DNA from: Macrostomum lignano | Taxonomy: Eukaryota | Assembly (NCBI GenBank): GCA_002269645.1 | Contig: NIVC01001516.1 | Location: 1-64,000 of the forward strand | Reading direction: 5' to 3' | DNA length: 64,000 nucleotides | Shown here: in pieces, positions 1 to 64,000 of the stretch | Position numbering within the stretch: position 1 is the first letter of the stretch | Layout: each line of letters starts with the position of its first letter | Notes under the pieces: model-generated | What the model was told of the DNA's origin: nothing | The model's database searches: none | Seen by the model: the letters and a program-made list of their open reading frames with translations, nothing else | Translations under genes and position numbers: made by a program

Positions 1-10
1 GGATTTCATT

Positions 11-180
11 TTGTTTCCGTTTCTTTTTTCTCCTCTCCTCTCTCATCTCCCCTCTCTCCTCTCTCCCCTCCTCTCTCCTCTCTCATCTCCCATCTCTCCT
101 CTCTCCCCTCCTCTCTCCTCTCTCTCTTCCTCTCTTCCTCTCTTCCTCTCACCTCTCCTCTCTTCTCTCTTCTTATCTCA
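11..180. repeat. CT-rich simple repeat
   Basis: Degenerate (CT)n/(CTC)n tract; ORF 11..214 is its artefact. Confidence 0.9.
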
Positions 181-1640
181 CCTGGCCCGCAGTCATGCGC
201 TATCTGACTATTAAGTTAAAAAAAGTTTGCCAACCCCTGTTTTAGAGCGAGGTAACTGCATAATTAAATTAAGGTCCAACTGAATTTAAAACCAACTTTA
301 TAATGTTGGAATGCACGGCGATTTAAAGGTTGGAATTTAAGCTTCGTTAGTCCCATTAGGTTATGTTTACTCTTTATTTCTAAGAGGGTTCGTACAGGCG
401 CGCGTAATCTGTCGGGGTGTGGAACGGCAAAATTGAAATGGCATGCTTTCCACAGTGAACTGGTTCGCAACGGAAATTCAAGGTGCTGCTGCACGTTTGC
501 ACATTTACAATCGTGCGCATTTCCAAGAAAATTTCTAGAATCTGCGACGCCTGAACTTCGATAGCCATAGGCTAAGATCTTTATCGGCAGATTTCACTAT
601 CTGCCTGGCTAACTAGTTGGCAACATACCTGATAAGTTCAAGCATAGTTTCATGCAGTTTATAAGCTTGATCGCACCGAGGCTTCGGGCCGAGAGCAATC
701 TCAAGAACTTATAAAGAAAGAAAGATTCGCCCAAATACCAAATTTCAGCTTAAAAGAAAACTATTAAATTTATCATTTATTTAACTGACAACGGAAGCAG
801 TGAAAGAAAGCATGCATCCTATCTGTGCTCATCTGCTTCCGTGCTGCTACCTTTGCTGCTGATTATATTCATAGGCAGCACTGCGGCTGCTTCAACTGGA
901 CGGAAGATTTCCTGGCGCCAAGCCAAAGGCCGGGTCAATTGCACAACTGATCGTGAGTCTTACTGTATAGCTAGGTGCTCTATCGAAATGCTATATACTA
1001 AAATAGAAAATTATTTAATTGGGTCCTTTAAAGAACCTGGACAAAGCAGAAGCACAGAATTTCATGAAACCAAAAGCTTCCACTATAAATAAAATATCGC
1101 CTGTTAACTTCGGTGAAATTATGACATAAACGTTTCCATCTATTCTATTAGAGATGAGTGAATATGAATTTATTCAGTATTCATACATATTCACTCAACA
1201 TTCCACAACGTAAAAGTCAAGACACCTAAAACACAAGCTATATTTAAAATCACTACATGCAGCTAACTATAAAAGGGACGCCAACTAAAGCGCCGGAACC
1301 GAAGTAAAGCTCTGGACTGAACCAAGCCGACCCAAATCTATTACTTCTCTGACCAGTCAACTAAAAACACTGAGAAACTACACCCCATCCGGGTGCTCTC
1401 TTTGTGCTTCCAAGTATTTACTCAGGAAGCTACTTAAGTTCTAAGTATAGACTCGTTCACACCGCCATCAAAATAAAGTCAATTTTAGCGAGATCACACA
1501 GATAATCCATACTTTTCGACGCTTTGTAGCTCGGACATCACTGGTTTAGTGATTTGTTCGATGTTGTGAATTAGTTTCACCAAACAATAACCTTGTCCAA
1601 CCAAGCATATTGACTCATCGGAACTCTACTCATTGACAGA

Positions 1641-2160
1641 ATGAACTCAGTAAAAACAAAATCATTATCTTATCGCCTCAAAAATTCAGCCAAGTATCTG
1701 TGCGGCCGAGTCAAATCGGTGCACGACGGCGACTCGTTGCGCATCATCCCGGAGACGAACGACGACGGCGACAGGGCGTCAGTTCGTGTCCGCCTGATGC
1801 AGATCGACGCGCCGGAGTTGAGCCAAGCTCACGGACGAGATTCTCGCAAAGCACTGGCCAGCAGGCTGCCGCGCGGTACCCGAGTCTGCGTGATCTCACC
1901 TGGTCGGGATTACTATCATCGAATACTTGGATTTGTCTGTCTAGCTAAAGACGACATCGCCTACCGGATGCTGGCCGAAGGACACGCCTGGTGCTACCAC
2001 AACACCTGCAACTTGCGGTACAAAGCAGCCACCAGCGCTGCCAGGGTCGCAGGGCTCGGTCCTGTGGACGCCCGGACAGACGCCAATGGCTCCGTGGGCT
2101 TATCGTCGGTTTCAGCGGAGACGCGCCAGAAAGCACCGACAGCAAGGAAAGAAAGAATGA
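1641..2160 (+). CDS. Thermonuclease / staphylococcal nuclease-like protein (stand-alone bacterial-type SNase), one +1 frameshift at ~2061
   Basis: SNase motifs VHDGDSL, VRLMQIDAPE, GRDYYHRILG, MLAEGHAW. Removing one C from ggt-cc-tgtgg (2058-2067) restores the typical C-terminus GLWTPGQTPMAPWAYRR, ending at TGA 2158-2160 (~172 aa). Intronless. Confidence 0.8.
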
Positions 2161-2718
2161 GGGGCAAGAGCTGGAATGCAACTGTAGCTTTTGGGATGAT
2201 GCCTTTGATTTACAGCTTCAATAATACAACAATAAAAACAATAAGGGTGATAGGAGCAATCGTGTGTCCTAATGAATTTCCATTTACCAACACGTAATAT
2301 GATATATGATTATTACACACCAAATCATGTTACGCTGAAGCAGTGTCTGACACTATTTTTTCGTGCATCGTAGTGAGTCCAGTGTCCAGCAGTAAACAAA
2401 CCAGCTCAATACGCTAAAAATAAAGAACTTCTAAAATTTAAAGCGCCCTATAATGTGTCTGTCTACTAAATAATGAGTTACTAAGTAGTATGTTACGCTA
2501 ATGTAGACAGATAAATTACGATCGAATTTCCGTTTTTCAACGCAATAGCATTCAAATAGCCTGACTTATTAATGATAGTATCAAACGATACTTTCTCCTT
2601 TTTTCGTTATTTTGAAAAGAACGATAGGGTACTCGACGGTACGCTCGTATGAGTAAATTAAAAGGGCAGTGGCAGTACTACTAGCGTAGGGAATATGGAT
2701 CGTTTCTTCTATCATTAC

Positions 2719-3025
2719 CTCTCTCTCTCTCAAGGTGCCATACATGTATCGACGGAGGACGTTGGCGATGGCGACCACAGTCTTCCACAAAGCACGGTCC
2801 ATTGAGGCGTGGAGTATTTCCAGTCTTGTTCATGTCATCCATTGAGACAGGTTCTTCAGAAATATTTTTCGTTGCCCTGCCTCCCATGGTCTCTTTTTCC
2901 TTCAATCTGCCCAGTCACTGACAGGCGTGACAGCTGCTCGATTCCTGTACCTTCTTCATAATAAGGCCAAAGGACTCCAACCTGCCGTCTCCTAATTTTC
3001 GCATCAACTTCCTTCTGCAATCAAC
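2719..3025 (-). mobile_element. 5'-truncated, decayed RTE-type LINE 3' end
   Basis: Minus-strand fragments KIRRRQ..EQLSRLSVTGQIEGKRDHGRQ..LKNLSQW..MDRALWKTVVAIANV..GT match the RTE ORF2 C-terminus; followed by a (GA)n tail at ~2719-2731. Confidence 0.7.
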
Positions 3026-3137
3026 AGGGGGAAAACCTCCAGAGGGAAAACTCGCTGCGGGAGAATATCGCTGCGGGAAAAGCACGCGAGGGCGAACCTC
3101 GGCGGGAAAACTTCCTGCGGGAAATTCTCATAGACCC
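3026..3137 (-). mobile_element. Single end of a foldback/MITE related to the 40170-40710 element
   Basis: Reverse complement begins GGGTCTATGAGAATTTCCCGC, like GGGTCCATGAGAATTGCCCGC at 40171, with repeated (t)cccgc subterminal motifs. Confidence 0.6.
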
Positions 3138-4094
3138 ACTGTATGCATCAGCCCCAGCCTCTAGCTCTTGCCCCAATTAGCTGATAGATGACGGCTGGGG
3201 GTGCATTATACGAGTATAATAATTGGAATAATTAAAGACAGCGTAGCATTTATATTTTTTCTGGTTTAAGATAGCGCCTGTATGCAACCCACTTCTTGCT
3301 ATGGCCTGTTTCCAAATTACTTTTTTTCTATTCTGTACAATCTCTCAAGGCTTGGCTGATTACTCTAGTGGATAGGCCACCGCAACACACCATGGCATAT
3401 AGCATACAGTGCAAATAGATCAGTGCTCAGTGCTGCTCAAAATTATCTGCTCCAACTCGTTTATACGTTTCTATTATACTCGAATTTAATTACTCTACGC
3501 TCGTATGTAGGTGTCCTTAGAGTGACCCTTTGCTCTATGCATGCTCACAGAGTTAGGAGAGGTGGTAGAGAACTCCGAGCTCTCAAGGCTTTTTGGATGC
3601 TTTTCTATAATGACCCTATAAGAGCTTATTACAATCTTGAGTTGCTGTCTCTGGCCTCCGCTCATTCAACCGTCTGTCAATCTTTCTCACAATATCTGCA
3701 AAACCTTTCATACTATAGCTCTATATTGAATATGCATTAAGCTGTGAAATCTCGCTCCAGCGCTTTTGAAAGGTGATGCAGCTGAGTTAAATACTCTGGC
3801 AAAAGCTGGATTTTTATCTTTGGAATCCGTTCTTTTTTGTCAATGCACATTTGTTAATCATTTTTTATTTGTATTGAAATTTGCTGCTTTTTTAATCCAT
3901 AATTGAATTATTAATTCCCGGATTTTGAAGAACAATTGCTACACATAACTGCTGATGAAGTGAGGTACTGGAAAAATAAGACAGGGATACAGGGCAATTC
4001 AGGCGGAGGTGCAGGCAGGGGAAATGAGACGGAGACAGACAGGGTGTTAGAGAGAGGGTACTTGTTTTGAGGAGAGTTCTGATGTGAGTTGTGA

Positions 4095-4160
4095 TCCCGG
4101 GATTCTCGGGATCAGGATATCCCGGACTTTGCCAATCCAGGGATCCCGACGAATTGGGCC
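4095..4160 (-). repeat. CCCGGGA-rich dispersed repeat fragment, inverted copy of ~5141-5206
   Basis: ~66 bp, 3 mismatches to the reverse complement of ~5141-5206. Confidence 0.75.
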
Positions 4161-5236
4161 TACCGCTGAGCTGAGCTACCGGCACTTGTCAGGTGAAAAT
4201 CGTAATCGTGCTTTGATTTATTAATCTTTTAATCATGCAGGCTAGTGAGAAGGCTATAGGGCTGCAGGGATATAAAACTGAAGCTGTTGGCAGATCGTAA
4301 GATTTCAGGTGTAATAATGTACGTGCAACTATATGCATAAGTACTCGCAGACTAATGTAATTATTATTCCAAAACCTGTACACAGAGCCTAAAGCAATAG
4401 AAGCCAATTATGCTGGTGAACGCAGCATTCAGCAAGGCGATTCCTCATTGTTTCCGATCACAGCGCTGGCGCTTGCCAGACGGGAGTCAAATAATTTTTC
4501 ATTTGAACTCTCCCACTATCTCAAACCCAGCTAAAATCAGGGCCCAGGGGGTCTCGACTCTCGACCTTGCGCAGATCAGAAGCCCCCTCTATGCGAAAGA
4601 CATTCTCAGCACTGTCAGGATACCCAATTTAGATGCCCAGCACATAGGAAGTGGTGGCAGAACTACATGTACTTAAAGCAGTCCCTACTTTCAAAACTCC
4701 TTGGCCGTAGTTGGGATTAGAATAGTGCGACCTTGCTATCGGACCACTCACCCACAACCCAAGCTACATGTATACCAATTCTCCATCTATAGGGCGGGTG
4801 CCCCTGGGAGGGTGAGGTCTGATCCCCTTCTAACCTGGTATCCAGCAGTACCTCAGGCCATACGTGTATAGCTCTGTATAAGCTATCATTCCCCAGGTTG
4901 CATCACAGGCATGAAGTGTGATTTTCATGAGCTGAATGTAAAAATGTGCGTCTATTGCGCCAGCCCGTACATCACACACACTCCAATTCAGAGCTCACTG
5001 TCAGTTTCTTCTTTGCAAAATATTTTATTCTGTTCTACTTTGTTATTGAAAGCCCCTTAAACGATGGTTCGCCTTCGACAGCCAAAATTGCACCAACAAA
5101 GATTAGAAACTTTTTCAATTCCGGGATCCGGGGGTCCCGGCCTAATTGGTCGGGATCCCGGGATTGGCAAAGTCCGGGATATCCTGATCCCGAGAATCCC
5201 GGGATTGGCAAAACTCTCCTACATATTACTATCAAG

Positions 5237-6038
5237 TAGGGATGTCGATTCCCCGGGGAATTTTCTTATCGGGGACCCCGGGGAATTTACTGTCGTTCCC
5301 CGGGGACCCCGAGGAAAAGAAAAAATAAGTAAAAAACGGCGGATAACTTTTAAGTGGAATTTTTTAACTTTGATTTAAGCTTTGGACTACGTGTTCAAGG
5401 CGCAAGGGTAAAAACTCTAAAAAATGTTTATTTAAAACTGCATTTGACAACGTGGCATCACCAAATCGTGCGCGCACCTTTGTCAGAAAGAGTCCAGACT
5501 CCGGAGGCGGAAAATGCATGCTCAGCAGCTGCGCTCGTGGGAGGATAATTAATGAATGAGACTGCTGTTATAATCGGAATTTTTATTTCTGCGATAAATC
5601 ACCATTTTGTCCTTGTCTAATATGGAGTATTTTTTTATTGTATGACACCCCCTATGCGTCAGTGACTGACGCAGGACGCAGCGCTGTGCCTGCGTCAAAT
5701 GCGTCAAGCCGTCAACGCAGACCAACACAATAGTCAGTAAGGCTTCTTTTTCCTGACGGGTTTCTACGTGCAATTTGCTTGATTGAAAGACTAATAGTAA
5801 AAAAACATTTAAACGTGTGTTGTGTTTGAAATAATACATTGAAATAAGCAGTTTTGCCGTAAAAAAGCATAGACAGAGTTTCAATCAGCTTTCAGTGAAT
5901 CATTTTCTTATTTTAATGGCAAAAAATAAGTTAAAAATGCATTTTTTCTTCCCGGGGTCCCCGGTCCAACTCCCCGGGGAGTATTCCCCAACAAGCTCCC
6001 CTGGGCCCCGGGGAGCACTCCCCGGGGTCGACATCCCT
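5237..6038. mobile_element. hAT-type MITE (802 bp) nested in an older CCCGGGA-rich element
   Basis: Perfect 12-bp TIR TAGGGATGTCGA; perfect 8-bp TSD CTATCAAG (5229-5236 / 6039-6046). The host element end GGGATTGCAATCCCTA is at 6207-6222. Confidence 0.9.
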
Positions 6039-7629
6039 ACTATCAAGACTAAGAAATGTCCTTCAAGACTCGGTCGAATGTTGATGGACTGATGCAAAAA
6101 TAATGCTCTGGAATTTGTAGCAAGCATTTGCAGCAAGCAAACTCGTAAAACGGAAGCAATATTGCAAAATTGAACACAAAAATTTGTCCCGGGATTCGGC
6201 ACTCCTGGGATTGCAATCCCTAGACACAAGATACAACGTACCAATACCATTACCAACTACCAGGCTACCAGATTACTTAAGACTAAAACTTAAATGAGAG
6301 GCGAGAGCTAGCAGGCAGCAGCCTAGCCCTAGTAGCGGACACTGAGCGAAACCGTGGCAGAAACGGGTGGGTCAGTGTCAGTAGGTGGCCAAACGAAGGG
6401 TGGGTGGGTGAATTTGTGGGCGCCGGGACAAGTGCTGCTGCTATCGAAAACAAAACTCAGTCCAAGGCGCATCCACCGGTAAGGGTCACCCAGCCCCTCT
6501 CTCCAATCTGAAAGGAAAACAAAACCAAAGAGCGGCAATGCCTGACTTGAGGGTGTGTATGTACAACGATGTACGTTAATTCCAGCCCGGCGGAAAAACT
6601 CACACTTCGATCCGGACCGCCTAATTGGTCAGTTGGATGGTGGGGTGCTCGCTGGGGTGTTGGGGTGAGGGGTGCTTCTCCAGACAGTCCCCCTCAAGTT
6701 AGGCCGAAAACCCTGCTTGCTATGGCTTGAAGCTTGAAATTAGGTTTGGGTTGATAAAGAGGTGGTGGAGGTCTTAAAAGCGCGCCCGTGTTGTATTAAA
6801 CGTCTCTGCTTGTTATATAGTGAGTCATTTTAGTTTCTCGCTGTACATAGCGGCACTGGCCCCTTCCTCCCCCAGCCCTCTGCTAGCATTCAGTTCATTC
6901 TCTCTTTTTAATTCAATCTGGGGGGGGGGGACGGGCCCTCACCCACCCGACACAAGCGCATAAAAGTAAAGCAGAGGGCACGCCTTCGTTTTACTGTCTT
7001 ACTCGCTCTGCGTTGCACGTAGAACCAGCGCGGTCATCCAGAGAGATAGCGCAGCACAAGGTAAGACGAAGAATCAGAAAAGCTTTAACCGGTTAATCAG
7101 TAATACTGCAACAAAGACGCTTTCGAAGCCTGGTTTGTTGCCTGTGTTGCGGGTTGAGTTATGACAAGCTTATTCAGGACTCGATTGTACTGCCTCCCCC
7201 TATTTATCACTTAAATTAATCTCTGGTTTGTGCGGGAGTACCCGTCTAGAGCATGCCGATCTGATGTTGAAAAACGATCTGCGTTCATGACTAGATTGCT
7301 ACTCCTTAACAACCTTGGATTGTGCAACGGATTGTTTATTTAGCATTACGCAAATTTGATTTGATTCACGACTGTTCCATGATTTATGATCATATTGTGT
7401 TCCATGTTGCTCTTTGTGTTGTGTTACTGTTCATTGTTCATTCCTCATCCTGTTCTTGAAATATTTGAAGGCTATAAAAGTTTATCTAGGATTAGAAAGT
7501 TATCCAGTTATCCTGCTAAAAAATTAGAATCGGTCAAAATGTGAAGCTGCTCTGTTGATTGAAACATTAACCTTATGGTTAGACACAACTTCATAGAAAT
7601 AGTATATTGTGGACTTGTGGTCGCTTTTA

Positions 7630-7695
7630 ACTCCGAACTACCCTCCTTTTACCCTCCGAAATCCGCCCCCCAACTAATTTCTGGTTGCGCTACTG
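7630..7695 (-). mobile_element. Partial copy (one end) of the CAGT(A/G)GCGCAACC MITE family
   Basis: Reverse complement similar to 8452-8530, ending GGTTGCGCTACTG at 7683-7695. Confidence 0.65.
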
Positions 7696-8451
7696 ACAAT
7701 TAATAAGAAACCAGAGTATTGAAGTCTACGTCCTGCGTCCCACCTACAGTCGGCCACTCTTGATCAGTTATTTATTCAGCTTCTTTAAATATCAGACTCG
7801 AAGTTGCTAGCACTGCTACTTCGAGTACTATGTGATAACTTGGAGCTTGAAATATTTCGACAAAAAAACGAACAAATAAATACAAAAGATATTTCAGTGA
7901 ACATTAATTCAGCCTTGAAAGCTGTGAATTTATCTTGTACTTGTGCTTGGCTCACTGTCACCAAAAAATATTGAAGCGCATACTGCATGTGCATGCAGAA
8001 CACGCTTGCGCATTATAATAAAAAATAAACATCAGAAAAATTCTGGCCACTGTCCAGGAAACGCAGCCCGAGATCTGGAATTGACACCCCCTCCAGACAA
8101 AAAAATGCTGGGCAAGATATTGAAGATCTTCACAGAATTCTCGATTACTTTCAAACAGCGATTAAATCTATCTGGGATCTGGCCAACTTGTTCTCACTGC
8201 AAAGGTGGGTAGCTTTTCACAATTCATGAAATTTTATCATCATTGTAAAGTTGGGATGGCAGACTATAACTTTATTCCTTAAAAAGTATTTTTAATAGTT
8301 TAACTGACTTTTTTAGGAAAGTGCAGCTCCATCAAATGACATCGAGTTTCTTTCACACGCGTTCAGATTCGGAATTAGAAACGCAGTATAATCCCAATTC
8401 TGGTAGCCCCAATTCTCAAGAATTCCAGAATCGATCTTACTGTACAGTTTT

Positions 8452-8693
8452 CAGTAGCGCAACCTGAAATTTGTTGAGGGGGCGGATTCTGGAGGGTAAA
8501 GACCCGAGGGGGGCGGATTCTGGAGGGTAAAGACCCGAGGGGGCGGATTCTGGAGGGTAAAGAGCAAAGACCCGAGGGAGCGGAGGGTTTGGCTCTGTTT
8601 TTGGCGAAAATTCACTTGGTTCCCCTTTTGATTTTTTCAGGTCTCAGCCTAAAGGGGGGGGGGGGGGGGCGCCCCCCTCTGGTTGCGCCACTG
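8452..8693. mobile_element. hAT-type MITE (242 bp)
   Basis: TIR CAGTAGCGCAACC / GGTTGCGCCACTG; 8-bp TSD ACAGTTTT (8444-8451 / 8694-8701); internal ~30-bp tandem repeats. Confidence 0.9.
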
Positions 8694-8957
8694 ACAGTTT
8701 TCCCAGTTCATCAAACTTTAATCGATTGGGAAGAAGTCATTCAGCTTAAAACAAGCCAAATTCATACAAACCTAACGTTTGTCCAGTCAGGTTAGTCTGC
8801 TTCGGCCAAATTGTTTGGAAAGAGTGTCATTTCCATGTTTCCAGTATTCTCTGAACTCTCTTAGAAATGATTCAATTCGAAGATAAAAAATGAACACTGT
8901 GCCCAGCCCGGTGAAAATAATTTTCTGTTATTGTTAAAAAAGTAACATTGTCCAGTT

Positions 8958-11501
8958 CTAAGAAGCGTCGACTCGATTTCGGCACCACTTTGTCCACATC
9001 TTTTTTATTTGTTGTTGATTCGCTTCGCTGTCGGATTCAGGGCTGGAGCTTTGGCTGCTGCTGATGTAGTCCAACTCAAATTCATCAGGCGTAGCTGATC
9101 TGAACGTTTTGTTGTCTCGACTGTCCACCATCTCGTTGGTATTGTGATTGGTAGGAATTGTGTCAGCGGCAGGAAAATTTGACCTACCTGCAGATGTAGA
9201 CGGTGCAGTCCGTTCGCGTGGCAGCTCTGCGCAACTTCCTGTGTCTACGTGTACCTCAATAGGAGAAGCAGAGCTGCTTTCATCCGTCTGTTTATCTTCA
9301 TCGCAGTCGGAAACTAAAATACTTCCAACTTCCATAGTTGCGCCGTTTAAGTTGTGAATGTAACTATTATTTAACACGGTGGTTGGGTCTGTAAAAAGTA
9401 GTTCCCTTCTGTCTTTTGGATTGTCACAAGTCGTATGATTCGCAGCGGCAGCTGCTGGTTGACTACTTTGCCGATAGCTATTATTAAAGGCATCAAATTC
9501 AGCGGAAACTCCAAACTTAATTAGGTCTGCATCATCAAGTTCGTTGTCAACCGGCGCAGTTTGTGAGTCGATGACGAATGAAAAGCCTGCGTCATTATTA
9601 TTACTGGCGGAACTGCGGGACGAAAGCTTTTCCTCTCTAGAACCTAGCACTTCAAATATGACGCGTCCACTGTCTTCGGTAGTTACATGTACCTCTTCTG
9701 GTTGGGCAGTCTTGTTTGCTGCAGAAAAGTTGACCCGGTCTTGCTTCTCCTCATGGGCAGTTTTGTTTGCAGCAGAAAAGTTGATCAGCTGGTCTTGCCT
9801 CTCCTCATGGGCAGTTTTGTTTGCTGCAGAAAAGTCGATCAGATCTTGCTTCTCCTCATGGGCAGTTTTGTTTGCGGCAGAAAAGTCGATCAGGTCTTGC
9901 CTCTCCTCATGGGCAGTTTTGTTTGCAGCAGAAAAGTTGATCAGCTGGTCTTGCCTCTCCTCATGGGCAGTTTTGTTTGCAGCAGTAAAGTTGATCAGCT
10001 GGTCTTGCCTCTCCTTATGGGCAGTTTTGTTCGCAGCAGTAAAGTTGATCAGCTGGTCATGCCTCTCCTTATGGGCAGTTTTGTTTGCAGCAGAAAAGTT
10101 GATCAGCTGGTCTTGCCTCTCCTCATGGGCAGTTTTGTTTGCTGCAGAAAAGTCGATCAGATCTTGCTTCTCCTCATGGGCAGTTTTGTTTGCGGCAGAA
10201 AAGTCGATCAGGTCTTGCCTCTCCTCATGGGCAGTTTTGTTTGCGGCAGAAAAGGCGATCAGGTCTTGCCTCTCCTCATGTGCAGTTTTGTTTGCTGCAG
10301 AGAAGTCGATCAGATCTTGCTTCTCCTTATGGGCAGTTTTGTTTGCGGCAGAAAAGTCGATCAGGTCTTGCCTCTCCTCATGGACAGTTTTGTTTGCAGC
10401 AGTAAAGTTGATCAGCTGGTCTTGCTTCTCCTCATGGGCAGTTTTGTTTGCGGCAGAAAAGGCGATCAGGTCTTGCCTCTCCTCATGTGCAGTTTTGTTT
10501 GCTGCAGAGAAGTCGATCAGGTCTTGCCTCTCCTCCATTTCGTACACATAGCTGTCGCTGTCATCGTCATCATGATCTAGTGATCCTCCTGATACATGGA
10601 ATTCGTGTATTTTCGCGGCACTGCTGCTACTAGACTCCTCAGCGATTTTACTGAGCATGAACTCGCGTCCATCTTCATCTCCCTGCCTTGTCACTTCAAG
10701 TGCTTGTACACGAGGAAAGTGACAATCAGCTGTGCAAACACGGCCAGGGCCTTCTATAGTGGGCGTAAAGCTGAACGTATGGTTAATAGGCATATCTATG
10801 GATATTTCGCTCTGCATTGCGACATCAAAGGCGATCACGAAGCACTTTCCAATATCATCGACCTCGTCGGAATAAACCATCACGTCAGATTCCAAGGCTG
10901 GATGAATATTGTTGTCCATTTCAGTTACCTTGCAGCTGTGAAGTGAGGCTTCGGAGTTGCTGTAAGAGTCTTCCGATTCGACTGCGTCAGTAGACAGTAC
11001 ATGAAACGATTCTGTTGTTTCTCTTCTAATTCGCTTTGGAATTCCTGAGCTGGAGTTGTGCAACCGAGACAGCGCAGACCGCGTTGTTGCTGTCGACGAG
11101 CCATCTTCCGTTTCTGGTGTCTCCCAGTCGCCGCTCGCTTGTTCCGTCAACTCCGGTAGTTGAAAATCAATTTGTTCAACGCCGCCATGCGGCTGCCTGA
11201 ACAGATCTCGAATTCTCCCGGCAGGATGTTGCCGCTGATACACGCTGACTGGCGCAGGCTTAGCGACGAATTTATTGGCGGTGTTAAACTGACTGTCAGC
11301 TTGATTTTCGCTATCTGTCTCTTCAGTCGAGCAGCTACCGTCGATTAGTACAGGTGACCATTCACAGGTGCTCTCATAGCATTCTGTCGTAGTTTCCATT
11401 ACAACTCTAGCGGCTCTAACTGAGCTGGCTTGAGAGGCTGTAGTAGAATTTTCGCTAAAGTCGCGCGAGTGCGAAATTTTTGATGCTGTAATTTGCCGCA
11501 T
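8958..11501 (-). CDS. 847-aa acidic, Ser-rich, likely disordered protein with 16 tandem 17/18-aa repeats (EERQDLIDFSAANKTAH)
   Basis: 2.5-kb stop-free ORF with long non-repetitive flanks; repeat-unit length variation is 51/54 bp (frame-preserving). No signal peptide and no recognisable domain. Confidence 0.7.
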   Translation of the reverse strand: MRQITASKISHSRDFSENSTTASQASSVRAARVVMETTTECYESTCEWSPVLIDGSCSTEETDSENQADSQFNTANKFVAKPAPVSVYQRQHPAGRIRDLFRQPHGGVEQIDFQLPELTEQASGDWETPETEDGSSTATTRSALSRLHNSSSGIPKRIRRETTESFHVLSTDAVESEDSYSNSEASLHSCKVTEMDNNIHPALESDVMVYSDEVDDIGKCFVIAFDVAMQSEISIDMPINHTFSFTPTIEGPGRVCTADCHFPRVQALEVTRQGDEDGREFMLSKIAEESSSSSAAKIHEFHVSGGSLDHDDDDSDSYVYEMEERQDLIDFSAANKTAHEERQDLIAFSAANKTAHEEKQDQLINFTAANKTVHEERQDLIDFSAANKTAHKEKQDLIDFSAANKTAHEERQDLIAFSAANKTAHEERQDLIDFSAANKTAHEEKQDLIDFSAANKTAHEERQDQLINFSAANKTAHKERHDQLINFTAANKTAHKERQDQLINFTAANKTAHEERQDQLINFSAANKTAHEERQDLIDFSAANKTAHEEKQDLIDFSAANKTAHEERQDQLINFSAANKTAHEEKQDRVNFSAANKTAQPEEVHVTTEDSGRVIFEVLGSREEKLSSRSSASNNNDAGFSFVIDSQTAPVDNELDDADLIKFGVSAEFDAFNNSYRQSSQPAAAAANHTTCDNPKDRRELLFTDPTTVLNNSYIHNLNGATMEVGSILVSDCDEDKQTDESSSASPIEVHVDTGSCAELPRERTAPSTSAGRSNFPAADTIPTNHNTNEMVDSRDNKTFRSATPDEFELDYISSSQSSSPESDSEANQQQIKKMWTKWCRNRVDAS
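9700..10537 (-). repeat. Coding minisatellite, 51/54-bp unit x16
   Basis: Units such as gggcagttttgtttgcggcagaaaagtcgatcaggtcttgcctctcctcat, counted from the translation. Confidence 0.95.
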
Positions 11502-12755
11502 ATTCTTTTTTCTTATGAATTAGGAAAATTCGATTCTGGCTTTTTAAAATTGCTCATGTAAAACGCACGTATTTATTAAAATTAAAATGAGGCTATTCCA
11601 ATACAATGTATAAATTGTCTGTGGTAGTTTCATAAATGAAACTGCATGGCTATCGAGTACTATGTGACGATTAACCGGGAGACTCGAAATCAACTGACGA
11701 AAACAAATACAGCAGAGGCAAATTTTGTAGCAGTAGCACTTGATGATAGTAGCGAATGATGCGGGCGGTGGCCGCAGTTCTTATTTATTGTAAACCGTAT
11801 GAGTGGATAGTTAGGGCGAATTATCAATTCTGTCTGGGTAGTTAATAGAGATGGGCCGGAGTATTTGCTGAATCCGTAAGGGACGCACTGGGCGGCTACG
11901 CAACAATAAGATAGATGATAGATGATAGAGCGAGTCGATGAGCCTGAGGCAATGCAATGGCGACGATGTGATGGCAGTGATCGTGTGGTGGCGGTACTCG
12001 TAGCGAGACAGACGGTACAGACGGTAATGGTGGCGTGATCGAGAATTGGCGGTGGCGGTGGTGTGACTGAGACTTGGCAGAGGCGCGGTTTAGAACTGTG
12101 GCGGAGCGAGAAGACGGGTAAACAAGTAAACAATTAGGGTCTAACCCCCAGCCAGACAGGCCCCCAGCGGAAAAACCAACGTTGATTCAACGTTGTTGCC
12201 CTCCGTTGGCCCTCCGTTGGGCGTGTCTGGAGGAAAATCCGTTGATACAACGGCGGTTTACCAACGGCAGTCCAACTGCGAATCAACGCTATTCCAACGG
12301 TCAAAATATTGTTAGAGGTGCTGATCCACGTGAAATAAAGTATGAAAAAAGCCAATTTTCGCAATCAAATGTGTCATGTCACTCATGTGTCCAAAAACGT
12401 TACATTTTAAAGTTGAGACATTTGGCAAAGATCTATATATTTGTCAAATGAAATTACAGCAAAGCAAAAAAATTTCTCGCATGCATACGCGTTTAAAGTC
12501 TCAGGGTTAGGTATAAGTGTAATCATTGGCAATTATTGCAAACTAAATTACTTGTTTATAGGATGATATGATGGCTTTAACAACGTTTTTTATAAATCAT
12601 TTCTTTATTTTTGAATAATAACTAACTGACTGTGTCCAATGATTGTACTGCACATAAGCTAAGTAGCTAAATTGACACAACATACGATCAATATCCCATT
12701 CTAGCCTGCTGATTATCTCAAATTGTACTGCTCACAGGTTACGACTCCAAACCAG

Positions 12756-13158
12756 TCACTCATCACTGTCAGCGTCGTAAATGATAGGGTCAGGGACCTT
12801 CTGAACGGAACGTCGAACCTTGGCAGGCGGAGGGTCTTGCGATGTGCCAACTCTGGCTGCCGACGCCTGGCTGCCTGACTCCGTCGGACCTTGACGTCCA
12901 CGACTTCGCCCGTCCTTGCCCAGCTTCAGCGCAGCAATGACTGCAAGCTCTACATCGCGGTCTTTTGGACGCTCAGCAGCATCGCGGTACATTGCCTTCA
13001 TCGTCCCTAAAAGTATGTCACAAAAATACAATTATTAAACATAACTGATCTAAAACTAATAGGCCGTCTAATTTTAAAACCTATCAATACGTAAATCAAA
13101 TGAATTAAGAATCAGTATACTCAGTAATTAATTTCGATCATTGAATTTAATGTGATAT

Positions 13159-13200
<42 letters not shown>

Positions 13201-14772
13201 GCGCGCATTGAACTTACGTAGAATACTGGGCAAGAACACCGATCGAAAGGCAAGTTCGGTGTCCCCAAGCTCAGAGCCAGAGAGAGCACCAAGACCCTTT
13301 CCGTTATAATTGACAGCGGCCAGCATCTCTGGTGACAGAATTCGCCTCACCATTCGGCGAATGGTGCTGCCAAGGTCGTCAGCCTTGCAGGGCAGCAGCA
13401 GCCGTGTCATCTGCAAGGGTGCCAATAATTTTATCATACATGTAGATGGACAGTCACGAAGAAATATGGAATATTAATATGAAATAAAATGTGGAATATG
13501 TCAGAGACAATTATATTTTCCAACTATCGTGAAAGCATGCTGTCGGAGGCTTTTTGAAATAATAGACTTTGCAAAAACAAACACTAAACTATTGGATGTA
13601 CATACCCATTCGAGAGCCGGTGGATTTTTGATGAAGTCAATGTAGTCAGGCCAGGTCGCAATCGGCTTCCATTCTGCATCTGCATCAACTGGACCAAATG
13701 TAGTAGCAGCAGCAGCAGCGGCACGCGACATGCACTGCTTCAATTCTGAGATTGTTGTCATGCAAGCTGATGTCCGACGAAGGGTATGGAGCCCCAGGTA
13801 GCACAGTCCGAGAGGCGATGTCAGAGAGACTCCAAGCTTAGCCTCCATTCTAGCCTTCAGCAAGTCAAGCCCCCGGTACCGAAGTTCAATGACGCGACGT
13901 CAGCTGCAGCTGCATTGAAACGCAAGGCTCCTGGCTGATCCGAAGGGCTGAGCAACTCAGCCGCACTCTGCTGTGACCTGCACCTGTCGTTCTGTCCATG
14001 GTGGGGCAGTGATTTGGGCGTTTCCGGTGGAGCTGTTTCAACCGCTAGCTGAGCCGATGGGTTTCTTGTCTCCGGCAAAGGCAACAGCGGCAGCGAGCTT
14101 GGGCTTTGTTGAACTGCCCTGGCGGAATCCTCAGCTTGGGGTAGTCTAACCGACCGTGAGAAGCTTGAGGGCGATCGTTGGCAGTCAGACTCGGACTCGG
14201 TCTGCAGATTCTGAGAATGATTGCGCGCTACTTATAGTAACGTAGTTCGTGAGATCGATTGAATAATAATGACTAATGGTTACAAATGGTTAACATCTTT
14301 CGAAGTTTTAATACACACTTATAGCAACAAAAACGGTTTGTAGCTAACCTCCAAAGGAAGGAATCTTTGCCTCCTGCCATCGGGTACTCGTTTGACCAGT
14401 CCCAAAAGAGTTTGGATTTTGCAGTGCTTCTCGCGCCTGAACGCCCGAAGCCAATTTACCGTCCCAGTGGCGTCATAATCGTCGTCAGGGAGAACCTAGC
14501 GCAAATGCAAAATTACTTAGTGAAAATCAAAAATACCAAACGACCCCCATATACAAGTATGATTATGGGAACATTCAGGGAATAAAGCGTGCAGTTACCT
14601 GAAGAATTGTGCAGTCCCATACTTGCTCATTGTAGTATGCCCTTGCAATAGGCTCGCCAACAAAGTTTCGCCAGTTGTCCAGAGTGAATTTTTGGAAGTT
14701 TTCTAAGAGGACTTCAGTCTCGCTCAATTCGACTATTTCTTTGTCAACGTGAAAGATCACGATAAACTTCAT
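12756..14772 (-). CDS. Transposon accessory protein (DUF4806/BEN-like, TnpA-type), 5 predicted exons
   Basis: Exons 14772-14599, 14495-14349, 14210-13606, 13410-13218, 13006-12756 with GT-AG sites and consistent phases. Motifs GSTIRRMVRRILSPEMLAAVNYNGKG and VELAVIAALKLGKDGR. One unresolved frame change near 13860-13900. Confidence 0.65.
13160..13198. repeat. (CA)n microsatellite
   Basis: Pure CA run inside the last predicted intron of the accessory gene. Confidence 0.95.
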
Positions 14773-15078
14773 GGCTGAAATGAGAAATAGAAATACTCTT
14801 AATAATGGGAATATGTTGGAAATATATACATGACATGTTTGTGACATCAAATAAAGAAATTCATATTGTCTGAAACCAAAATAAAAAAATTGTTATTCAT
14901 ATTATATGTATATTTGTGTTTATATTTATAAACAAGCTGAACACACAAGGAGACATTTAATGCTACAAATAATGAAAAATGTACACTTGCACACCCTAGG
15001 ATGACAGTTGCATGAAAAAAGAAATTGCTATATTGACCAAGACTGACTTAGTACCAGAAGACAATAGTATAATCATAA

Positions 15079-16995
15079 TCAAATAGCGCAACAATAGGGA
15101 ATTACTATATATTCACCTCCAGATGATGGCAACAAGAAGCACTTTCTGCTTGCATTACCAGTAACAACATTACGTGTCACATGGTAAAATCCAATATTCA
15201 GAATTTCTGATGAATATGGACTTGTATACAAAGGATGCGAAAACTTTAACACATGACCAGTTAGGACATTTCCTACTACTGTACTAATGAGTATTGGAAC
15301 TCCATTTACAACTGCACAATTATTTGGAGACTTCTTAGAAAAAAACACAATACTAGCTGGATCACTTGTAAGAGTAGCACGGACATTAAAAAACTGGTGC
15401 AAAATATGCTTAGAAGCAAAGCGGGTAACTGAAATTCGTCTTTTAACATGCCCCAAATAGTTTTCGAAGTCAAATGCAGAAAAATTGTCAAGTTTTCCAT
15501 ATAGACAAACAAATTCATAAAGATGGAGCAAAGTGTGAGGGTTATAAGAAATTGATGCTTCACCATACAATGACTCCATTTCCTTAACAAAAATCTCAAT
15601 ACAACGATGAGCATTTGGTAAGAGAGTCTGGTGGACATCAGAGCAAAAAACATAGATAGAAAAGTGCAAGTGAAGAAAGTGGTCATAGTATTTTTGTGGT
15701 AAAAACTTTCTGAAGAAAAAAGGCCCCAAATATAGCAAAAAGAGTCGAAACTCAGTTGCTTTAAAGTGAGCTAAATTTGTATCAATACGGCGAGGCCTCC
15801 GCTGAAACTCAGCAGGAGTGAACTTGGCATAGCTATCAATAAAATCAGACAGCTCTTTTAACTTTAGTGCTGAAATCTTACAAGATGAACCAAACTTAGA
15901 TGAAAAAAGAAAATTAAAAACTTTTCTACAAACACCTAAACATACAGCATGTTGATAGTCAGGTGGAAAATGAGAATAAAAACCAATATTTTTAATACTC
16001 AGCAAAGGTGTTGAATGCCCTACCTTCTGGTTATTTTCTTTAGAATCAGCATAGCACTGATCAGTTCGCAAAGTACCAATAGAAGATGAAAAAACAATAC
16101 GATTAGCAAAATGTCTACCTTCAGCTTGACAATAACTACATCCCATGCGAGAGTTATGGTTCATAATAGAGCAGATATGAGCATGAGCAGGGGCATCACA
16201 AACAAAAAGAGCACGGACTAACTTAAAATGGTGGCCAAGAACTTGAATACCATTACTAAAAAAAATGTTTAGCTCTTCACAGAAGCGTGATAACAAAATA
16301 TTCAATGATGGTTTACTTTTACCAACAAAAATAGCAATGGGCAATGGACGCAAATAGCCTGATACTTTCATTAAAATTGGCCAAGCTGACATGGAAGAAC
16401 TATTATACAAGGGCATTCCATCTATATTGAAAATGGAATTTACTTTTATGTGCCCAGTTTCAGAATCAGCAATGCATTTTGAAAAGTCAAAATAATTATT
16501 GCTAACACAAAATTCCAAATTTTTGGCCATTGATACATAGAAAAAGTCTCCTTCAGTAGCAATAATAGAATAATAAGAAGAATTAGCAGAATGCTTTTTC
16601 AAGCCATATACAGACTTTGGAACTGAAATACCCTTGCGATTTAAAAAGGCAAGGATCCAAGCCATAGCAGAGCGTGACACATTAAAAAGTATATAAAATA
16701 GAAGCAGTTCTTGCTCAATTGTTAGCTCTGGCGTAGCATCTTCAACTTCAGGTATATCTTGATCCTCTTCTACAAGGTCTTCATCTGATTCACTATTATC
16801 CATTGGATTGCCCTGACTGTTGCCAAGAAAGTCAGTGTCGTATTCTTCAGCTTGAATGAATTCTTCATCTTGTTGATGATTATTGCCTTGGGCTTGATCT
16901 TGGTTAATGGGTTCAGATGCTTTTTGAAGCTGCTCTACTTCAATTTCCTCTAAACAACCCTGAAGCACTTTTCTAGCAAAGTTACGTTTGGACAT
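15079..16995 (-). CDS. EnSpm/CACTA-family DDE transposase, 638 aa, uninterrupted
   Basis: Motifs NIDGMPLY..SAWPIL, CDAPA..GCSYC, DYQHAVCLGV, FQRRPR, FKATEFRLFLLY, YNPHTLLHL, SAFDFENYLG. The ATG is directly preceded by an acceptor-like TTCAG. Confidence 0.9.
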   Translation of the reverse strand: MSKRNFARKVLQGCLEEIEVEQLQKASEPINQDQAQGNNHQQDEEFIQAEEYDTDFLGNSQGNPMDNSESDEDLVEEDQDIPEVEDATPELTIEQELLLFYILFNVSRSAMAWILAFLNRKGISVPKSVYGLKKHSANSSYYSIIATEGDFFYVSMAKNLEFCVSNNYFDFSKCIADSETGHIKVNSIFNIDGMPLYNSSSMSAWPILMKVSGYLRPLPIAIFVGKSKPSLNILLSRFCEELNIFFSNGIQVLGHHFKLVRALFVCDAPAHAHICSIMNHNSRMGCSYCQAEGRHFANRIVFSSSIGTLRTDQCYADSKENNQKVGHSTPLLSIKNIGFYSHFPPDYQHAVCLGVCRKVFNFLFSSKFGSSCKISALKLKELSDFIDSYAKFTPAEFQRRPRRIDTNLAHFKATEFRLFLLYLGPFFFRKFLPQKYYDHFLHLHFSIYVFCSDVHQTLLPNAHRCIEIFVKEMESLYGEASISYNPHTLLHLYEFVCLYGKLDNFSAFDFENYLGHVKRRISVTRFASKHILHQFFNVRATLTSDPASIVFFSKKSPNNCAVVNGVPILISTVVGNVLTGHVLKFSHPLYTSPYSSEILNIGFYHVTRNVVTGNASRKCFLLPSSGGEYIVIPYCCAI

Positions 16996-19880
16996 CTGAA
17001 AAATAATTCACAAGTAAAATCATTTATATCACAATATCTTATAGTAATTGGCAAATAATACTATACTATACTCATACTATATTTACCATGAATAATTATA
17101 AACAATTACATTCTTTTATTTCTATATATACCTGGCACTGCACAGGCACTAGCTAAAGCATATAAATATTTATAGCTAATATATATAGCTATGACATAGC
17201 TATAGTAATATGGCCTACAATACAAAATAGTTATACAAATATAGCAAATATATAACAAGGAAAACACAGCATCTACCTGGCATTTGAGGAATTGATCTAC
17301 ACACACATAGTAGCTAATAATTGATATGTTCCTAGGCTATAGCCCATAAAAGCCCTAAATAAAGTAAAGATATAGTGGGTTAAAGGTAAAGCTATATACT
17401 GTCATGCTTGCTGGGTTAAATTGCAAAGAACAATTAGGCATTGCACTTCTACTGTTGCCAAGCCATGTGTGTTGTGTACATTTATGCAACTAAAAAAAAG
17501 AAAAAACAATTTTGAAACATGCATAGCATGTGAGTTAATCATAATGACATAAAAAGATAGCTAGCCAGCTAATTCAAAAGTGAAGTTTGCAAAGGATCTG
17601 CAATACAAGCCATCCACAAAATAAAACACGTGAGCATGAAAATCGGAGGAAACTATATGCTAAACAGACCATCAAAATAACAAGTATGACAAAAATCCAC
17701 ATTCTCCTGCTCCAAACAGAAATTGCAAAACAATATTGGTACTATATAAAATAGACGTGCGTCGTGATGCTTTGCAACATATAAGTTTATCAAACCAATT
17801 TTGTCTACTAATTATTAACAAAAAACTGCACAGTAGTTGCCAAAAAGAAAACACTTTACATAATACGTACTGTGTAGAGCAAATCCAACTTAGTTCTAGA
17901 GTTATTACACAATTCCCTGACCTCAGTTTTACTCACAGTCTTTTTGGGAAATTTGGTTTACCGTTGAGAAACAACGGCAATTCAACGAAGAGCAATCACA
18001 ACGGTTTTACAACGGTTTCACAACGCACTTCAAAAAATGAAATATTGGCTCAGTAAGCAAAATAAAAGCTTTTTTAATTGCTTACGAGCCATTTTGGGTA
18101 CAAAGACAAACTTTTTTTGTTCCCAACGCTTTTGTGACATACCTCCGTTGAAACACCGTTGGATCAACGTTGTCTTTTCCACTGGGGGACTGATAAAGAC
18201 AGGGCTGGGGGTGGGTGCTCGAGGAGAGCTTAATTTCAGGCTAGCATAATTTATGCGCGGCTTTTGATCTATTGGCCGGCGAGAAAAAACCAACTTGAAA
18301 ACAGAAATTATCGATCGCATTGTACATAGGCTTTACAAACGCACGCAATATTGTTTAAAATTCTTTGGGCATTACTTTAAGCAGACGTTAAAGTACGAGA
18401 CCATTAAATTAACAATATAATACGTCGTAGATTAGCACTGCTTTCACTAAAACGGCCCTTGTCGGGGCTACCTCAACTGACAACGTCACCACTACATGTA
18501 AATCCACAAAATTTTCTTTCTTTGAGAAGTCCGAAGTTATATCCGTTGCAAGTGACAGCACGGGTTCCCAATTGTGGATCCTATTGTTGTTATACATGCA
18601 CATGCATGCGCTACATGTACATGTACGTAGGTACACATAACATGTAGATGCACATGTACAGCTATACCTATAGTAGTGCTGTGTGACGTTTCCTGAGACC
18701 AGAGGGATTCTTTCATTTCTTAATATCTATTCTCACTTGAATTCATGATGAGCTGAATATATGCAGGTTTTTGGTACATGTACATGTATTATGTAACATT
18801 AGTGCAAGTACATGTACGAGTGCCTCAGCTGCAATAGTAATCAATATAATGTGCATGTTCCCTCCTTTAATTATATAAATGCTGATCAACGTGAATAAAA
18901 AAATTGAATAAATTATAAGAAAACATTATAATGCTTTCATTATACAATACAAACAAGGGGACTGACTACTCAACTCCCGTATGAGTATTGAGTTGGTCCC
19001 TACCAACCTAGGTAAAAATAAAATGTATATTAACTTATACCGACCATTTTATACCGACCAGATGCTAAACTCGTTTTTCTCGTACTAATCAATTATTATT
19101 GCGCATCTACGTACTTCGGCATGTTCTCTGACATGCTCCATTATGCTTTTGACCGCTTTTGCTTTAAATACCGCAAAATTAATTTAAAATCGTGCAAATT
19201 CATGAAAGTTCAACAAATTCTCGATTGTATAACAAAAAATTATTATCATGCAGCAAACAAAAATATATAGATTAACTTGTATTGGCCAAACAGGCTGTTT
19301 AGCTCCTGTGGTTTAGCTTGAGCCATATTAGTACTACTTACTAATATGCAATAAAAGTTCTATTATTCTGTTCCATAACAATTAAGGACCACGTATCATT
19401 GATGTGATGAAAAAAGATTTTTTCTATCTCTGGAAGTGTATTTTTCAAGGAAATCGACCTCCTAAAAATTTACACGATCTTAGAGTTCGTGTGATTTTAT
19501 GTACAGTTGGGTCCCTGCCATAACTTTTGCACAAAAAGTATACCCAGACTAAAATAATCATAAAATAAGCGCTACAATAAATGAGCATGACAATTTTTTA
19601 CGCTGCAGTGCATTCGAAATTTATTTAATAAAAAACTAAGTACATTTGGAAAAATTAAAAAAGCATTTTTATTGTTAATTCTTGTACTTCTTTTGTAATT
19701 TTTGTTTTTTCTTCTTTACGTGGGTTTTCGATAATTTAAATGGCGAGATCGACGCACAAATTTTCTAATTTTTGCGCATTTTTTATTTTTAGAAACTTTG
19801 TTGGTTAAGATTCTTTTGTTAAAAAGTCATTTAATGCTTAAGGTCTAGAATAAATTGTTTGCTTCATCGAAAAAAAGTCA

Positions 19881-22800
19881 ATGGCGCAGCCTATACCCAT
19901 AAAATTTCAGGAGCATTTTCAAGTAAGTATTTTGAAACATTAAACAACAATTTGTTTTGTTCACTGAATCATGCGATTTAATTTGTACAATTTTACTGGG
20001 ATTTCGTTTGTGCTTTTTAAAATCTATCACTATTCACATTTTAAGAGTTTCTGTATGTAGAATATAATCATTTCCTTTGCCTTCAACTTAGATATTTCTT
20101 GTGTGCAAAAATAATGCTTGCTTATTAGTTATTTTTCACTTTTTAGACAGCTAGTCAAATACAATATCGATACTTCAAAATTTCCTTAATCATACTATCA
20201 TAGCCTGCGAAAATTAGTATTAAAAATCATCTTTAAACTGTAGGGCCAAATCTAGGACTAGGGAAAGGTCTGTAAAAGCTTAATTTAATTATGCCTTTAT
20301 ATTTTTTAAAAGATTGCATTTTGTAAAAACCAAGTATTATAATAAAGTATCAGAATTGGTTTCAACCCATTTGGCAAATTAATTTTTAGTAAAAGTCAAT
20401 AAAGACAAAAATACTTTAGTTTCACAGTGACCATTTGTCTAAAGCTAGTAATTATATCAAATAATTTGTTAAGATTGACTAGGCCTCAATGAAGAGTTTA
20501 AAAAATTCAAAATGAAAAAAAGAAACTTTATAATAGACTATAAAGATATTATATAGTTATATCTGCAAGCAAGCAAGATTTTCATTTTTAGTATAATAAT
20601 AAGATATATAACAAAATATGTTGTTGCTACGAAGAGCTTGCGTGCACGGCAGCCATTCACGTAAGCTCAGAATTGCGTGCACGGCGGCTATCTACCTAGT
20701 GCTTTATTTGCATGTATGCAGCCGTACACCTAGTGTTGTAATTGCGTGCACGGCAGCCGGCAATTGGCCGGGACTGGGGCCCTTAAATCCACGCATTGGC
20801 ATTGGCAAACCTAATTAAAAAATATTTTTACTATATTGTTTTATAATGTTTTATCCCCCATACACCATGGACTGCAAATGTAATCTTAATTAATTGTTTT
20901 TTTGTTAACTTGAATATTAATTCGAATAGTATATGACTTACTGTATAAGCCTATAAGATATAGCTCTGCCGTGCACGCAATTCTGAGCTTACGTGAACGG
21001 CGGCCGTGCACGCAAGCTCTTCGTTGTTGCTACAACAGAAGTTATTATAATTGTAAATTATTGCAAGTTTTTTTCTAGGAAAGTCATTCCTTTCAAAAGC
21101 ATTATCGCCATTTCAATCAAAGGGTGAAAAAGTTTAGTTACAAGCAAGGTAAAACCATAAATACAAAAAGAATAAAATATTTAATTAATTTCTTATTTAG
21201 TAAGCAACTACACTCAGGAAGGTATACATTATGGCAAAAACTTCTGGCGCACATCAATGAAAAATATGTGCGAAATGGCGCACACGGCGCACAACAAAGG
21301 CTTAGCAGAAGTTTTTAGTGCACAGTTGCGCACAGCAAAACCTGATCAGAAAAATTTAGCTCACAATGAGTCACCTAAATGTATAATCTGCATATGCAGT
21401 GTGTAAAATATGCTTTAAGATTACGTTTTCCAAGCATATCAATAAAAATTGTTGTATCTTGGTAAGTGAAACGAATAATAAAATTCAAAATGGGATTTTA
21501 CCATTAAGACTAAATTAACATTAAGTTAAAGCTATTTCTTTTGAGAATTTTCTATGTGAGCTAAAAAAAGCAAAAGTTTTGAGTTAAAAAAAGCCTACAT
21601 AAGGTACGAAAATTTATCCGTTTTTTTAGTTTTGTTTTAATTGGACTTTTACCGAGTTTTTAGTGCTACGGCGCATTAGTTAGCTATGTATTTGTCAATA
21701 AACAAATGTATACCTCGGCGCACAAATTCATATTTTAGCTTCGCACACAGCGCACACCAAAAATATGCTGAAAAATGTTCCCGCGCACACGTGACACTTT
21801 CCTGAGTATGGGTAAGCAATGCAATATATTATAAACATGAATAGTATAAAAATGTCAAATTTCTTTAAGTTTAGGCATTTGCTACTACTACCTTGGCCAA
21901 ACTAATTCAATTTGCTTAGAGGCAAAATGGTCTATGCCCATGGCCAAAACAATCTATGGGTAAAATAGTCTATAGGAAAGTGGTCTAAAGACAAAATGTC
22001 CATGGTCTAAATTTTTTATGGCAAAACAACTAATTACCCTTTTTATTCAATGTCAATTTTATTATTCAATTAATAGAATTTTTAGATGCCATTCTATTAT
22101 AGTGGGATGTCAAAATATAATTTAGGAACTAGAACTGAAAAACCACTTTATCATTCCTAATCTATCAATTGCACTTTGCATATGCACAATATAGCTATTA
22201 GCTAAGTCATGAGTTTTTAAATTTACTAATTGAAAAGGCAAGTCAAGTCAATGAATAATTTATTAAACCTAAAAAGGCCTATAATCACCAATGTGGTATA
22301 TTTGCAATTATAAATAGCTTATCTTTTTACCAAAGTAGTCATTTTCTTTTGCCAAAAATATGTTTTAATAAACTAAAAATTCACTTTTGTTTAAGTGTCT
22401 TTTGCAAAAAATTCCTTTGCCTAAATGGGCTGCACTTTCAGAATTAGGATATCAATGATATTTAAATTTGGGTATTAGACTCTTTGCAGCTATTGGTGAT
22501 TTTTAAAAAGGGTATTAGATTGGTACTTTTTACCAATACTTTTTTGAACATTGTGCCTAGCACTATATTTAATAATACACTATAAATAAAAACCAATGCT
22601 ATATTTAGCTCTACAAGTTTTCTAATCATAGCAGAAACTAACAATTTTGGATCTATGCCATGTCAATGTGGTATGTGTCAAACTTCTAGTTCTATATTTT
22701 CACATAGTTACTTATGAATTCTAAAACAATTGAACATATAGTCAAACCATAAGCTATGCTAATAGTCATTTTTTATTACTAAATTGGCAATTTGCAAATC

Positions 22801-25800
22801 AAGGCAATCTAGCAAGTTTCTTTTAAAATTACTTTATAAGTTAAATGGCCTCCTAACCTAAGAAATGCATGCTTCCTTGGTTATTAGACTGATGCAAATT
22901 GCAGTAGAGCTGAAGATACACAAATTCCATTTAGTGCTACAAATTGGCAAGAAAGATGACATGATCAAAGCATAAGAACAACCATGAGAGTACTATGTCC
23001 TACAAACTGGCTTTCTAAGCATATGGGTAGACTTTTATCTTAAGGGCCAGATAAAGAATCCAGCTTATGGCTAAGGGGCAGATGAGAGTGGAAAGAAAGA
23101 ATAGACAATTCAAAAAGAAAGGAGAGGCAACAGAGGGGATAAAAGAAAAGAAAGAAAATAATAGGAGAGATAAGAAGGTGAGGACAATAAGAGAGAGAGG
23201 GGGAGAAGAAGGTAGAGAGGAAAAGTGAGATGAGAGAAGAAAGAGTAGAGAGGAGAAAGAGAGTAAATACATGAAAGAGCAGAGAGCCATAGGAGAGAGA
23301 AGTAGAGAAAAGAGAAGAAAGAGGTGAAAGGGAAGAGAAGAAAGAAGAGAGGAAACAGTAAGAGAAGATAAAAGTTTCAAAGGATCCAAGGGATGTAAGG
23401 AAAGTCAAAGGCAAAGGCCAAAGCTTGTCAATATATGTTTTAGAGTCAGATAGAATTGCTTGACATTCAATCCTTGACATTCAGCACCCCAGCCAATAAT
23501 ATCAAATGTTTGCTTCAAACTCCACTTTATATTTACCTATATCCTACTAACTATTAAAAAGTTTTTGATTGAGTATGGCCTCAGACTTCAGAATATATGC
23601 AAAATAGTTCCAGGGATTGGAATTCCCTAGGTTCAAAATCTATCAGTTTCAATAGCTTGTACAAATATAAATCTAAAAACAAGGAATAATAGTTATAGAA
23701 AAAACTTTTTTGTAAAGATTTGTATAATTTATTTTCCCACTTGGTATTATGCAAAATATGCTTTTTTATATATGCTATACATTAATGCTTTTTATATATG
23801 CTATTATACATTGTGCTGTCTATGTTAGGCAGTGTAGACTCTGTAGAGCTTGACCACTTTCTGTTACACTGCATTAGGTAGTGTGATGCTAGACTTACTT
23901 TCTGCACTAGAATTTCCTACAAAAAGGCCACCTTCCTGACTATGGCAATTACCCCTGTAAGTTATTATCAAGACTAATGATGGCCTAAACTAAGTTTATA
24001 GATTTTATTGTATTGTATTTTGGTAATTGTGTTATCATTTTGTTAATATTTTGTTTTAGTTCCAGTTACACATTTTGGCACCAATTTGAATTTAATGTGC
24101 ACATCTACAGTTATGCTAGTTAGGTATATGGAATTTCTATTATCTTAGACAAGGCCAAAACAACTAAAATATTTGATGTTTCAAAAAGTAAAGTTCTGTG
24201 GGACTTCTACCAGTTTCTATGCTTTTGGAGCCTAACATTTGGAATCCCAGGTCCTCAGCTTGCTTTTCAATGTTTTAATTGATAACAATTAAATTATAAA
24301 GTAATCTATTCAGAACTTCTCTACAATGACTTTATTATTGTTATTGTTATTATATTATTAGGGCAAGCATTTATTTTATTGAGCTTTATACCCTTATCCT
24401 ATATATGAAGTCCTAAGTAGCTAAAAAGTTTAGAATAACTTTTTTTAGCCAAACCTTTTTAACATCAGAGCAAAGAAAAGAGGGACTGTTGTATGAAAAG
24501 TAACTTAGGATAGCAAATAGCTACTTTGTATAGTAGATAAGGATGGGTATTATTAGCATAGATTGATGCTGATAAAAATGAGAATAAGTACTTTTATTTT
24601 CCTTTGGCTTACTTGGCTGACATTATGTGTAAGTTCGATGCTTGATTTGTCCTTGCCTTTCATGTTCTAAGTCGCACAAGTGTTTCTGTTTGATGCCTCA
24701 ATTGCAAATAATTCGAACTCATTTTTATTCAACCCAGCTGCAAAACATCGGCATCAACAATGCCAGCATCGGGTTCTCCACCCTCACCATGGAGTCGGAT
24801 CGGTTCATCTGCATCCGAGAGAAAGTTGGCGAAACCGCCCAAGTAGTGATTGTGGACATGAACGATCACAATAATCCTACTAGGCGGCCAATATCGGCCG
24901 ATAGTGCCATCATGAATCCCGTTAGCAAAGTGATCGCGCTGAAGGCCGGCAAGAGTTTGCAAATATTCAACATCGAATTGAAATCGAAAATCAAATCGCA
25001 CGCCATGACCGAAGAGGTCACCTTCTGGCGTTGGATTACTGTCAATACTATCGCTTTAGTGACGGAGACGGCCGCTTATCATTGGAGTCTGGAGGGCGAT
25101 TCGACTCCAGTGAAGATGTTCGATAGGCATGCCTCGCTGTCCGGCTGTCAGATAATTAACTACAGGTGCGACAATAGCCAGAAATGGCTGCTAATCATAG
25201 GCATATCGGCCCAGCAGAATCGCGTGGCTGGAGCTATGCAGCTGTATAGCGTCGAGCGCCGCGTCTCCCAGCCAATAGAAGGCCACGCCGGCGTGTTTAT
25301 GGAATTCCGCGTCGAAGCCAATGCCCAGCCGTCTAATCTGTTCTGCTTCGCCAATAGAGGCCTGCAGGGAGCCAAGCTGCACATTATTGAAGTTGGCCAG
25401 CCACCGTCTGGCAATCAGCCCTATCCGAAGAAGCAGGTAGATCTGTTCTTCCCACCCGAGGCCACTTCGGATTTTCCCGTTGCTATGCAAGCCTCTTCTA
25501 AGCACGGCGTTATCTACATGGTCACTAAGTACGGCTATATTCACCTGTACGACTTGGACACGGCCACCTGTCTCTATATGAACCGGATCAGTAGCGAGAC
25601 TATTTTTGTCACCGTACCGCACGAAGCCAGCGGCGGTATAATGGGCGTTAATAGGAAAGGCCAAGTGCTCAGTGTCAGCATGGATGAGGACAATGTTATC
25701 GGTTAGTTTGAATCTGTTTTTAAACTGTTTAGCTCTTTAGGCATTCGAGTGGTTGGCGGTAATTTTATAATAAAACAGTTTTTTGCGACGGTCACCTTAA

Positions 25801-28800
25801 GCTCAAAGAGTCGGGCTGAGGGGGTTTGCGGCAGTTTCAATGAAGATGTTTGATTTGCGGCAGTTTCAATGAAGATGTTTGATTTGCGGCGGTCACTTCA
25901 AAGAGTCGGGCTAGGGGGGGGTTGGCGGCAGTTTTATCGAGACTGATCTGTCGGCGGTCACTTCAAAGAGTCGGGCTAAGGGAGTTGGCGGCAGTTTCAA
26001 TGAAGATGCTTGATCTGTTTGCGGTCACTTTAAAGAGTTCGGACTGAGGGGGGGGGGTTGCGGCGGTTTCAATAAAGATGTTTGATCCGTTGGTGGTCAC
26101 TTCAAATTAATCTAGCTAATTAACCTAACACCTGGCACTCTCACCTTAGGCTACGTGACCAACAATCTGCAAAATCCCGATTTGGCCCTGAAGCTGGCTT
26201 CGCGCAACAACCTTCAAGGCGCGGACGATCTGTTCCTGCGCAAATTCAACGCCCTGTTCCAGCAGGGCAACTACTCCGAAGCGGCCAAAGTGGCCGCCAG
26301 CGCGCCAAAGGGTATCCTGCGTACGCCGCAAACTATTCAGCGATTTCAGCAGGTGCCAGTGCAGCCTGGCACTACTTCGCCAATGCTGCAGTACTTCACC
26401 ATCCTGTTAGACCAGGGCCAGCTGAACAAATACGAGAGCCTGGAGCTGTGCCGACCAGTGCTGCAGCAGGGTCGCAAACAGGTTGTTGAGAAATGGTTGA
26501 AAGAGGACAAGCTGGAATGCTCTGAGGAGCTTGGCGACCTGGTGAAACAGACTGATCCAACACTGGCTCTGAGCGTCTACCTGAGAGCCAATGTGCCCCA
26601 CAAGGTCATTCAGTGCTTTGCCGAGACTGGGCAGTTCCAGAAGATTGTGCTCTACGCCAAGAAGGTGAGACTAACAGTTGGTCTTGAGGCTTATGGCCAA
26701 TTTAGGGTCTGTTAATAGGTCAGGCTCGGTCTTAAGGTCATGATTTGGGCCCTTGTTGGTTGCTTCTCACATGTAGGTTATAAATGGGCCTAATGAGTCA
26801 TGCGCTGGGTCAAGTATCAAATCTTAAAATGAGTCTGCCACTGGGTCAAAAATCGAGCTCTAAAGTGGGTCATGCGCTGGGTCAAGTATCAAGTCTTAAA
26901 ATGAGTCTGCCACTGGGTTAAGGATCGAGCTGTAAAGTAGGTCGGGCACTGGGTCATGGATCAAGTCGAAAAATGGGTCGGGCACTGGGTCAAGGATCGA
27001 GCTTTAAAGTGGGTCAGGCACTGGGTCAAGGATCGAGCTCTAAAGTGGGTCGGGCACTGGGTCATGGATCAAGTCGTAAAATGGGTCGGGCACAGGATCA
27101 AAGATCCGATTTAAAATGGGTCAGCCACTGGGTTAAGGATCGAGCTCTAAAGTGGGTCGGGCACTGGGTCAAGGATCGAGCTCTAAAGTGGGTCGGGCAC
27201 TGGGTCATGGATCAAGTCGTAAAATGGGTCGGGCACAGGATCAAAGATCCGATTTAAAATGGGTCAGCCACTGGGTTAAGGATCGAGCTCTAAAGTGGGT
27301 CGGGCACTGGGTCAAGGATCGAGCTCTAAAGTGGGTTAGCCATTGGGTCAAGGATCGAGCTCTAAAGTGGGTCGGGCACTGGGTCATGGATCAAGTCGTA
27401 AAATGGGTCGGGCACAGGATCAAAGATCCGATTTAAAATGGGTCAGCCACTGGGTTAAGGATCGAGCTCTAAAGTGGGTCGGGCACTGGGTCAAGGATCG
27501 AGCTCTAAAGTGGGTTAGCCATTGGGTCAAGGATCGAGCTCTAAAGTGGGTCGGGCACTGGGTCATGGATCAAGTCGTAAAATGGGTCGGGCACAGGATC
27601 AAAGATCCGATTTAAAATGGGTCAGCCACTGGGTTAAGGATCGAGCTCTAAAGTGGGTCGGGCACTGGGTCAAGGATCGAGCTCTAAAGTGGGTTAGCCA
27701 TTGGGTTAAGGATCAAGCTCTAAAGTGGGTCGGGCACTGGGTCAAGGATCGAGCTCTAAAGTGGGTTAGCCATTGGGTCAAGGATCGAGCTCTAAAGTGG
27801 GTCAGCCATTGGGTCAAGGATCGAGCTCTAAAGTGGGTTAGCCATTGGGTCAAGGATCGAGCTCTAAAGTGGGTCGGGCACTGGGTCATGGATCAAGTCG
27901 TAAAATGGGTCGGGCACAGGATCAAAGATCCGATTTAAAATGGGTCAGCCACTGGGTTAAGGATCGAGCTCTAAAGTGGGTCGGGCACTGGGTCAAGGAT
28001 CGAGCTCTAAAGTGGGTTAGCCATTGGGTCAAGGATCGAGCTCTAAAGTGGGTCGGGCACTGGGTCATGGATCAAGTCGTAAAATGGGTCGGGCACAGGA
28101 TCAAAGATCCGATTTAAAATGGGTCAGCCACTGGGTTAAGGATCGAGCTCTAAAGTGGGTCGGGCACTGGGTCAAGGATCGAGCTCTAAAGTGGGTTAGC
28201 CATTGGGTCAAGGATCGAGCTCTAAAGTGGGTCAGCCATTGGGTCAAGGATCGAGCTCTAAAGTGGGTCAGCCATTGGGTCAAGGATCGAGCTCTAAAGT
28301 GGGTCAGCCATTGGGTCAAGGATCGAGCTCTAAAGTGGGTCAGCCATTGGGTCAAGGATCGAGCTCTAAAGTGGGTCGGGCACTGGATCAAGGATCGAGC
28401 TCTAAAATGGGTCAGCCACTGGGTTAAGGATCGAGCTCTAAAGTGGGTCGGGCACTGGGTCAAGGATCGAGCTCTAAAGTGGGTTAGCCATTGGGTCAAG
28501 GATCGAGCTCTAAAGTGGGTCGGGCACTGGGTCATGGATCAAGTCGTAAAATGGGTCGGGCACAGGATCAAAGATCCGATTTAAAATGGGTCAGCCACTG
28601 GGTTAAGGATCGAGCTCTAAAGTGGGGCAGCCATTGGGTTAAGGATCGAGCTCTAAAGTGGGTCGGGCACTGGGTCAAGGATCGAGCTCTAAAGTGGGTC
28701 AGCCATTGGGTCAAGGATCGAGCTCTAAAGTGGGTCGGGCACTGGATCAAGGATCGAGCTCTAAAGTAGGTCGAGCACTGGGTCAAGGATCAAGTCCTAA

Positions 28801-31800
28801 TTGGGCAAGGCTCAAAGATCTGATTCGAGTCCTTAATGAACCGGGTACTGTGGTGTCAGGAAACAGCCTTAGCCGGCTCAAGAGTAAAGCTCTGGATGGG
28901 TCACGCAGTGTGACAAGATTCGACATTAGCTGGTTTAGGAATCCAACTCTGAAAAGAACCGAGGAAAAAGAATGGAGCCTTCCATTTTAAGTTAATGAAT
29001 TTTGAACGGCAGCTTTAGCCTTCGATTAGCAACATTATTTTCCCCATTCCCCCCTTCTCAACAGGTCGGCTATTCGCCCGACTACATCTTCCTGCTGCGC
29101 AACCTGATGCGCATCAACCACGAGCAGGGCCTGCAGTTCGCCCAGATGCTGGTCCAAGACGACGAACCGCTGGCCGATATCAGCCTCATTGTTGACGTCT
29201 TCATGGAGCAGAATCTAGTGCAACAGTGCACCAGCTTCTTGCTAGACGCTCTGAAGAACAATCGGCCTAGCGAGGGTCACCTGCAGACTCGCCTGCTAGA
29301 GATGAACCTCATGTCCGCGCCTCAGGTGGCCGACGCCATCCTTGGCAACCAGATGTTCTCGCACTACGACAAGGCTCACGTTGCCAGCCTGTGCGAGAAG
29401 GCCGGCCTGTTGCAGCGGGCGCTGGAGCACTACACGGACCTGTACGACATCAAGCGGGCCGTGGTGCACACCCACATGCTCAACCCGGAGTGGCTGGTCA
29501 ACTACTTTGGCAATCTGAGCGTTGACGACTCGCTTGAATGCTTGAAAGCTATGCTGCAGGCTAATATTAGACAGAATCTGCAGGTAAATATGTCATCGTG
29601 TTCGCTGTGGTGCTACTGACCAGTCAGTAGTATGATCTCTTCTCCCTCCCGACCTATAGGCTCATTTATCTGCTTATCGTTCGCGCCATTCCAAGCAAAC
29701 TCTGCGGCCCTGTCGCTTCTCTGTCCCCATTTTATTGCCCCACCTTATCGCTCGCCCCTTGGCTGGGGAGAGGTTTTTGTCGCCATGTACATTATCTGCC
29801 ACGCTGACTGATGTACACTGTGCCTGCACTGATATCACGTGACTCTTCTAAAATCGATTTTGCAAATTTAGTTTGCCCTAGGCAAAAAATAGTTACCACT
29901 TTCTGTGCTTGCTACTGAATGGAAAGTAGTTAAAACGATAACTAAAAATAGACTAATCCCTCATCCTCCCACTATTACCCAGGTGTGCGTACAAATCGCC
30001 TCGAAATACCACGAGCAGCTTGGCGCCGCCGCCCTAATCGAGATATTCGAACAATTCAAAAGTTACGAGGGCCTGTTCTACTTCCTTGGCAGTATTGTGA
30101 ACTTTAGCCAGGACCCGGAGGTGCACTTCAAGTACATCCAGGCCGCCTGCAAGACCTCCCAGTTCAAAGAGGTCGAACGCATCGTTCGCGAGTCCAGCGT
30201 CTACGAGGCCGAGCGGGTAAAGAACTTTCTGAAGGAGGCCAAGCTGACCGACCAGCTGCCGCTCATCATCGTGTGCGACCGGTTCGACTTTGTGCACGAC
30301 CTGGTGCTCTACCTGTACCGCAACAGTCTGCAAAAGTACATTGAGATCTACGTGCAAAAGGTGGGCTATCGAATGGTTCTAAGAATCGCTCTTTAGCTGT
30401 AAATTAACTTCCGAAGTCATTCATTTCTTTTTGAGAGTCGCTCTCCATCTCCTCTTGAGAATCGCCCTCCATCTCCCCTTGAGAATCGCCCTTCATCTCC
30501 CCTTGAGAATCGCCCTCCATCTCCCCTTGAGAATCGCCCTTCATCTCCCCTTGAGAATCGCCCTTCATCTCCCCTTGAGAATCGCCCTTCATCTCCCCTT
30601 GAGAATCGTCTTCAATCTCCCCTTGAGAATCGCCCTTCATCTCCCCTTGAGAATCGCCCTCCATCTCACCTTGAGAATCGCCCTTCATCTCCCCTTGAGA
30701 ATCGCCCTTCATCTCCCCTTGAGAATCGCCCTTCATCTCCCCTTGAGAATCGCCCTCCATCTCCCCTTGAGAATCGCCCTTCATCTCCCCTTGAGAATCG
30801 CCCTCCATCTCCCCTTGAGAATCGCCCTCCATCTCCCCTTGAGAATCGCCCTTCATCTCCCCTTGAGAATCGCCCTTCATCTCCCCTTGAGAATCGCCCT
30901 TTATCTCCCCTTGAGAATCGCCCTTTACATACATGCGCAACCTCCAAATTTCGGTCGGCCATGCGACTTAGTTTTAACAAAAATGCGACGTTGTTTTTGG
31001 CCAAAAATGCGACTTACATGTAAAAAAACCCGAAAGCAAAATTAACGCAACTTTGGGTAAACGGCAGGAGTAACTATGACTGTCTTATAAAGCCAAAATG
31101 CCTCGTCAGCTACTTAGTACTACTACTCTGTGTTTTTTCGGGTTGGCATTTTTGCGACTTCCTTGGTTGGCCGCCAAATCGGTCGGCCGGATCGGCCGAC
31201 TCGGCCGACTGTTGCGCATGTATGGCCCTTTATCTCCCCTTGAGAATCGTCTTCAATCTCCCCTGGAGAATCGCCCCCATCTTCCTTTAGAATATCCTCT
31301 ATATTTTCCTTGAGAATCATCCTCTATCTCACCTTAAGAATCGTCCTCTATTTCACCTTGAGAATAATCTCCATAATTCTCACAATACCTGTCGCAGGTG
31401 AACCCAAGCCGTCTTCCGGTAGTAGTGGGCGGCCTACTGGACGTCGACTGCGCCGAAGACGTGATCAAGCAGCTCATCCTGGTTGTTCGCGGCCAATTCT
31501 CAACGGACGAACTCGTTGCCGAAGTGGAGAAGCGCAACCGATTGAAACTGCTGCTACCCTGGCTGGAGCACCGGGTGCATGAGGGCTCGGAGGAGCCGGC
31601 CACGCACAATGCCCTGGCCAAGATCTACATCGACGCTAATAACAATCCGGAGCGGTTCCTCAGGGAGAACCGGTTCTACGATTCCCGGGTGATTGGCAAG
31701 TACACTGAGAAGCGCGACCCTCACCTGTCCTGTATCGCCTACGAGCGGGGCCAGTGCGACGACGACCTCATCCGAGTGTGCAACGAGAATTCTCTGTTCA

Positions 31801-34800
31801 AATCGCAGGCCAGGTATCTGGTTAAGCGCAAGGATGAGGCTCTGTGGGCCCGCGTGCTGCAGGAGGACAACGTCTATCGGAGGCAGCTGATTGATCAGGT
31901 CTGTACAGCTGTTAATGAATCGCTAATCTAATTCACACATTTAAAAAGCTAGTTTTTATTTAGGCTGAATTAATTAGCATTCGAGGTTCAGTAATGTGAA
32001 AGTAAAGGTAATTATTTCGCAAGGGGTTTTAATTATTACGTAGGATAAACAGCCAAGGCTAATTGCTGTGTTAGCGAGGCTAGTTATAAATGATAAACAG
32101 CTATGGCTAATTGCTGTGTTAGCGAGGCTAATTATAAATGATAAACAGCCAAGGCTAATTGCTGTGTTAGCGAGGCTAGTTATAAATGATAAACAGCTAT
32201 GGCTAATTGCTGTGTTAGCGAGGCTAATTATAAATGATAAACAGCCAAGGCTAATTGCTGTGTTAGCGAGGCTAGTTATAAATGATAAACAGCTATGGCT
32301 AATTGCTGTGTTAGCGAGGCTAATTATAAATGATAAACAGCCAAGGCTAATTGCTGTGTTAGCGAGGCTAGTTATAAATGATAAACAGCTATGGCTAATT
32401 GCTGTGTTAGCGAGGCTAATTATAATGATAAACAGCTATGGCTAATTGCTGTGTTAGCGAGGCTAATTATAAATGATAAACAGCCAAGGCTAATTGCTGT
32501 GTTAGCGAGGCTAATTATAATCAGTCTGGATAATTAATATGTTAAAATTCCTATCCCAGGTGGTGCAAACCGCTCTCTCCGAGACAAACGATCCTGAGGA
32601 GATCTCCGTTAGCGTAAAATCCTTCATGGCTGCCGACCTGCCCAACGAGCTTATCGAGTTGTTGGAAAAAATTGTGCTGGACAATACGGTGTTCTCGGAT
32701 CATCGCAATCTGCAGAACCTACTGATCCTCACCGCCATCAAAGCCGACCGCAATCGGGTCATGGAGTACATCACTAAGCTGGAGAACTTCGACGCACCTG
32801 AGATTGCCCAGATTGCCATCAGCAATCAGCTGTTTGAGGAGGCTTTCGCCGTATTCAAGAAATTTGAAGTTAACGAGAGCGCCATTAAGGTGCGTTATTG
32901 ATTGGACGATTATATTAGGATAAACTCCTAAACGAATCCGCGTCCCCACAAGTGCTAATCGAGCGCATCCGCATAACAACTAAACCCCAAATCGAATACT
33001 CGTCCCCACAGGTGCTAATCGAGCACATCCGCATCCCAACTAACCTCCCAATCAATTCCGCAGTCTCACAGGTGCTAATCGAGCACATCCGTTATATAGC
33101 AACTAAACCCCCAGTTAAGTTCGAATCTCACAGGTGCTAATCGAGCACATCCGCATAGCAACCAAACCCGCCCCGATAAAATTCGCTTCTCACAGGTGCT
33201 AATCGAGCACATCCGCAACCTCGATCGAGCCTACGAATTTGCCGAGAAGTGCAACGAGCCGGCAGTGTGGTCCCAGCTAGCCAGCGCTCAACTCGAAGAA
33301 GGCTTCGTCAAAGAGGCCATTGACAGCTTCATCAAGGCCAACGATCCCAGTTGCTATGTGGACGTTGTTCGAGTTGCCGGCGAGACCGGGCACTGGGAAG
33401 ACCTAGTGAAGTTCCTGCTCATGGCTCGCAAAAAGGCCAAGGAGTCCTTCATCGAGACCGAGCTGGTGTTTGCCTACGCCAAAACCGGTCGCCTAGCGGA
33501 CATGGAAGAGTACATCAACTCGCCTAATCATGCCAAAATTGCCGAAGTTGCCGATAGGTGCTTCGACCAGGAGATGTACGAGGCCGCCAAGATTCTCTAT
33601 AGCAACGTGTCTAATTACGCTAGGCTGGCCATCACCCAGGTTAAACTGGGCGAGTTCCAGAGCGCCGTCGAGTCCGCTAGGAAGGCTAATTCTACAAAAA
33701 CTTGGAAAGAGGCGAGTCATTGTCTACTCGATGGAAATTGTTTTACATAATTCAATAGCCAGCAGCTTTTTTACTTGCTAGAAAACTCCATTTTAGCTGT
33801 AAGATCCCACACCAAGCTGCAAGATCCCAAACTCAGCTAAAAGATCCCAATCTCAGCTGAAAGATCCCAAACTATGCTGAAATATCTCAAACTAAGCTGA
33901 AAGATCCCACACTAAGTTAAAAGATCCCAAACTATGCTGAAAGATCACAAGCTAAGCTAAAATATCCCAAACGAAGCTGAAAGATCCCAAGATAAGCAAA
34001 AAGATCCCAAGATAAGCAAAAAGATCCCAAGATAAGCAAAAAGATCCCAAGATAAGCAAAAAGATCCCAAGATAAGCAAAAAGATCCCAAGATAAGCAAA
34101 AAGATCCCAAGATAAGCTAAAAGATCCCAAACTAAGCTGAAAGATCCCAAGCTCAGCTGAAAGATCCCAAACTAAGTTAAAAGATCTCAAGCTCAGCTGA
34201 AAGATCCCAATAAGCTGAAAGATCCCAAGCTCAGCTGAAAGATCCCAATAAGCTGAAAGATCCCAAACTAAGCTGAAAGATCCCAATAAGCTGAAAGATC
34301 CCAAACTAAGCTGAAAGATCCCAATAAGCTGAAAGATCCCAAACTAAGCTGAAAGATCCCAATAAGCTGAAAGATCCCAAACTAAGCTGAAAGATCCCAA
34401 TAAGCTGAAAGATCCCAAACTAAGCTGAAAGATCCCAATAAGCTGAAATATCCCAAATTAAGCTGAACGATTCCAAACTGCATCTCATATATCCCAGTTA
34501 ATCACAATATCAACCACAACTTTTTACCATCCTGTAAACTCCCCCCCCCCACCTCGTCATCATTATCCAGGTGTGCTTCTCTTGCCTAGAGAGCCAGGAG
34601 TATCGCCTAGCCCAGATCTGCGGCCTGAACATCATCATACACGCTGACGAGCTCGAGGAGCTGATCAACTTCTACCAGACCAGGGGCCTGTTCAACGAGC
34701 TCATTTCCCTGTTCGAGGCCGGCCTCGGGCTCGACCGCGCCCATATGGGATTGTTCACCGAGCTGGCCATTCTGTACAGCAAGTACCGGCCAGCCAAGCT

Positions 34801-35118
34801 CAAGGAGCACCTGGAGCTGTTCTGGTCCCGCATCAACATTCCCAAGGTGCTGCGCGCCGCCGAGCAGGCCCACCTGTGGTCCGAACTCGTGTTTCTATAC
34901 GAGAAATATGAAGAATTCGATAATGCCATACTCACTATGATGAAGCATCCCACCGAGGCCTGGCGAGAGTCCTTCTTTAAGGAGATGATCTCCAAGTGCG
35001 CTAATATCGAAATCTATTACAAGGCTATAAAGTTCTATCTGGACTTTAAGCCTCTGCTGCTCAATGACCTGCTGCAGGTGAGTCCGCCTGTAATGAATTT
35101 CATGTCTTTCTGTCTGTC

Positions 35119-35163
<45 letters not shown>

Positions 35164-38100
35164 GTCTGTCTGTGTCTATCAGTCAGTCAGTCAGTGGATC
35201 CTCAGTGAGGACCACAGATGCTAGAATAACCAGATGGGCCACTCAGCACATTTGCGTGTAAGCTACTTTCAGTTCAGTAGTAAGTTGAAAAGAAGCATTT
35301 TAATGTATTTTTAAAGCCAAGGCTCATTTATTGGCTCTTACCCCTCCCCAGCTTAAACCCTCCAACCGCGCCTTTCCACACTGCCCCTACCCCGCCCCGC
35401 CCCAATTTTATTGCCTTTCTCAGAATTCCAGCCTAAAGCTGCCATGTAAATTTAAGTGGACTGGCTAATTTACATTGCTGAACCAATTAGCAAGTTGTTT
35501 ACGCCTGCAAGCTTGTGGGCTTCTAAACTTAACAAAGTCATTTCAACTGTCTTTATTTTTATAAAATAGCTTATGCATTCTTTTTTGCTACTGAACTGAA
35601 AGTAGAAAGCTGTTTTACTAAGTATATATGCCCGAGCAGCCCATCTAGTTATTTTAGTATCTGTGGTGAGGACTAAGCGTGTGCCGCATGCCCAACCCAA
35701 CCATCCCAGGTGCTGATCCCACGCCTGGACCACACCCGCACGGTGAGCTTCTTCTCCAAGGAGGGCAAGATCGCCATGGTGAAGCCCTACCTCAAAGCGG
35801 TGCAGCAGAACAACAACAAGCACATCAACGAAGCCCTGAACAGTCTGTACATCGACGAGGAAGACTACCAGAGCCTTCGCGCCAGCATCGAGGCATTCAA
35901 CAATTTCGACAACATCGGCCTAGCGCAGAAGTGCGAAAAGCACGAGCTGCTGGAATTCAGGCGCATTGCCGCTTTCCTGTACAAGGGCAACAACCGGTTC
36001 AGCCAGAGCATCGAGCTGTGCAAGCGGGACCGGCTGTACAAGGACGCCATGCAGTTCGCTGCCGACTCTCGCGACTCCGAACTTGCCGCCGCCCTGCTGC
36101 AGTGGTTCCTGGATGAGAAGCTCACCGAGTGCTTCTGCGCCTGTCTGTACCAGTGCTACGATTTACTCAAGCCGGACAAGGTGATGGAGCTGGCCTGGCG
36201 GTACAACCTCATGGACTACACGATGCCCTATATGGTGCAGGTCATGGCTGAGTACCAGGCTCGGCTGGAGCGGCTCGAGCAGGCCGAGGCTGTGCGAGCT
36301 GAGAGCGACGAGAAAGCCGACAGCGGTAGCAACCCGATTGTGATGCCGAGTAAGTGCGGAATTCCCTTGTAGGTTACATTCCCCTGTAGATTACATTCCC
36401 CTGTAGATTACATTCCCCTGTAGGTTACATTCCCCTGTAGGTTACATTCCCCTGTAGGTTACATTCCCCTGTAGATTAAATTCCCCTGTAGGTTACATTC
36501 CCCTGTAGGTTACATTCCCCTGTAGGTTACATTCCCCTGTAGATTAAATTCCCCTGTAGGTTACATTCCCTTGTAGGTTACATTCCCCTGTAGGTTACAT
36601 TCCCCTGTATGTTACATTCCCCTGTAGATTAAATTCCCTTGTAGGTTACATTCCCCTGTAGGTTACAGGAGTGTCCAGTCAGCGTTCTCATATTTAGACT
36701 CCATAGATGTTTATAATCCCCATTCTCGAAAACTTTGGATTATGTCAAAACATCGATTTTATTAAACGAATCGTTACTTATAGCACTTTTGATCGTTTAT
36801 TTTAATTCAAACGATATTCGTTTACAAATTTAATGACATTAATCGTTAATCCTTGTCTGATAATCCAAGACTTGAACCAGCCGGCACTGTGCTGGGGTGC
36901 CGGTCCCCAGTTTCATCAAGGATTATCTCCTCAGATGCCTTCCTCTATGTTTAGCGGCAGCAATTCGAGTAAATAATCCAACACTGCATCTGTGCCGGTT
37001 TTAAGTTGTTTTTTACTAAATATTTTATACGTTTCTTTAAGATTTTTTCTCTGGTTGGGTTCTGCTCCGTTCACAGCTTTTTGTAATTTATTGTATACTA
37101 CTCTTCATTCAGTAGCAGCAGCAAGATTGCAGGAAAACTTGTAAAACCCAAATACAGTACGTGTACGTAGCGAGCTCGAAAGAAAAGAAGTGGCGTGGCG
37201 CCTTAGGTCCCAGACAGGCCTTGACTTTGACCTCTTTTCTTACTGCTTTATCATCGGCTGAGCCAGATTGGGCCTGCCCCCCCCCCCCCCAGGCTGAGTT
37301 TCGTCCATCTAACTATGACTTCTCTCATTATTGCTCTCTTATAGGATGAGCCAAATTAGACCTGCCCCCCCCCCAGGCTGAGTTTCGTCCATCTAGCTAT
37401 GACTTCTCTCCTTACTGCTCTCTTATTGGCTGAGCCAGATTGGGCCTGCCCCCCCCCAGGCTGAGTTTCGTCCATCTAGCTATGACTTCTCTCCTTACTG
37501 CTCTCTTATTGGCTGAGCCAGATTGGGCCTGCCCCCAGGCTGAGTTTCGACCATCTAACTGTGACTTCTCTCATTATTGCTCTCTTATTGACTGAACTTG
37601 ATTGAGTTCGTATCCCTAAGACTGAGATTTGTCCACTTCTTGCTTTCACTTCTGTACCTCTAGTTTAAAGACACTGCGCGGACAAACCACTAAAAAATGG
37701 AGACGCTCTACTTTTTAACAATTTTATTTGCGAGTTGACACATCTACGAATAGTTATTCGAGCCAGTGAGTCGAGCAAATTTAAGATTGTATCAAGATAG
37801 AGTCACGTGTCACATTTCGTTATTAGTGCAGGTAGCGACAGGCAGAGATAAATGAGCCAATAGGAAGTCGGGAGGAAGTAGAGATCATACTACTGAGTTA
37901 AAAGTAGCATAAAAGTGGACTTTTATGCTTTTTTACGGTAAAGAACTGAAACTTACTGAAACTTTTTGCTTGCCCTAAATAGAATAGCGCATCCTACACT
38001 CTTATGTCAGTCCTGACGGGACTTTCTGCTAAATCTTCAATACGATAGAAAATTTCCAAATTATTCCAGCATCTGCTATTCAATTAACTTATTTTTTATA

Positions 38101-38352
38101 AAGTGCCATCAGTCTTTTTGCTTCGCGGTTTTCTTTTTTCAGTGTCAGTTTTTTGTTCTATGGTTGACTATTATGACTTGATTTATTAATTAATGTGTGC
38201 CAATTCCATCCCCAACAGGCAATCCCATGCTGATGCTCACCAACACTCCGCACTCGATGATGCCGCCTGGAGTGGCCGGCATGCCGCCTTACCAGCCTCC
38301 GCCGCCGCCTCATCAGGGCGGCTATTACCCGGGCATGCCGCAGCAGTTCTGA
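19881..38352 (+). CDS. CLTC: Clathrin heavy chain, complete, 11 exons, ~1681 aa
   Basis: Exons 19881-19922 ([14 protein letters not shown]|gtaagt), 24738-25701, 26150-26664, 29065-29583, 29983-30360, 31398-31898, 32560-32889, 33196-33711, 34571-35077, 35710-36349, 38219-38352. All phases are consistent, the sequence is unmistakably CHC, and it ends in a Pro/Gly/Tyr-rich tail. Confidence 0.97.
20630..21023. mobile_element. MITE with 9-bp TSD (Mutator-like), 394 bp
   Basis: ~55-bp imperfect TIR CGAAGAGCTTGCGTGCACGGC..TTCACGTAAGCTCAGAATTGCGTGCACGGC; TSD TTGTTGCTA at 20621-20629 / 21024-21032. Confidence 0.85.
21208..21811. mobile_element. Degenerate MITE with 8-bp TSD
   Basis: Ends CTACACTCAGGAA / TTCCTGAGTATGG (9/11 match); flanking GTAAGCAA twice (21200-21207, 21812-21819); internal GCGCAC repeats. 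Confidence 0.5.
23060..23400. repeat. GA-rich purine low-complexity tract
   Basis: Almost pure A/G; the overlapping minus-strand L/S/F-rich ORFs are artefacts. Confidence 0.85.
25800..26105. repeat. Degenerate ~60-67-bp tandem repeat in CHC intron 2
   Basis: Recurrent caaagagtcgggct..gcggcagtttcaatgaagatg..gcggtcactt, about 4-5 copies. Confidence 0.8.
26790..28800. repeat. 36-bp minisatellite with 179-bp higher-order unit, CHC intron 3
   Basis: Unit gggtcaaggatcgagctctaaagtgggtcgggcact; identical ORF starts recur 179 bp apart (26973/27152, 27343/27522, 27845/28024). Confidence 0.95.
30430..31380. repeat. 24-bp minisatellite in CHC intron 5, interrupted by a MITE
   Basis: Unit ccccttgagaatcgcccttcatct, ~20 clean copies to 30927 and degenerate copies after 31225. 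Confidence 0.95.
30928..31224. mobile_element. MITE (297 bp), CATA termini, 8-bp TSD (hAT or P superfamily)
   Basis: Perfect 14-bp TIR CATACATGCGCAAC; TSD GCCCTTTA (30920-30927 / 31225-31232). Confidence 0.92.
32045..32520. repeat. 48-bp minisatellite (96-bp alternating dimer) in CHC intron 6
   Basis: ggctaattgctgtgttagcgaggcta(g/a)ttataaatgataaacagc(ta/ca), about 10 copies. Confidence 0.95.
32930..33216 (+). repeat. Five 60-62-bp tandem copies of the CHC intron 7 / exon 8 boundary
   Basis: CACAG|GTGCTAATCGAGCACATCCG at 33012, 33072, 33134 and 33196 (true exon start); mutated copy CACAAGTGCT at 32952. Confidence 0.9.
33800..34480. repeat. 18-20-bp minisatellite in CHC intron 8
   Basis: aagatcccaa(gat/act)aagc(a/t)ga units; the distal part forms a 38-bp dimer. 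Confidence 0.95.
35105..35195. repeat. (TCTG)n microsatellite in CHC intron 9
   Basis: Direct reading. Confidence 0.9.
36360..36666. repeat. 17-bp minisatellite in CHC intron 10
   Basis: acattcccctgtag(g/a)tt, about 18 copies, starting 10 bp after the donor. Confidence 0.95.
37250..37620. repeat. ~85-90-bp tandem repeat (x4) in CHC intron 10
   Basis: gctgagccagattgggcctgc(c)n aggctgagtttcgtccatcta..tgacttctctc..ttgctctctta. Confidence 0.85.
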
Positions 38353-40169
38353 TAATAGAGGCTCCTCGAAAACAATAATGGAATTCTCTCAACTGACTAC
38401 TTAACATGCTTAGTAGTGTGATAGTAATAATGACTGGACAAGTAGACTCTGAAAATGGCATCCCTTAATCTCTATTTCCTGTCGTGCACAATCTTGTCTT
38501 TAAGTTCGCCTAAAAACTGTTGCTTAAATTTGATTACAAACAGCTATTCGAAAAATCTAAAATTGCTTCGAAAGTCAATGAAAATCCTAATAAAAAGTCA
38601 TTTTGAAAATATATGAAATATTATAAGAACTTGTTGGACACCGCGCCACTACATTTCCCTAAACTTATACTGTTTACTCAAAAACTACCATTTTATTCCA
38701 TTGTTTCAATTTTTGCTTGTCTTTTCTCTCTGCCTGTAATTACGATTCTGTTGTCGGTTACAGCTTAATACCGCACATATAATATCTTAATGATATACAA
38801 ATATGGGAATTTCTGATAAGAACAGACAGTTGGTTAATCTTTTTGTCCGGCATTATTTGCCGCGTACTACTTACTGAAATGTGTGGGACTAATAAATCCT
38901 GTTTATTTTATTGTTAGCAGTGCAATTGTCGTGGCCCTAAGAACAGCCTGTCTTCTTGTTACAACCAGAAATTTTTATTAATTAAGGTATTTAATAATTG
39001 TTTGCACTTTGGATTCAAGCGCTTTATTCCTTAAACTGTTATTCACTAATTTAGCACTGAGAATCGTTGAACCGCAGCAGAGTACAGCTGGAGCTTATGC
39101 GCAACTTATTGTTCTATCTTTATATTATTTTACTAATATTTATGAAACTGTTTACGGACGCACTATAAATCTCACCCTCGGTTATTGCCTGTCCATTTCT
39201 CTTAACTATATTTTGTTTGTTATATTTCTTGTTTCTCGTTGTCAATTCTACGTTAAATTTGTGTGTTTTGTGCCATTTTCCCTCGTCAAAGTCATAACGT
39301 TTCTCTCTCTCTCTCTCTCGCGTCTCCTCACAGGCTTTCCATTTTATTTCCAGTTTTTGTGTCCTGTCTGTTTCGCCACATTAATTTTGTCAAATATCTG
39401 ACAGCCCTCGTGTTGTTTCACGGTTTATTAATAAAGTCATTTTACTCTTTATTCCCAAAGTAGATATTGTAGACTAATAAAGTAACAGCACGTATTTCAG
39501 CAGCTGGTTTAGCTTCGATTGTGTTTTCAAACCCCTACCATTTTGTTTAGTGATTAAATAAATTTATTATTAATAAATTAACGGACCTGTCATTAGATGA
39601 ACGACAACAAAGTTTCTTTTTATTCAGGTCTGCTTTGTTTCTTCAGCTTTGCTGCTTCTCAACCACACATTGTTCCTAATTGTGCTCCAGGGCACAAGCT
39701 AGTTAATATTAGTTTTACACTAATCTATACAATAATTGTGACGTGTCATTTGTTATGAACAGTTTTGTCCTCGTTTATAAAAGGTGGATTGCTTTACCCT
39801 GAAAATTTTGTCTGTTTCTTGTTTTAGACATGTCGTTATCGCTTGGCTAATAAAATAATACACCTGACTGATCCTTAAATACCTGGATTTATTATTCTGA
39901 TTATGTCGTATAAGTGTTGTATGTGGTCTTAAATAACTTTTCTATTTTTTAGCTAGTAGCGCAGCTATAACTGTAAAATGATGGATAACTTTGGTTAGGA
40001 GGGAAAAACCTTAAAATTTCGAAAATGCGAAAAGCTTTCATTTTTGGTTAAAATCATTCAATCGTTCATCCCGTGACATCATTGCAAATCAACAGCTTCC
40101 TAGTTCTTTGCCCATTAATTTTTTTAACTTTGAGTCAGTGACGAGTCTCGCAAATACCCTTAGCAAAAA

Positions 40170-40710
40170 GGGGTCCATGAGAATTGCCCGCCGAGATTTG
40201 CCCGCAGGAGATTAGTACGCCGAGAATTGCCCGCCGAGATTTGCCCGCAGGAGATTTGCACGCCGAGAATTGCCCGCCGAGATTTGCCCGCAGTGCATTT
40301 TGCCCGTGAGCGAATTGCCCGTGGAGATTTGCCCGCCGAGTTTTTTCCCGCTGAGGTTTGCCCGCAGTGCTTTTTTCCTGCAGCGCATTTATCAGCTAGA
40401 TTCTGTCTGCAATCCCCCCCCATCCCCCTAGAGAGATATGCATTTGATATGCAGTTACTATCAAAGCGTTTGATCGGGTAAATCTCTTTATTAAAAGTTA
40501 CTAAGCATTGGGGAGGCAATGCAGACAAAATCTGCCGCGTGGCCAAATGCGCTGCAGGAAAAAAGCATTCGCTCTTTTTTTCGCTCGCTATCGCGGCCGT
40601 TGCGGGCAATTCACTTGCGGGCAAACTGCACTGCGGGCAAATCTCGGCGGGCAATTCTCGGCGGGCTAATCTCCACGGGCAATTCGTCTACGGGCATTTT
40701 TCGTGCCCCC
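40170..40710. mobile_element. Foldback-like non-autonomous element (~540 bp)
   Basis: Arrays of TTGCCCGC on the left and inverted GCGGGCAA on the right; imperfect termini GGGGTCCATGAGAATTGCCCG / CGGGCATTTTTCGTGCCCCC; no clear TSD. Confidence 0.7.
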
Positions 40711-41899
40711 AGCAAGGGTGGTTGTAAAGATGCCTCCAAGGGCATTCCAAGTTCTAGTTCTGACTTTTTTAAACCGTATAACAAAGCTTGCTATATCAAG
40801 GTATGATGAAAAATAAATAAAAATCATATGGTTCTGAAATTTAAACGAAATAACTGTTGTAAAAACTAGCTCTCGTAGTTAAATATGATATCAATTTAAA
40901 GGACACAACAATAATCAGGTTTAATTTAAGCAATCTGTGAATTTCGCAATAGCTCACGGCACGGCCGGATAACTTCAGCAACTGTTACTAGCAAAAAATC
41001 ATTAACAGTAGAGCGGCAGTGACAAGCGATACCTGAACTATTTGTTTTCAATTCGTGAATTTCGTGTCAATTTTATTCACTTTAAAATCAATCACTTTAG
41101 TCCCAGTAGTAATGAGCCGTCACTCTAAATAATGCATCTATGAATAATCCAACTACACAGATTTGTCTGGCAGACGTTGTGTCTTGGTCTATTGCCTGCT
41201 GTCCCTTTGATGTGCAGTGCAAAATAGCTAGAAAAAATCAATAAGATATTAAACAATCTATATTTTTAGCTTTTAACAGCATAGAAGGACTTTAACAGCA
41301 ATGCTATTATGCTAATTTCTTATTTATTTATTTCTAGTTTAGTATTGAACTTTTACTCCATTCATTTAATGACTTAATTTTATAGAATAGGGCCAATGCA
41401 TCCTAATATTAGGGCCATAGTCACTGTCATTTTAGGGGGAGAGAGTAGCCTAAACCTAGAAGTTAGGCCCCTTAAGGTTAACTCATTTATGTAGTTCAAT
41501 TCATAGGGACAGGGTGGTATAGTATACCTGTATAACTTTCACTGACACATTTTAAAACACATCTTTTGACACTTTTTATAACACTTAAAATGTTGCAAAA
41601 AGTTTTATAAAAGTATCAAAAAAGTGTTATAATAGTTAACTTTTATTGACACATTTTTAGAATGTAGGCCCTATTCTAACACTTAAAACGTCACTTAGAG
41701 CTAGGTCATGTATATATAATATACATGTACTATTCATGTACAATTTGTATATATATATATATGTTTCTTAAGATACTTCAGCAGCCTGCAGTATACATGT
41801 AAGACTTTTATGTGTACAAAGTATACATGTATAGGCCTATAACGCTATAAATATATCAATTAATGCAAATGATGTGCAACAGTTGCGTGAATTTCTGAG

Positions 41900-43780
41900 G
41901 CACTATGGTCAGTGCCCCAAAGAGTGAAGATGGCATTTCGCTAAGCAATAAGTGAGTGCATATCCATGTGTGTTGTTGAGTATGGGCAATGAAAGCATGA
42001 ACAAATTTTAAAATACAAGCTCCTCTGTTTGCAAGTAAAGTAATGAATTTAATGCTTTATTTTTCTATGCATGATTTTGTCTATAGACAAATTTCAGTCA
42101 GTCATAGTGAGCATCATTTTTGCAATTGGGCTTTGGTATTGCTTAAATAAGACATTTATTGATGCCTTCTTAATGAATGAGTACAGAAGTAGACTATTAT
42201 AAATTTCAATACAGTTTGTGTAACTCTATGGTATAAGTACTATTACTTTTGTGGGTATAACTTTTGTTCTCTAGTATCAATTTTAAAAATTCAAAAAGCA
42301 GTCTAAAGAAGAGATTTGCCACTATTAGTTCATAAAATTTTAAGTCACAAGAAGCTATAGAACAAGAGCTACAGTTAAGATTAACACTACTTTTGGGACA
42401 ACCCTCATAGATCTTGTCATTCTTTATTAGCAATAGTGGCATCAGAACAATGCAATTTCTTTTTTAGGTAGGTGTTCAACAAAATTAGGTTGGTAGTTAG
42501 TGGCAAGATCTTAGGAACTGCAGCCCTTGTTAACTTTTAGAGTCTAAAGAGCTGACAATGAGATTATGACAATAGGAGTTGTGAACCATAACATATTATA
42601 TTGTTTTGATGCAGATTTAATCGCCTGTTTTCAATGCTGTTACCATGCAGATCTCCATACAACACTTTAGGCTATACCCTATTTTTAGGGCAAGACTTGG
42701 AATACCAACTTTAGCATTAATTTTGTATAGCAGCCAAGTTTTTAAAGCCACACATATTCCAAGTAGCAATGACATGAAAGTCAAAATATCTAGTGTCGAG
42801 AGCAGCTAATAGACTAAGATTTGGCTTGCTTGTTACAATTTGCAATTCTTTCAAAAACCAAGCAATTTCTAGCATTCTAGTAGTGCAAAGACTCACTTAA
42901 CCTCTACTGGCAAGGTGCACTTCCCACAATGAGAGCCCCAGATTGATTCATAATAGCCACATCATTTCTTGCAATGGCCTTTTTGTCATCATTTCATTTG
43001 CTCAATGGTTTCTAAAAAATCCACTGGATACTTGCTTGGAAGTAGAGCTGCTGAAATTAGAGCTTTGCCAGCTACCACAAATAACTTTTGCTTTTTTTTC
43101 ACACTATCCTCATAGTCTACTGGTCAAAGTTTATGTCTATGGCAATGCTTATATAGCTCACAAGCATGAAAGAAGCCTCAGCAGAATTTGCATAAAAGAT
43201 AGCTAAAAGAAACTTTGGTAGAACCTTTGTTTTAGATGACAATAATCTCTTCTTGTTTAGTTTTTGATAAAACTTGAATGTTGTACTCAAAGTTGCTTAG
43301 CAGATATAGTTTGGTCATGGCCTTCTTATACTCTTTGAATGAGCAGTAGCTGCAGCAACAGCAATCTCAAATTTTGTGGTAACAAAGCAAGTGATCCCAT
43401 GGACAAGAACAGAGGATACCACAAAAATAGCACAAATGTCTCTTTTTCACCTTTTTATCTGCACTAGCAGCATTACATTCATCGCCAACTTCCTCCTCAT
43501 TTTGACTACTCAGTGTATCATCAATGCCAGAATTTGGGTCATCAACAAGTTTGCCATCTTGAAGTTCGTGCACAAGGCTGCAGATAGCATTGTCAGTTAA
43601 AAAGAGTGCCTCAATAAATTATTAGATTACTTTATTCTTAATTCATTGCTTAGATTAGAAACAGTAGGTGCAGCCACAGTGCCAGGATCAGCTGTTGCTG
43701 AGATGAGAGCAGCTGCTGCAGTGGCTGGGACAGAAACAGCCGCTACAGTCACTTGGACACTTGGAGCACTCAATTTGTTG
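41900..43780 (-). pseudogene. Heavily decayed tyrosine-recombinase (Crypton-like) transposon ORF
   Basis: Ordered fragments across stops and frameshifts: RHLCYFCG..HL..H; SNFEYNIQVL..IIV; LCKFC*GFF..LYKH; NDDKKAIARND; IPSLALKIGYSLKC (42661-42703); PKILPLT..LNTYL. From memory these match animal YR-element proteins. The catalytic region is too eroded to confirm. Confidence 0.55.
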
Positions 43781-44656
43781 TATAAAATTGTTTTTTGCAA
43801 GTTGAATCTAAAATCTAACAAAGCACTATTCTCTATTTAGAAGCAAAAACATGCTAATTATAGACAATTTAATTAGTGATTCTATTAAATTATCATTAAA
43901 AAAATTGCTCTAGCCCTATACGACACCTGATTACTACGTATTTTATTATTGATCATTTAAGCTTTCATTAAAGTCATTTTACTTGAGTTAGAAACTATAG
44001 TTCAAGACAATTTTTTGTTATTTGTAGGCAAATTTGTTTTTTATATTCTATCATTCATTTTTATTTGCTAATATGCTTAATAGACATGGTATATATGGTG
44101 TCTGCCAATAAGAGATTAACAGAAAGTAAGTAAGCAAGTAAAAATCAGGAATGGGTTTCTACACAACAATCCTGCATTTATATATTTGCACCCAAGCATA
44201 AATTATTTCATGATTGATAATTTTTGGGACAAAAAAAACATTTGTTTGCATAACATTTCTGTAAAAGCTTACTTATAGTAGATTAGTAAGAAAAACCTAT
44301 TTGAAAAACTTCAAAGTTTTTTTAACCTTTACAAAATATTTTAAAATCTTTAAAATTTTATAATCCTACATAATGGGATCAATTTGTCAGTTGAGAAAGT
44401 TCACTGCCTATGTGATAGAACTATAGTTATTTTATAGTTAATATATTTACTCTATTTTTAGTTTCAGATTAGCATTCATTTTACATTGAAAGTAGTATTA
44501 TTATAACAATTTACAGTGGTAGACATCAAATATTCAAAATCTAAGCACTTTATATTGTTGGCATTTGTTTCCCACTGCGGAGCGGTTGTTCCACCGTCTC
44601 TAGCGACCTCGCTCACTGCCCACTAAATCCTAAACAACACAAACAACTAATAAAAC

Positions 44657-44854
44657 ATGACCCGCGGCAACCAGCGCGATCTGGCTAGGGCTAAGAATGC
44701 CAAAAAGCAGGCCGAGCAGGGCAAGAAAAAGGCCGCTAATGAGAAGAATGGCAACAGAGGCCTGACGCTGGAGGAGCGCCGTCAACGGGACGCTGAGATA
44801 CTTCGACAAAAGCAGCAGAAAGCTGCTGAGAAGGCGGCCGGAGAAAAGAAATGA
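44657..44854 (+). CDS. SERF: Small EDRK-rich factor (SERF/4F5 family), 65 aa, intronless
   Basis: MTRGNQRDLARAKNAKK..LTLEERRQRDAEILRQKQ family signature. Confidence 0.92.
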   Translation: MTRGNQRDLARAKNAKKQAEQGKKKAANEKNGNRGLTLEERRQRDAEILRQKQQKAAEKAAGEKK

Positions 44855-44980
44855 TGGACAGGTGGCGAAGAGAAGAGGGGGAGCTGTCGATAAGACTCTT
44901 AATCCTGGACTAATATTCGTGCGCATACAGCAGTTCTCTACTTGCCCGACTGCTCTTAAGCAAGTTATTAAGTCCAAGTT

Positions 44981-45225
44981 CATACATGCGCAACCCCGCT
45001 GATTTACACCGGCCGTACGACTTACTTTTTGACCAAAAATGCAACTTACCTATGAATAAAAACAAGGAAAGTTTTTGGGTAAACGGTGGGAGTAACTATA
45101 ACTGTATTATTGAGCCTAAATGCATCGTCAGGTAATTAGTGCCCTAACAGTTTTTTTCGGTGGGCATTTTCGCGACCTACCTCGGCTGGGCCCCTTGCCA
45201 GCCGGCCGGGTGTTGCGCGTGTACG
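44981..45225. mobile_element. Diverged second copy of the CATACATGCGCAAC MITE
   Basis: Left TIR exact, right TIR GTTGCGCGTGTACG; internal sequence colinear with 30928-31224 (tttgggtaaacgg..ggagtaactat..aaatgc.tcgtcag). Confidence 0.8.
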
Positions 45226-46090
45226 ACTCCAAGTAATTGAAAACTTTGCAACAGTTTTGTTGATCGGCAAGACAGAGAATTGCATACTTAGTAATCGTAT
45301 TGTATATGAGTATTAGCTGACAAATCTATAACAAATATTTTTGCTTGTTTATAAACAAGGGCAATTCGAATTTGAAAGCAAGGTTGAACTTATTTATTCA
45401 GTCTTGCACTTTGCATGGGCCTTTCCTTTTTTAAATTCGACCGCTCCTAATAAAACAGGCAACAACGCGCACTTTATATATATAACCTACTAATAGTACT
45501 GTAGCGCGCTTCATTCTATTGTATTGTACTTATTTTTGCGTCAATTTAATCAACAAAACCCAGTTGAAACGCACCGAAAGTAAGTGCTAAATTTGCTACT
45601 CAGAAGTAGGCCCCTTGGCGATGCGTGTGTACAAACACTGTTCGAGCTCTCTCAGTCTCCGCTTGTTATGTTTGTTGTAGTTGCTCTGATATAGGAAGGC
45701 AAACCTCAAAGTTCAGTTAATTTTGCAGTCCACCTTTACATTTGGTTGGTTTTTTTTTCTAATTTCAAAGACGGTGGTCTTCAAAGCGGAAACAGTGATA
45801 GGTTTTTTGTACAATTATATTAACTCATTGGCTGATCGGTTCACCTTGTCAGTCTGTTTAATTTAAATATACCTGCCCTTTTCCTTTTATTCATTTATTG
45901 TCTAATTGTCGGCTGAGAAATTATTAACTTAAACTATTTATTACTAGCTAGAATTTTCTGCCAAGTATTATTTATTTCCTTAACACGACTAGTGCTTAGG
46001 TTAGTGTAATAGAACAGTGGACACTCCACAGGCTGCAGTAGTCAGTGCTGCATTTGAACTATTGAGTCTGTATATGGACGTATTTTAAGT

Positions 46091-46557
46091 TCAGTATTTT
46101 CCATGTTGGTCATCATTGCCGTCAGCACTTTCCATGTTGGTCATCATTGCCGTCAGTATTTTCCATGTTGGTCATAATTGCCGTCAGCACTTTCCATGTT
46201 GGTCACCATTGCCGTCAGCACTTTCCATGTTGGTCATCATTGCCGTCAGCACTTTCCATGTTGGTCACCATTGCCGTCAGCACTTTCCATGTTGGTCATG
46301 ATTGCCGTCAGCACTTTCCATGTTGGTCATCATTGCCGTCAGCACTTTCCATGTTGGTCATCATTGCCGTCAGCACTTTCCATGTTGGTCATAATTGCCG
46401 TCAGCACTTTCCATGTTGGTCACCATTGCCGTCAGCACTTTCCATGTTGGTCATCATTGCCGTCAGCACTTTCCATGTTGGTCATGATTGCCGTCAGCAC
46501 TTTCCATGTTGGTCATGATTGCCGTCAGCACTTTCCATGTTGGTCATCATTGCCGTC
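46091..46557. repeat. 31-bp minisatellite x15
   Basis: ttccatgttggtca(t/c)(c/g/a)attgccgtcagcact. Confidence 0.95.
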
Positions 46558-47485
46558 GGAGCAACGCAGGCACACGAAATTCAAAAACATGGGCCAAATT
46601 TTTGTTGCGCACCTTCTCAAACAAGAATCAAGTCGCCAGCCCTCCGAACCGTCGAGGTATTCAACGATTCTGCCAGAAGGTCGGATTTTCCCCATAAGCG
46701 CTAGTGTATTCAGTACACCCCTGTGCGCCAATCAGCACTGCGCCTCAGTGCAGCCTTGCCAACCAAATTTCATCAGCACGTCGAACACATGTGTCTGCAT
46801 CAGCACTGCCTTCGTTGGTCACTGGCCTTCACCCAGACGGGGCTTCTGGACCTTCAACACGTGGCAGCAAAGGTGACTTTAAAGGCCCTATTGCAAATTT
46901 CTCTGATGTCGCTGACCAAGCCTCGACAGTGGGCAAGCCGCAACTGCTGGGTATCCTCAGCTAGTCTCTCCAGCATTCGGTCGTTATCCAGACGCCATTC
47001 TTGAAAATTAGTTCGTATATTTCCCCCCTCCCCCTTGGTAGTTCGACTGGCGGAAAAATGGCTTGGCATTCCTACTGTTGAGGAAGAATAGTGATCAAGT
47101 TTTATTGGATCAGTCTTCAAGCAATAATTAGTTTTTATGCTCAGGTTTCACTGCGATGCTTAGTCTGTACTGCACTGAGCTTTTCAGTGGGTTATGACTA
47201 ATTGGTTTCTTGATCAAGTTTAGCAGTGAATTGACATTTATTTATTAGGAACTGGAGTTCTCAAGTGATAAGACGGTAAACTGTCGAGTGCAGCGTCCTA
47301 CTTCAGTATCAATGAAAGGACATTGCTCAACTGTCTTGCATTCACCCGCTTTTGAACACTTGCTGCTTCCATGCATTTCCATCATATAAATCATTAAACG
47401 CGCTTTGCTTGTCCAATAGTACGCTTAGCCAACCAAGCCACGCGTTCTGTTGGTTAAATAGATCGAGGCGAGAGCTGAGTAGCAA

Positions 47486-48028
47486 ATGCGCACTGCCTTG
47501 TCTGGGATATATCACGCTGTGCGCTCTCCAATCGGCAAGATCATCAAGTCAGCCATCGAGCTATCTAAAGCTATGGAAGAAGGCCGCGAATGGCGCAGCA
47601 GGCGTCGCCGCCAACGCCGCTGCTGTCGGCTAGCCCTCTGGCTGGAGCTCATGGTCGGCATTATCATGACTATATTGGGCCTCTTCATCTTGTTGCTAAG
47701 CGCCGAATCGCTTCGCGAAGGCGACTATCCGGCTGTGTACTTTTGCTCCCTGTACATCGCGCTCGGGCTGGGCCTGTTGCTGCTCTACTATGTCCACTAC
47801 TACGGCTTGAAGTGCTGGTTGAAGCGTCAGGTGCAACGCCTGGACGCCAGTATTCGGTCGGACAGTGACGCTCTGGCCGCGTTGGCTCGGCGCAGTCTGC
47901 AGTTCTCCGGCATCGCCGGGCCGGTTCGGATCAATCGGAGCCCCCAGCAACAGCAGCAGGCTGACGCCGAAGCAGCAGTAGTTGATGACTGCGCTGTCGT
48001 TTGGGAGGTCAGGCAGTCGCTTGTGTAG
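47486..48028 (+). CDS. Hypothetical 180-aa membrane protein, two predicted TM helices
   Basis: ATG-started, GC-rich like host exons; basic stretch, then hydrophobic segments LALWLELMVGIIMTILGLFILLL and AVYFCSLYIALGLGLLLLYYVHY. Confidence 0.55.
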   Translation: MRTALSGIYHAVRSPIGKIIKSAIELSKAMEEGREWRSRRRRQRRCCRLALWLELMVGIIMTILGLFILLLSAESLREGDYPAVYFCSLYIALGLGLLLLYYVHYYGLKCWLKRQVQRLDASIRSDSDALAALARRSLQFSGIAGPVRINRSPQQQQQADAEAAVVDDCAVVWEVRQSLV

Positions 48029-48481
48029 TTGCTAGGCTCGTATGACGACAGGATACCTGCCTTGCGTTTTAGCGAACAATTCAACAAGACCGCTCTTCGA
48101 ACAGTCTGCTGACACTTCTCTATGGCGAGGAAGCAGCGCGAAAACATCTGTAAATTTAATCTGTCAAAAAACCGCACTCGATTCGAGCACTGGGCACAAG
48201 ATCTATACCAGCTAGCCCTTGAAAATAAGTAGAACTAAGCTTTGCACACAGACGAAAGAAGACCATTAGCAATATAGGCTCAAATCGTGTTAATGTGTTA
48301 CGCCCTTAGGCCATATCAACGTAGGTTACGCTACAGTATATAGGAAATTTTTGCTGTGCCCCAATATGTGTGCAGGGATGCGATGTGGCCACACAAAACT
48401 CGCTGTTTTTGAAAGCATTAAATGTAGCTCCTCTCTGCTGAAGGAGAGTTTAATTTGATTACTATTTCTGGCAGTTAAATT

Positions 48482-49020
48482 GCTGACAGTCATTTGTCAC
48501 TGATTTTTCTATTGTCACTGACAGTCAATTGTCACTGACAGTCAATTGTCACTGATTAGTCAATAGCACTGACAGTCAATTGTCACTGACAGTCATTTGT
48601 CACTGATTTGTCAATAGTCACTGACAGTCAATTGTCACTGATTAGTCAATAGCACTGACAGTCAATTGTCACTGACAGTCATTTGTCACTGATTTGTCAA
48701 TAGTCACTGACAGTCAATTGTCACTGGCAGTCAATTGTCACTGACAGTCAATTGTCACTGACAGTCAATTGTGACTGATAAGTCAATAGTCACTGACAGT
48801 CAATTGTCACTGACAGTCAATTGTCACTGACAGTCAATTGTCACTGACAGTCAATTGTCACTGACAGTCAATTGTCACTGACAGTAAATTGTCACTGACA
48901 GTCAATTGTCACTGGCATTCAATTGTCACTGACAGTCAATTGTCACTGACAGTCAATTGTCACTGACAGTCAATTGTGACTGACAGTCAATTGTCACTGG
49001 CAGTCAATTGTCACTGGTCA
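48482..49020. repeat. 17-bp quasi-palindromic minisatellite
   Basis: cagtcaattgtcactga, about 30 copies. Confidence 0.95.
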
Positions 49021-49384
49021 TTGTCTTAGTCTCGATACGCCTATTTGTTGCTTTTTTTCTAAATGCTTTCTGCTCTCTGCTTAGTCCTCTCTAATTACTT
49101 ATTCGTAATTTTTTCAACTAAGTTCTTGTAAAACCCTTCTCTTGTATGAGCACATTTGTTAGGTTCCTATATGCATGTAGGTCTTAACATTTGACATTGT
49201 ACAGTTGTCCTTGATTATTGTGAAATAAAAATTCGATAAGCAAGGATAAGGAGGATCGCATCGCATATCCTGGATCGCGTGATCCAAATAAGGTTTAGCG
49301 TGAATCTGGGAGCGCTTCATCTCAAAAATAAATTTTTTTTTCTGCGAATCAGACATCCACTGCAAATTATTAAACACCAGTCTC

Positions 49385-52311
49385 TTGTTAGATTCAAGGC
49401 TGTCACCTGTTAGATCCAGGCTGTCACCTGTTAGATTGGAGCTGTCACCTGTTAGATTGGAGCTGTCATCTGTTAAATCCGAGCTGTCACCTGTTAGATT
49501 GAAGCTGTCACCTGTTAGATTGAAGCTGTCACCTGTTAGATTGATGCTGTCACCTGTTAGATTGGAGCTCTCACCTGTTAGATTGGAGCTCTCACCTGTT
49601 ACATTGGAGCTGTCACCTGTTAGATTGCAGCTGTCACCTGTTAGATTGGAGCTGTCACCTGTAGATTGGAGCTGTCACCTGTTATATTAGAGCTGTGACC
49701 TGTTAGATTGGAGCTGTCACCTGTTAGATTGGAGCTCTCACCTGTTAGATTGGAGCTGTCACCTGTTATATTGGAGCTGTCACCTGTAGATTGGAGCTGT
49801 CACCTGTTATATTGGAGCTGTCACCTGTTAGATTGCAGCTGTCACCTGTTAGATTGGAGCTCTCACCTGTTATGTTGGAGCTGTCACCTGTTATATTGGA
49901 GCTGTCACCTGTAGATTGGAGCTGTCACCTGTAGATTGGAGCTGTCACCTGTTATATTGCAGCTGTCACCTGTTAGATTGGAGCTGTCACCTGTTAGATT
50001 GGAGCTCTCACCTGTTAGATTGGAGCTGTCACCTGTTATATTGGAGCTGTCACCTGTAGATTGGAGCTGTCACCTGTTACATTGGAGCTGTCACCTGTTA
50101 GATTGCAGCTGTCACCTGTTAGATTGGAGCTGTCACCTGTAGATTGGAGCTGTCACCTGTTATATTAGAGCTGTCACCTGTTAGACTTAGAGCTGACCTG
50201 TTAAATTTAGATCTGTCACCTGTTAGATTGCAGCTGTCACCTGTTAGATCCAAACTGTCACCTGTTAGATTGGAGCTGTCACCTGTTAGATTGGAGCTGT
50301 CCCCTGTTAGATCCGAGCTGTCACCTGTTAGACTTAGAGCTGACCTGTAAATTTAGATCTGTCACCTGTTATATTGGAGCTGTCACCTGTTATATTGGAG
50401 CTGTCCCCTGTTAGATCCGAGCTGTCACCTGTTAGACTTAGAGCTGACCTGTTAAATTTAGATCTGTCACCTGTTAGATTGCAGCTGTCACCTGTTAGAT
50501 CCAAACTGTCACCTGTTAGATTGGAGCTGTCACCTGTTAAATTGGAGCTGTCACCTGTTATATTGGAGCTGTCACCTGTAGATTGGAGCTGTCACCTGTA
50601 GATTGGAGCTGTCACCTGTTATATTGCAGCTGTCACCTGTTAGATTGGAGCTGTCACCTGTTAGATTGGAGCTGTCACCTGTTAGATTGGAGCTCTCACC
50701 TGTTAGATTGGAGCTCTCACCTGTTATGTTGGAGCTGTCACCTGTTATATTGGAGCTGTCACCTGTAGATTGGAGCTGTCACCTGTAGATTGGAGCTGTC
50801 ACCTGTTATATTGCAGCTGTCACCTGTTAGATTGGAGCTGTCACCTGTTAGATTGGAGCTCTCACCTGTTAGATTGGAGCTGTCACCTGTTAGATTGGAG
50901 CTGTCACCTGTTAGATTGCAGCTGTCACCTGTTAGATTGGAGCTGTCACCTGTAGATTGGAGCTGTCACCTGTTATATTAGAGCTGTGACCTGTTAGATT
51001 GGAGCTGTCACCTGTTAGATTGCAGCTGTCACCTGTTATATTGGAGCTGTCACCTGTAGATTGGAGCTGTCACCTGTTATATTGGAGCTGTCACCTGTTA
51101 GATTGCAGCTGTCACCTGTTAGATTGGAGCTCTCACCTGTTATGTTGGAGCTGTCACCTGTTATATTGGAGCTGTCACCTGTAGATTGGAGCTGTCACCT
51201 GTAGATTGGAGCTGTCACCTGTTATATTGCAGCTGTCACCTGTTAGATTGGAGCTGTCACCTGTTAGATTGGAGCTCTCACCTGTTAGATTGGAGCTGTC
51301 ACCTGTTATATTGGAGCTGTCACCTGTAGATTGGAGCTGTCACCTGTTATATTGGAGCTGTCACCTGTTAGATTGGAGCTGTCACCTGTTATATTGGAGC
51401 TGTCACCTGTTATATTGGAGCTGTCCCCTGTTAGATCCGAGCTGTCACCTGTTAGACTTAGAGCTGACCTGTTAAATTTAGATCTGTCACCTGTTAGATT
51501 GCAGCTGTCACCTGTTAGATCCAAACTGTCACCTGTTAGATTGGAGCTGTCACCTGTTAGATTGGAGCTGTCCCCTGTTAGATCCGAGCTGTCACCTGTT
51601 AGACTTAGAGCTGACCTGTAAATTTAGATCTGTCACCTGTTATATTGGAGCTGTCACCTGTTATATTGGAGCTGTCCCCTGTTAGATCCGAGCTGTCACC
51701 TGTTAGACTTAGAGCTGACCTGTTAAATTTAGATCTGTCACCTGTTAGATTGCAGCTGTCACCTGTTAGATCCAAACTGTCACCTGTTAGATTGGAGCTG
51801 TCATCTGTAGATTGCAGCTGTCACCTGTTAGATTGCAGCTGTCACCTGTTAGATTGCAGCTGTCACCTGTTAGATCCGAGCTGTCACCTGTTAGATCCAA
51901 GCTGTCACCTGTTAGCTCCGAGCTGTCACCTGTTAGATTGGCGCTGTCAACTGTTAGATTAGAGCTGTCACCTGTTAGATCCGAGCTGTCACCTGTTAGA
52001 TCCGAGCTGTCACCTGTTAGATCCAAACTGTCACCTGTTAGATCAAACTGTCACCTGTTAGATCCAAACTGTCACCTGTTAGATCCAAACTGTCACCTGT
52101 TAGATCCGAGCTGTCACCTGTTAGATTGGAGCTGTCACCTGTTAGACTTAAAGCTGACCTGTTAAATTTAAATCTGTCACCTGTTAGATTGAAGCTGTCA
52201 CCTGTTAGATCCGAGCTGTCACCTGTTAGATCTGAGCTTTCACCTGTTACACTTAGAGCTGACCTGTTACATTTAGATCTGTCACCTGTTTAGATTGGAA
52301 CTGTCACCTGC
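49385..52311. repeat. 20/21-bp satellite (~2.9 kb) with a 1271-bp higher-order duplication
   Basis: cacctgttagattggagctgt; diagnostic variants at 50181/51452, 50331/51602 and 50432/51703. Confidence 0.97.
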
Positions 52312-53195
52312 TTGACAATTTTACGCTCTACTCGAGTGCACAATACACCCCGTAGATACGCATATTATACATTTTTGGAAAATTGTAAAGTACTCGTACA
52401 ACAGTGTTAAAGTGTCCCCCATTAGTGGCTGCCTGCTAGATAGAGGTGCAAAATGCACCAGCGAAAACTCCATTCAACTAAAAGCATGGGTGAATGTTTC
52501 ATTCCTCTTGGAAAACAGATCATCCACTTTTCAGTTATTAGTCAAACTAAACTCATATCCACGTTGACATCCGGTGTAAGCCTACACAAAGAGCAGAATT
52601 AAAGTGCACAAAGTGCTAAACTGCACCTATAACCATAGCAATAGAATCAGAATCCAATTATCCAGTAACACACACCATTGGGGCAGAGCGGCTCAGTATG
52701 AGGGCTTGTATGTGCTCAAAAGTCAGTATAATTAGGCAGAGAATTGCCCCAGCGCTGGTTGTGGGACAATGTCCCCTGTAGGACAAAGATTTACTGTGTT
52801 TTAGTTAGTCCCGCACTTATTTGCCTCGGTCACGGAGCAGGAGCTTGATTGATCGGCGGCTATAAATTCAACCCAAACTGCAATAAGCTTCTCTATTTAT
52901 TTCTATTCCCATGTAGGTCTCTCAAATGATCCCCGTATATTTTTTCTCATTTCTCCCTATTTCAATCGCTATGGCGCCTCGCTGAAGTGGCTGCTCAGCT
53001 TATTCGTCCACTCAGATCCAGGCTTCTGTAGACTGAATGCCCATTGCTGCCAGCCCTGCGCCTCGCTTGAGCCTCTGCTGTTTTTATGAATGACTTCCTA
53101 TTGAGCTCTGGGAGCCTGCTCATTTCATCCTTCATCTCTGTTGTTTCTCCCTCTCCGTTTATTCAAAGTCAGGTCAATCCATCAGCTAACTCTCA

Positions 53196-54550
53196 GTAAG
53201 ATCTATAGACACCCAAACTCTCAGTTAGATCTATAGACACCCGAACTCTCACTCAGATCTAAAGACACCTGAACTCTCACTCAGATCTATAGACACCCGA
53301 ACTCTCAGATCTATAGACACCCGAACTCTCAGTTAGATCTATAGACACCCGAAATCTCAGTCAGATCTATAAACACCTGAACTCTCAGTCAGATCTATAG
53401 ACAACCGAACTCTCAGTTAGATCTATAGACATCCAGACTGTTAGATCTATAGACACCCGACCTCTCACTCAGATCTAAAGACACCTGAACTCTCACTTAT
53501 ATCTATAGACACCCGAACTCTCACTCAGATCTATAGACACCCGAACTCTCAGTTAGATCTATAGACACCCGAATCGTCAGTTAGATCTATAGACACCCGA
53601 ACCGACAGTTATATCTATAGGCACCCGAACCGGCAGTTAGATCTATAGACACCCGAACTCTCAGATCTATAGACACCCGAACTCTCAGTTAGATCTATAG
53701 ACACCCGAAATCTCAGTCAGATCTATAAACACCTGAACTCTCAGTCAGATCTATAGACAACCGAACTCTCAGTTAGATCTATAGACATCCAGACTGTTAG
53801 ATCTATAGACACCCGACCTCTCACTCAGATCTAAAGACACCTGAACTCTCACTTATATCTATAGACACCCGAACTCTCACTCAGATCTATAGACACCCGA
53901 ACTCTCAGTTAGATCTATAGACACCCGAATCGTCAGTTAGATCTATAGACACCCGAACCGACAGTTATATCTATAGGCACCCGAACCGGCAGTTAGATCT
54001 ATAGACACCCGAACTCTCACTCAGATCTATAGACACCCGAACTCTCAGATCTATAGACACCCGAACTCTCAGTTAGATCTATAGACACCCGAAATCTCAG
54101 TCAGATCTATAAACACCTGAACTCTCAGTCAGATCTATAGACAACCGAACTCTCAGTTAGATCTATAGACATCCAGACTGTTAGATCTATAGACACCCGA
54201 CCTCTCACTCAGATCTAAAGACACCTGAACTCTCACTTATATCTATAGACACCCGAACTCTCAGTTATATCTTTAGACACCCGAACCGTCAGTTAGATCT
54301 ATAGACACCCGAACTCTCAGTTAGACCTATAGACACCCTAACTCTCACTCAGATCTATAGACACCCGAACCGTCAGTTTGATCTATAGACACTCGAACTC
54401 TCAGATCTATAGACACTCGAACTCTCACTCATATCTATAGACACCCGAAATTTAAATTAGATCTGTCAACACCCGAACTCTCACTCAGATCTATAGACAC
54501 CTGAACCGTCAGTTAGATCTATAAACAGCACTAAATTTCAGTCAGATCTA
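53196..54550. repeat. 28-bp satellite with ~356-384-bp higher-order units
   Basis: agatctatagacacccgaactctcagtt; the variant gaaatctcagtcagatctataaac recurs at 53351, 53707 and 54091. Confidence 0.95.
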
Positions 54551-54989
54551 CAGATCTATAGGTTTCCATGAGTTTGGCAATCTATCTGTACTTAGTTTAA
54601 AGTAAAAAAATGCACTATTGCCTAGTCCAGTGGAGCGTGAACTAACGCCATACATAGATCTATAAATATTCTTGTTATTTTCTGTTTCGAGTGCTCGCAC
54701 GAAAGTGACAAGCCGGGGCCACAAGGCTTGAAGTCTCCGTCTTAGATAGTCCAATTTAAATGAGGTTATTTGCTGTTATTACCATAAGCCCACTTGCAAC
54801 CTTTATAAACAGTTGGTGGATCAGCTGTTGTGTTCCCACTGTCTCTGCTTACTTGAGAAGGTAGGAATGGCTGTCTAAGTCTAGCACAGCTTATAATTGC
54901 TTCATACGCAAGTAAATACCGGTATCTTATAATAGCAAGTAAATACTCCTTATCCTTATATAAAGACCCTTGCATGAATGCGAAGTATC

Positions 54990-57116
54990 TACTGAGCATC
55001 ACATTAGCTACTGAGCATCACAATAATCTACTGAGCATCACATTAGCTACTGAGCATCACAATAATCTACTGAGCATCACATTAGCTACTGAGCATCACA
55101 ATTAGCTACTGAGAATCACAATTAGCTACTGAGCATCACAATTAGCTACTGGCCATCACAATTAGCTACTGACCATCACAATTAGCTGCTGACCATCACA
55201 ATTAGCTACTGACCATCACAATTAGCTGCTGACCATCACAATTAGCTGCTGGCCATCACAATTAGCTACTGCCCATCGCAATTAGCTACTGACCATCACA
55301 ATTAGCTGCTGACCATCGCAATTAGCTGCTGACCATCACAATTAGCTGCTGACCATCGCAATTAGCTGCTGACCATCACAATTAGCTACTGGCCATCACA
55401 ATAATCTACTGCCCATCACAATTAGCTGCTGACCATCACAATTAGCTGCTGACCATCGCAATTAGCTGCTGACCATCACAATTAGCTGCTGACCATCGCA
55501 ATTAGCTGCTGACCATCACAATTAGCTACTGGCCATCGCAATTAGCTGCTGACCATCACAATTAGCTACTGGCCATCACAATAATCTACTGCCCATCAAA
55601 ATTAGCTGCTGACCATCACAATTAGCTGCTGACCATCGCAATTAGCTGCTGACCATCACAATTAGCTGCTGACCATCACAATTAGCTACTGGCCATCACA
55701 ATAATCTACTGCCCATCAAAATTAGCTGCTGACCATCACAATTAGCTGCTGACCATCGCAATTAGCTGCTGACCATCACAATTAGCTGCTGACCATCGCA
55801 ATTAGCTGCTGACCATCACAATTAGCTACTGGCCATCGCAATTAGCTGCTGACCATCACAATTAGCTACTGGCCATCACAATAATCTACTGCCCATCACA
55901 ATTAGCTACTGAGCATCACAATAATCTACTGCCCATCACAATTAGCTACTGAGCATCACAATTAGCTGCTGACCATCGCAATTAGCTGCTGACCATCACA
56001 ATTAGCTACTGGCCATCGCAATTAGCTGCTGACCATCACAATTAGCTACTGGCCATCACAATAATCTACTGCCCATCACAATTAGCTGCTGACCATCACA
56101 ATTAGCTACTGACCATCACAATTAGCTACTGACCATCACAATTAGCTACTGGCCATCACAATTAGCTACTGCCCATCGCAATTAGCTGCTGACCATCACA
56201 ATTAGCTACTGGCCATCACAATAATCTACTGCCCATCACAATTAGCTGCTGACCATCACAATTAGCTGCTGACCATCGCAATTAGCTGCTGACCATCACA
56301 ATTAGCTGCTGACCATCGCAATTAGCTGCTGACCATCACAATTAGCTACTGGCCATCGCAATTAGCTGCTGACCATCACAATTAGCTACTGGCCATCACA
56401 ATAATCTACTGCCAATCAAAATTAGCTGCTGACCATCACAATTAGCTGCTGACCATCGCAATTAGCTGCTGACCATCACAATTAGCTGCTGACCATCGCA
56501 ATTAGCTGCTGACCATCACAATTAGCTACTGGCCATCGCAATTAGCTGCTGACCATCACAATTAGCTACTGGCCATCACAATAATCTACTGCCCATCAAA
56601 ATTAGCTGCTGACCATCACAATTAGCTACTGACCATCACAATTAGCTACTGCCCATCGCAATTAGCTGCTGACCATCACAATTAGCTACTGGCCATCACA
56701 ATAATCTACTGCCCATCACAATTAGCTACTGAGCATCACAATAATCTACTGCCCATCACAATTAGCTACTGAGCATCACAATTAGCTGCTGACCATCGCA
56801 ATTAGCTGCTGACCATCACAATTAGCTACTGGCCATCGCAATTAGCTGCTGACCATCACAATTAGCTACTGGCCATCACAATAATCTACTGCCCATCACA
56901 ATTAGCTGCTGACCATCACAATTAGCTACTGACCATCACAATTAGCTACTGACCATCACAATTAGCTACTGGCCATCACAATTAGCTACTGCCCATCGCA
57001 ATTAGCTGCTGACCATCACAATTAGCTACTGGCCATCACAATAATCTACTGCCCATCACAATTAGCTACTGAGCATCACAATAATCTACTGCCCATCACA
57101 ATTAGCTACTGAGCAT
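54990..57116. repeat. 20-bp satellite (~106 copies)
   Basis: attagct(a/g)ctgaccatc(a/g)ca. Confidence 0.97.
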
Positions 57117-57158
57117 AATTGCAGTGCCCCACGTATTGCAGTGCCCCATCTGGTTGCC

Positions 57159-61954
<4,796 letters not shown>

Positions 61955-61966
61955 GTACAGTCAGAC

Positions 61967-62735
61967 TGGGAATTCCCTGAGATGGACAGGAGAGACTCAG
62001 ACTGGCAATTCCCTGAGATGGACAGGAGAGACTCAGACTGGCAATTCCCTGAGATGGACAGGAGAGACTCAGACTGGCAATTCCCTGAGATGGACAGGAG
62101 AGACTCAGACTGGCAATTCCCTGAGATGGACAGGAGAGACTCAGACTGGCAATTCCCTGAGATGGACAGGAGAGACTCAGACTGGCAATTCCCTGAAATG
62201 GACAGGAGAGACTCAGACTGGCAATTCCCTGAGATGGACAGGAGAGACTCAGACTGGCAATTCCCTGAGATGGACAGGAGAGACTCAGACTGGCAATTCC
62301 CTGAGATGGACAGGAGAGACTCAGACTGGCAATTCCCTGAGATGGACAGGAGAGACTCAGTAAGGAATTTCCTGGGATTGGCTGGGTAGACTCTGTGGGA
62401 ATTCCTTAAGATTGGCAGAAGAGACTCAGTGGGAATTCTCTGAGATTGGCAGGAGAGATTCAGTAAGGAATTCCCTGAGATTGGCTGGGTAGACTCTGTG
62501 GGAATTCCTTAAGATTGCAGAAGAGACTCAGTGGGAATTCTCTGAGATTGGCAGGAGAGATTCAGTAAGGAATTTCCTGAGATTGGCTGGGTAGACTCTG
62601 TGGAATTCCTTAAGATTGGCAGGAGTGACTCAGTGGGGAATTCCCTGAGATTGGCGGGAGAGGCTCGGCGGGAATTCTCTGAGATTGGCAGGAGAGACTC
62701 AGAGGGGAATTCCCTCAGATTGGCTGGGGAGACTC
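61967..62735. repeat. 36-bp minisatellite between the convergent hydrolase and ABCG 3' ends
   Basis: gagatggacaggagagactcagactggcaattccct, about 11 near-identical copies then degenerate copies. Confidence 0.93.
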
Positions 62736-62972
62736 AAAGTTCTCTGTGCTTGTAAGCTGGTGGAGGTTTGATACGAGAGGTAAATAAGCATAAATCTGTA
62801 GCAATGTAGCATTTTAGGCAACTTTGAGTCAAAATGTTTGAAATAAATGAAGAATAACGAAACGTTTTTCGATATAATCTATTGTTGTATTGTTAAAGAA
62901 TGAACAGAATGAACTTCATGTTTGTTTTCCAACGCATTTTGGTTACCATGGCAACCGATGCTCATTTCCTGG

Positions 62973-64000
62973 TCAGTTCCTAGACTTCTCCCTGGCCCTC
63001 AGCCACAGACAGGCAAAGGCCAGCAGCCGCAGGCCGAGAATCAGGGCGCACAGCATGCCCAGATTGAAGCCCGTTCGCTCCGCGCTAAAGTTCAAACTTT
63101 CGATGACGTCACTGCCGGTGCGGAACACCTGCCGCTTGCCGTCCAACGGACAGCTGATGTTGGCCACGCGGCTCCACTGGTTCACCACCAGGGTCTCGTA
63201 GCCGTAGCTGAACCAGGACAGGTAGCGGAGCCAGTCCAGCCAGACAGGTATGCTGGCCTGGTTGAGGAAGAACCCGCCCAAGGGCAGGAAGGGCAGGATG
63301 GCCGCGGTTGGACACGGCCAGGCGATGTCGATTCGGCCGCTGGCGGTGGCTACAAAGTAGGCCAGGGAGACGGCCGACTTGCAGATGAGCACAACCACGA
63401 GGAGGGCCATCAAGAAGGCCGGCAGGCTGCGCTCCAGCCGATGGCCCAGTAGATGACCACAGTGAAGCTGAACGGAAGCAGCAGGAAGAGCGGCGTCTCT
63501 GCCAAATTCTTGCACAGGAAGTAGGCGTCACCCGGTACATGCCGTTGTGATGCTCTCGAAAAAAAATCGGGCAACTCCAGCGGAAAGAGTTGAGCACAGT
63601 GTAGAAGTTTGAGAAGGTTGTGTTAGTCAGGAATAGGAACAGCGCGCCGTTCAAGTTCATCACTCCGTTCTGGTCGTAGCGTTGGTCAAAGTAAACGGCG
63701 GCCACGATCACCGCCACCACGATGGTCTGCAGGATGCGCACGGCGAAGACGTTCGCGTCGCGAGCCTGGGCCAGCCAGCAGCGCCACAGCAGCGCAGCAC
63801 CTGCCGGCTCCAGGACGCTCGGTAGGGCGACTGGCCCGTCAACTGGCTGGCCACGCTGGCCACCTGCTGGCTGTCGCAGAAGTCCCGACAGCGGACGGCC
63901 TCCAGCACGGCCTCGGCCAGGGCCGATTTTGCGAACGTGACGGCCAGCTGGTCGACTCGCTGCCGGCACTCGGCTTCCGAGCCGGCGCGCACAGCCAGCG
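62973..64000 (-). CDS. white: ABCG half-transporter (white/scarlet-like), C-terminal ABC2 membrane domain, partial, with frameshifts
   Basis: YRASW..LLWRCW..RILQTIVVAVIV..MNLNGALFL..PIFFREHHNGMYR..GGFFLNQASIPVWLDWLRYLSWFSYGYETLVVNQW. The frame is broken by 1-nt indels and the 5' part lies outside the window. Confidence 0.85.

Follow-up and report, generated by a model that had tools for sequence, protein, structure and literature searches.

The window, i.e., the whole 64,000-nucleotide stretch of the flatworm Macrostomum lignano analyzed here (contig NIVC01001516.1, assembly GCA_002269645.1), carries an SNase-type nuclease sequence near its left end (Table 1). Translation of the mechanical open reading frame (ORF) at this site reveals the motifs VHDGD, IDAPE, and GRD.Y.RILG, and an hmmscan search of Pfam returned the SNase domain PF00565 with an E-value of 6.6e-10 (39.8 bits, versus a cut-off of 21). 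The observation is real and far beyond chance, and confirms the SNase motifs that a preliminary description of this DNA had reported at 1641-2160. Within the ORF, the match covers positions 1-81 of the 107 in the profile, and the end of the domain is missing from this frame. The tail of the SNase family, LWTPGQTPMAPWAYRR, lies on the same strand in a different frame and ends at a stop codon at 2158-2160. It is of the type L-W-x(n)-P-W-x-Y-R-R and identical to the tail of the intact M. lignano proteins P0002 and P0003; it is the canonical tail that had been noticed in another frame. The GC content is approximately 60% at 1700-2150, versus 35-40% around it. With the broken ORF as a single-sequence query, the PDB yielded only a spurious match to a designed trefoil, and an NCBIfam search gave thermonuclease equivalogs below threshold only.

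Table 1. Features of the SNase locus, the clathrin gene that shares the window, and the three SNase paralog groups of M. lignano.
Feature	Position or contigs	Strand	Remarks
Broken two-exon SNase gene copy	812-2160	+	Limits: conserved start codon and the stop of the intact copies; aligned to L001/L002
Exon 1 equivalent	812-952	+	Aligns to the 133-nt exon 1 of L001/L002; GTGAGT donor directly after
Phase-1 spliceosomal intron, GTGAGT...CAG	953-1689	+	Aligns to the 734-nt intron of L001/L002; GC 0.368
Mechanical ORF	1641-2297	+	218 aa; 5' end intronic, 3' third an out-of-frame read-through
Exon 2 equivalent	1690-2160	+	Whole nuclease domain and basic C-terminal tail; 60% GC; aligns to the 470-nt exon 2
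In-frame part of the SNase domain	1785-2009	+	hmmscan, aa 49-123 of the ORF; holds the Ca-binding and catalytic motifs
AATAAA hexamer	2231-2236	+	71 nt past the intact-frame stop; possible polyadenylation signal, consensus match only
Clathrin heavy-chain gene exons	24642 to about 36400	+	Exon-sized ORFs, the first with five clathrin propeller repeats (E 5e-46)
Paralog group A (P0003 and copies)	Contigs of 500 kb and 64.7 kb		Intron of 734 nt
Paralog group B (P0013, P0163)	Contigs of 608 kb and 186 kb		Intron of 3319 nt
Paralog group C (P0014, P0165, P0166)	Contigs of 354 kb, 702 kb, and 120 kb		Intron of 3536 nt

The clathrin heavy-chain gene marks the contig as true DNA of an animal. Farther along the forward strand, two ORFs at 57141-57842 and 58266-59837 (GC 0.63-0.65) match the Peptidase_S15/CocE-NonD hydrolases (TIGR00976, E 7e-27 and 2e-9), a family found mostly in bacteria and fungi. 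The two ORFs probably represent exons of a single gene, and the contig could thus hold another gene of bacterial type besides the SNase. On the reverse strand, the ORF at 8958-11501 encodes 847 aa, in which a 51-nt (17-aa) unit is repeated 16 times in tandem, and has only a low-complexity "Zein" match. It probably encodes a functional repeat protein, as it is open in the homeolog with 3-nt indels only. Another reverse-strand ORF, at 15079-16995 (638 aa, weak DUF1258 match only), has a GC of 0.36 and a GC3 of 0.26, which sets it apart from the window's other coding regions. A third, at 63109-63969, matches the ABC-2 type transporter membrane domain (E 3e-14) and probably belongs, as an exon, to an ABCG-type transporter gene located at the window end. 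Positions 1-180 contain a CT-rich microsatellite of about 140 nt with a period of 7-40 nt, and a 67-nt inverted repeat pair (4094-4160 and 5139-5205, 95.5% identical and approximately 1 kb apart) may represent the ends of a small non-autonomous element.

A protein search identified two near-identical M. lignano proteins that have the tail in frame, P0003 (200 aa, BOX15_Mlig022653g4) and P0002 (198 aa). P0003 is encoded on two further contigs of GCA_002269645.1, at loci L001 (500-kb contig) and L002 (64.7-kb contig), and at both of them the 133-nt and 470-nt exons joined over the 734-nt intron give P0003 exactly. The accessions of these two sister contigs are NIVC01000568.1 and NIVC01004013.1. 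The window is collinear with L001 over positions 1-12066 (96.5% identity) and with L002 over positions 73-8240 (98.0%), each alignment reaching the end of the fetched DNA. Substitutions relative to either of them amount to approximately 1%, with 4.5-4.8 indel events per kb. M. lignano possesses three subgenomes, S, L1, and L2, with an SNP divergence of 1.4-2.4% (PMC10733133), and a triplet of collinear copies is thus expected. Regarding the copy number, which the preliminary description had named as a point to check, the count is three collinear homeologous copies, plus two diverged paralog groups (B and C) in the genome. Between L001 and L002 the gene is identical, with only 8 substitutions in 8.15 kb. 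The divergence of this pair (L001 9211-17500, L002 9259-17415) is far below the published subgenome divergence; the pair may reflect a double assembly of a single locus, or a region that was duplicated or converted very recently.

Pairwise alignment of the intact L001/L002 exons and intron to the window set the exon and intron limits listed in Table 1. The intron contains the ATG and the first 16 codons (1641-1689) of the mechanical ORF; the gene is accordingly not intronless, as had been proposed, and its true first exon lies upstream at 812-952. In the intact copies, exon 1 encodes a predicted hydrophobic secretion leader followed by a short linker, with a maximum 11-aa Kyte-Doolittle hydropathy of 2.88 for the P0003 leader. 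The bacterial homologues likewise carry N-terminal leaders. The earlier statement that the protein lacks a signal peptide does not hold for these copies, in which the leader is of a typical hydrophobic kind, and because of this leader an extracellular enzyme is predicted to be likelier than the intracellular nuclease previously considered. The intact protein would thus be secreted, judging from its N-terminal sequence. Because transcripts were used to annotate the assembly (PMC5730564), the intron should have RNA evidence behind it. P0001 (166 aa), the product that the databases give for the window contig, begins with an internal Met of the mechanical ORF, as expected if the spliced window transcript lacks an open frame from the normal start. 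Both this product and the corrected 172-aa protein of the preliminary description are artefacts of a broken copy, and the 200-aa protein of the sister contigs is preferable to either of them.

Compared with the intact copies, the window copy departs in its coding sequence by 4-6 substitutions, of which one alignment scores 2 as synonymous and 4 as non-synonymous. It also contains two frameshifts of one base each and an in-frame length difference of 9 bases, and thus more than the single defect first described. In the assembled window copy, a translation begun at the conserved start cannot join the leader or the tail to the catalytic core in a single frame; a complete domain in one frame is found in the L001 and L002 copies and not in that of the window. 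Staphylococcal nuclease unfolds once its C-terminal segment is lost. The product of the window copy would at best be leaderless with a scrambled C-terminus, and on account of the latter the copy is most likely inactive.

Whether these breaks are real or stem from the assembly bears directly on the status of the window copy. The assembly was generated with Canu from PacBio reads and polished with Pilon (PMC5730564), and the presence of three near-identical subgenomes makes residual one-base errors possible. A functional third copy whose frame breaks are residual assembly or polishing errors would also fit the prevalence of one-base indels between the window and its homeologs (22-24 of 37-39 indel events), the frame problem that the older-assembly product P0002 likewise shows in leader exon 1, and the retention of all catalytic motifs in the window copy. 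This explanation is nevertheless doubtful in view of the internal controls. The 0.6-kb SNase coding sequence contains 3 indel events, and its density of 5 per kb is the same as that of the non-coding flanks (4.5-4.8 per kb). Conversely, the adjacent 2.5-kb ORF on the same contig (8958-11501, reverse strand) differs from its homeolog by 59 substitutions and five indels, all of exactly 3 nt, and its frame is open. Coding DNA on this contig is thus not randomly noisy at the one-base level, and a loss of constraint on the SNase copy is therefore favored. The window copy also has more than one defect, and its substitutions are mostly non-synonymous. The preliminary description had left the frameshift as either an assembly error or a recent inactivation; of the two, the controls lean toward real mutation in a redundant homeolog. 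On this comparison of sequences, breaks that are real rather than assembly errors are favored, and there is a good probability that the window copy is a true pseudogene, most likely one decaying after the recent genome duplication of M. lignano.

The nature of the intact enzyme can be predicted in some detail. A profile of 79 family members retrieved S. aureus thermonuclease from the PDB with an E-value of 2e-21. The AlphaFold model of the intact allele P0003 has a pLDDT of 85.7 and a pTM of 0.76, with values of 85-98 in the domain and low confidence in the leader. Using this model, Foldseek returned staphylococcal nuclease (target-normalized TM 0.79, probability 1.00), with the SN domains of human SND1 among the top matches (E about 1e-9). 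Residues D57, D59, R79, D84, E87, D118, Y120, R122, and Y147 of P0003 align to the Ca2+ ligands and catalytic residues of the staphylococcal enzyme, in which their roles are textbook knowledge. All flatworm proteins keep these nine columns, as do 247-265 of the 265 homologues in the alignment, and the window frame retains the Asp-Gly-Asp, Arg, Asp-x-Pro-Glu, and Asp-x-Tyr-x-Arg positions. By analogy, the flatworm enzyme would work like staphylococcal nuclease through Ca2+-dependent hydrolysis of DNA and RNA, a catalytic activity that is predicted from residue conservation.

The gene belongs to a small family in M. lignano. An exhaustive HMMER search with P0003 against 1.84 billion representatives gave 10,731 matches, only five of which had E-values below 1e-30, all of them M. 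lignano proteins. Groups A, B, and C of the family (Table 1) are 35-47% identical to one another and share a leader exon, one phase-1 GTGAGT..CAG intron, and a single exon with the whole domain; hydrophobic N-termini are present in 3/3 groups. Five columns hold cysteine in every flatworm protein, and this residue occupies them in 0-25 of approximately 259 bacterial homologues. From this pattern, the five flatworm-specific cysteines are predicted to form disulfides, which is probable. Because the intron, the leader exon, and the cysteines are common to all groups, one ancestral flatworm gene appears to have been duplicated later. No nucleotide similarity to the window was found at the paralog loci, in the flanks or in the coding part, which fits great age. 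In a neighbor-joining tree of flatworm and bacterial sequences only (136 columns), the flatworm proteins come together with a bootstrap of 20%, and groups A and B with 70%. The common intron, leader, and cysteines are the main arguments for one transfer rather than several. Two proteins listed in the paralog B cluster, P0160 and P0161, are not SNases and were dropped. In addition, an older M. lignano model, P0164 (UniRef A0A1I8GL13, 1918 aa), has a GPCR domain protein fused to an SNase of paralog group B and is probably a merged-gene annotation artefact.

Outside M. lignano, all named relatives are bacterial or bear a prokaryote-type metagenome annotation, at 33-47% identity. They include Alcaligenaceae and Pusillimonas, with labels such as "endonuclease YncB" and "micrococcal nuclease", and PF00565 is precomputed on all relatives. 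A scan of one genome per bacterial species (GTDB, with the flatworm alignment as the query) confirmed 488 relatives. The best of these belong to the Burkholderiales (Alcaligenaceae and Acidovorax), other Pseudomonadota, and the Planctomycetota, at 38-42% identity; they are spread over taxa at similar identity, and no single bacterial donor stands out. The nearest neighbors in the tree carry no organism names. In the exhaustive HMMER and profile searches, no eukaryotic proteins besides those of M. lignano were among the best matches, and no other annotated flatworm or animal protein was returned, within the contents of the databases for other flatworms. The flatworm SNase proteins are already present in public databases as uncharacterised "TNase-like domain-containing" entries, and a literature search returned nothing relevant on these gene identifiers, on flatworm thermonucleases, or on SNase transfers into animals. 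The protein search that the preliminary description had proposed thus gave bacterial sequences as the best outside matches and returned no widespread metazoan family. Its central claim, a stand-alone bacterial-type thermonuclease in an animal genome, stands: the protein has a single domain, and its gene lies beside host genes.

Since the closest identifiable relatives outside the flatworm are bacterial, horizontal transfer, as first suggested, is the best reading of these data, with the qualification that the flatworm clade of the tree has a bootstrap of only 20%. An old bacterial-to-flatworm transfer followed by domestication is, in our judgment, fairly probable; we infer both the direction and the age of the transfer. 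Somewhat less firmly, though still on the favorable side, the fuller history would be that the Macrostomum lineage long ago acquired a bacterial thermonuclease, which was domesticated into a secreted enzyme with three paralog groups, one homeolog of which is now being lost. A recent transfer is ruled against by the three diverged paralog groups and the host-like codon composition: the GC3 of the SNase gene is 0.64, compared with 0.55-0.85 for host (clathrin) exons in the window. The GC-rich island was also rejected as a sign of foreign DNA, as its GC3 is host-like and the contrast is one of exon versus intron and intergenic DNA. Likewise, P0198 and P0015 (E 1e-47 and 7e-29) were rejected as intermediate relatives. 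Both are two-domain proteins with lipoprotein-like leaders, whose scores are inflated by the second domain, and the genes on the short contigs of P0198 abut one another, as in prokaryotes.

Plants and fungi also have stand-alone SNase-domain proteins, of the CAN type and the LCL3 type, respectively. The flatworm family could accordingly be an ancient eukaryotic stand-alone SNase that descended vertically and was lost in most animals. Such a history would agree with the flatworm paralogs being as distant from each other (35-47%) as from bacteria, which points to great age, as well as with the poorly resolved neighbor-joining tree and the host-like codon composition of the SNase gene. It is nonetheless unlikely, as the best matches of the exhaustive and profile searches contained no eukaryote but M. 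lignano and those with names were bacterial or prokaryote-type metagenome proteins, 488 relatives were confirmed in genomes of bacterial species, and the searches returned no further annotated flatworm or animal protein.

The preliminary description had also considered the nuclease as cargo carried by a virus or transposable element. Conjugative plasmids of bacteria indeed often carry thermonuclease genes (34% identity, at least 5000 records), a few phages do so as well (3 records), and the SNase gene is multi-copy in the M. lignano genome. However, these copies stem from homeologous blocks that are collinear over at least 8-12 kb and not from a bounded mobile unit, and the flanks of the paralog loci have no nucleotide similarity to the window. 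Positions 1-8900 contain no long ORFs, no genes of the size of a transposase or reverse transcriptase, and no bracketing repeats; the sole repeat pair (4094-4160/5139-5205) is downstream of the SNase gene and does not enclose it. Without carrier genes and with collinear flanks of 8-12 kb, the cargo explanation is very improbable. Bacterial contamination or a chimeric assembly join, as might be suspected from the bacterial nearest relatives and a GC-rich exon within AT-rich DNA, is less credible still and can practically be dismissed, given the canonical spliceosomal intron in all three SNase paralog groups, the location of the SNase genes on contigs of 65-700 kb, the clathrin heavy-chain gene in the same window, the threefold presence of the locus with collinear animal-type flanks, and an SNase GC3 that resembles host exons.

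Taken together, it is on balance probable that positions 812-2160 represent a broken homeolog of a gene for a secreted, Ca2+-dependent SNase whose family is bacterial-derived. According to this preferred reading, the window copy would be one of three homeologous copies of a secreted Ca2+-dependent nuclease gene. Exon 1 of the intact copies would provide an ER signal peptide for entry into the secretory pathway, and exon 2 would encode the full SNase OB-fold, in which no metal-binding or catalytic residue is missing, along with five cysteines and the basic tail. The mature domain, of approximately 175 aa, would probably be cross-linked by the conserved cysteines and bind Ca2+ via the Asp/Asp/backbone site. 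After release to an extracellular site, which may be the gut lumen, mucus, or another secretion, the mature enzyme could cut DNA and RNA like the S. aureus nuclease. Plausible roles would be the digestion of nucleic acids taken up with food, or an action on DNA of microbial or extracellular origin. The three paralog groups would go back to one ancient transfer of a thermonuclease gene from bacteria, and the gene would subsequently have acquired an intron, a eukaryotic leader exon, the cysteines, and host-like codon usage. In the window copy, the reading frame would have been lost through the two one-base frameshifts and the in-frame length change.

If the bacterial origin is true, this family would offer a clean example of a foreign hydrolase turned into an ordinary secreted animal enzyme family, with the marks of the change, i.e., the leader exon, intron, cysteines, and duplication, on show. 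It would also be the first flatworm nuclease of the SNase type to be traced to bacteria. M. lignano is a flatworm model open to transgenesis, and the pattern suggests that it uses an SNase-type nuclease extracellularly. Furthermore, the window copy would illustrate gene loss among the three subgenomes of a very young polyploid.

Among known systems, the S. aureus thermonuclease (micrococcal nuclease, Nuc) and the bacterial YncB-type enzymes resemble the flatworm protein in having one SNase OB-fold of approximately 140 residues behind an N-terminal export leader. Nuc and the bacterial thermonucleases share with it the DGD, R, D-x-P-E, and D-x-Y-x-R positions, and the proteobacterial and planctomycete enzymes have the same C-terminal G-L-W ... 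P-W-x-x-R tail. In contrast to these bacterial enzymes, the flatworm gene is animal-encoded and has a phase-1 intron between leader and domain, and its protein has five extra cysteine columns that are almost absent from bacteria. Its identity to any bacterial protein is only 33-47%, and the window copy itself is, unlike the bacterial genes, frame-broken. The thermonucleases of Enterobacteriaceae plasmids belong to the same family and are of similar length, with tblastn covering 91% of the query, but they are only 34% identical and thus more distant than the environmental chromosomal homologues; the tblastn search of plasmid records gave no sign of the plasmid type as the donor.

Within animals, the obvious comparison is Tudor-SN/SND1, which has the same fold. 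SND1, however, comprises four or five SN domains and a Tudor domain in approximately 900 aa, whereas the flatworm protein has a single domain and a leader in 200 aa, retains the catalytic residues, and is nearer in sequence to the bacterial thermonucleases; among the PDB sequence matches listed, 60/60 were the staphylococcal enzyme. A Tudor-SN fragment was ruled out given the one SNase match, the intact catalytic set, and the greater proximity of bacterial proteins. No published transfer of an SNase-type nuclease in flatworms was found in the literature. Bacterial-to-animal transfers in which the gene gained introns and a signal peptide are documented, e.g., for secreted hydrolases in nematodes, rotifers, and arthropods. 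As proposed for the flatworm SNase, such transfers have a lineage-restricted family with bacterial nearest relatives and an acquired intron, leader, and host codons.

What the first reader, a model, noticed from the sequence alone, without database searches (positions are those of the whole stretch)
8958..11501. Orphan disordered protein with 16 tandem clathrin-box-like motifs
Seen: most repeats carry L-I-[D/N/A]-F-[S/T], preceded by acidic residues (EERQDLIDFS). The 17-aa units also fit the acidic dileucine pattern E-x-x-x-L-I, and unit indels preserve frame. DADLIKF and EFDAF occur downstream. Known: the clathrin box is L[LI][DEN][LF][DE], and adaptors such as epsin/AP180 use multiple short motifs in disordered arms. 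Inference: a lineage-specific multivalent clathrin/AP-binding scaffold in which Ser/Thr at position 5 could act as a phospho-switch. The missing acidic fifth residue makes this unproven.
Basis: partly seen in the sequence, partly recalled or inferred. Interest (0 to 1): 0.7.

Follow-up and report, generated by a model that had tools for sequence, protein, structure and literature searches.

The report
Orphan flatworm repeat protein, LIDF motifs
This is a real, annotated but uncharacterised gene found only in the flatworm Macrostomum lignano; its middle third is a recently expanded DNA repeat that copies one short clathrin-box-like motif 15 times, and nothing I could run shows that it binds clathrin.

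Summary
Window 8958-11501 (-) is an 847-codon ORF in Macrostomum lignano contig NIVC01001516.1, annotated as hypothetical protein Mlig023022.g1. Residues 323-599 are 16 tandem units of 17 or 18 aa. Fifteen units carry L-I-[D/N/A]-F-[S/T] and one carries RVNFS.

The units are about 90% identical at DNA level, and the window holds 17 strong minisatellite arrays. So the 16 motifs are one motif amplified recently, not 16 independently conserved sites.

Only one paralogue was found, 98% identical over the N-terminal 325 aa, among 1.84 billion representative proteins. The two copies differ by 15 nonsynonymous and 2 synonymous changes. The neighbouring clathrin exon shows 0 and 2.

The protein has no signal peptide, no membrane segment and no recognisable domain. 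AlphaFold gives very low confidence outside a helix-prone array.

No unit matches the canonical clathrin box. However, LIDF cores without an acidic fifth residue do bind clathrin in ACK1 and GTSE1, so the reading stays possible. No other adaptor motifs occur, and the dileucine spacing fails in the 18-aa units. My AlphaFold docking test was spoiled by alignment contamination.

The clathrin heavy-chain gene is the head-to-head neighbour, which is curious but not evidence of function. Verdict: an ordinary fast-evolving orphan repeat protein, with clathrin binding untested.

The parts
8958..11501 (-). Complete single-exon ORF, 847 aa plus stop. This is the locus of annotated gene BOX15_Mlig023022g1 of Macrostomum lignano.
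   Evidence: An in-frame TAA lies 7 codons upstream of the ATG. The chance that the 570 flank codons stay open is about 1e-13.
10536..11501 (-). N-terminal flank, aa 1-322. It is acidic (net charge -32), 22% Ser+Thr, has no signal peptide and is predicted unstructured.
   Evidence: The only homologue is paralogue P0001.
11022..11039 (-). PKRIRR (aa 155-160), the only K[KR]x[KR] site in the protein. It resembles a classical monopartite nuclear localisation signal.
   Evidence: for the pattern. The nuclear-signal reading is from general knowledge and is untested.
9705..10535 (-). Coding minisatellite, aa 323-599: 16 units of 51 or 54 nt encoding AANKTAHEE[RK]QD(Q)LI[D/N/A]F[S/T]. It carries 15 LIxF cores and 16 NKT sequons.
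   Evidence: It is modelled as helices 326-411, 440-542 and 560-578.
8961..9704 (-). C-terminal flank, aa 600-847. It is acidic (net charge -22), Ser/Thr-rich and predicted unstructured except for the last 22 residues.
9486..9533 (-). DADLIKFGVSAEFDAF (aa 657-672). It holds one more L-phi-x-phi core (LIKF-G, the same shape as ACK1 LIDFG) and EFDAF. Both are identical in the paralogue.
8964..9029 (-). C-terminal basic helix (aa 825-846, ...QQQIKKMWTKWCRNRVDA). It is the best-predicted part of the protein and contains WTKW.
   Evidence: (pLDDT up to 78).
19881..19922 (+). Exon 1 of the neighbouring clathrin heavy-chain gene ([20 protein letters not shown] donor), arranged head-to-head with the target gene.
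   Evidence: The same arrangement occurs in the paralogous locus, with ATG-to-ATG about 2.36 kb.
24738..25701 (+). Exon 2 of clathrin heavy chain, encoding most of the N-terminal beta-propeller that binds clathrin boxes.
   Evidence: Clathrin_propel, E = 5e-46. Also.

Best explanation
A young, fast-evolving, transcribed gene restricted to Macrostomum lignano (or its close relatives). It encodes a non-secreted, strongly acidic protein that is mostly unstructured.

Its central third is an in-frame 51/54-nt minisatellite. The array was built and is still being reshuffled by slippage and unequal exchange, in a genome where such arrays are abundant. The 15 LI[D/N/A]F[S/T] 'motifs' are therefore one pentapeptide copied by DNA amplification, not a set of independently selected clathrin boxes.

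Shown: the anatomy, the recent origin and turnover of the units, the weak protein-level constraint, and the absence of homologues and domains.

Inferred: the array serves, if anything, as a helix-prone, charged module that sets length or valency. Its hydrophobic LIxF patches could give weak multivalent binding to some partner. Clathrin's terminal domain is one candidate, not the default.
For: Identity and transcript support:
- The window is identical to contig NIVC01001516.1. The gene is annotated there as Mlig023022.g1, and paralogue Mlig023020.g3 is 98% identical over the N-terminal 325 aa, with the C-terminal flank about 97%.
- That annotation was built only from RNA-seq and transcript assemblies (PMC5730564), so a transcript exists.

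Recent amplification:
- Units are 90% identical at DNA level, with a 156-nt higher-order period.
- The 14 variable columns fall 4/4/6 over the three codon positions.
- The two paralogues each have 16 units, but they share only 5 of 19 distinct DNA unit types, in a different order.
- The 64-kb window holds 17 strong minisatellite arrays.

Weak constraint:
- The paralogues' flanks differ by 15 nonsynonymous and 2 synonymous changes. Under a dN/dS of about 0.15 that split has P = 9e-6; under neutrality P = 0.25.
- Clathrin exon 2 between the same two loci shows 0 nonsynonymous and 2 synonymous changes.

Orphan status:
- phmmer of aa 1-325 against 1.84e9 representatives finds only the paralogue.
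- There are no PDB or NCBIfam hits.
- The only Pfam hit above its cut-off is Zein, which lies on the array.

Protein properties:
- The highest 19-residue hydrophobicity is 1.24, so there is no signal peptide or membrane segment.
- AlphaFold mean pLDDT is 36, and helices are predicted only in the array and the last 22 residues.
Against: - The ORF flanks are more alike between paralogues (about 1% different) than the adjacent non-coding DNA (5.5-8.5% different including gaps, 2.9-4.2% by mismatches). Some constraint or gene conversion therefore acts on the gene.
- L, I and F are kept in 15 of 16 units in both paralogues while the 'x' position varies (D/N/A). That is the pattern a real L-phi-x-phi motif would show.
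- Both arrays have exactly 16 units.
- LIDF is a proven clathrin-binding core elsewhere (PMC3038647, PMC7041688).
- I found no expression site, no orthologue and no experiment for this gene, so the functional part of the statement is inference.
Confidence: 0.55

Rival explanations
1. One reading: the array is a multivalent binder of the clathrin heavy-chain N-terminal propeller. It would use non-canonical LI[D/N]F boxes like those of GTSE1 and ACK1. The gene would encode a lineage-specific clathrin-associated scaffold, possibly regulated by phosphorylation of the S/T after the F.
For: - ACK1 LIDFG binds the terminal domain without an acidic fifth residue (PMC3038647).
- GTSE1 has five LI[DQ][LF] motifs in 75 disordered residues. 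LIDF is seen in site 1 and LIDL-SSP in site 3 of crystal structures (PMC7041688).
- The target has 15 LIxF cores preceded by acidic residues, plus LIKFG downstream, and has no signal peptide or membrane segment.
- The M. lignano terminal domain keeps Q89, F91, K96, K98, Q152, I154, R188 and Q192, with T87 changed to S.
- L, I and F are invariant and position 3 varies, in both paralogues.
- The clathrin heavy-chain gene is the head-to-head neighbour in both paralogous loci.
Against: - No unit matches L-phi-x-phi-[DE].
- The copies are recent duplicates, so their number is not evidence of selection.
- LINF and LIAF variants have no precedent that I found.
- The array is predicted helical rather than extended.
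- None of DPF, DPW, NPF, FxDxF or DLL is present, and there is no ENTH, ANTH, BAR or PTB-type domain.
- Short-motif pattern matches are mostly false positives (general knowledge).
- Gene adjacency in animals rarely reflects function.
- The S/T context F-[ST]-A-A-N has no acidic +3 residue.
Confidence: 0.15
2. The ORF is transcribed but has no selected function. It would be a de novo or decaying gene sitting in open chromatin upstream of a strongly expressed housekeeping gene (clathrin heavy chain), and its minisatellite happens to have a period divisible by three.
For: - The dN/dS estimate between paralogues is about 2 and is not distinguishable from neutrality (P = 0.25).
- No homologues exist outside the species.
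- No domain was found and AlphaFold confidence is very low.
- The gene is arranged head-to-head with clathrin heavy chain, 2.36 kb apart before a transposon insertion.
- Several other arrays in the window also have periods divisible by three.
Against: - An 847-codon ORF cannot arise or persist by chance (P about 1e-13 for the flanks alone). It was therefore shaped as coding sequence.
- Both paralogues keep it open and keep all units in frame.
- The ORF diverges less than its non-coding flanks.
Confidence: 0.2
3. A secreted, heavily N-glycosylated repeat protein. Every unit has an N-K-T sequon, and the LINF[ST] variants add a second one (N-F-[ST]).
For: There are 16 NKT sequons and 7 NF[ST] sequons in the array, and 30 N-x-[ST] in total.
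Against: - There is no N-terminal hydrophobic segment; the maximum 19-residue hydrophobicity is 1.24, at aa 217.
- An in-frame stop lies 7 codons upstream of the ATG, so no hidden upstream coding exon is in phase without splicing.
- Both annotated models start at the same Met.
Confidence: 0.03
4. A nuclear multi-SIM-like scaffold. D-L-I-D-F-S resembles SUMO-interacting motifs of the V-I-D-L-T type, as in the tandem SIMs of RNF4, and the protein has an NLS-like PKRIRR.
For: - The core is hydrophobic-hydrophobic-acidic-hydrophobic, followed by S/T and preceded by acidic residues.
- There is a single K[KR]x[KR] site.
- The SIM consensus is recalled from general knowledge, so this is a lead only.
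Against: - Position 4 is F, not V, I or L.
- N and A variants lose the acidic centre.
- There is no acidic or Ser run after the core.
- It has the same duplication caveat as the clathrin reading, and nothing was tested.
Confidence: 0.04

Closest known systems
GTSE1 C-terminal clathrin-binding region (five LI[DQ][LF] motifs; PMC7041688)
   Same: Several closely spaced LIDF/LIDL-type cores lie in a non-globular, non-membrane protein. Some lack an acidic fifth residue (LIDL-SSP). Binding there is multivalent.
   Different: - GTSE1 has 5 divergent motifs that are conserved across vertebrates and bind in extended form. Here there are 15 near-identical copies made by a recent minisatellite, in a helix-prone context.
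- There is no sequence homology and no binding data.
ACK1/TNK2 non-conventional clathrin box LIDFG (PMC3038647)
   Same: The LIDF core is identical and is followed by a small non-acidic residue. LIKFG downstream of the array has the same shape.
   Different: ACK1 has one such box beside a canonical LLSVE, inside a kinase with defined domains. The target has no canonical box and no domain.
Endocytic adaptors with disordered motif arms (AP180/CALM, epsin, Eps15, amphiphysin)
   Same: An acidic, Ser/Thr-rich, low-complexity polypeptide with repeated short hydrophobic motifs.
   Different: Those proteins combine clathrin motifs with AP-2 appendage or EH-domain motifs (DPF/DPW, FxDxF, NPF, DLL) and a folded membrane- or cargo-binding domain. 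None of these is present here.
Taxonomically restricted, rapidly evolving genes of Macrostomum (PMC7336406) and coding minisatellites in general
   Same: - No detectable homologues outside the lineage.
- High protein divergence.
- An internal tandem repeat whose units are homogenised and reshuffled between recent paralogues.
   Different: Expression site and function are unknown for this gene. I could not find it in the gene lists of five M. lignano papers.

Membership tests
Canonical clathrin box (L-phi-x-phi-[DE], site 1 of the terminal domain) | Leu at position 1 and bulky hydrophobic residues at positions 2 and 4 | tested here: met
   LI.F is present in 15 of 16 units, and LIKF lies downstream. 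The same holds in the paralogue.
Canonical clathrin box (L-phi-x-phi-[DE], site 1 of the terminal domain) | Acidic residue at position 5 | tested here: not met
   There are 0 matches to L[IVLMF].[IVLMF][DE] in the whole protein. Position 5 is S or T, followed by A-A-N.
Canonical clathrin box (L-phi-x-phi-[DE], site 1 of the terminal domain) | Motif lies in an accessible, extended or disordered segment of a cytosolic protein | tested here: inconclusive
   There is no signal peptide or membrane segment. However, the array is modelled as long helices, at pLDDT 40-68 in single-sequence mode.
Non-canonical LIDF-type clathrin-binding motif (ACK1 LIDFG, GTSE1 LIDF/LIDL-S) | LIDF or LIDL core with a non-acidic fifth residue | tested here: met
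   Seven units read LIDFS. Precedents are in PMC3038647 and PMC7041688. The LINF and LIAF variants have no precedent that I found.
Non-canonical LIDF-type clathrin-binding motif (ACK1 LIDFG, GTSE1 LIDF/LIDL-S) | Direct binding to the clathrin heavy-chain terminal domain that is lost on mutating the L-I residues | not testable with these tools
   The AlphaFold fusion of M. lignano terminal domain with five units gave no docked segment. The alignment columns of the tail were contaminated by the homologues' own linker helices, so the result is void.
Non-canonical LIDF-type clathrin-binding motif (ACK1 LIDFG, GTSE1 LIDF/LIDL-S) | Conservation of the motif in orthologues | not testable with these tools
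   No orthologue was found. Only a paralogue 98% identical over the N-terminal 325 aa is available, and it is too close to be informative.
Acidic dileucine sorting signal [DE]xxxL[LI] (AP-2 sigma2-alpha) | Fixed spacing of the acidic residue four positions before L-[LI] | tested here: not met
   The spacing is present in 9 units only. It is broken by the Q insertion in the six 18-aa units and is lost in RVNFS.
Acidic dileucine sorting signal [DE]xxxL[LI] (AP-2 sigma2-alpha) | Located in the cytosolic tail of a transmembrane cargo | tested here: not met
   No hydrophobic segment is long enough for a membrane span.
Endocytic accessory or adaptor protein (epsin / AP180 / Eps15 type) | AP-2 appendage or EH-domain motifs (DPF/DPW, FxDxF, NPF, DLL) and a folded lipid- or cargo-binding domain | tested here: not met
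   There are 0 matches to each motif. Pfam finds no domain outside the array and the PDB sequence search finds none.
Zein seed-storage proteins (Pfam PF01559) | Homology beyond repeat composition, plus the plant secretory context | tested here: not met
   The hit (38.7 bits, above the 24.6 cut-off) lies only on the array, aa 341-473. There is no signal peptide and the host is a flatworm. I treat it as a periodic Q/L/A-composition artefact.
Secreted N-glycosylated repeat protein | N-terminal signal peptide | tested here: not met

The most novel reading that the evidence does not exclude
The array is a genuine, very high-valency (15-16 site) clathrin terminal-domain binder that arose recently by minisatellite expansion of a single LIDF box. 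It is encoded head-to-head with the clathrin heavy-chain gene itself. That would make it a newborn clathrin regulator or 'sponge' specific to Macrostomum, and a natural example of motif valency evolving by repeat expansion.
Probability: 0.12. Interest if true: 0.6.

Novelty: new member of a known kind. Interest (0 to 1): 0.3.

Why it matters
If the ordinary reading is right, this is one more lineage-restricted repeat protein in a genome full of minisatellites. Its use is mainly cautionary: tandem duplication can make a short-motif match look sixteen times stronger than it is.

If the clathrin reading were right, it would show short-motif valency being created almost instantly by repeat expansion. 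It would also give M. lignano, where transgenesis and RNAi work, a tractable species-specific handle on clathrin function.

Tried and rejected
- **Homology searches.**
  - The whole protein found only two M. lignano entries.
  - The C-terminal 252 aa found nothing. That search did not even return the two known entries, so it is a weak null.
  - Exhaustive phmmer of the N-terminal 325 aa found only the paralogue.
  - PDB sequences and NCBIfam gave nothing.
- **Pfam.** The Zein hit was rejected as a repeat artefact. LLGL is below its cut-off.
- **AlphaFold fusion.** I fused the M. lignano clathrin terminal domain (aa 1-336) to target aa 301-401. I reject this result: MAFFT spread the homologues' linker helices over the tail columns, which probably drove the confident tail helix.
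- **Structure search.** I did not run fold search, because the full-length model has mean pLDDT 36 and matches would be meaningless.
- **Expression data.** The gene ids Mlig023022 and Mlig023020 do not occur in any main text, nor in the text-held supplements of PMC5730564, PMC5816591, PMC7336406, PMC12896417 and PMC5946080. Large tables may have been cut when stored.
- **Helix geometry.** The hydrophobic moment is low (0.03-0.27) and there is no heptad register. I therefore dropped the amphipathic lipid-binding helix and coiled-coil readings.
- **The 757-aa annotated model.** Its two gaps are not GT-AG introns, because the sense strand of the array has only two GT dinucleotides and both are in the wrong places. 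I treat the model as a collapsed or shorter-allele transcript.
- **+ strand ORFs.** The ORFs at 9544-10551 and 9687-10580 lie almost wholly within the array and are by-products of its periodicity.
- **RNA genes.** No tRNA or Rfam hit occurs in the window.
Full report
[quoted passage not shown] Window 1-21501 is 100% identical to the first 21.5 kb of contig NIVC01001516.1 of assembly GCA_002269645.1. The window is eukaryotic: ORFs are sparse, genes are spliced, and there are no tRNA or Rfam hits.

**The observation.** ORF 8958-11501 on the minus strand encodes 847 aa.
- Tandem Repeats Finder reports a 51-nt array at 9703-10535 with 16.0 copies and 90% matches. It also reports a higher-order 156-nt period of three units.
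- At protein level, aa 323-599 are 16 units reading AANKTAHEE[RK]QD(Q)LI[D/N/A]F[S/T].
- The cores are LIDFS x7, LIAFS x2, LINF[ST] x6 and RVNFS x1.
- Units are 51 or 54 nt, so the frame is kept.
- E-x-x-x-L-I holds only in the nine 17-aa-type units. The extra Gln in the 18-aa units shifts the spacing.

The description is therefore accurate.

**Is it a gene?**
- The 570 non-repeat codons would stay open by chance with P about 1e-13. The other two sense frames carry 33 and 76 stops.
- An in-frame TAA sits seven codons upstream of the ATG.
- The locus is annotated as Mlig023022.g1 (P0002), and paralogue Mlig023020.g3 (P0001, 850 aa) lies on another contig.
- That annotation was derived only from RNA-seq and transcript assemblies, with an expression threshold (PMC5730564). 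A transcript therefore exists.
- I could not find where the gene is expressed. The gene ids are absent from main texts and from the held supplements of five papers.
- The 757-aa annotated model omits two blocks of the array. Only two GT dinucleotides exist in the array's sense strand, at the wrong places. These gaps are therefore not canonical introns and probably reflect a collapsed or shorter-allele transcript.

**How it evolves.**
- Exhaustive phmmer of aa 1-325 against 1.84 billion representative proteins returns only the paralogue. The PDB and NCBIfam give nothing.
- The Pfam Zein hit lies wholly on the array and is a periodic-composition artefact.
- Between the two paralogues, the non-repeat flanks differ at 17 codons: 15 nonsynonymous and 2 synonymous. 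This is incompatible with strong purifying selection (P = 9e-6 under dN/dS of about 0.15) and compatible with neutrality (P = 0.25).
- As a control, clathrin exon 2 between the same two loci shows 2 synonymous and 0 nonsynonymous changes.
- The ORF is nevertheless less diverged (about 1%) than its non-coding flanks, which are 94.5% and 91.5% identical. Some constraint or gene conversion is therefore likely.
- Inside the array, variable columns are spread 4/4/6 over the codon positions.
- The two paralogues both have 16 units but share only 5 of 19 distinct DNA unit types, in a different order. The array is being reshuffled on the timescale of the recent genome duplication.
- The window contains 17 strong minisatellite arrays in 64 kb, so this kind of expansion is routine in this genome.

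The sixteen motif copies therefore count as roughly one observation.

**The protein.**
- There is no signal peptide or membrane span; the maximum 19-residue hydrophobicity is 1.24.
- Net charge is -32, -16 and -22 for the N flank, the array and the C flank. The two flanks are 22% Ser+Thr.
- Single-sequence AlphaFold gives mean pLDDT 36. It predicts no secondary structure in aa 1-325 or 600-824.
- The array is modelled as long helices at pLDDT 40-68. A better-predicted basic helix lies at aa 825-846.
- The array helix is only weakly amphipathic and has no heptad register.
- A single NLS-like PKRIRR lies at aa 155-160.

**Testing the clathrin reading.**

Against:
- No unit fits L-phi-x-phi-[DE].
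- None of DPF, DPW, NPF, FxDxF or DLL is present, and there is no folded adaptor domain.
- The dileucine reading fails on spacing and has no transmembrane context.
- The Ser/Thr after the Phe has no acidic +3 residue.

For:
- The literature shows that the acidic fifth residue is dispensable. ACK1 LIDFG is a 'nonconventional' box that binds the terminal domain (PMC3038647).
- GTSE1 carries five LI[DQ][LF] motifs. LIDF is seen in site 1 and LIDL-SSP in site 3 of crystal structures (PMC7041688).
- The M. lignano terminal domain, encoded in this same window, keeps Q89, F91, K96, K98, Q152, I154, R188 and Q192, with T87 changed to S.
- In both paralogues L, I and F are fixed while position 3 varies.

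A shuffled unit yields L[IL][DEN][LF] in about 0.16% of trials. That is uncommon, but unremarkable once every motif class and every repeat protein is allowed for.

**The docking attempt.** I fused the flatworm terminal domain (aa 1-336) to target aa 301-401, using an alignment of 34 clathrin homologues.
- The propeller was confident. The first LIDFS had pLDDT below 50, and the other four units formed one helix.
- On inspection, MAFFT had spread the homologues' own helical linker residues over the tail columns. Neither the helix confidence nor the lack of docking can be trusted.
- I count this test as void.

**The neighbour.**
- The clathrin heavy-chain gene lies head-to-head with the target. 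Its exon 1 is at 19881-19922 and its exon 2 at 24738-25701, with further Clathrin-repeat exons to about 36.4 kb.
- The paralogous locus has the same arrangement, with the two ATGs about 2.36 kb apart.
- In the window they are separated by a 6-kb insertion. It is bounded by 41-nt inverted repeats and carries a transposase-like ORF.
- The adjacency is striking. However, known clathrin partners are not normally encoded next to clathrin, so it barely discriminates between the models.
- It fits equally well with a young gene born from divergent transcription next to a strongly expressed gene. That idea is my inference.

**Verdict.**
- The feature is real and well described.
- The best-supported account is a fast-evolving orphan gene whose in-frame minisatellite multiplies one short hydrophobic motif.
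- Clathrin binding remains a legitimate hypothesis with real precedent for the LIDF core. It has no positive evidence here, and I put it at about 0.12-0.15.

Noticed in passing
window 19881-19922, 24738-25701, and further exons at 29002-29619, 34571-35224 and 35710-36372 (+): The clathrin heavy-chain gene itself is the divergent, head-to-head neighbour of the gene carrying the clathrin-box-like repeats. The same synteny is seen at the paralogous locus L001.
   Followed up: partly
window 12157-18192: A roughly 6-kb AT-rich insertion is absent from the paralogous locus. It is bounded by 41-nt inverted repeats (85% complementary). It carries a 638-aa ORF (15079-16995, -) with a 'VCDAPAHAH...HNSRMGCSYC' block and a weak DUF1258 hit. 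It looks like a DNA transposon with a tnp2/CACTA/KDZ-like transposase. A 228-aa annotated gene model also lies inside it.
   Followed up: partly
window 26805-28791, 49386-52310, 53188-54554, 54989-57116 and 13 other arrays: The window is packed with minisatellites. Examples are 36 nt x55 just downstream of clathrin exon 2 (apparently intronic), 21 nt x140 and 20 nt x107. This fits the reported 15% tandem-repeat content of the genome.
   Followed up: no
L001 about 2546 (equivalent to window 24840): The paralogous copy of clathrin exon 2 has a 1-nt deletion in a C run (CGCCCAAG versus CGCC-AAG). This is either a long-read assembly error or a frameshift in one clathrin paralogue.
   Followed up: no
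window 57141-57842 and 58266-59837 (+): These ORFs have Peptidase_S15 and PepX_C domains (CocE/NonD-type hydrolase). They lie in the most GC-rich part of the window (52-58%) and are flanked by minisatellites.
   Followed up: no
window 8958-11501, annotated model P0002: The deposited 757-aa model removes 18 and 72 aa from the array without GT-AG boundaries. The array is probably mis-modelled in the public annotation, or a shorter allele is transcribed.
   Followed up: partly
window 8964-9029 (aa 825-846): This is the only confidently predicted element outside the array: a basic Trp-containing helix (IKKMWTKWCRNR). WTKW resembles the core of the clathrin W-box (PWxxW) but lacks the Pro and the acidic context.
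   Followed up: no
window 1641-2297 (+) and 63109-63969 (-): An exon with a SNase (staphylococcal nuclease-like) domain and an ABC2_membrane transporter exon. The SNase gene is also syntenic at the paralogous locus.
   Followed up: no
tool behaviour: The word-indexed protein search with the C-terminal 252 aa did not return P0001 or P0002, although both contain that sequence almost exactly. Negative results from that tool on low-complexity queries are therefore weak.
   Followed up: no
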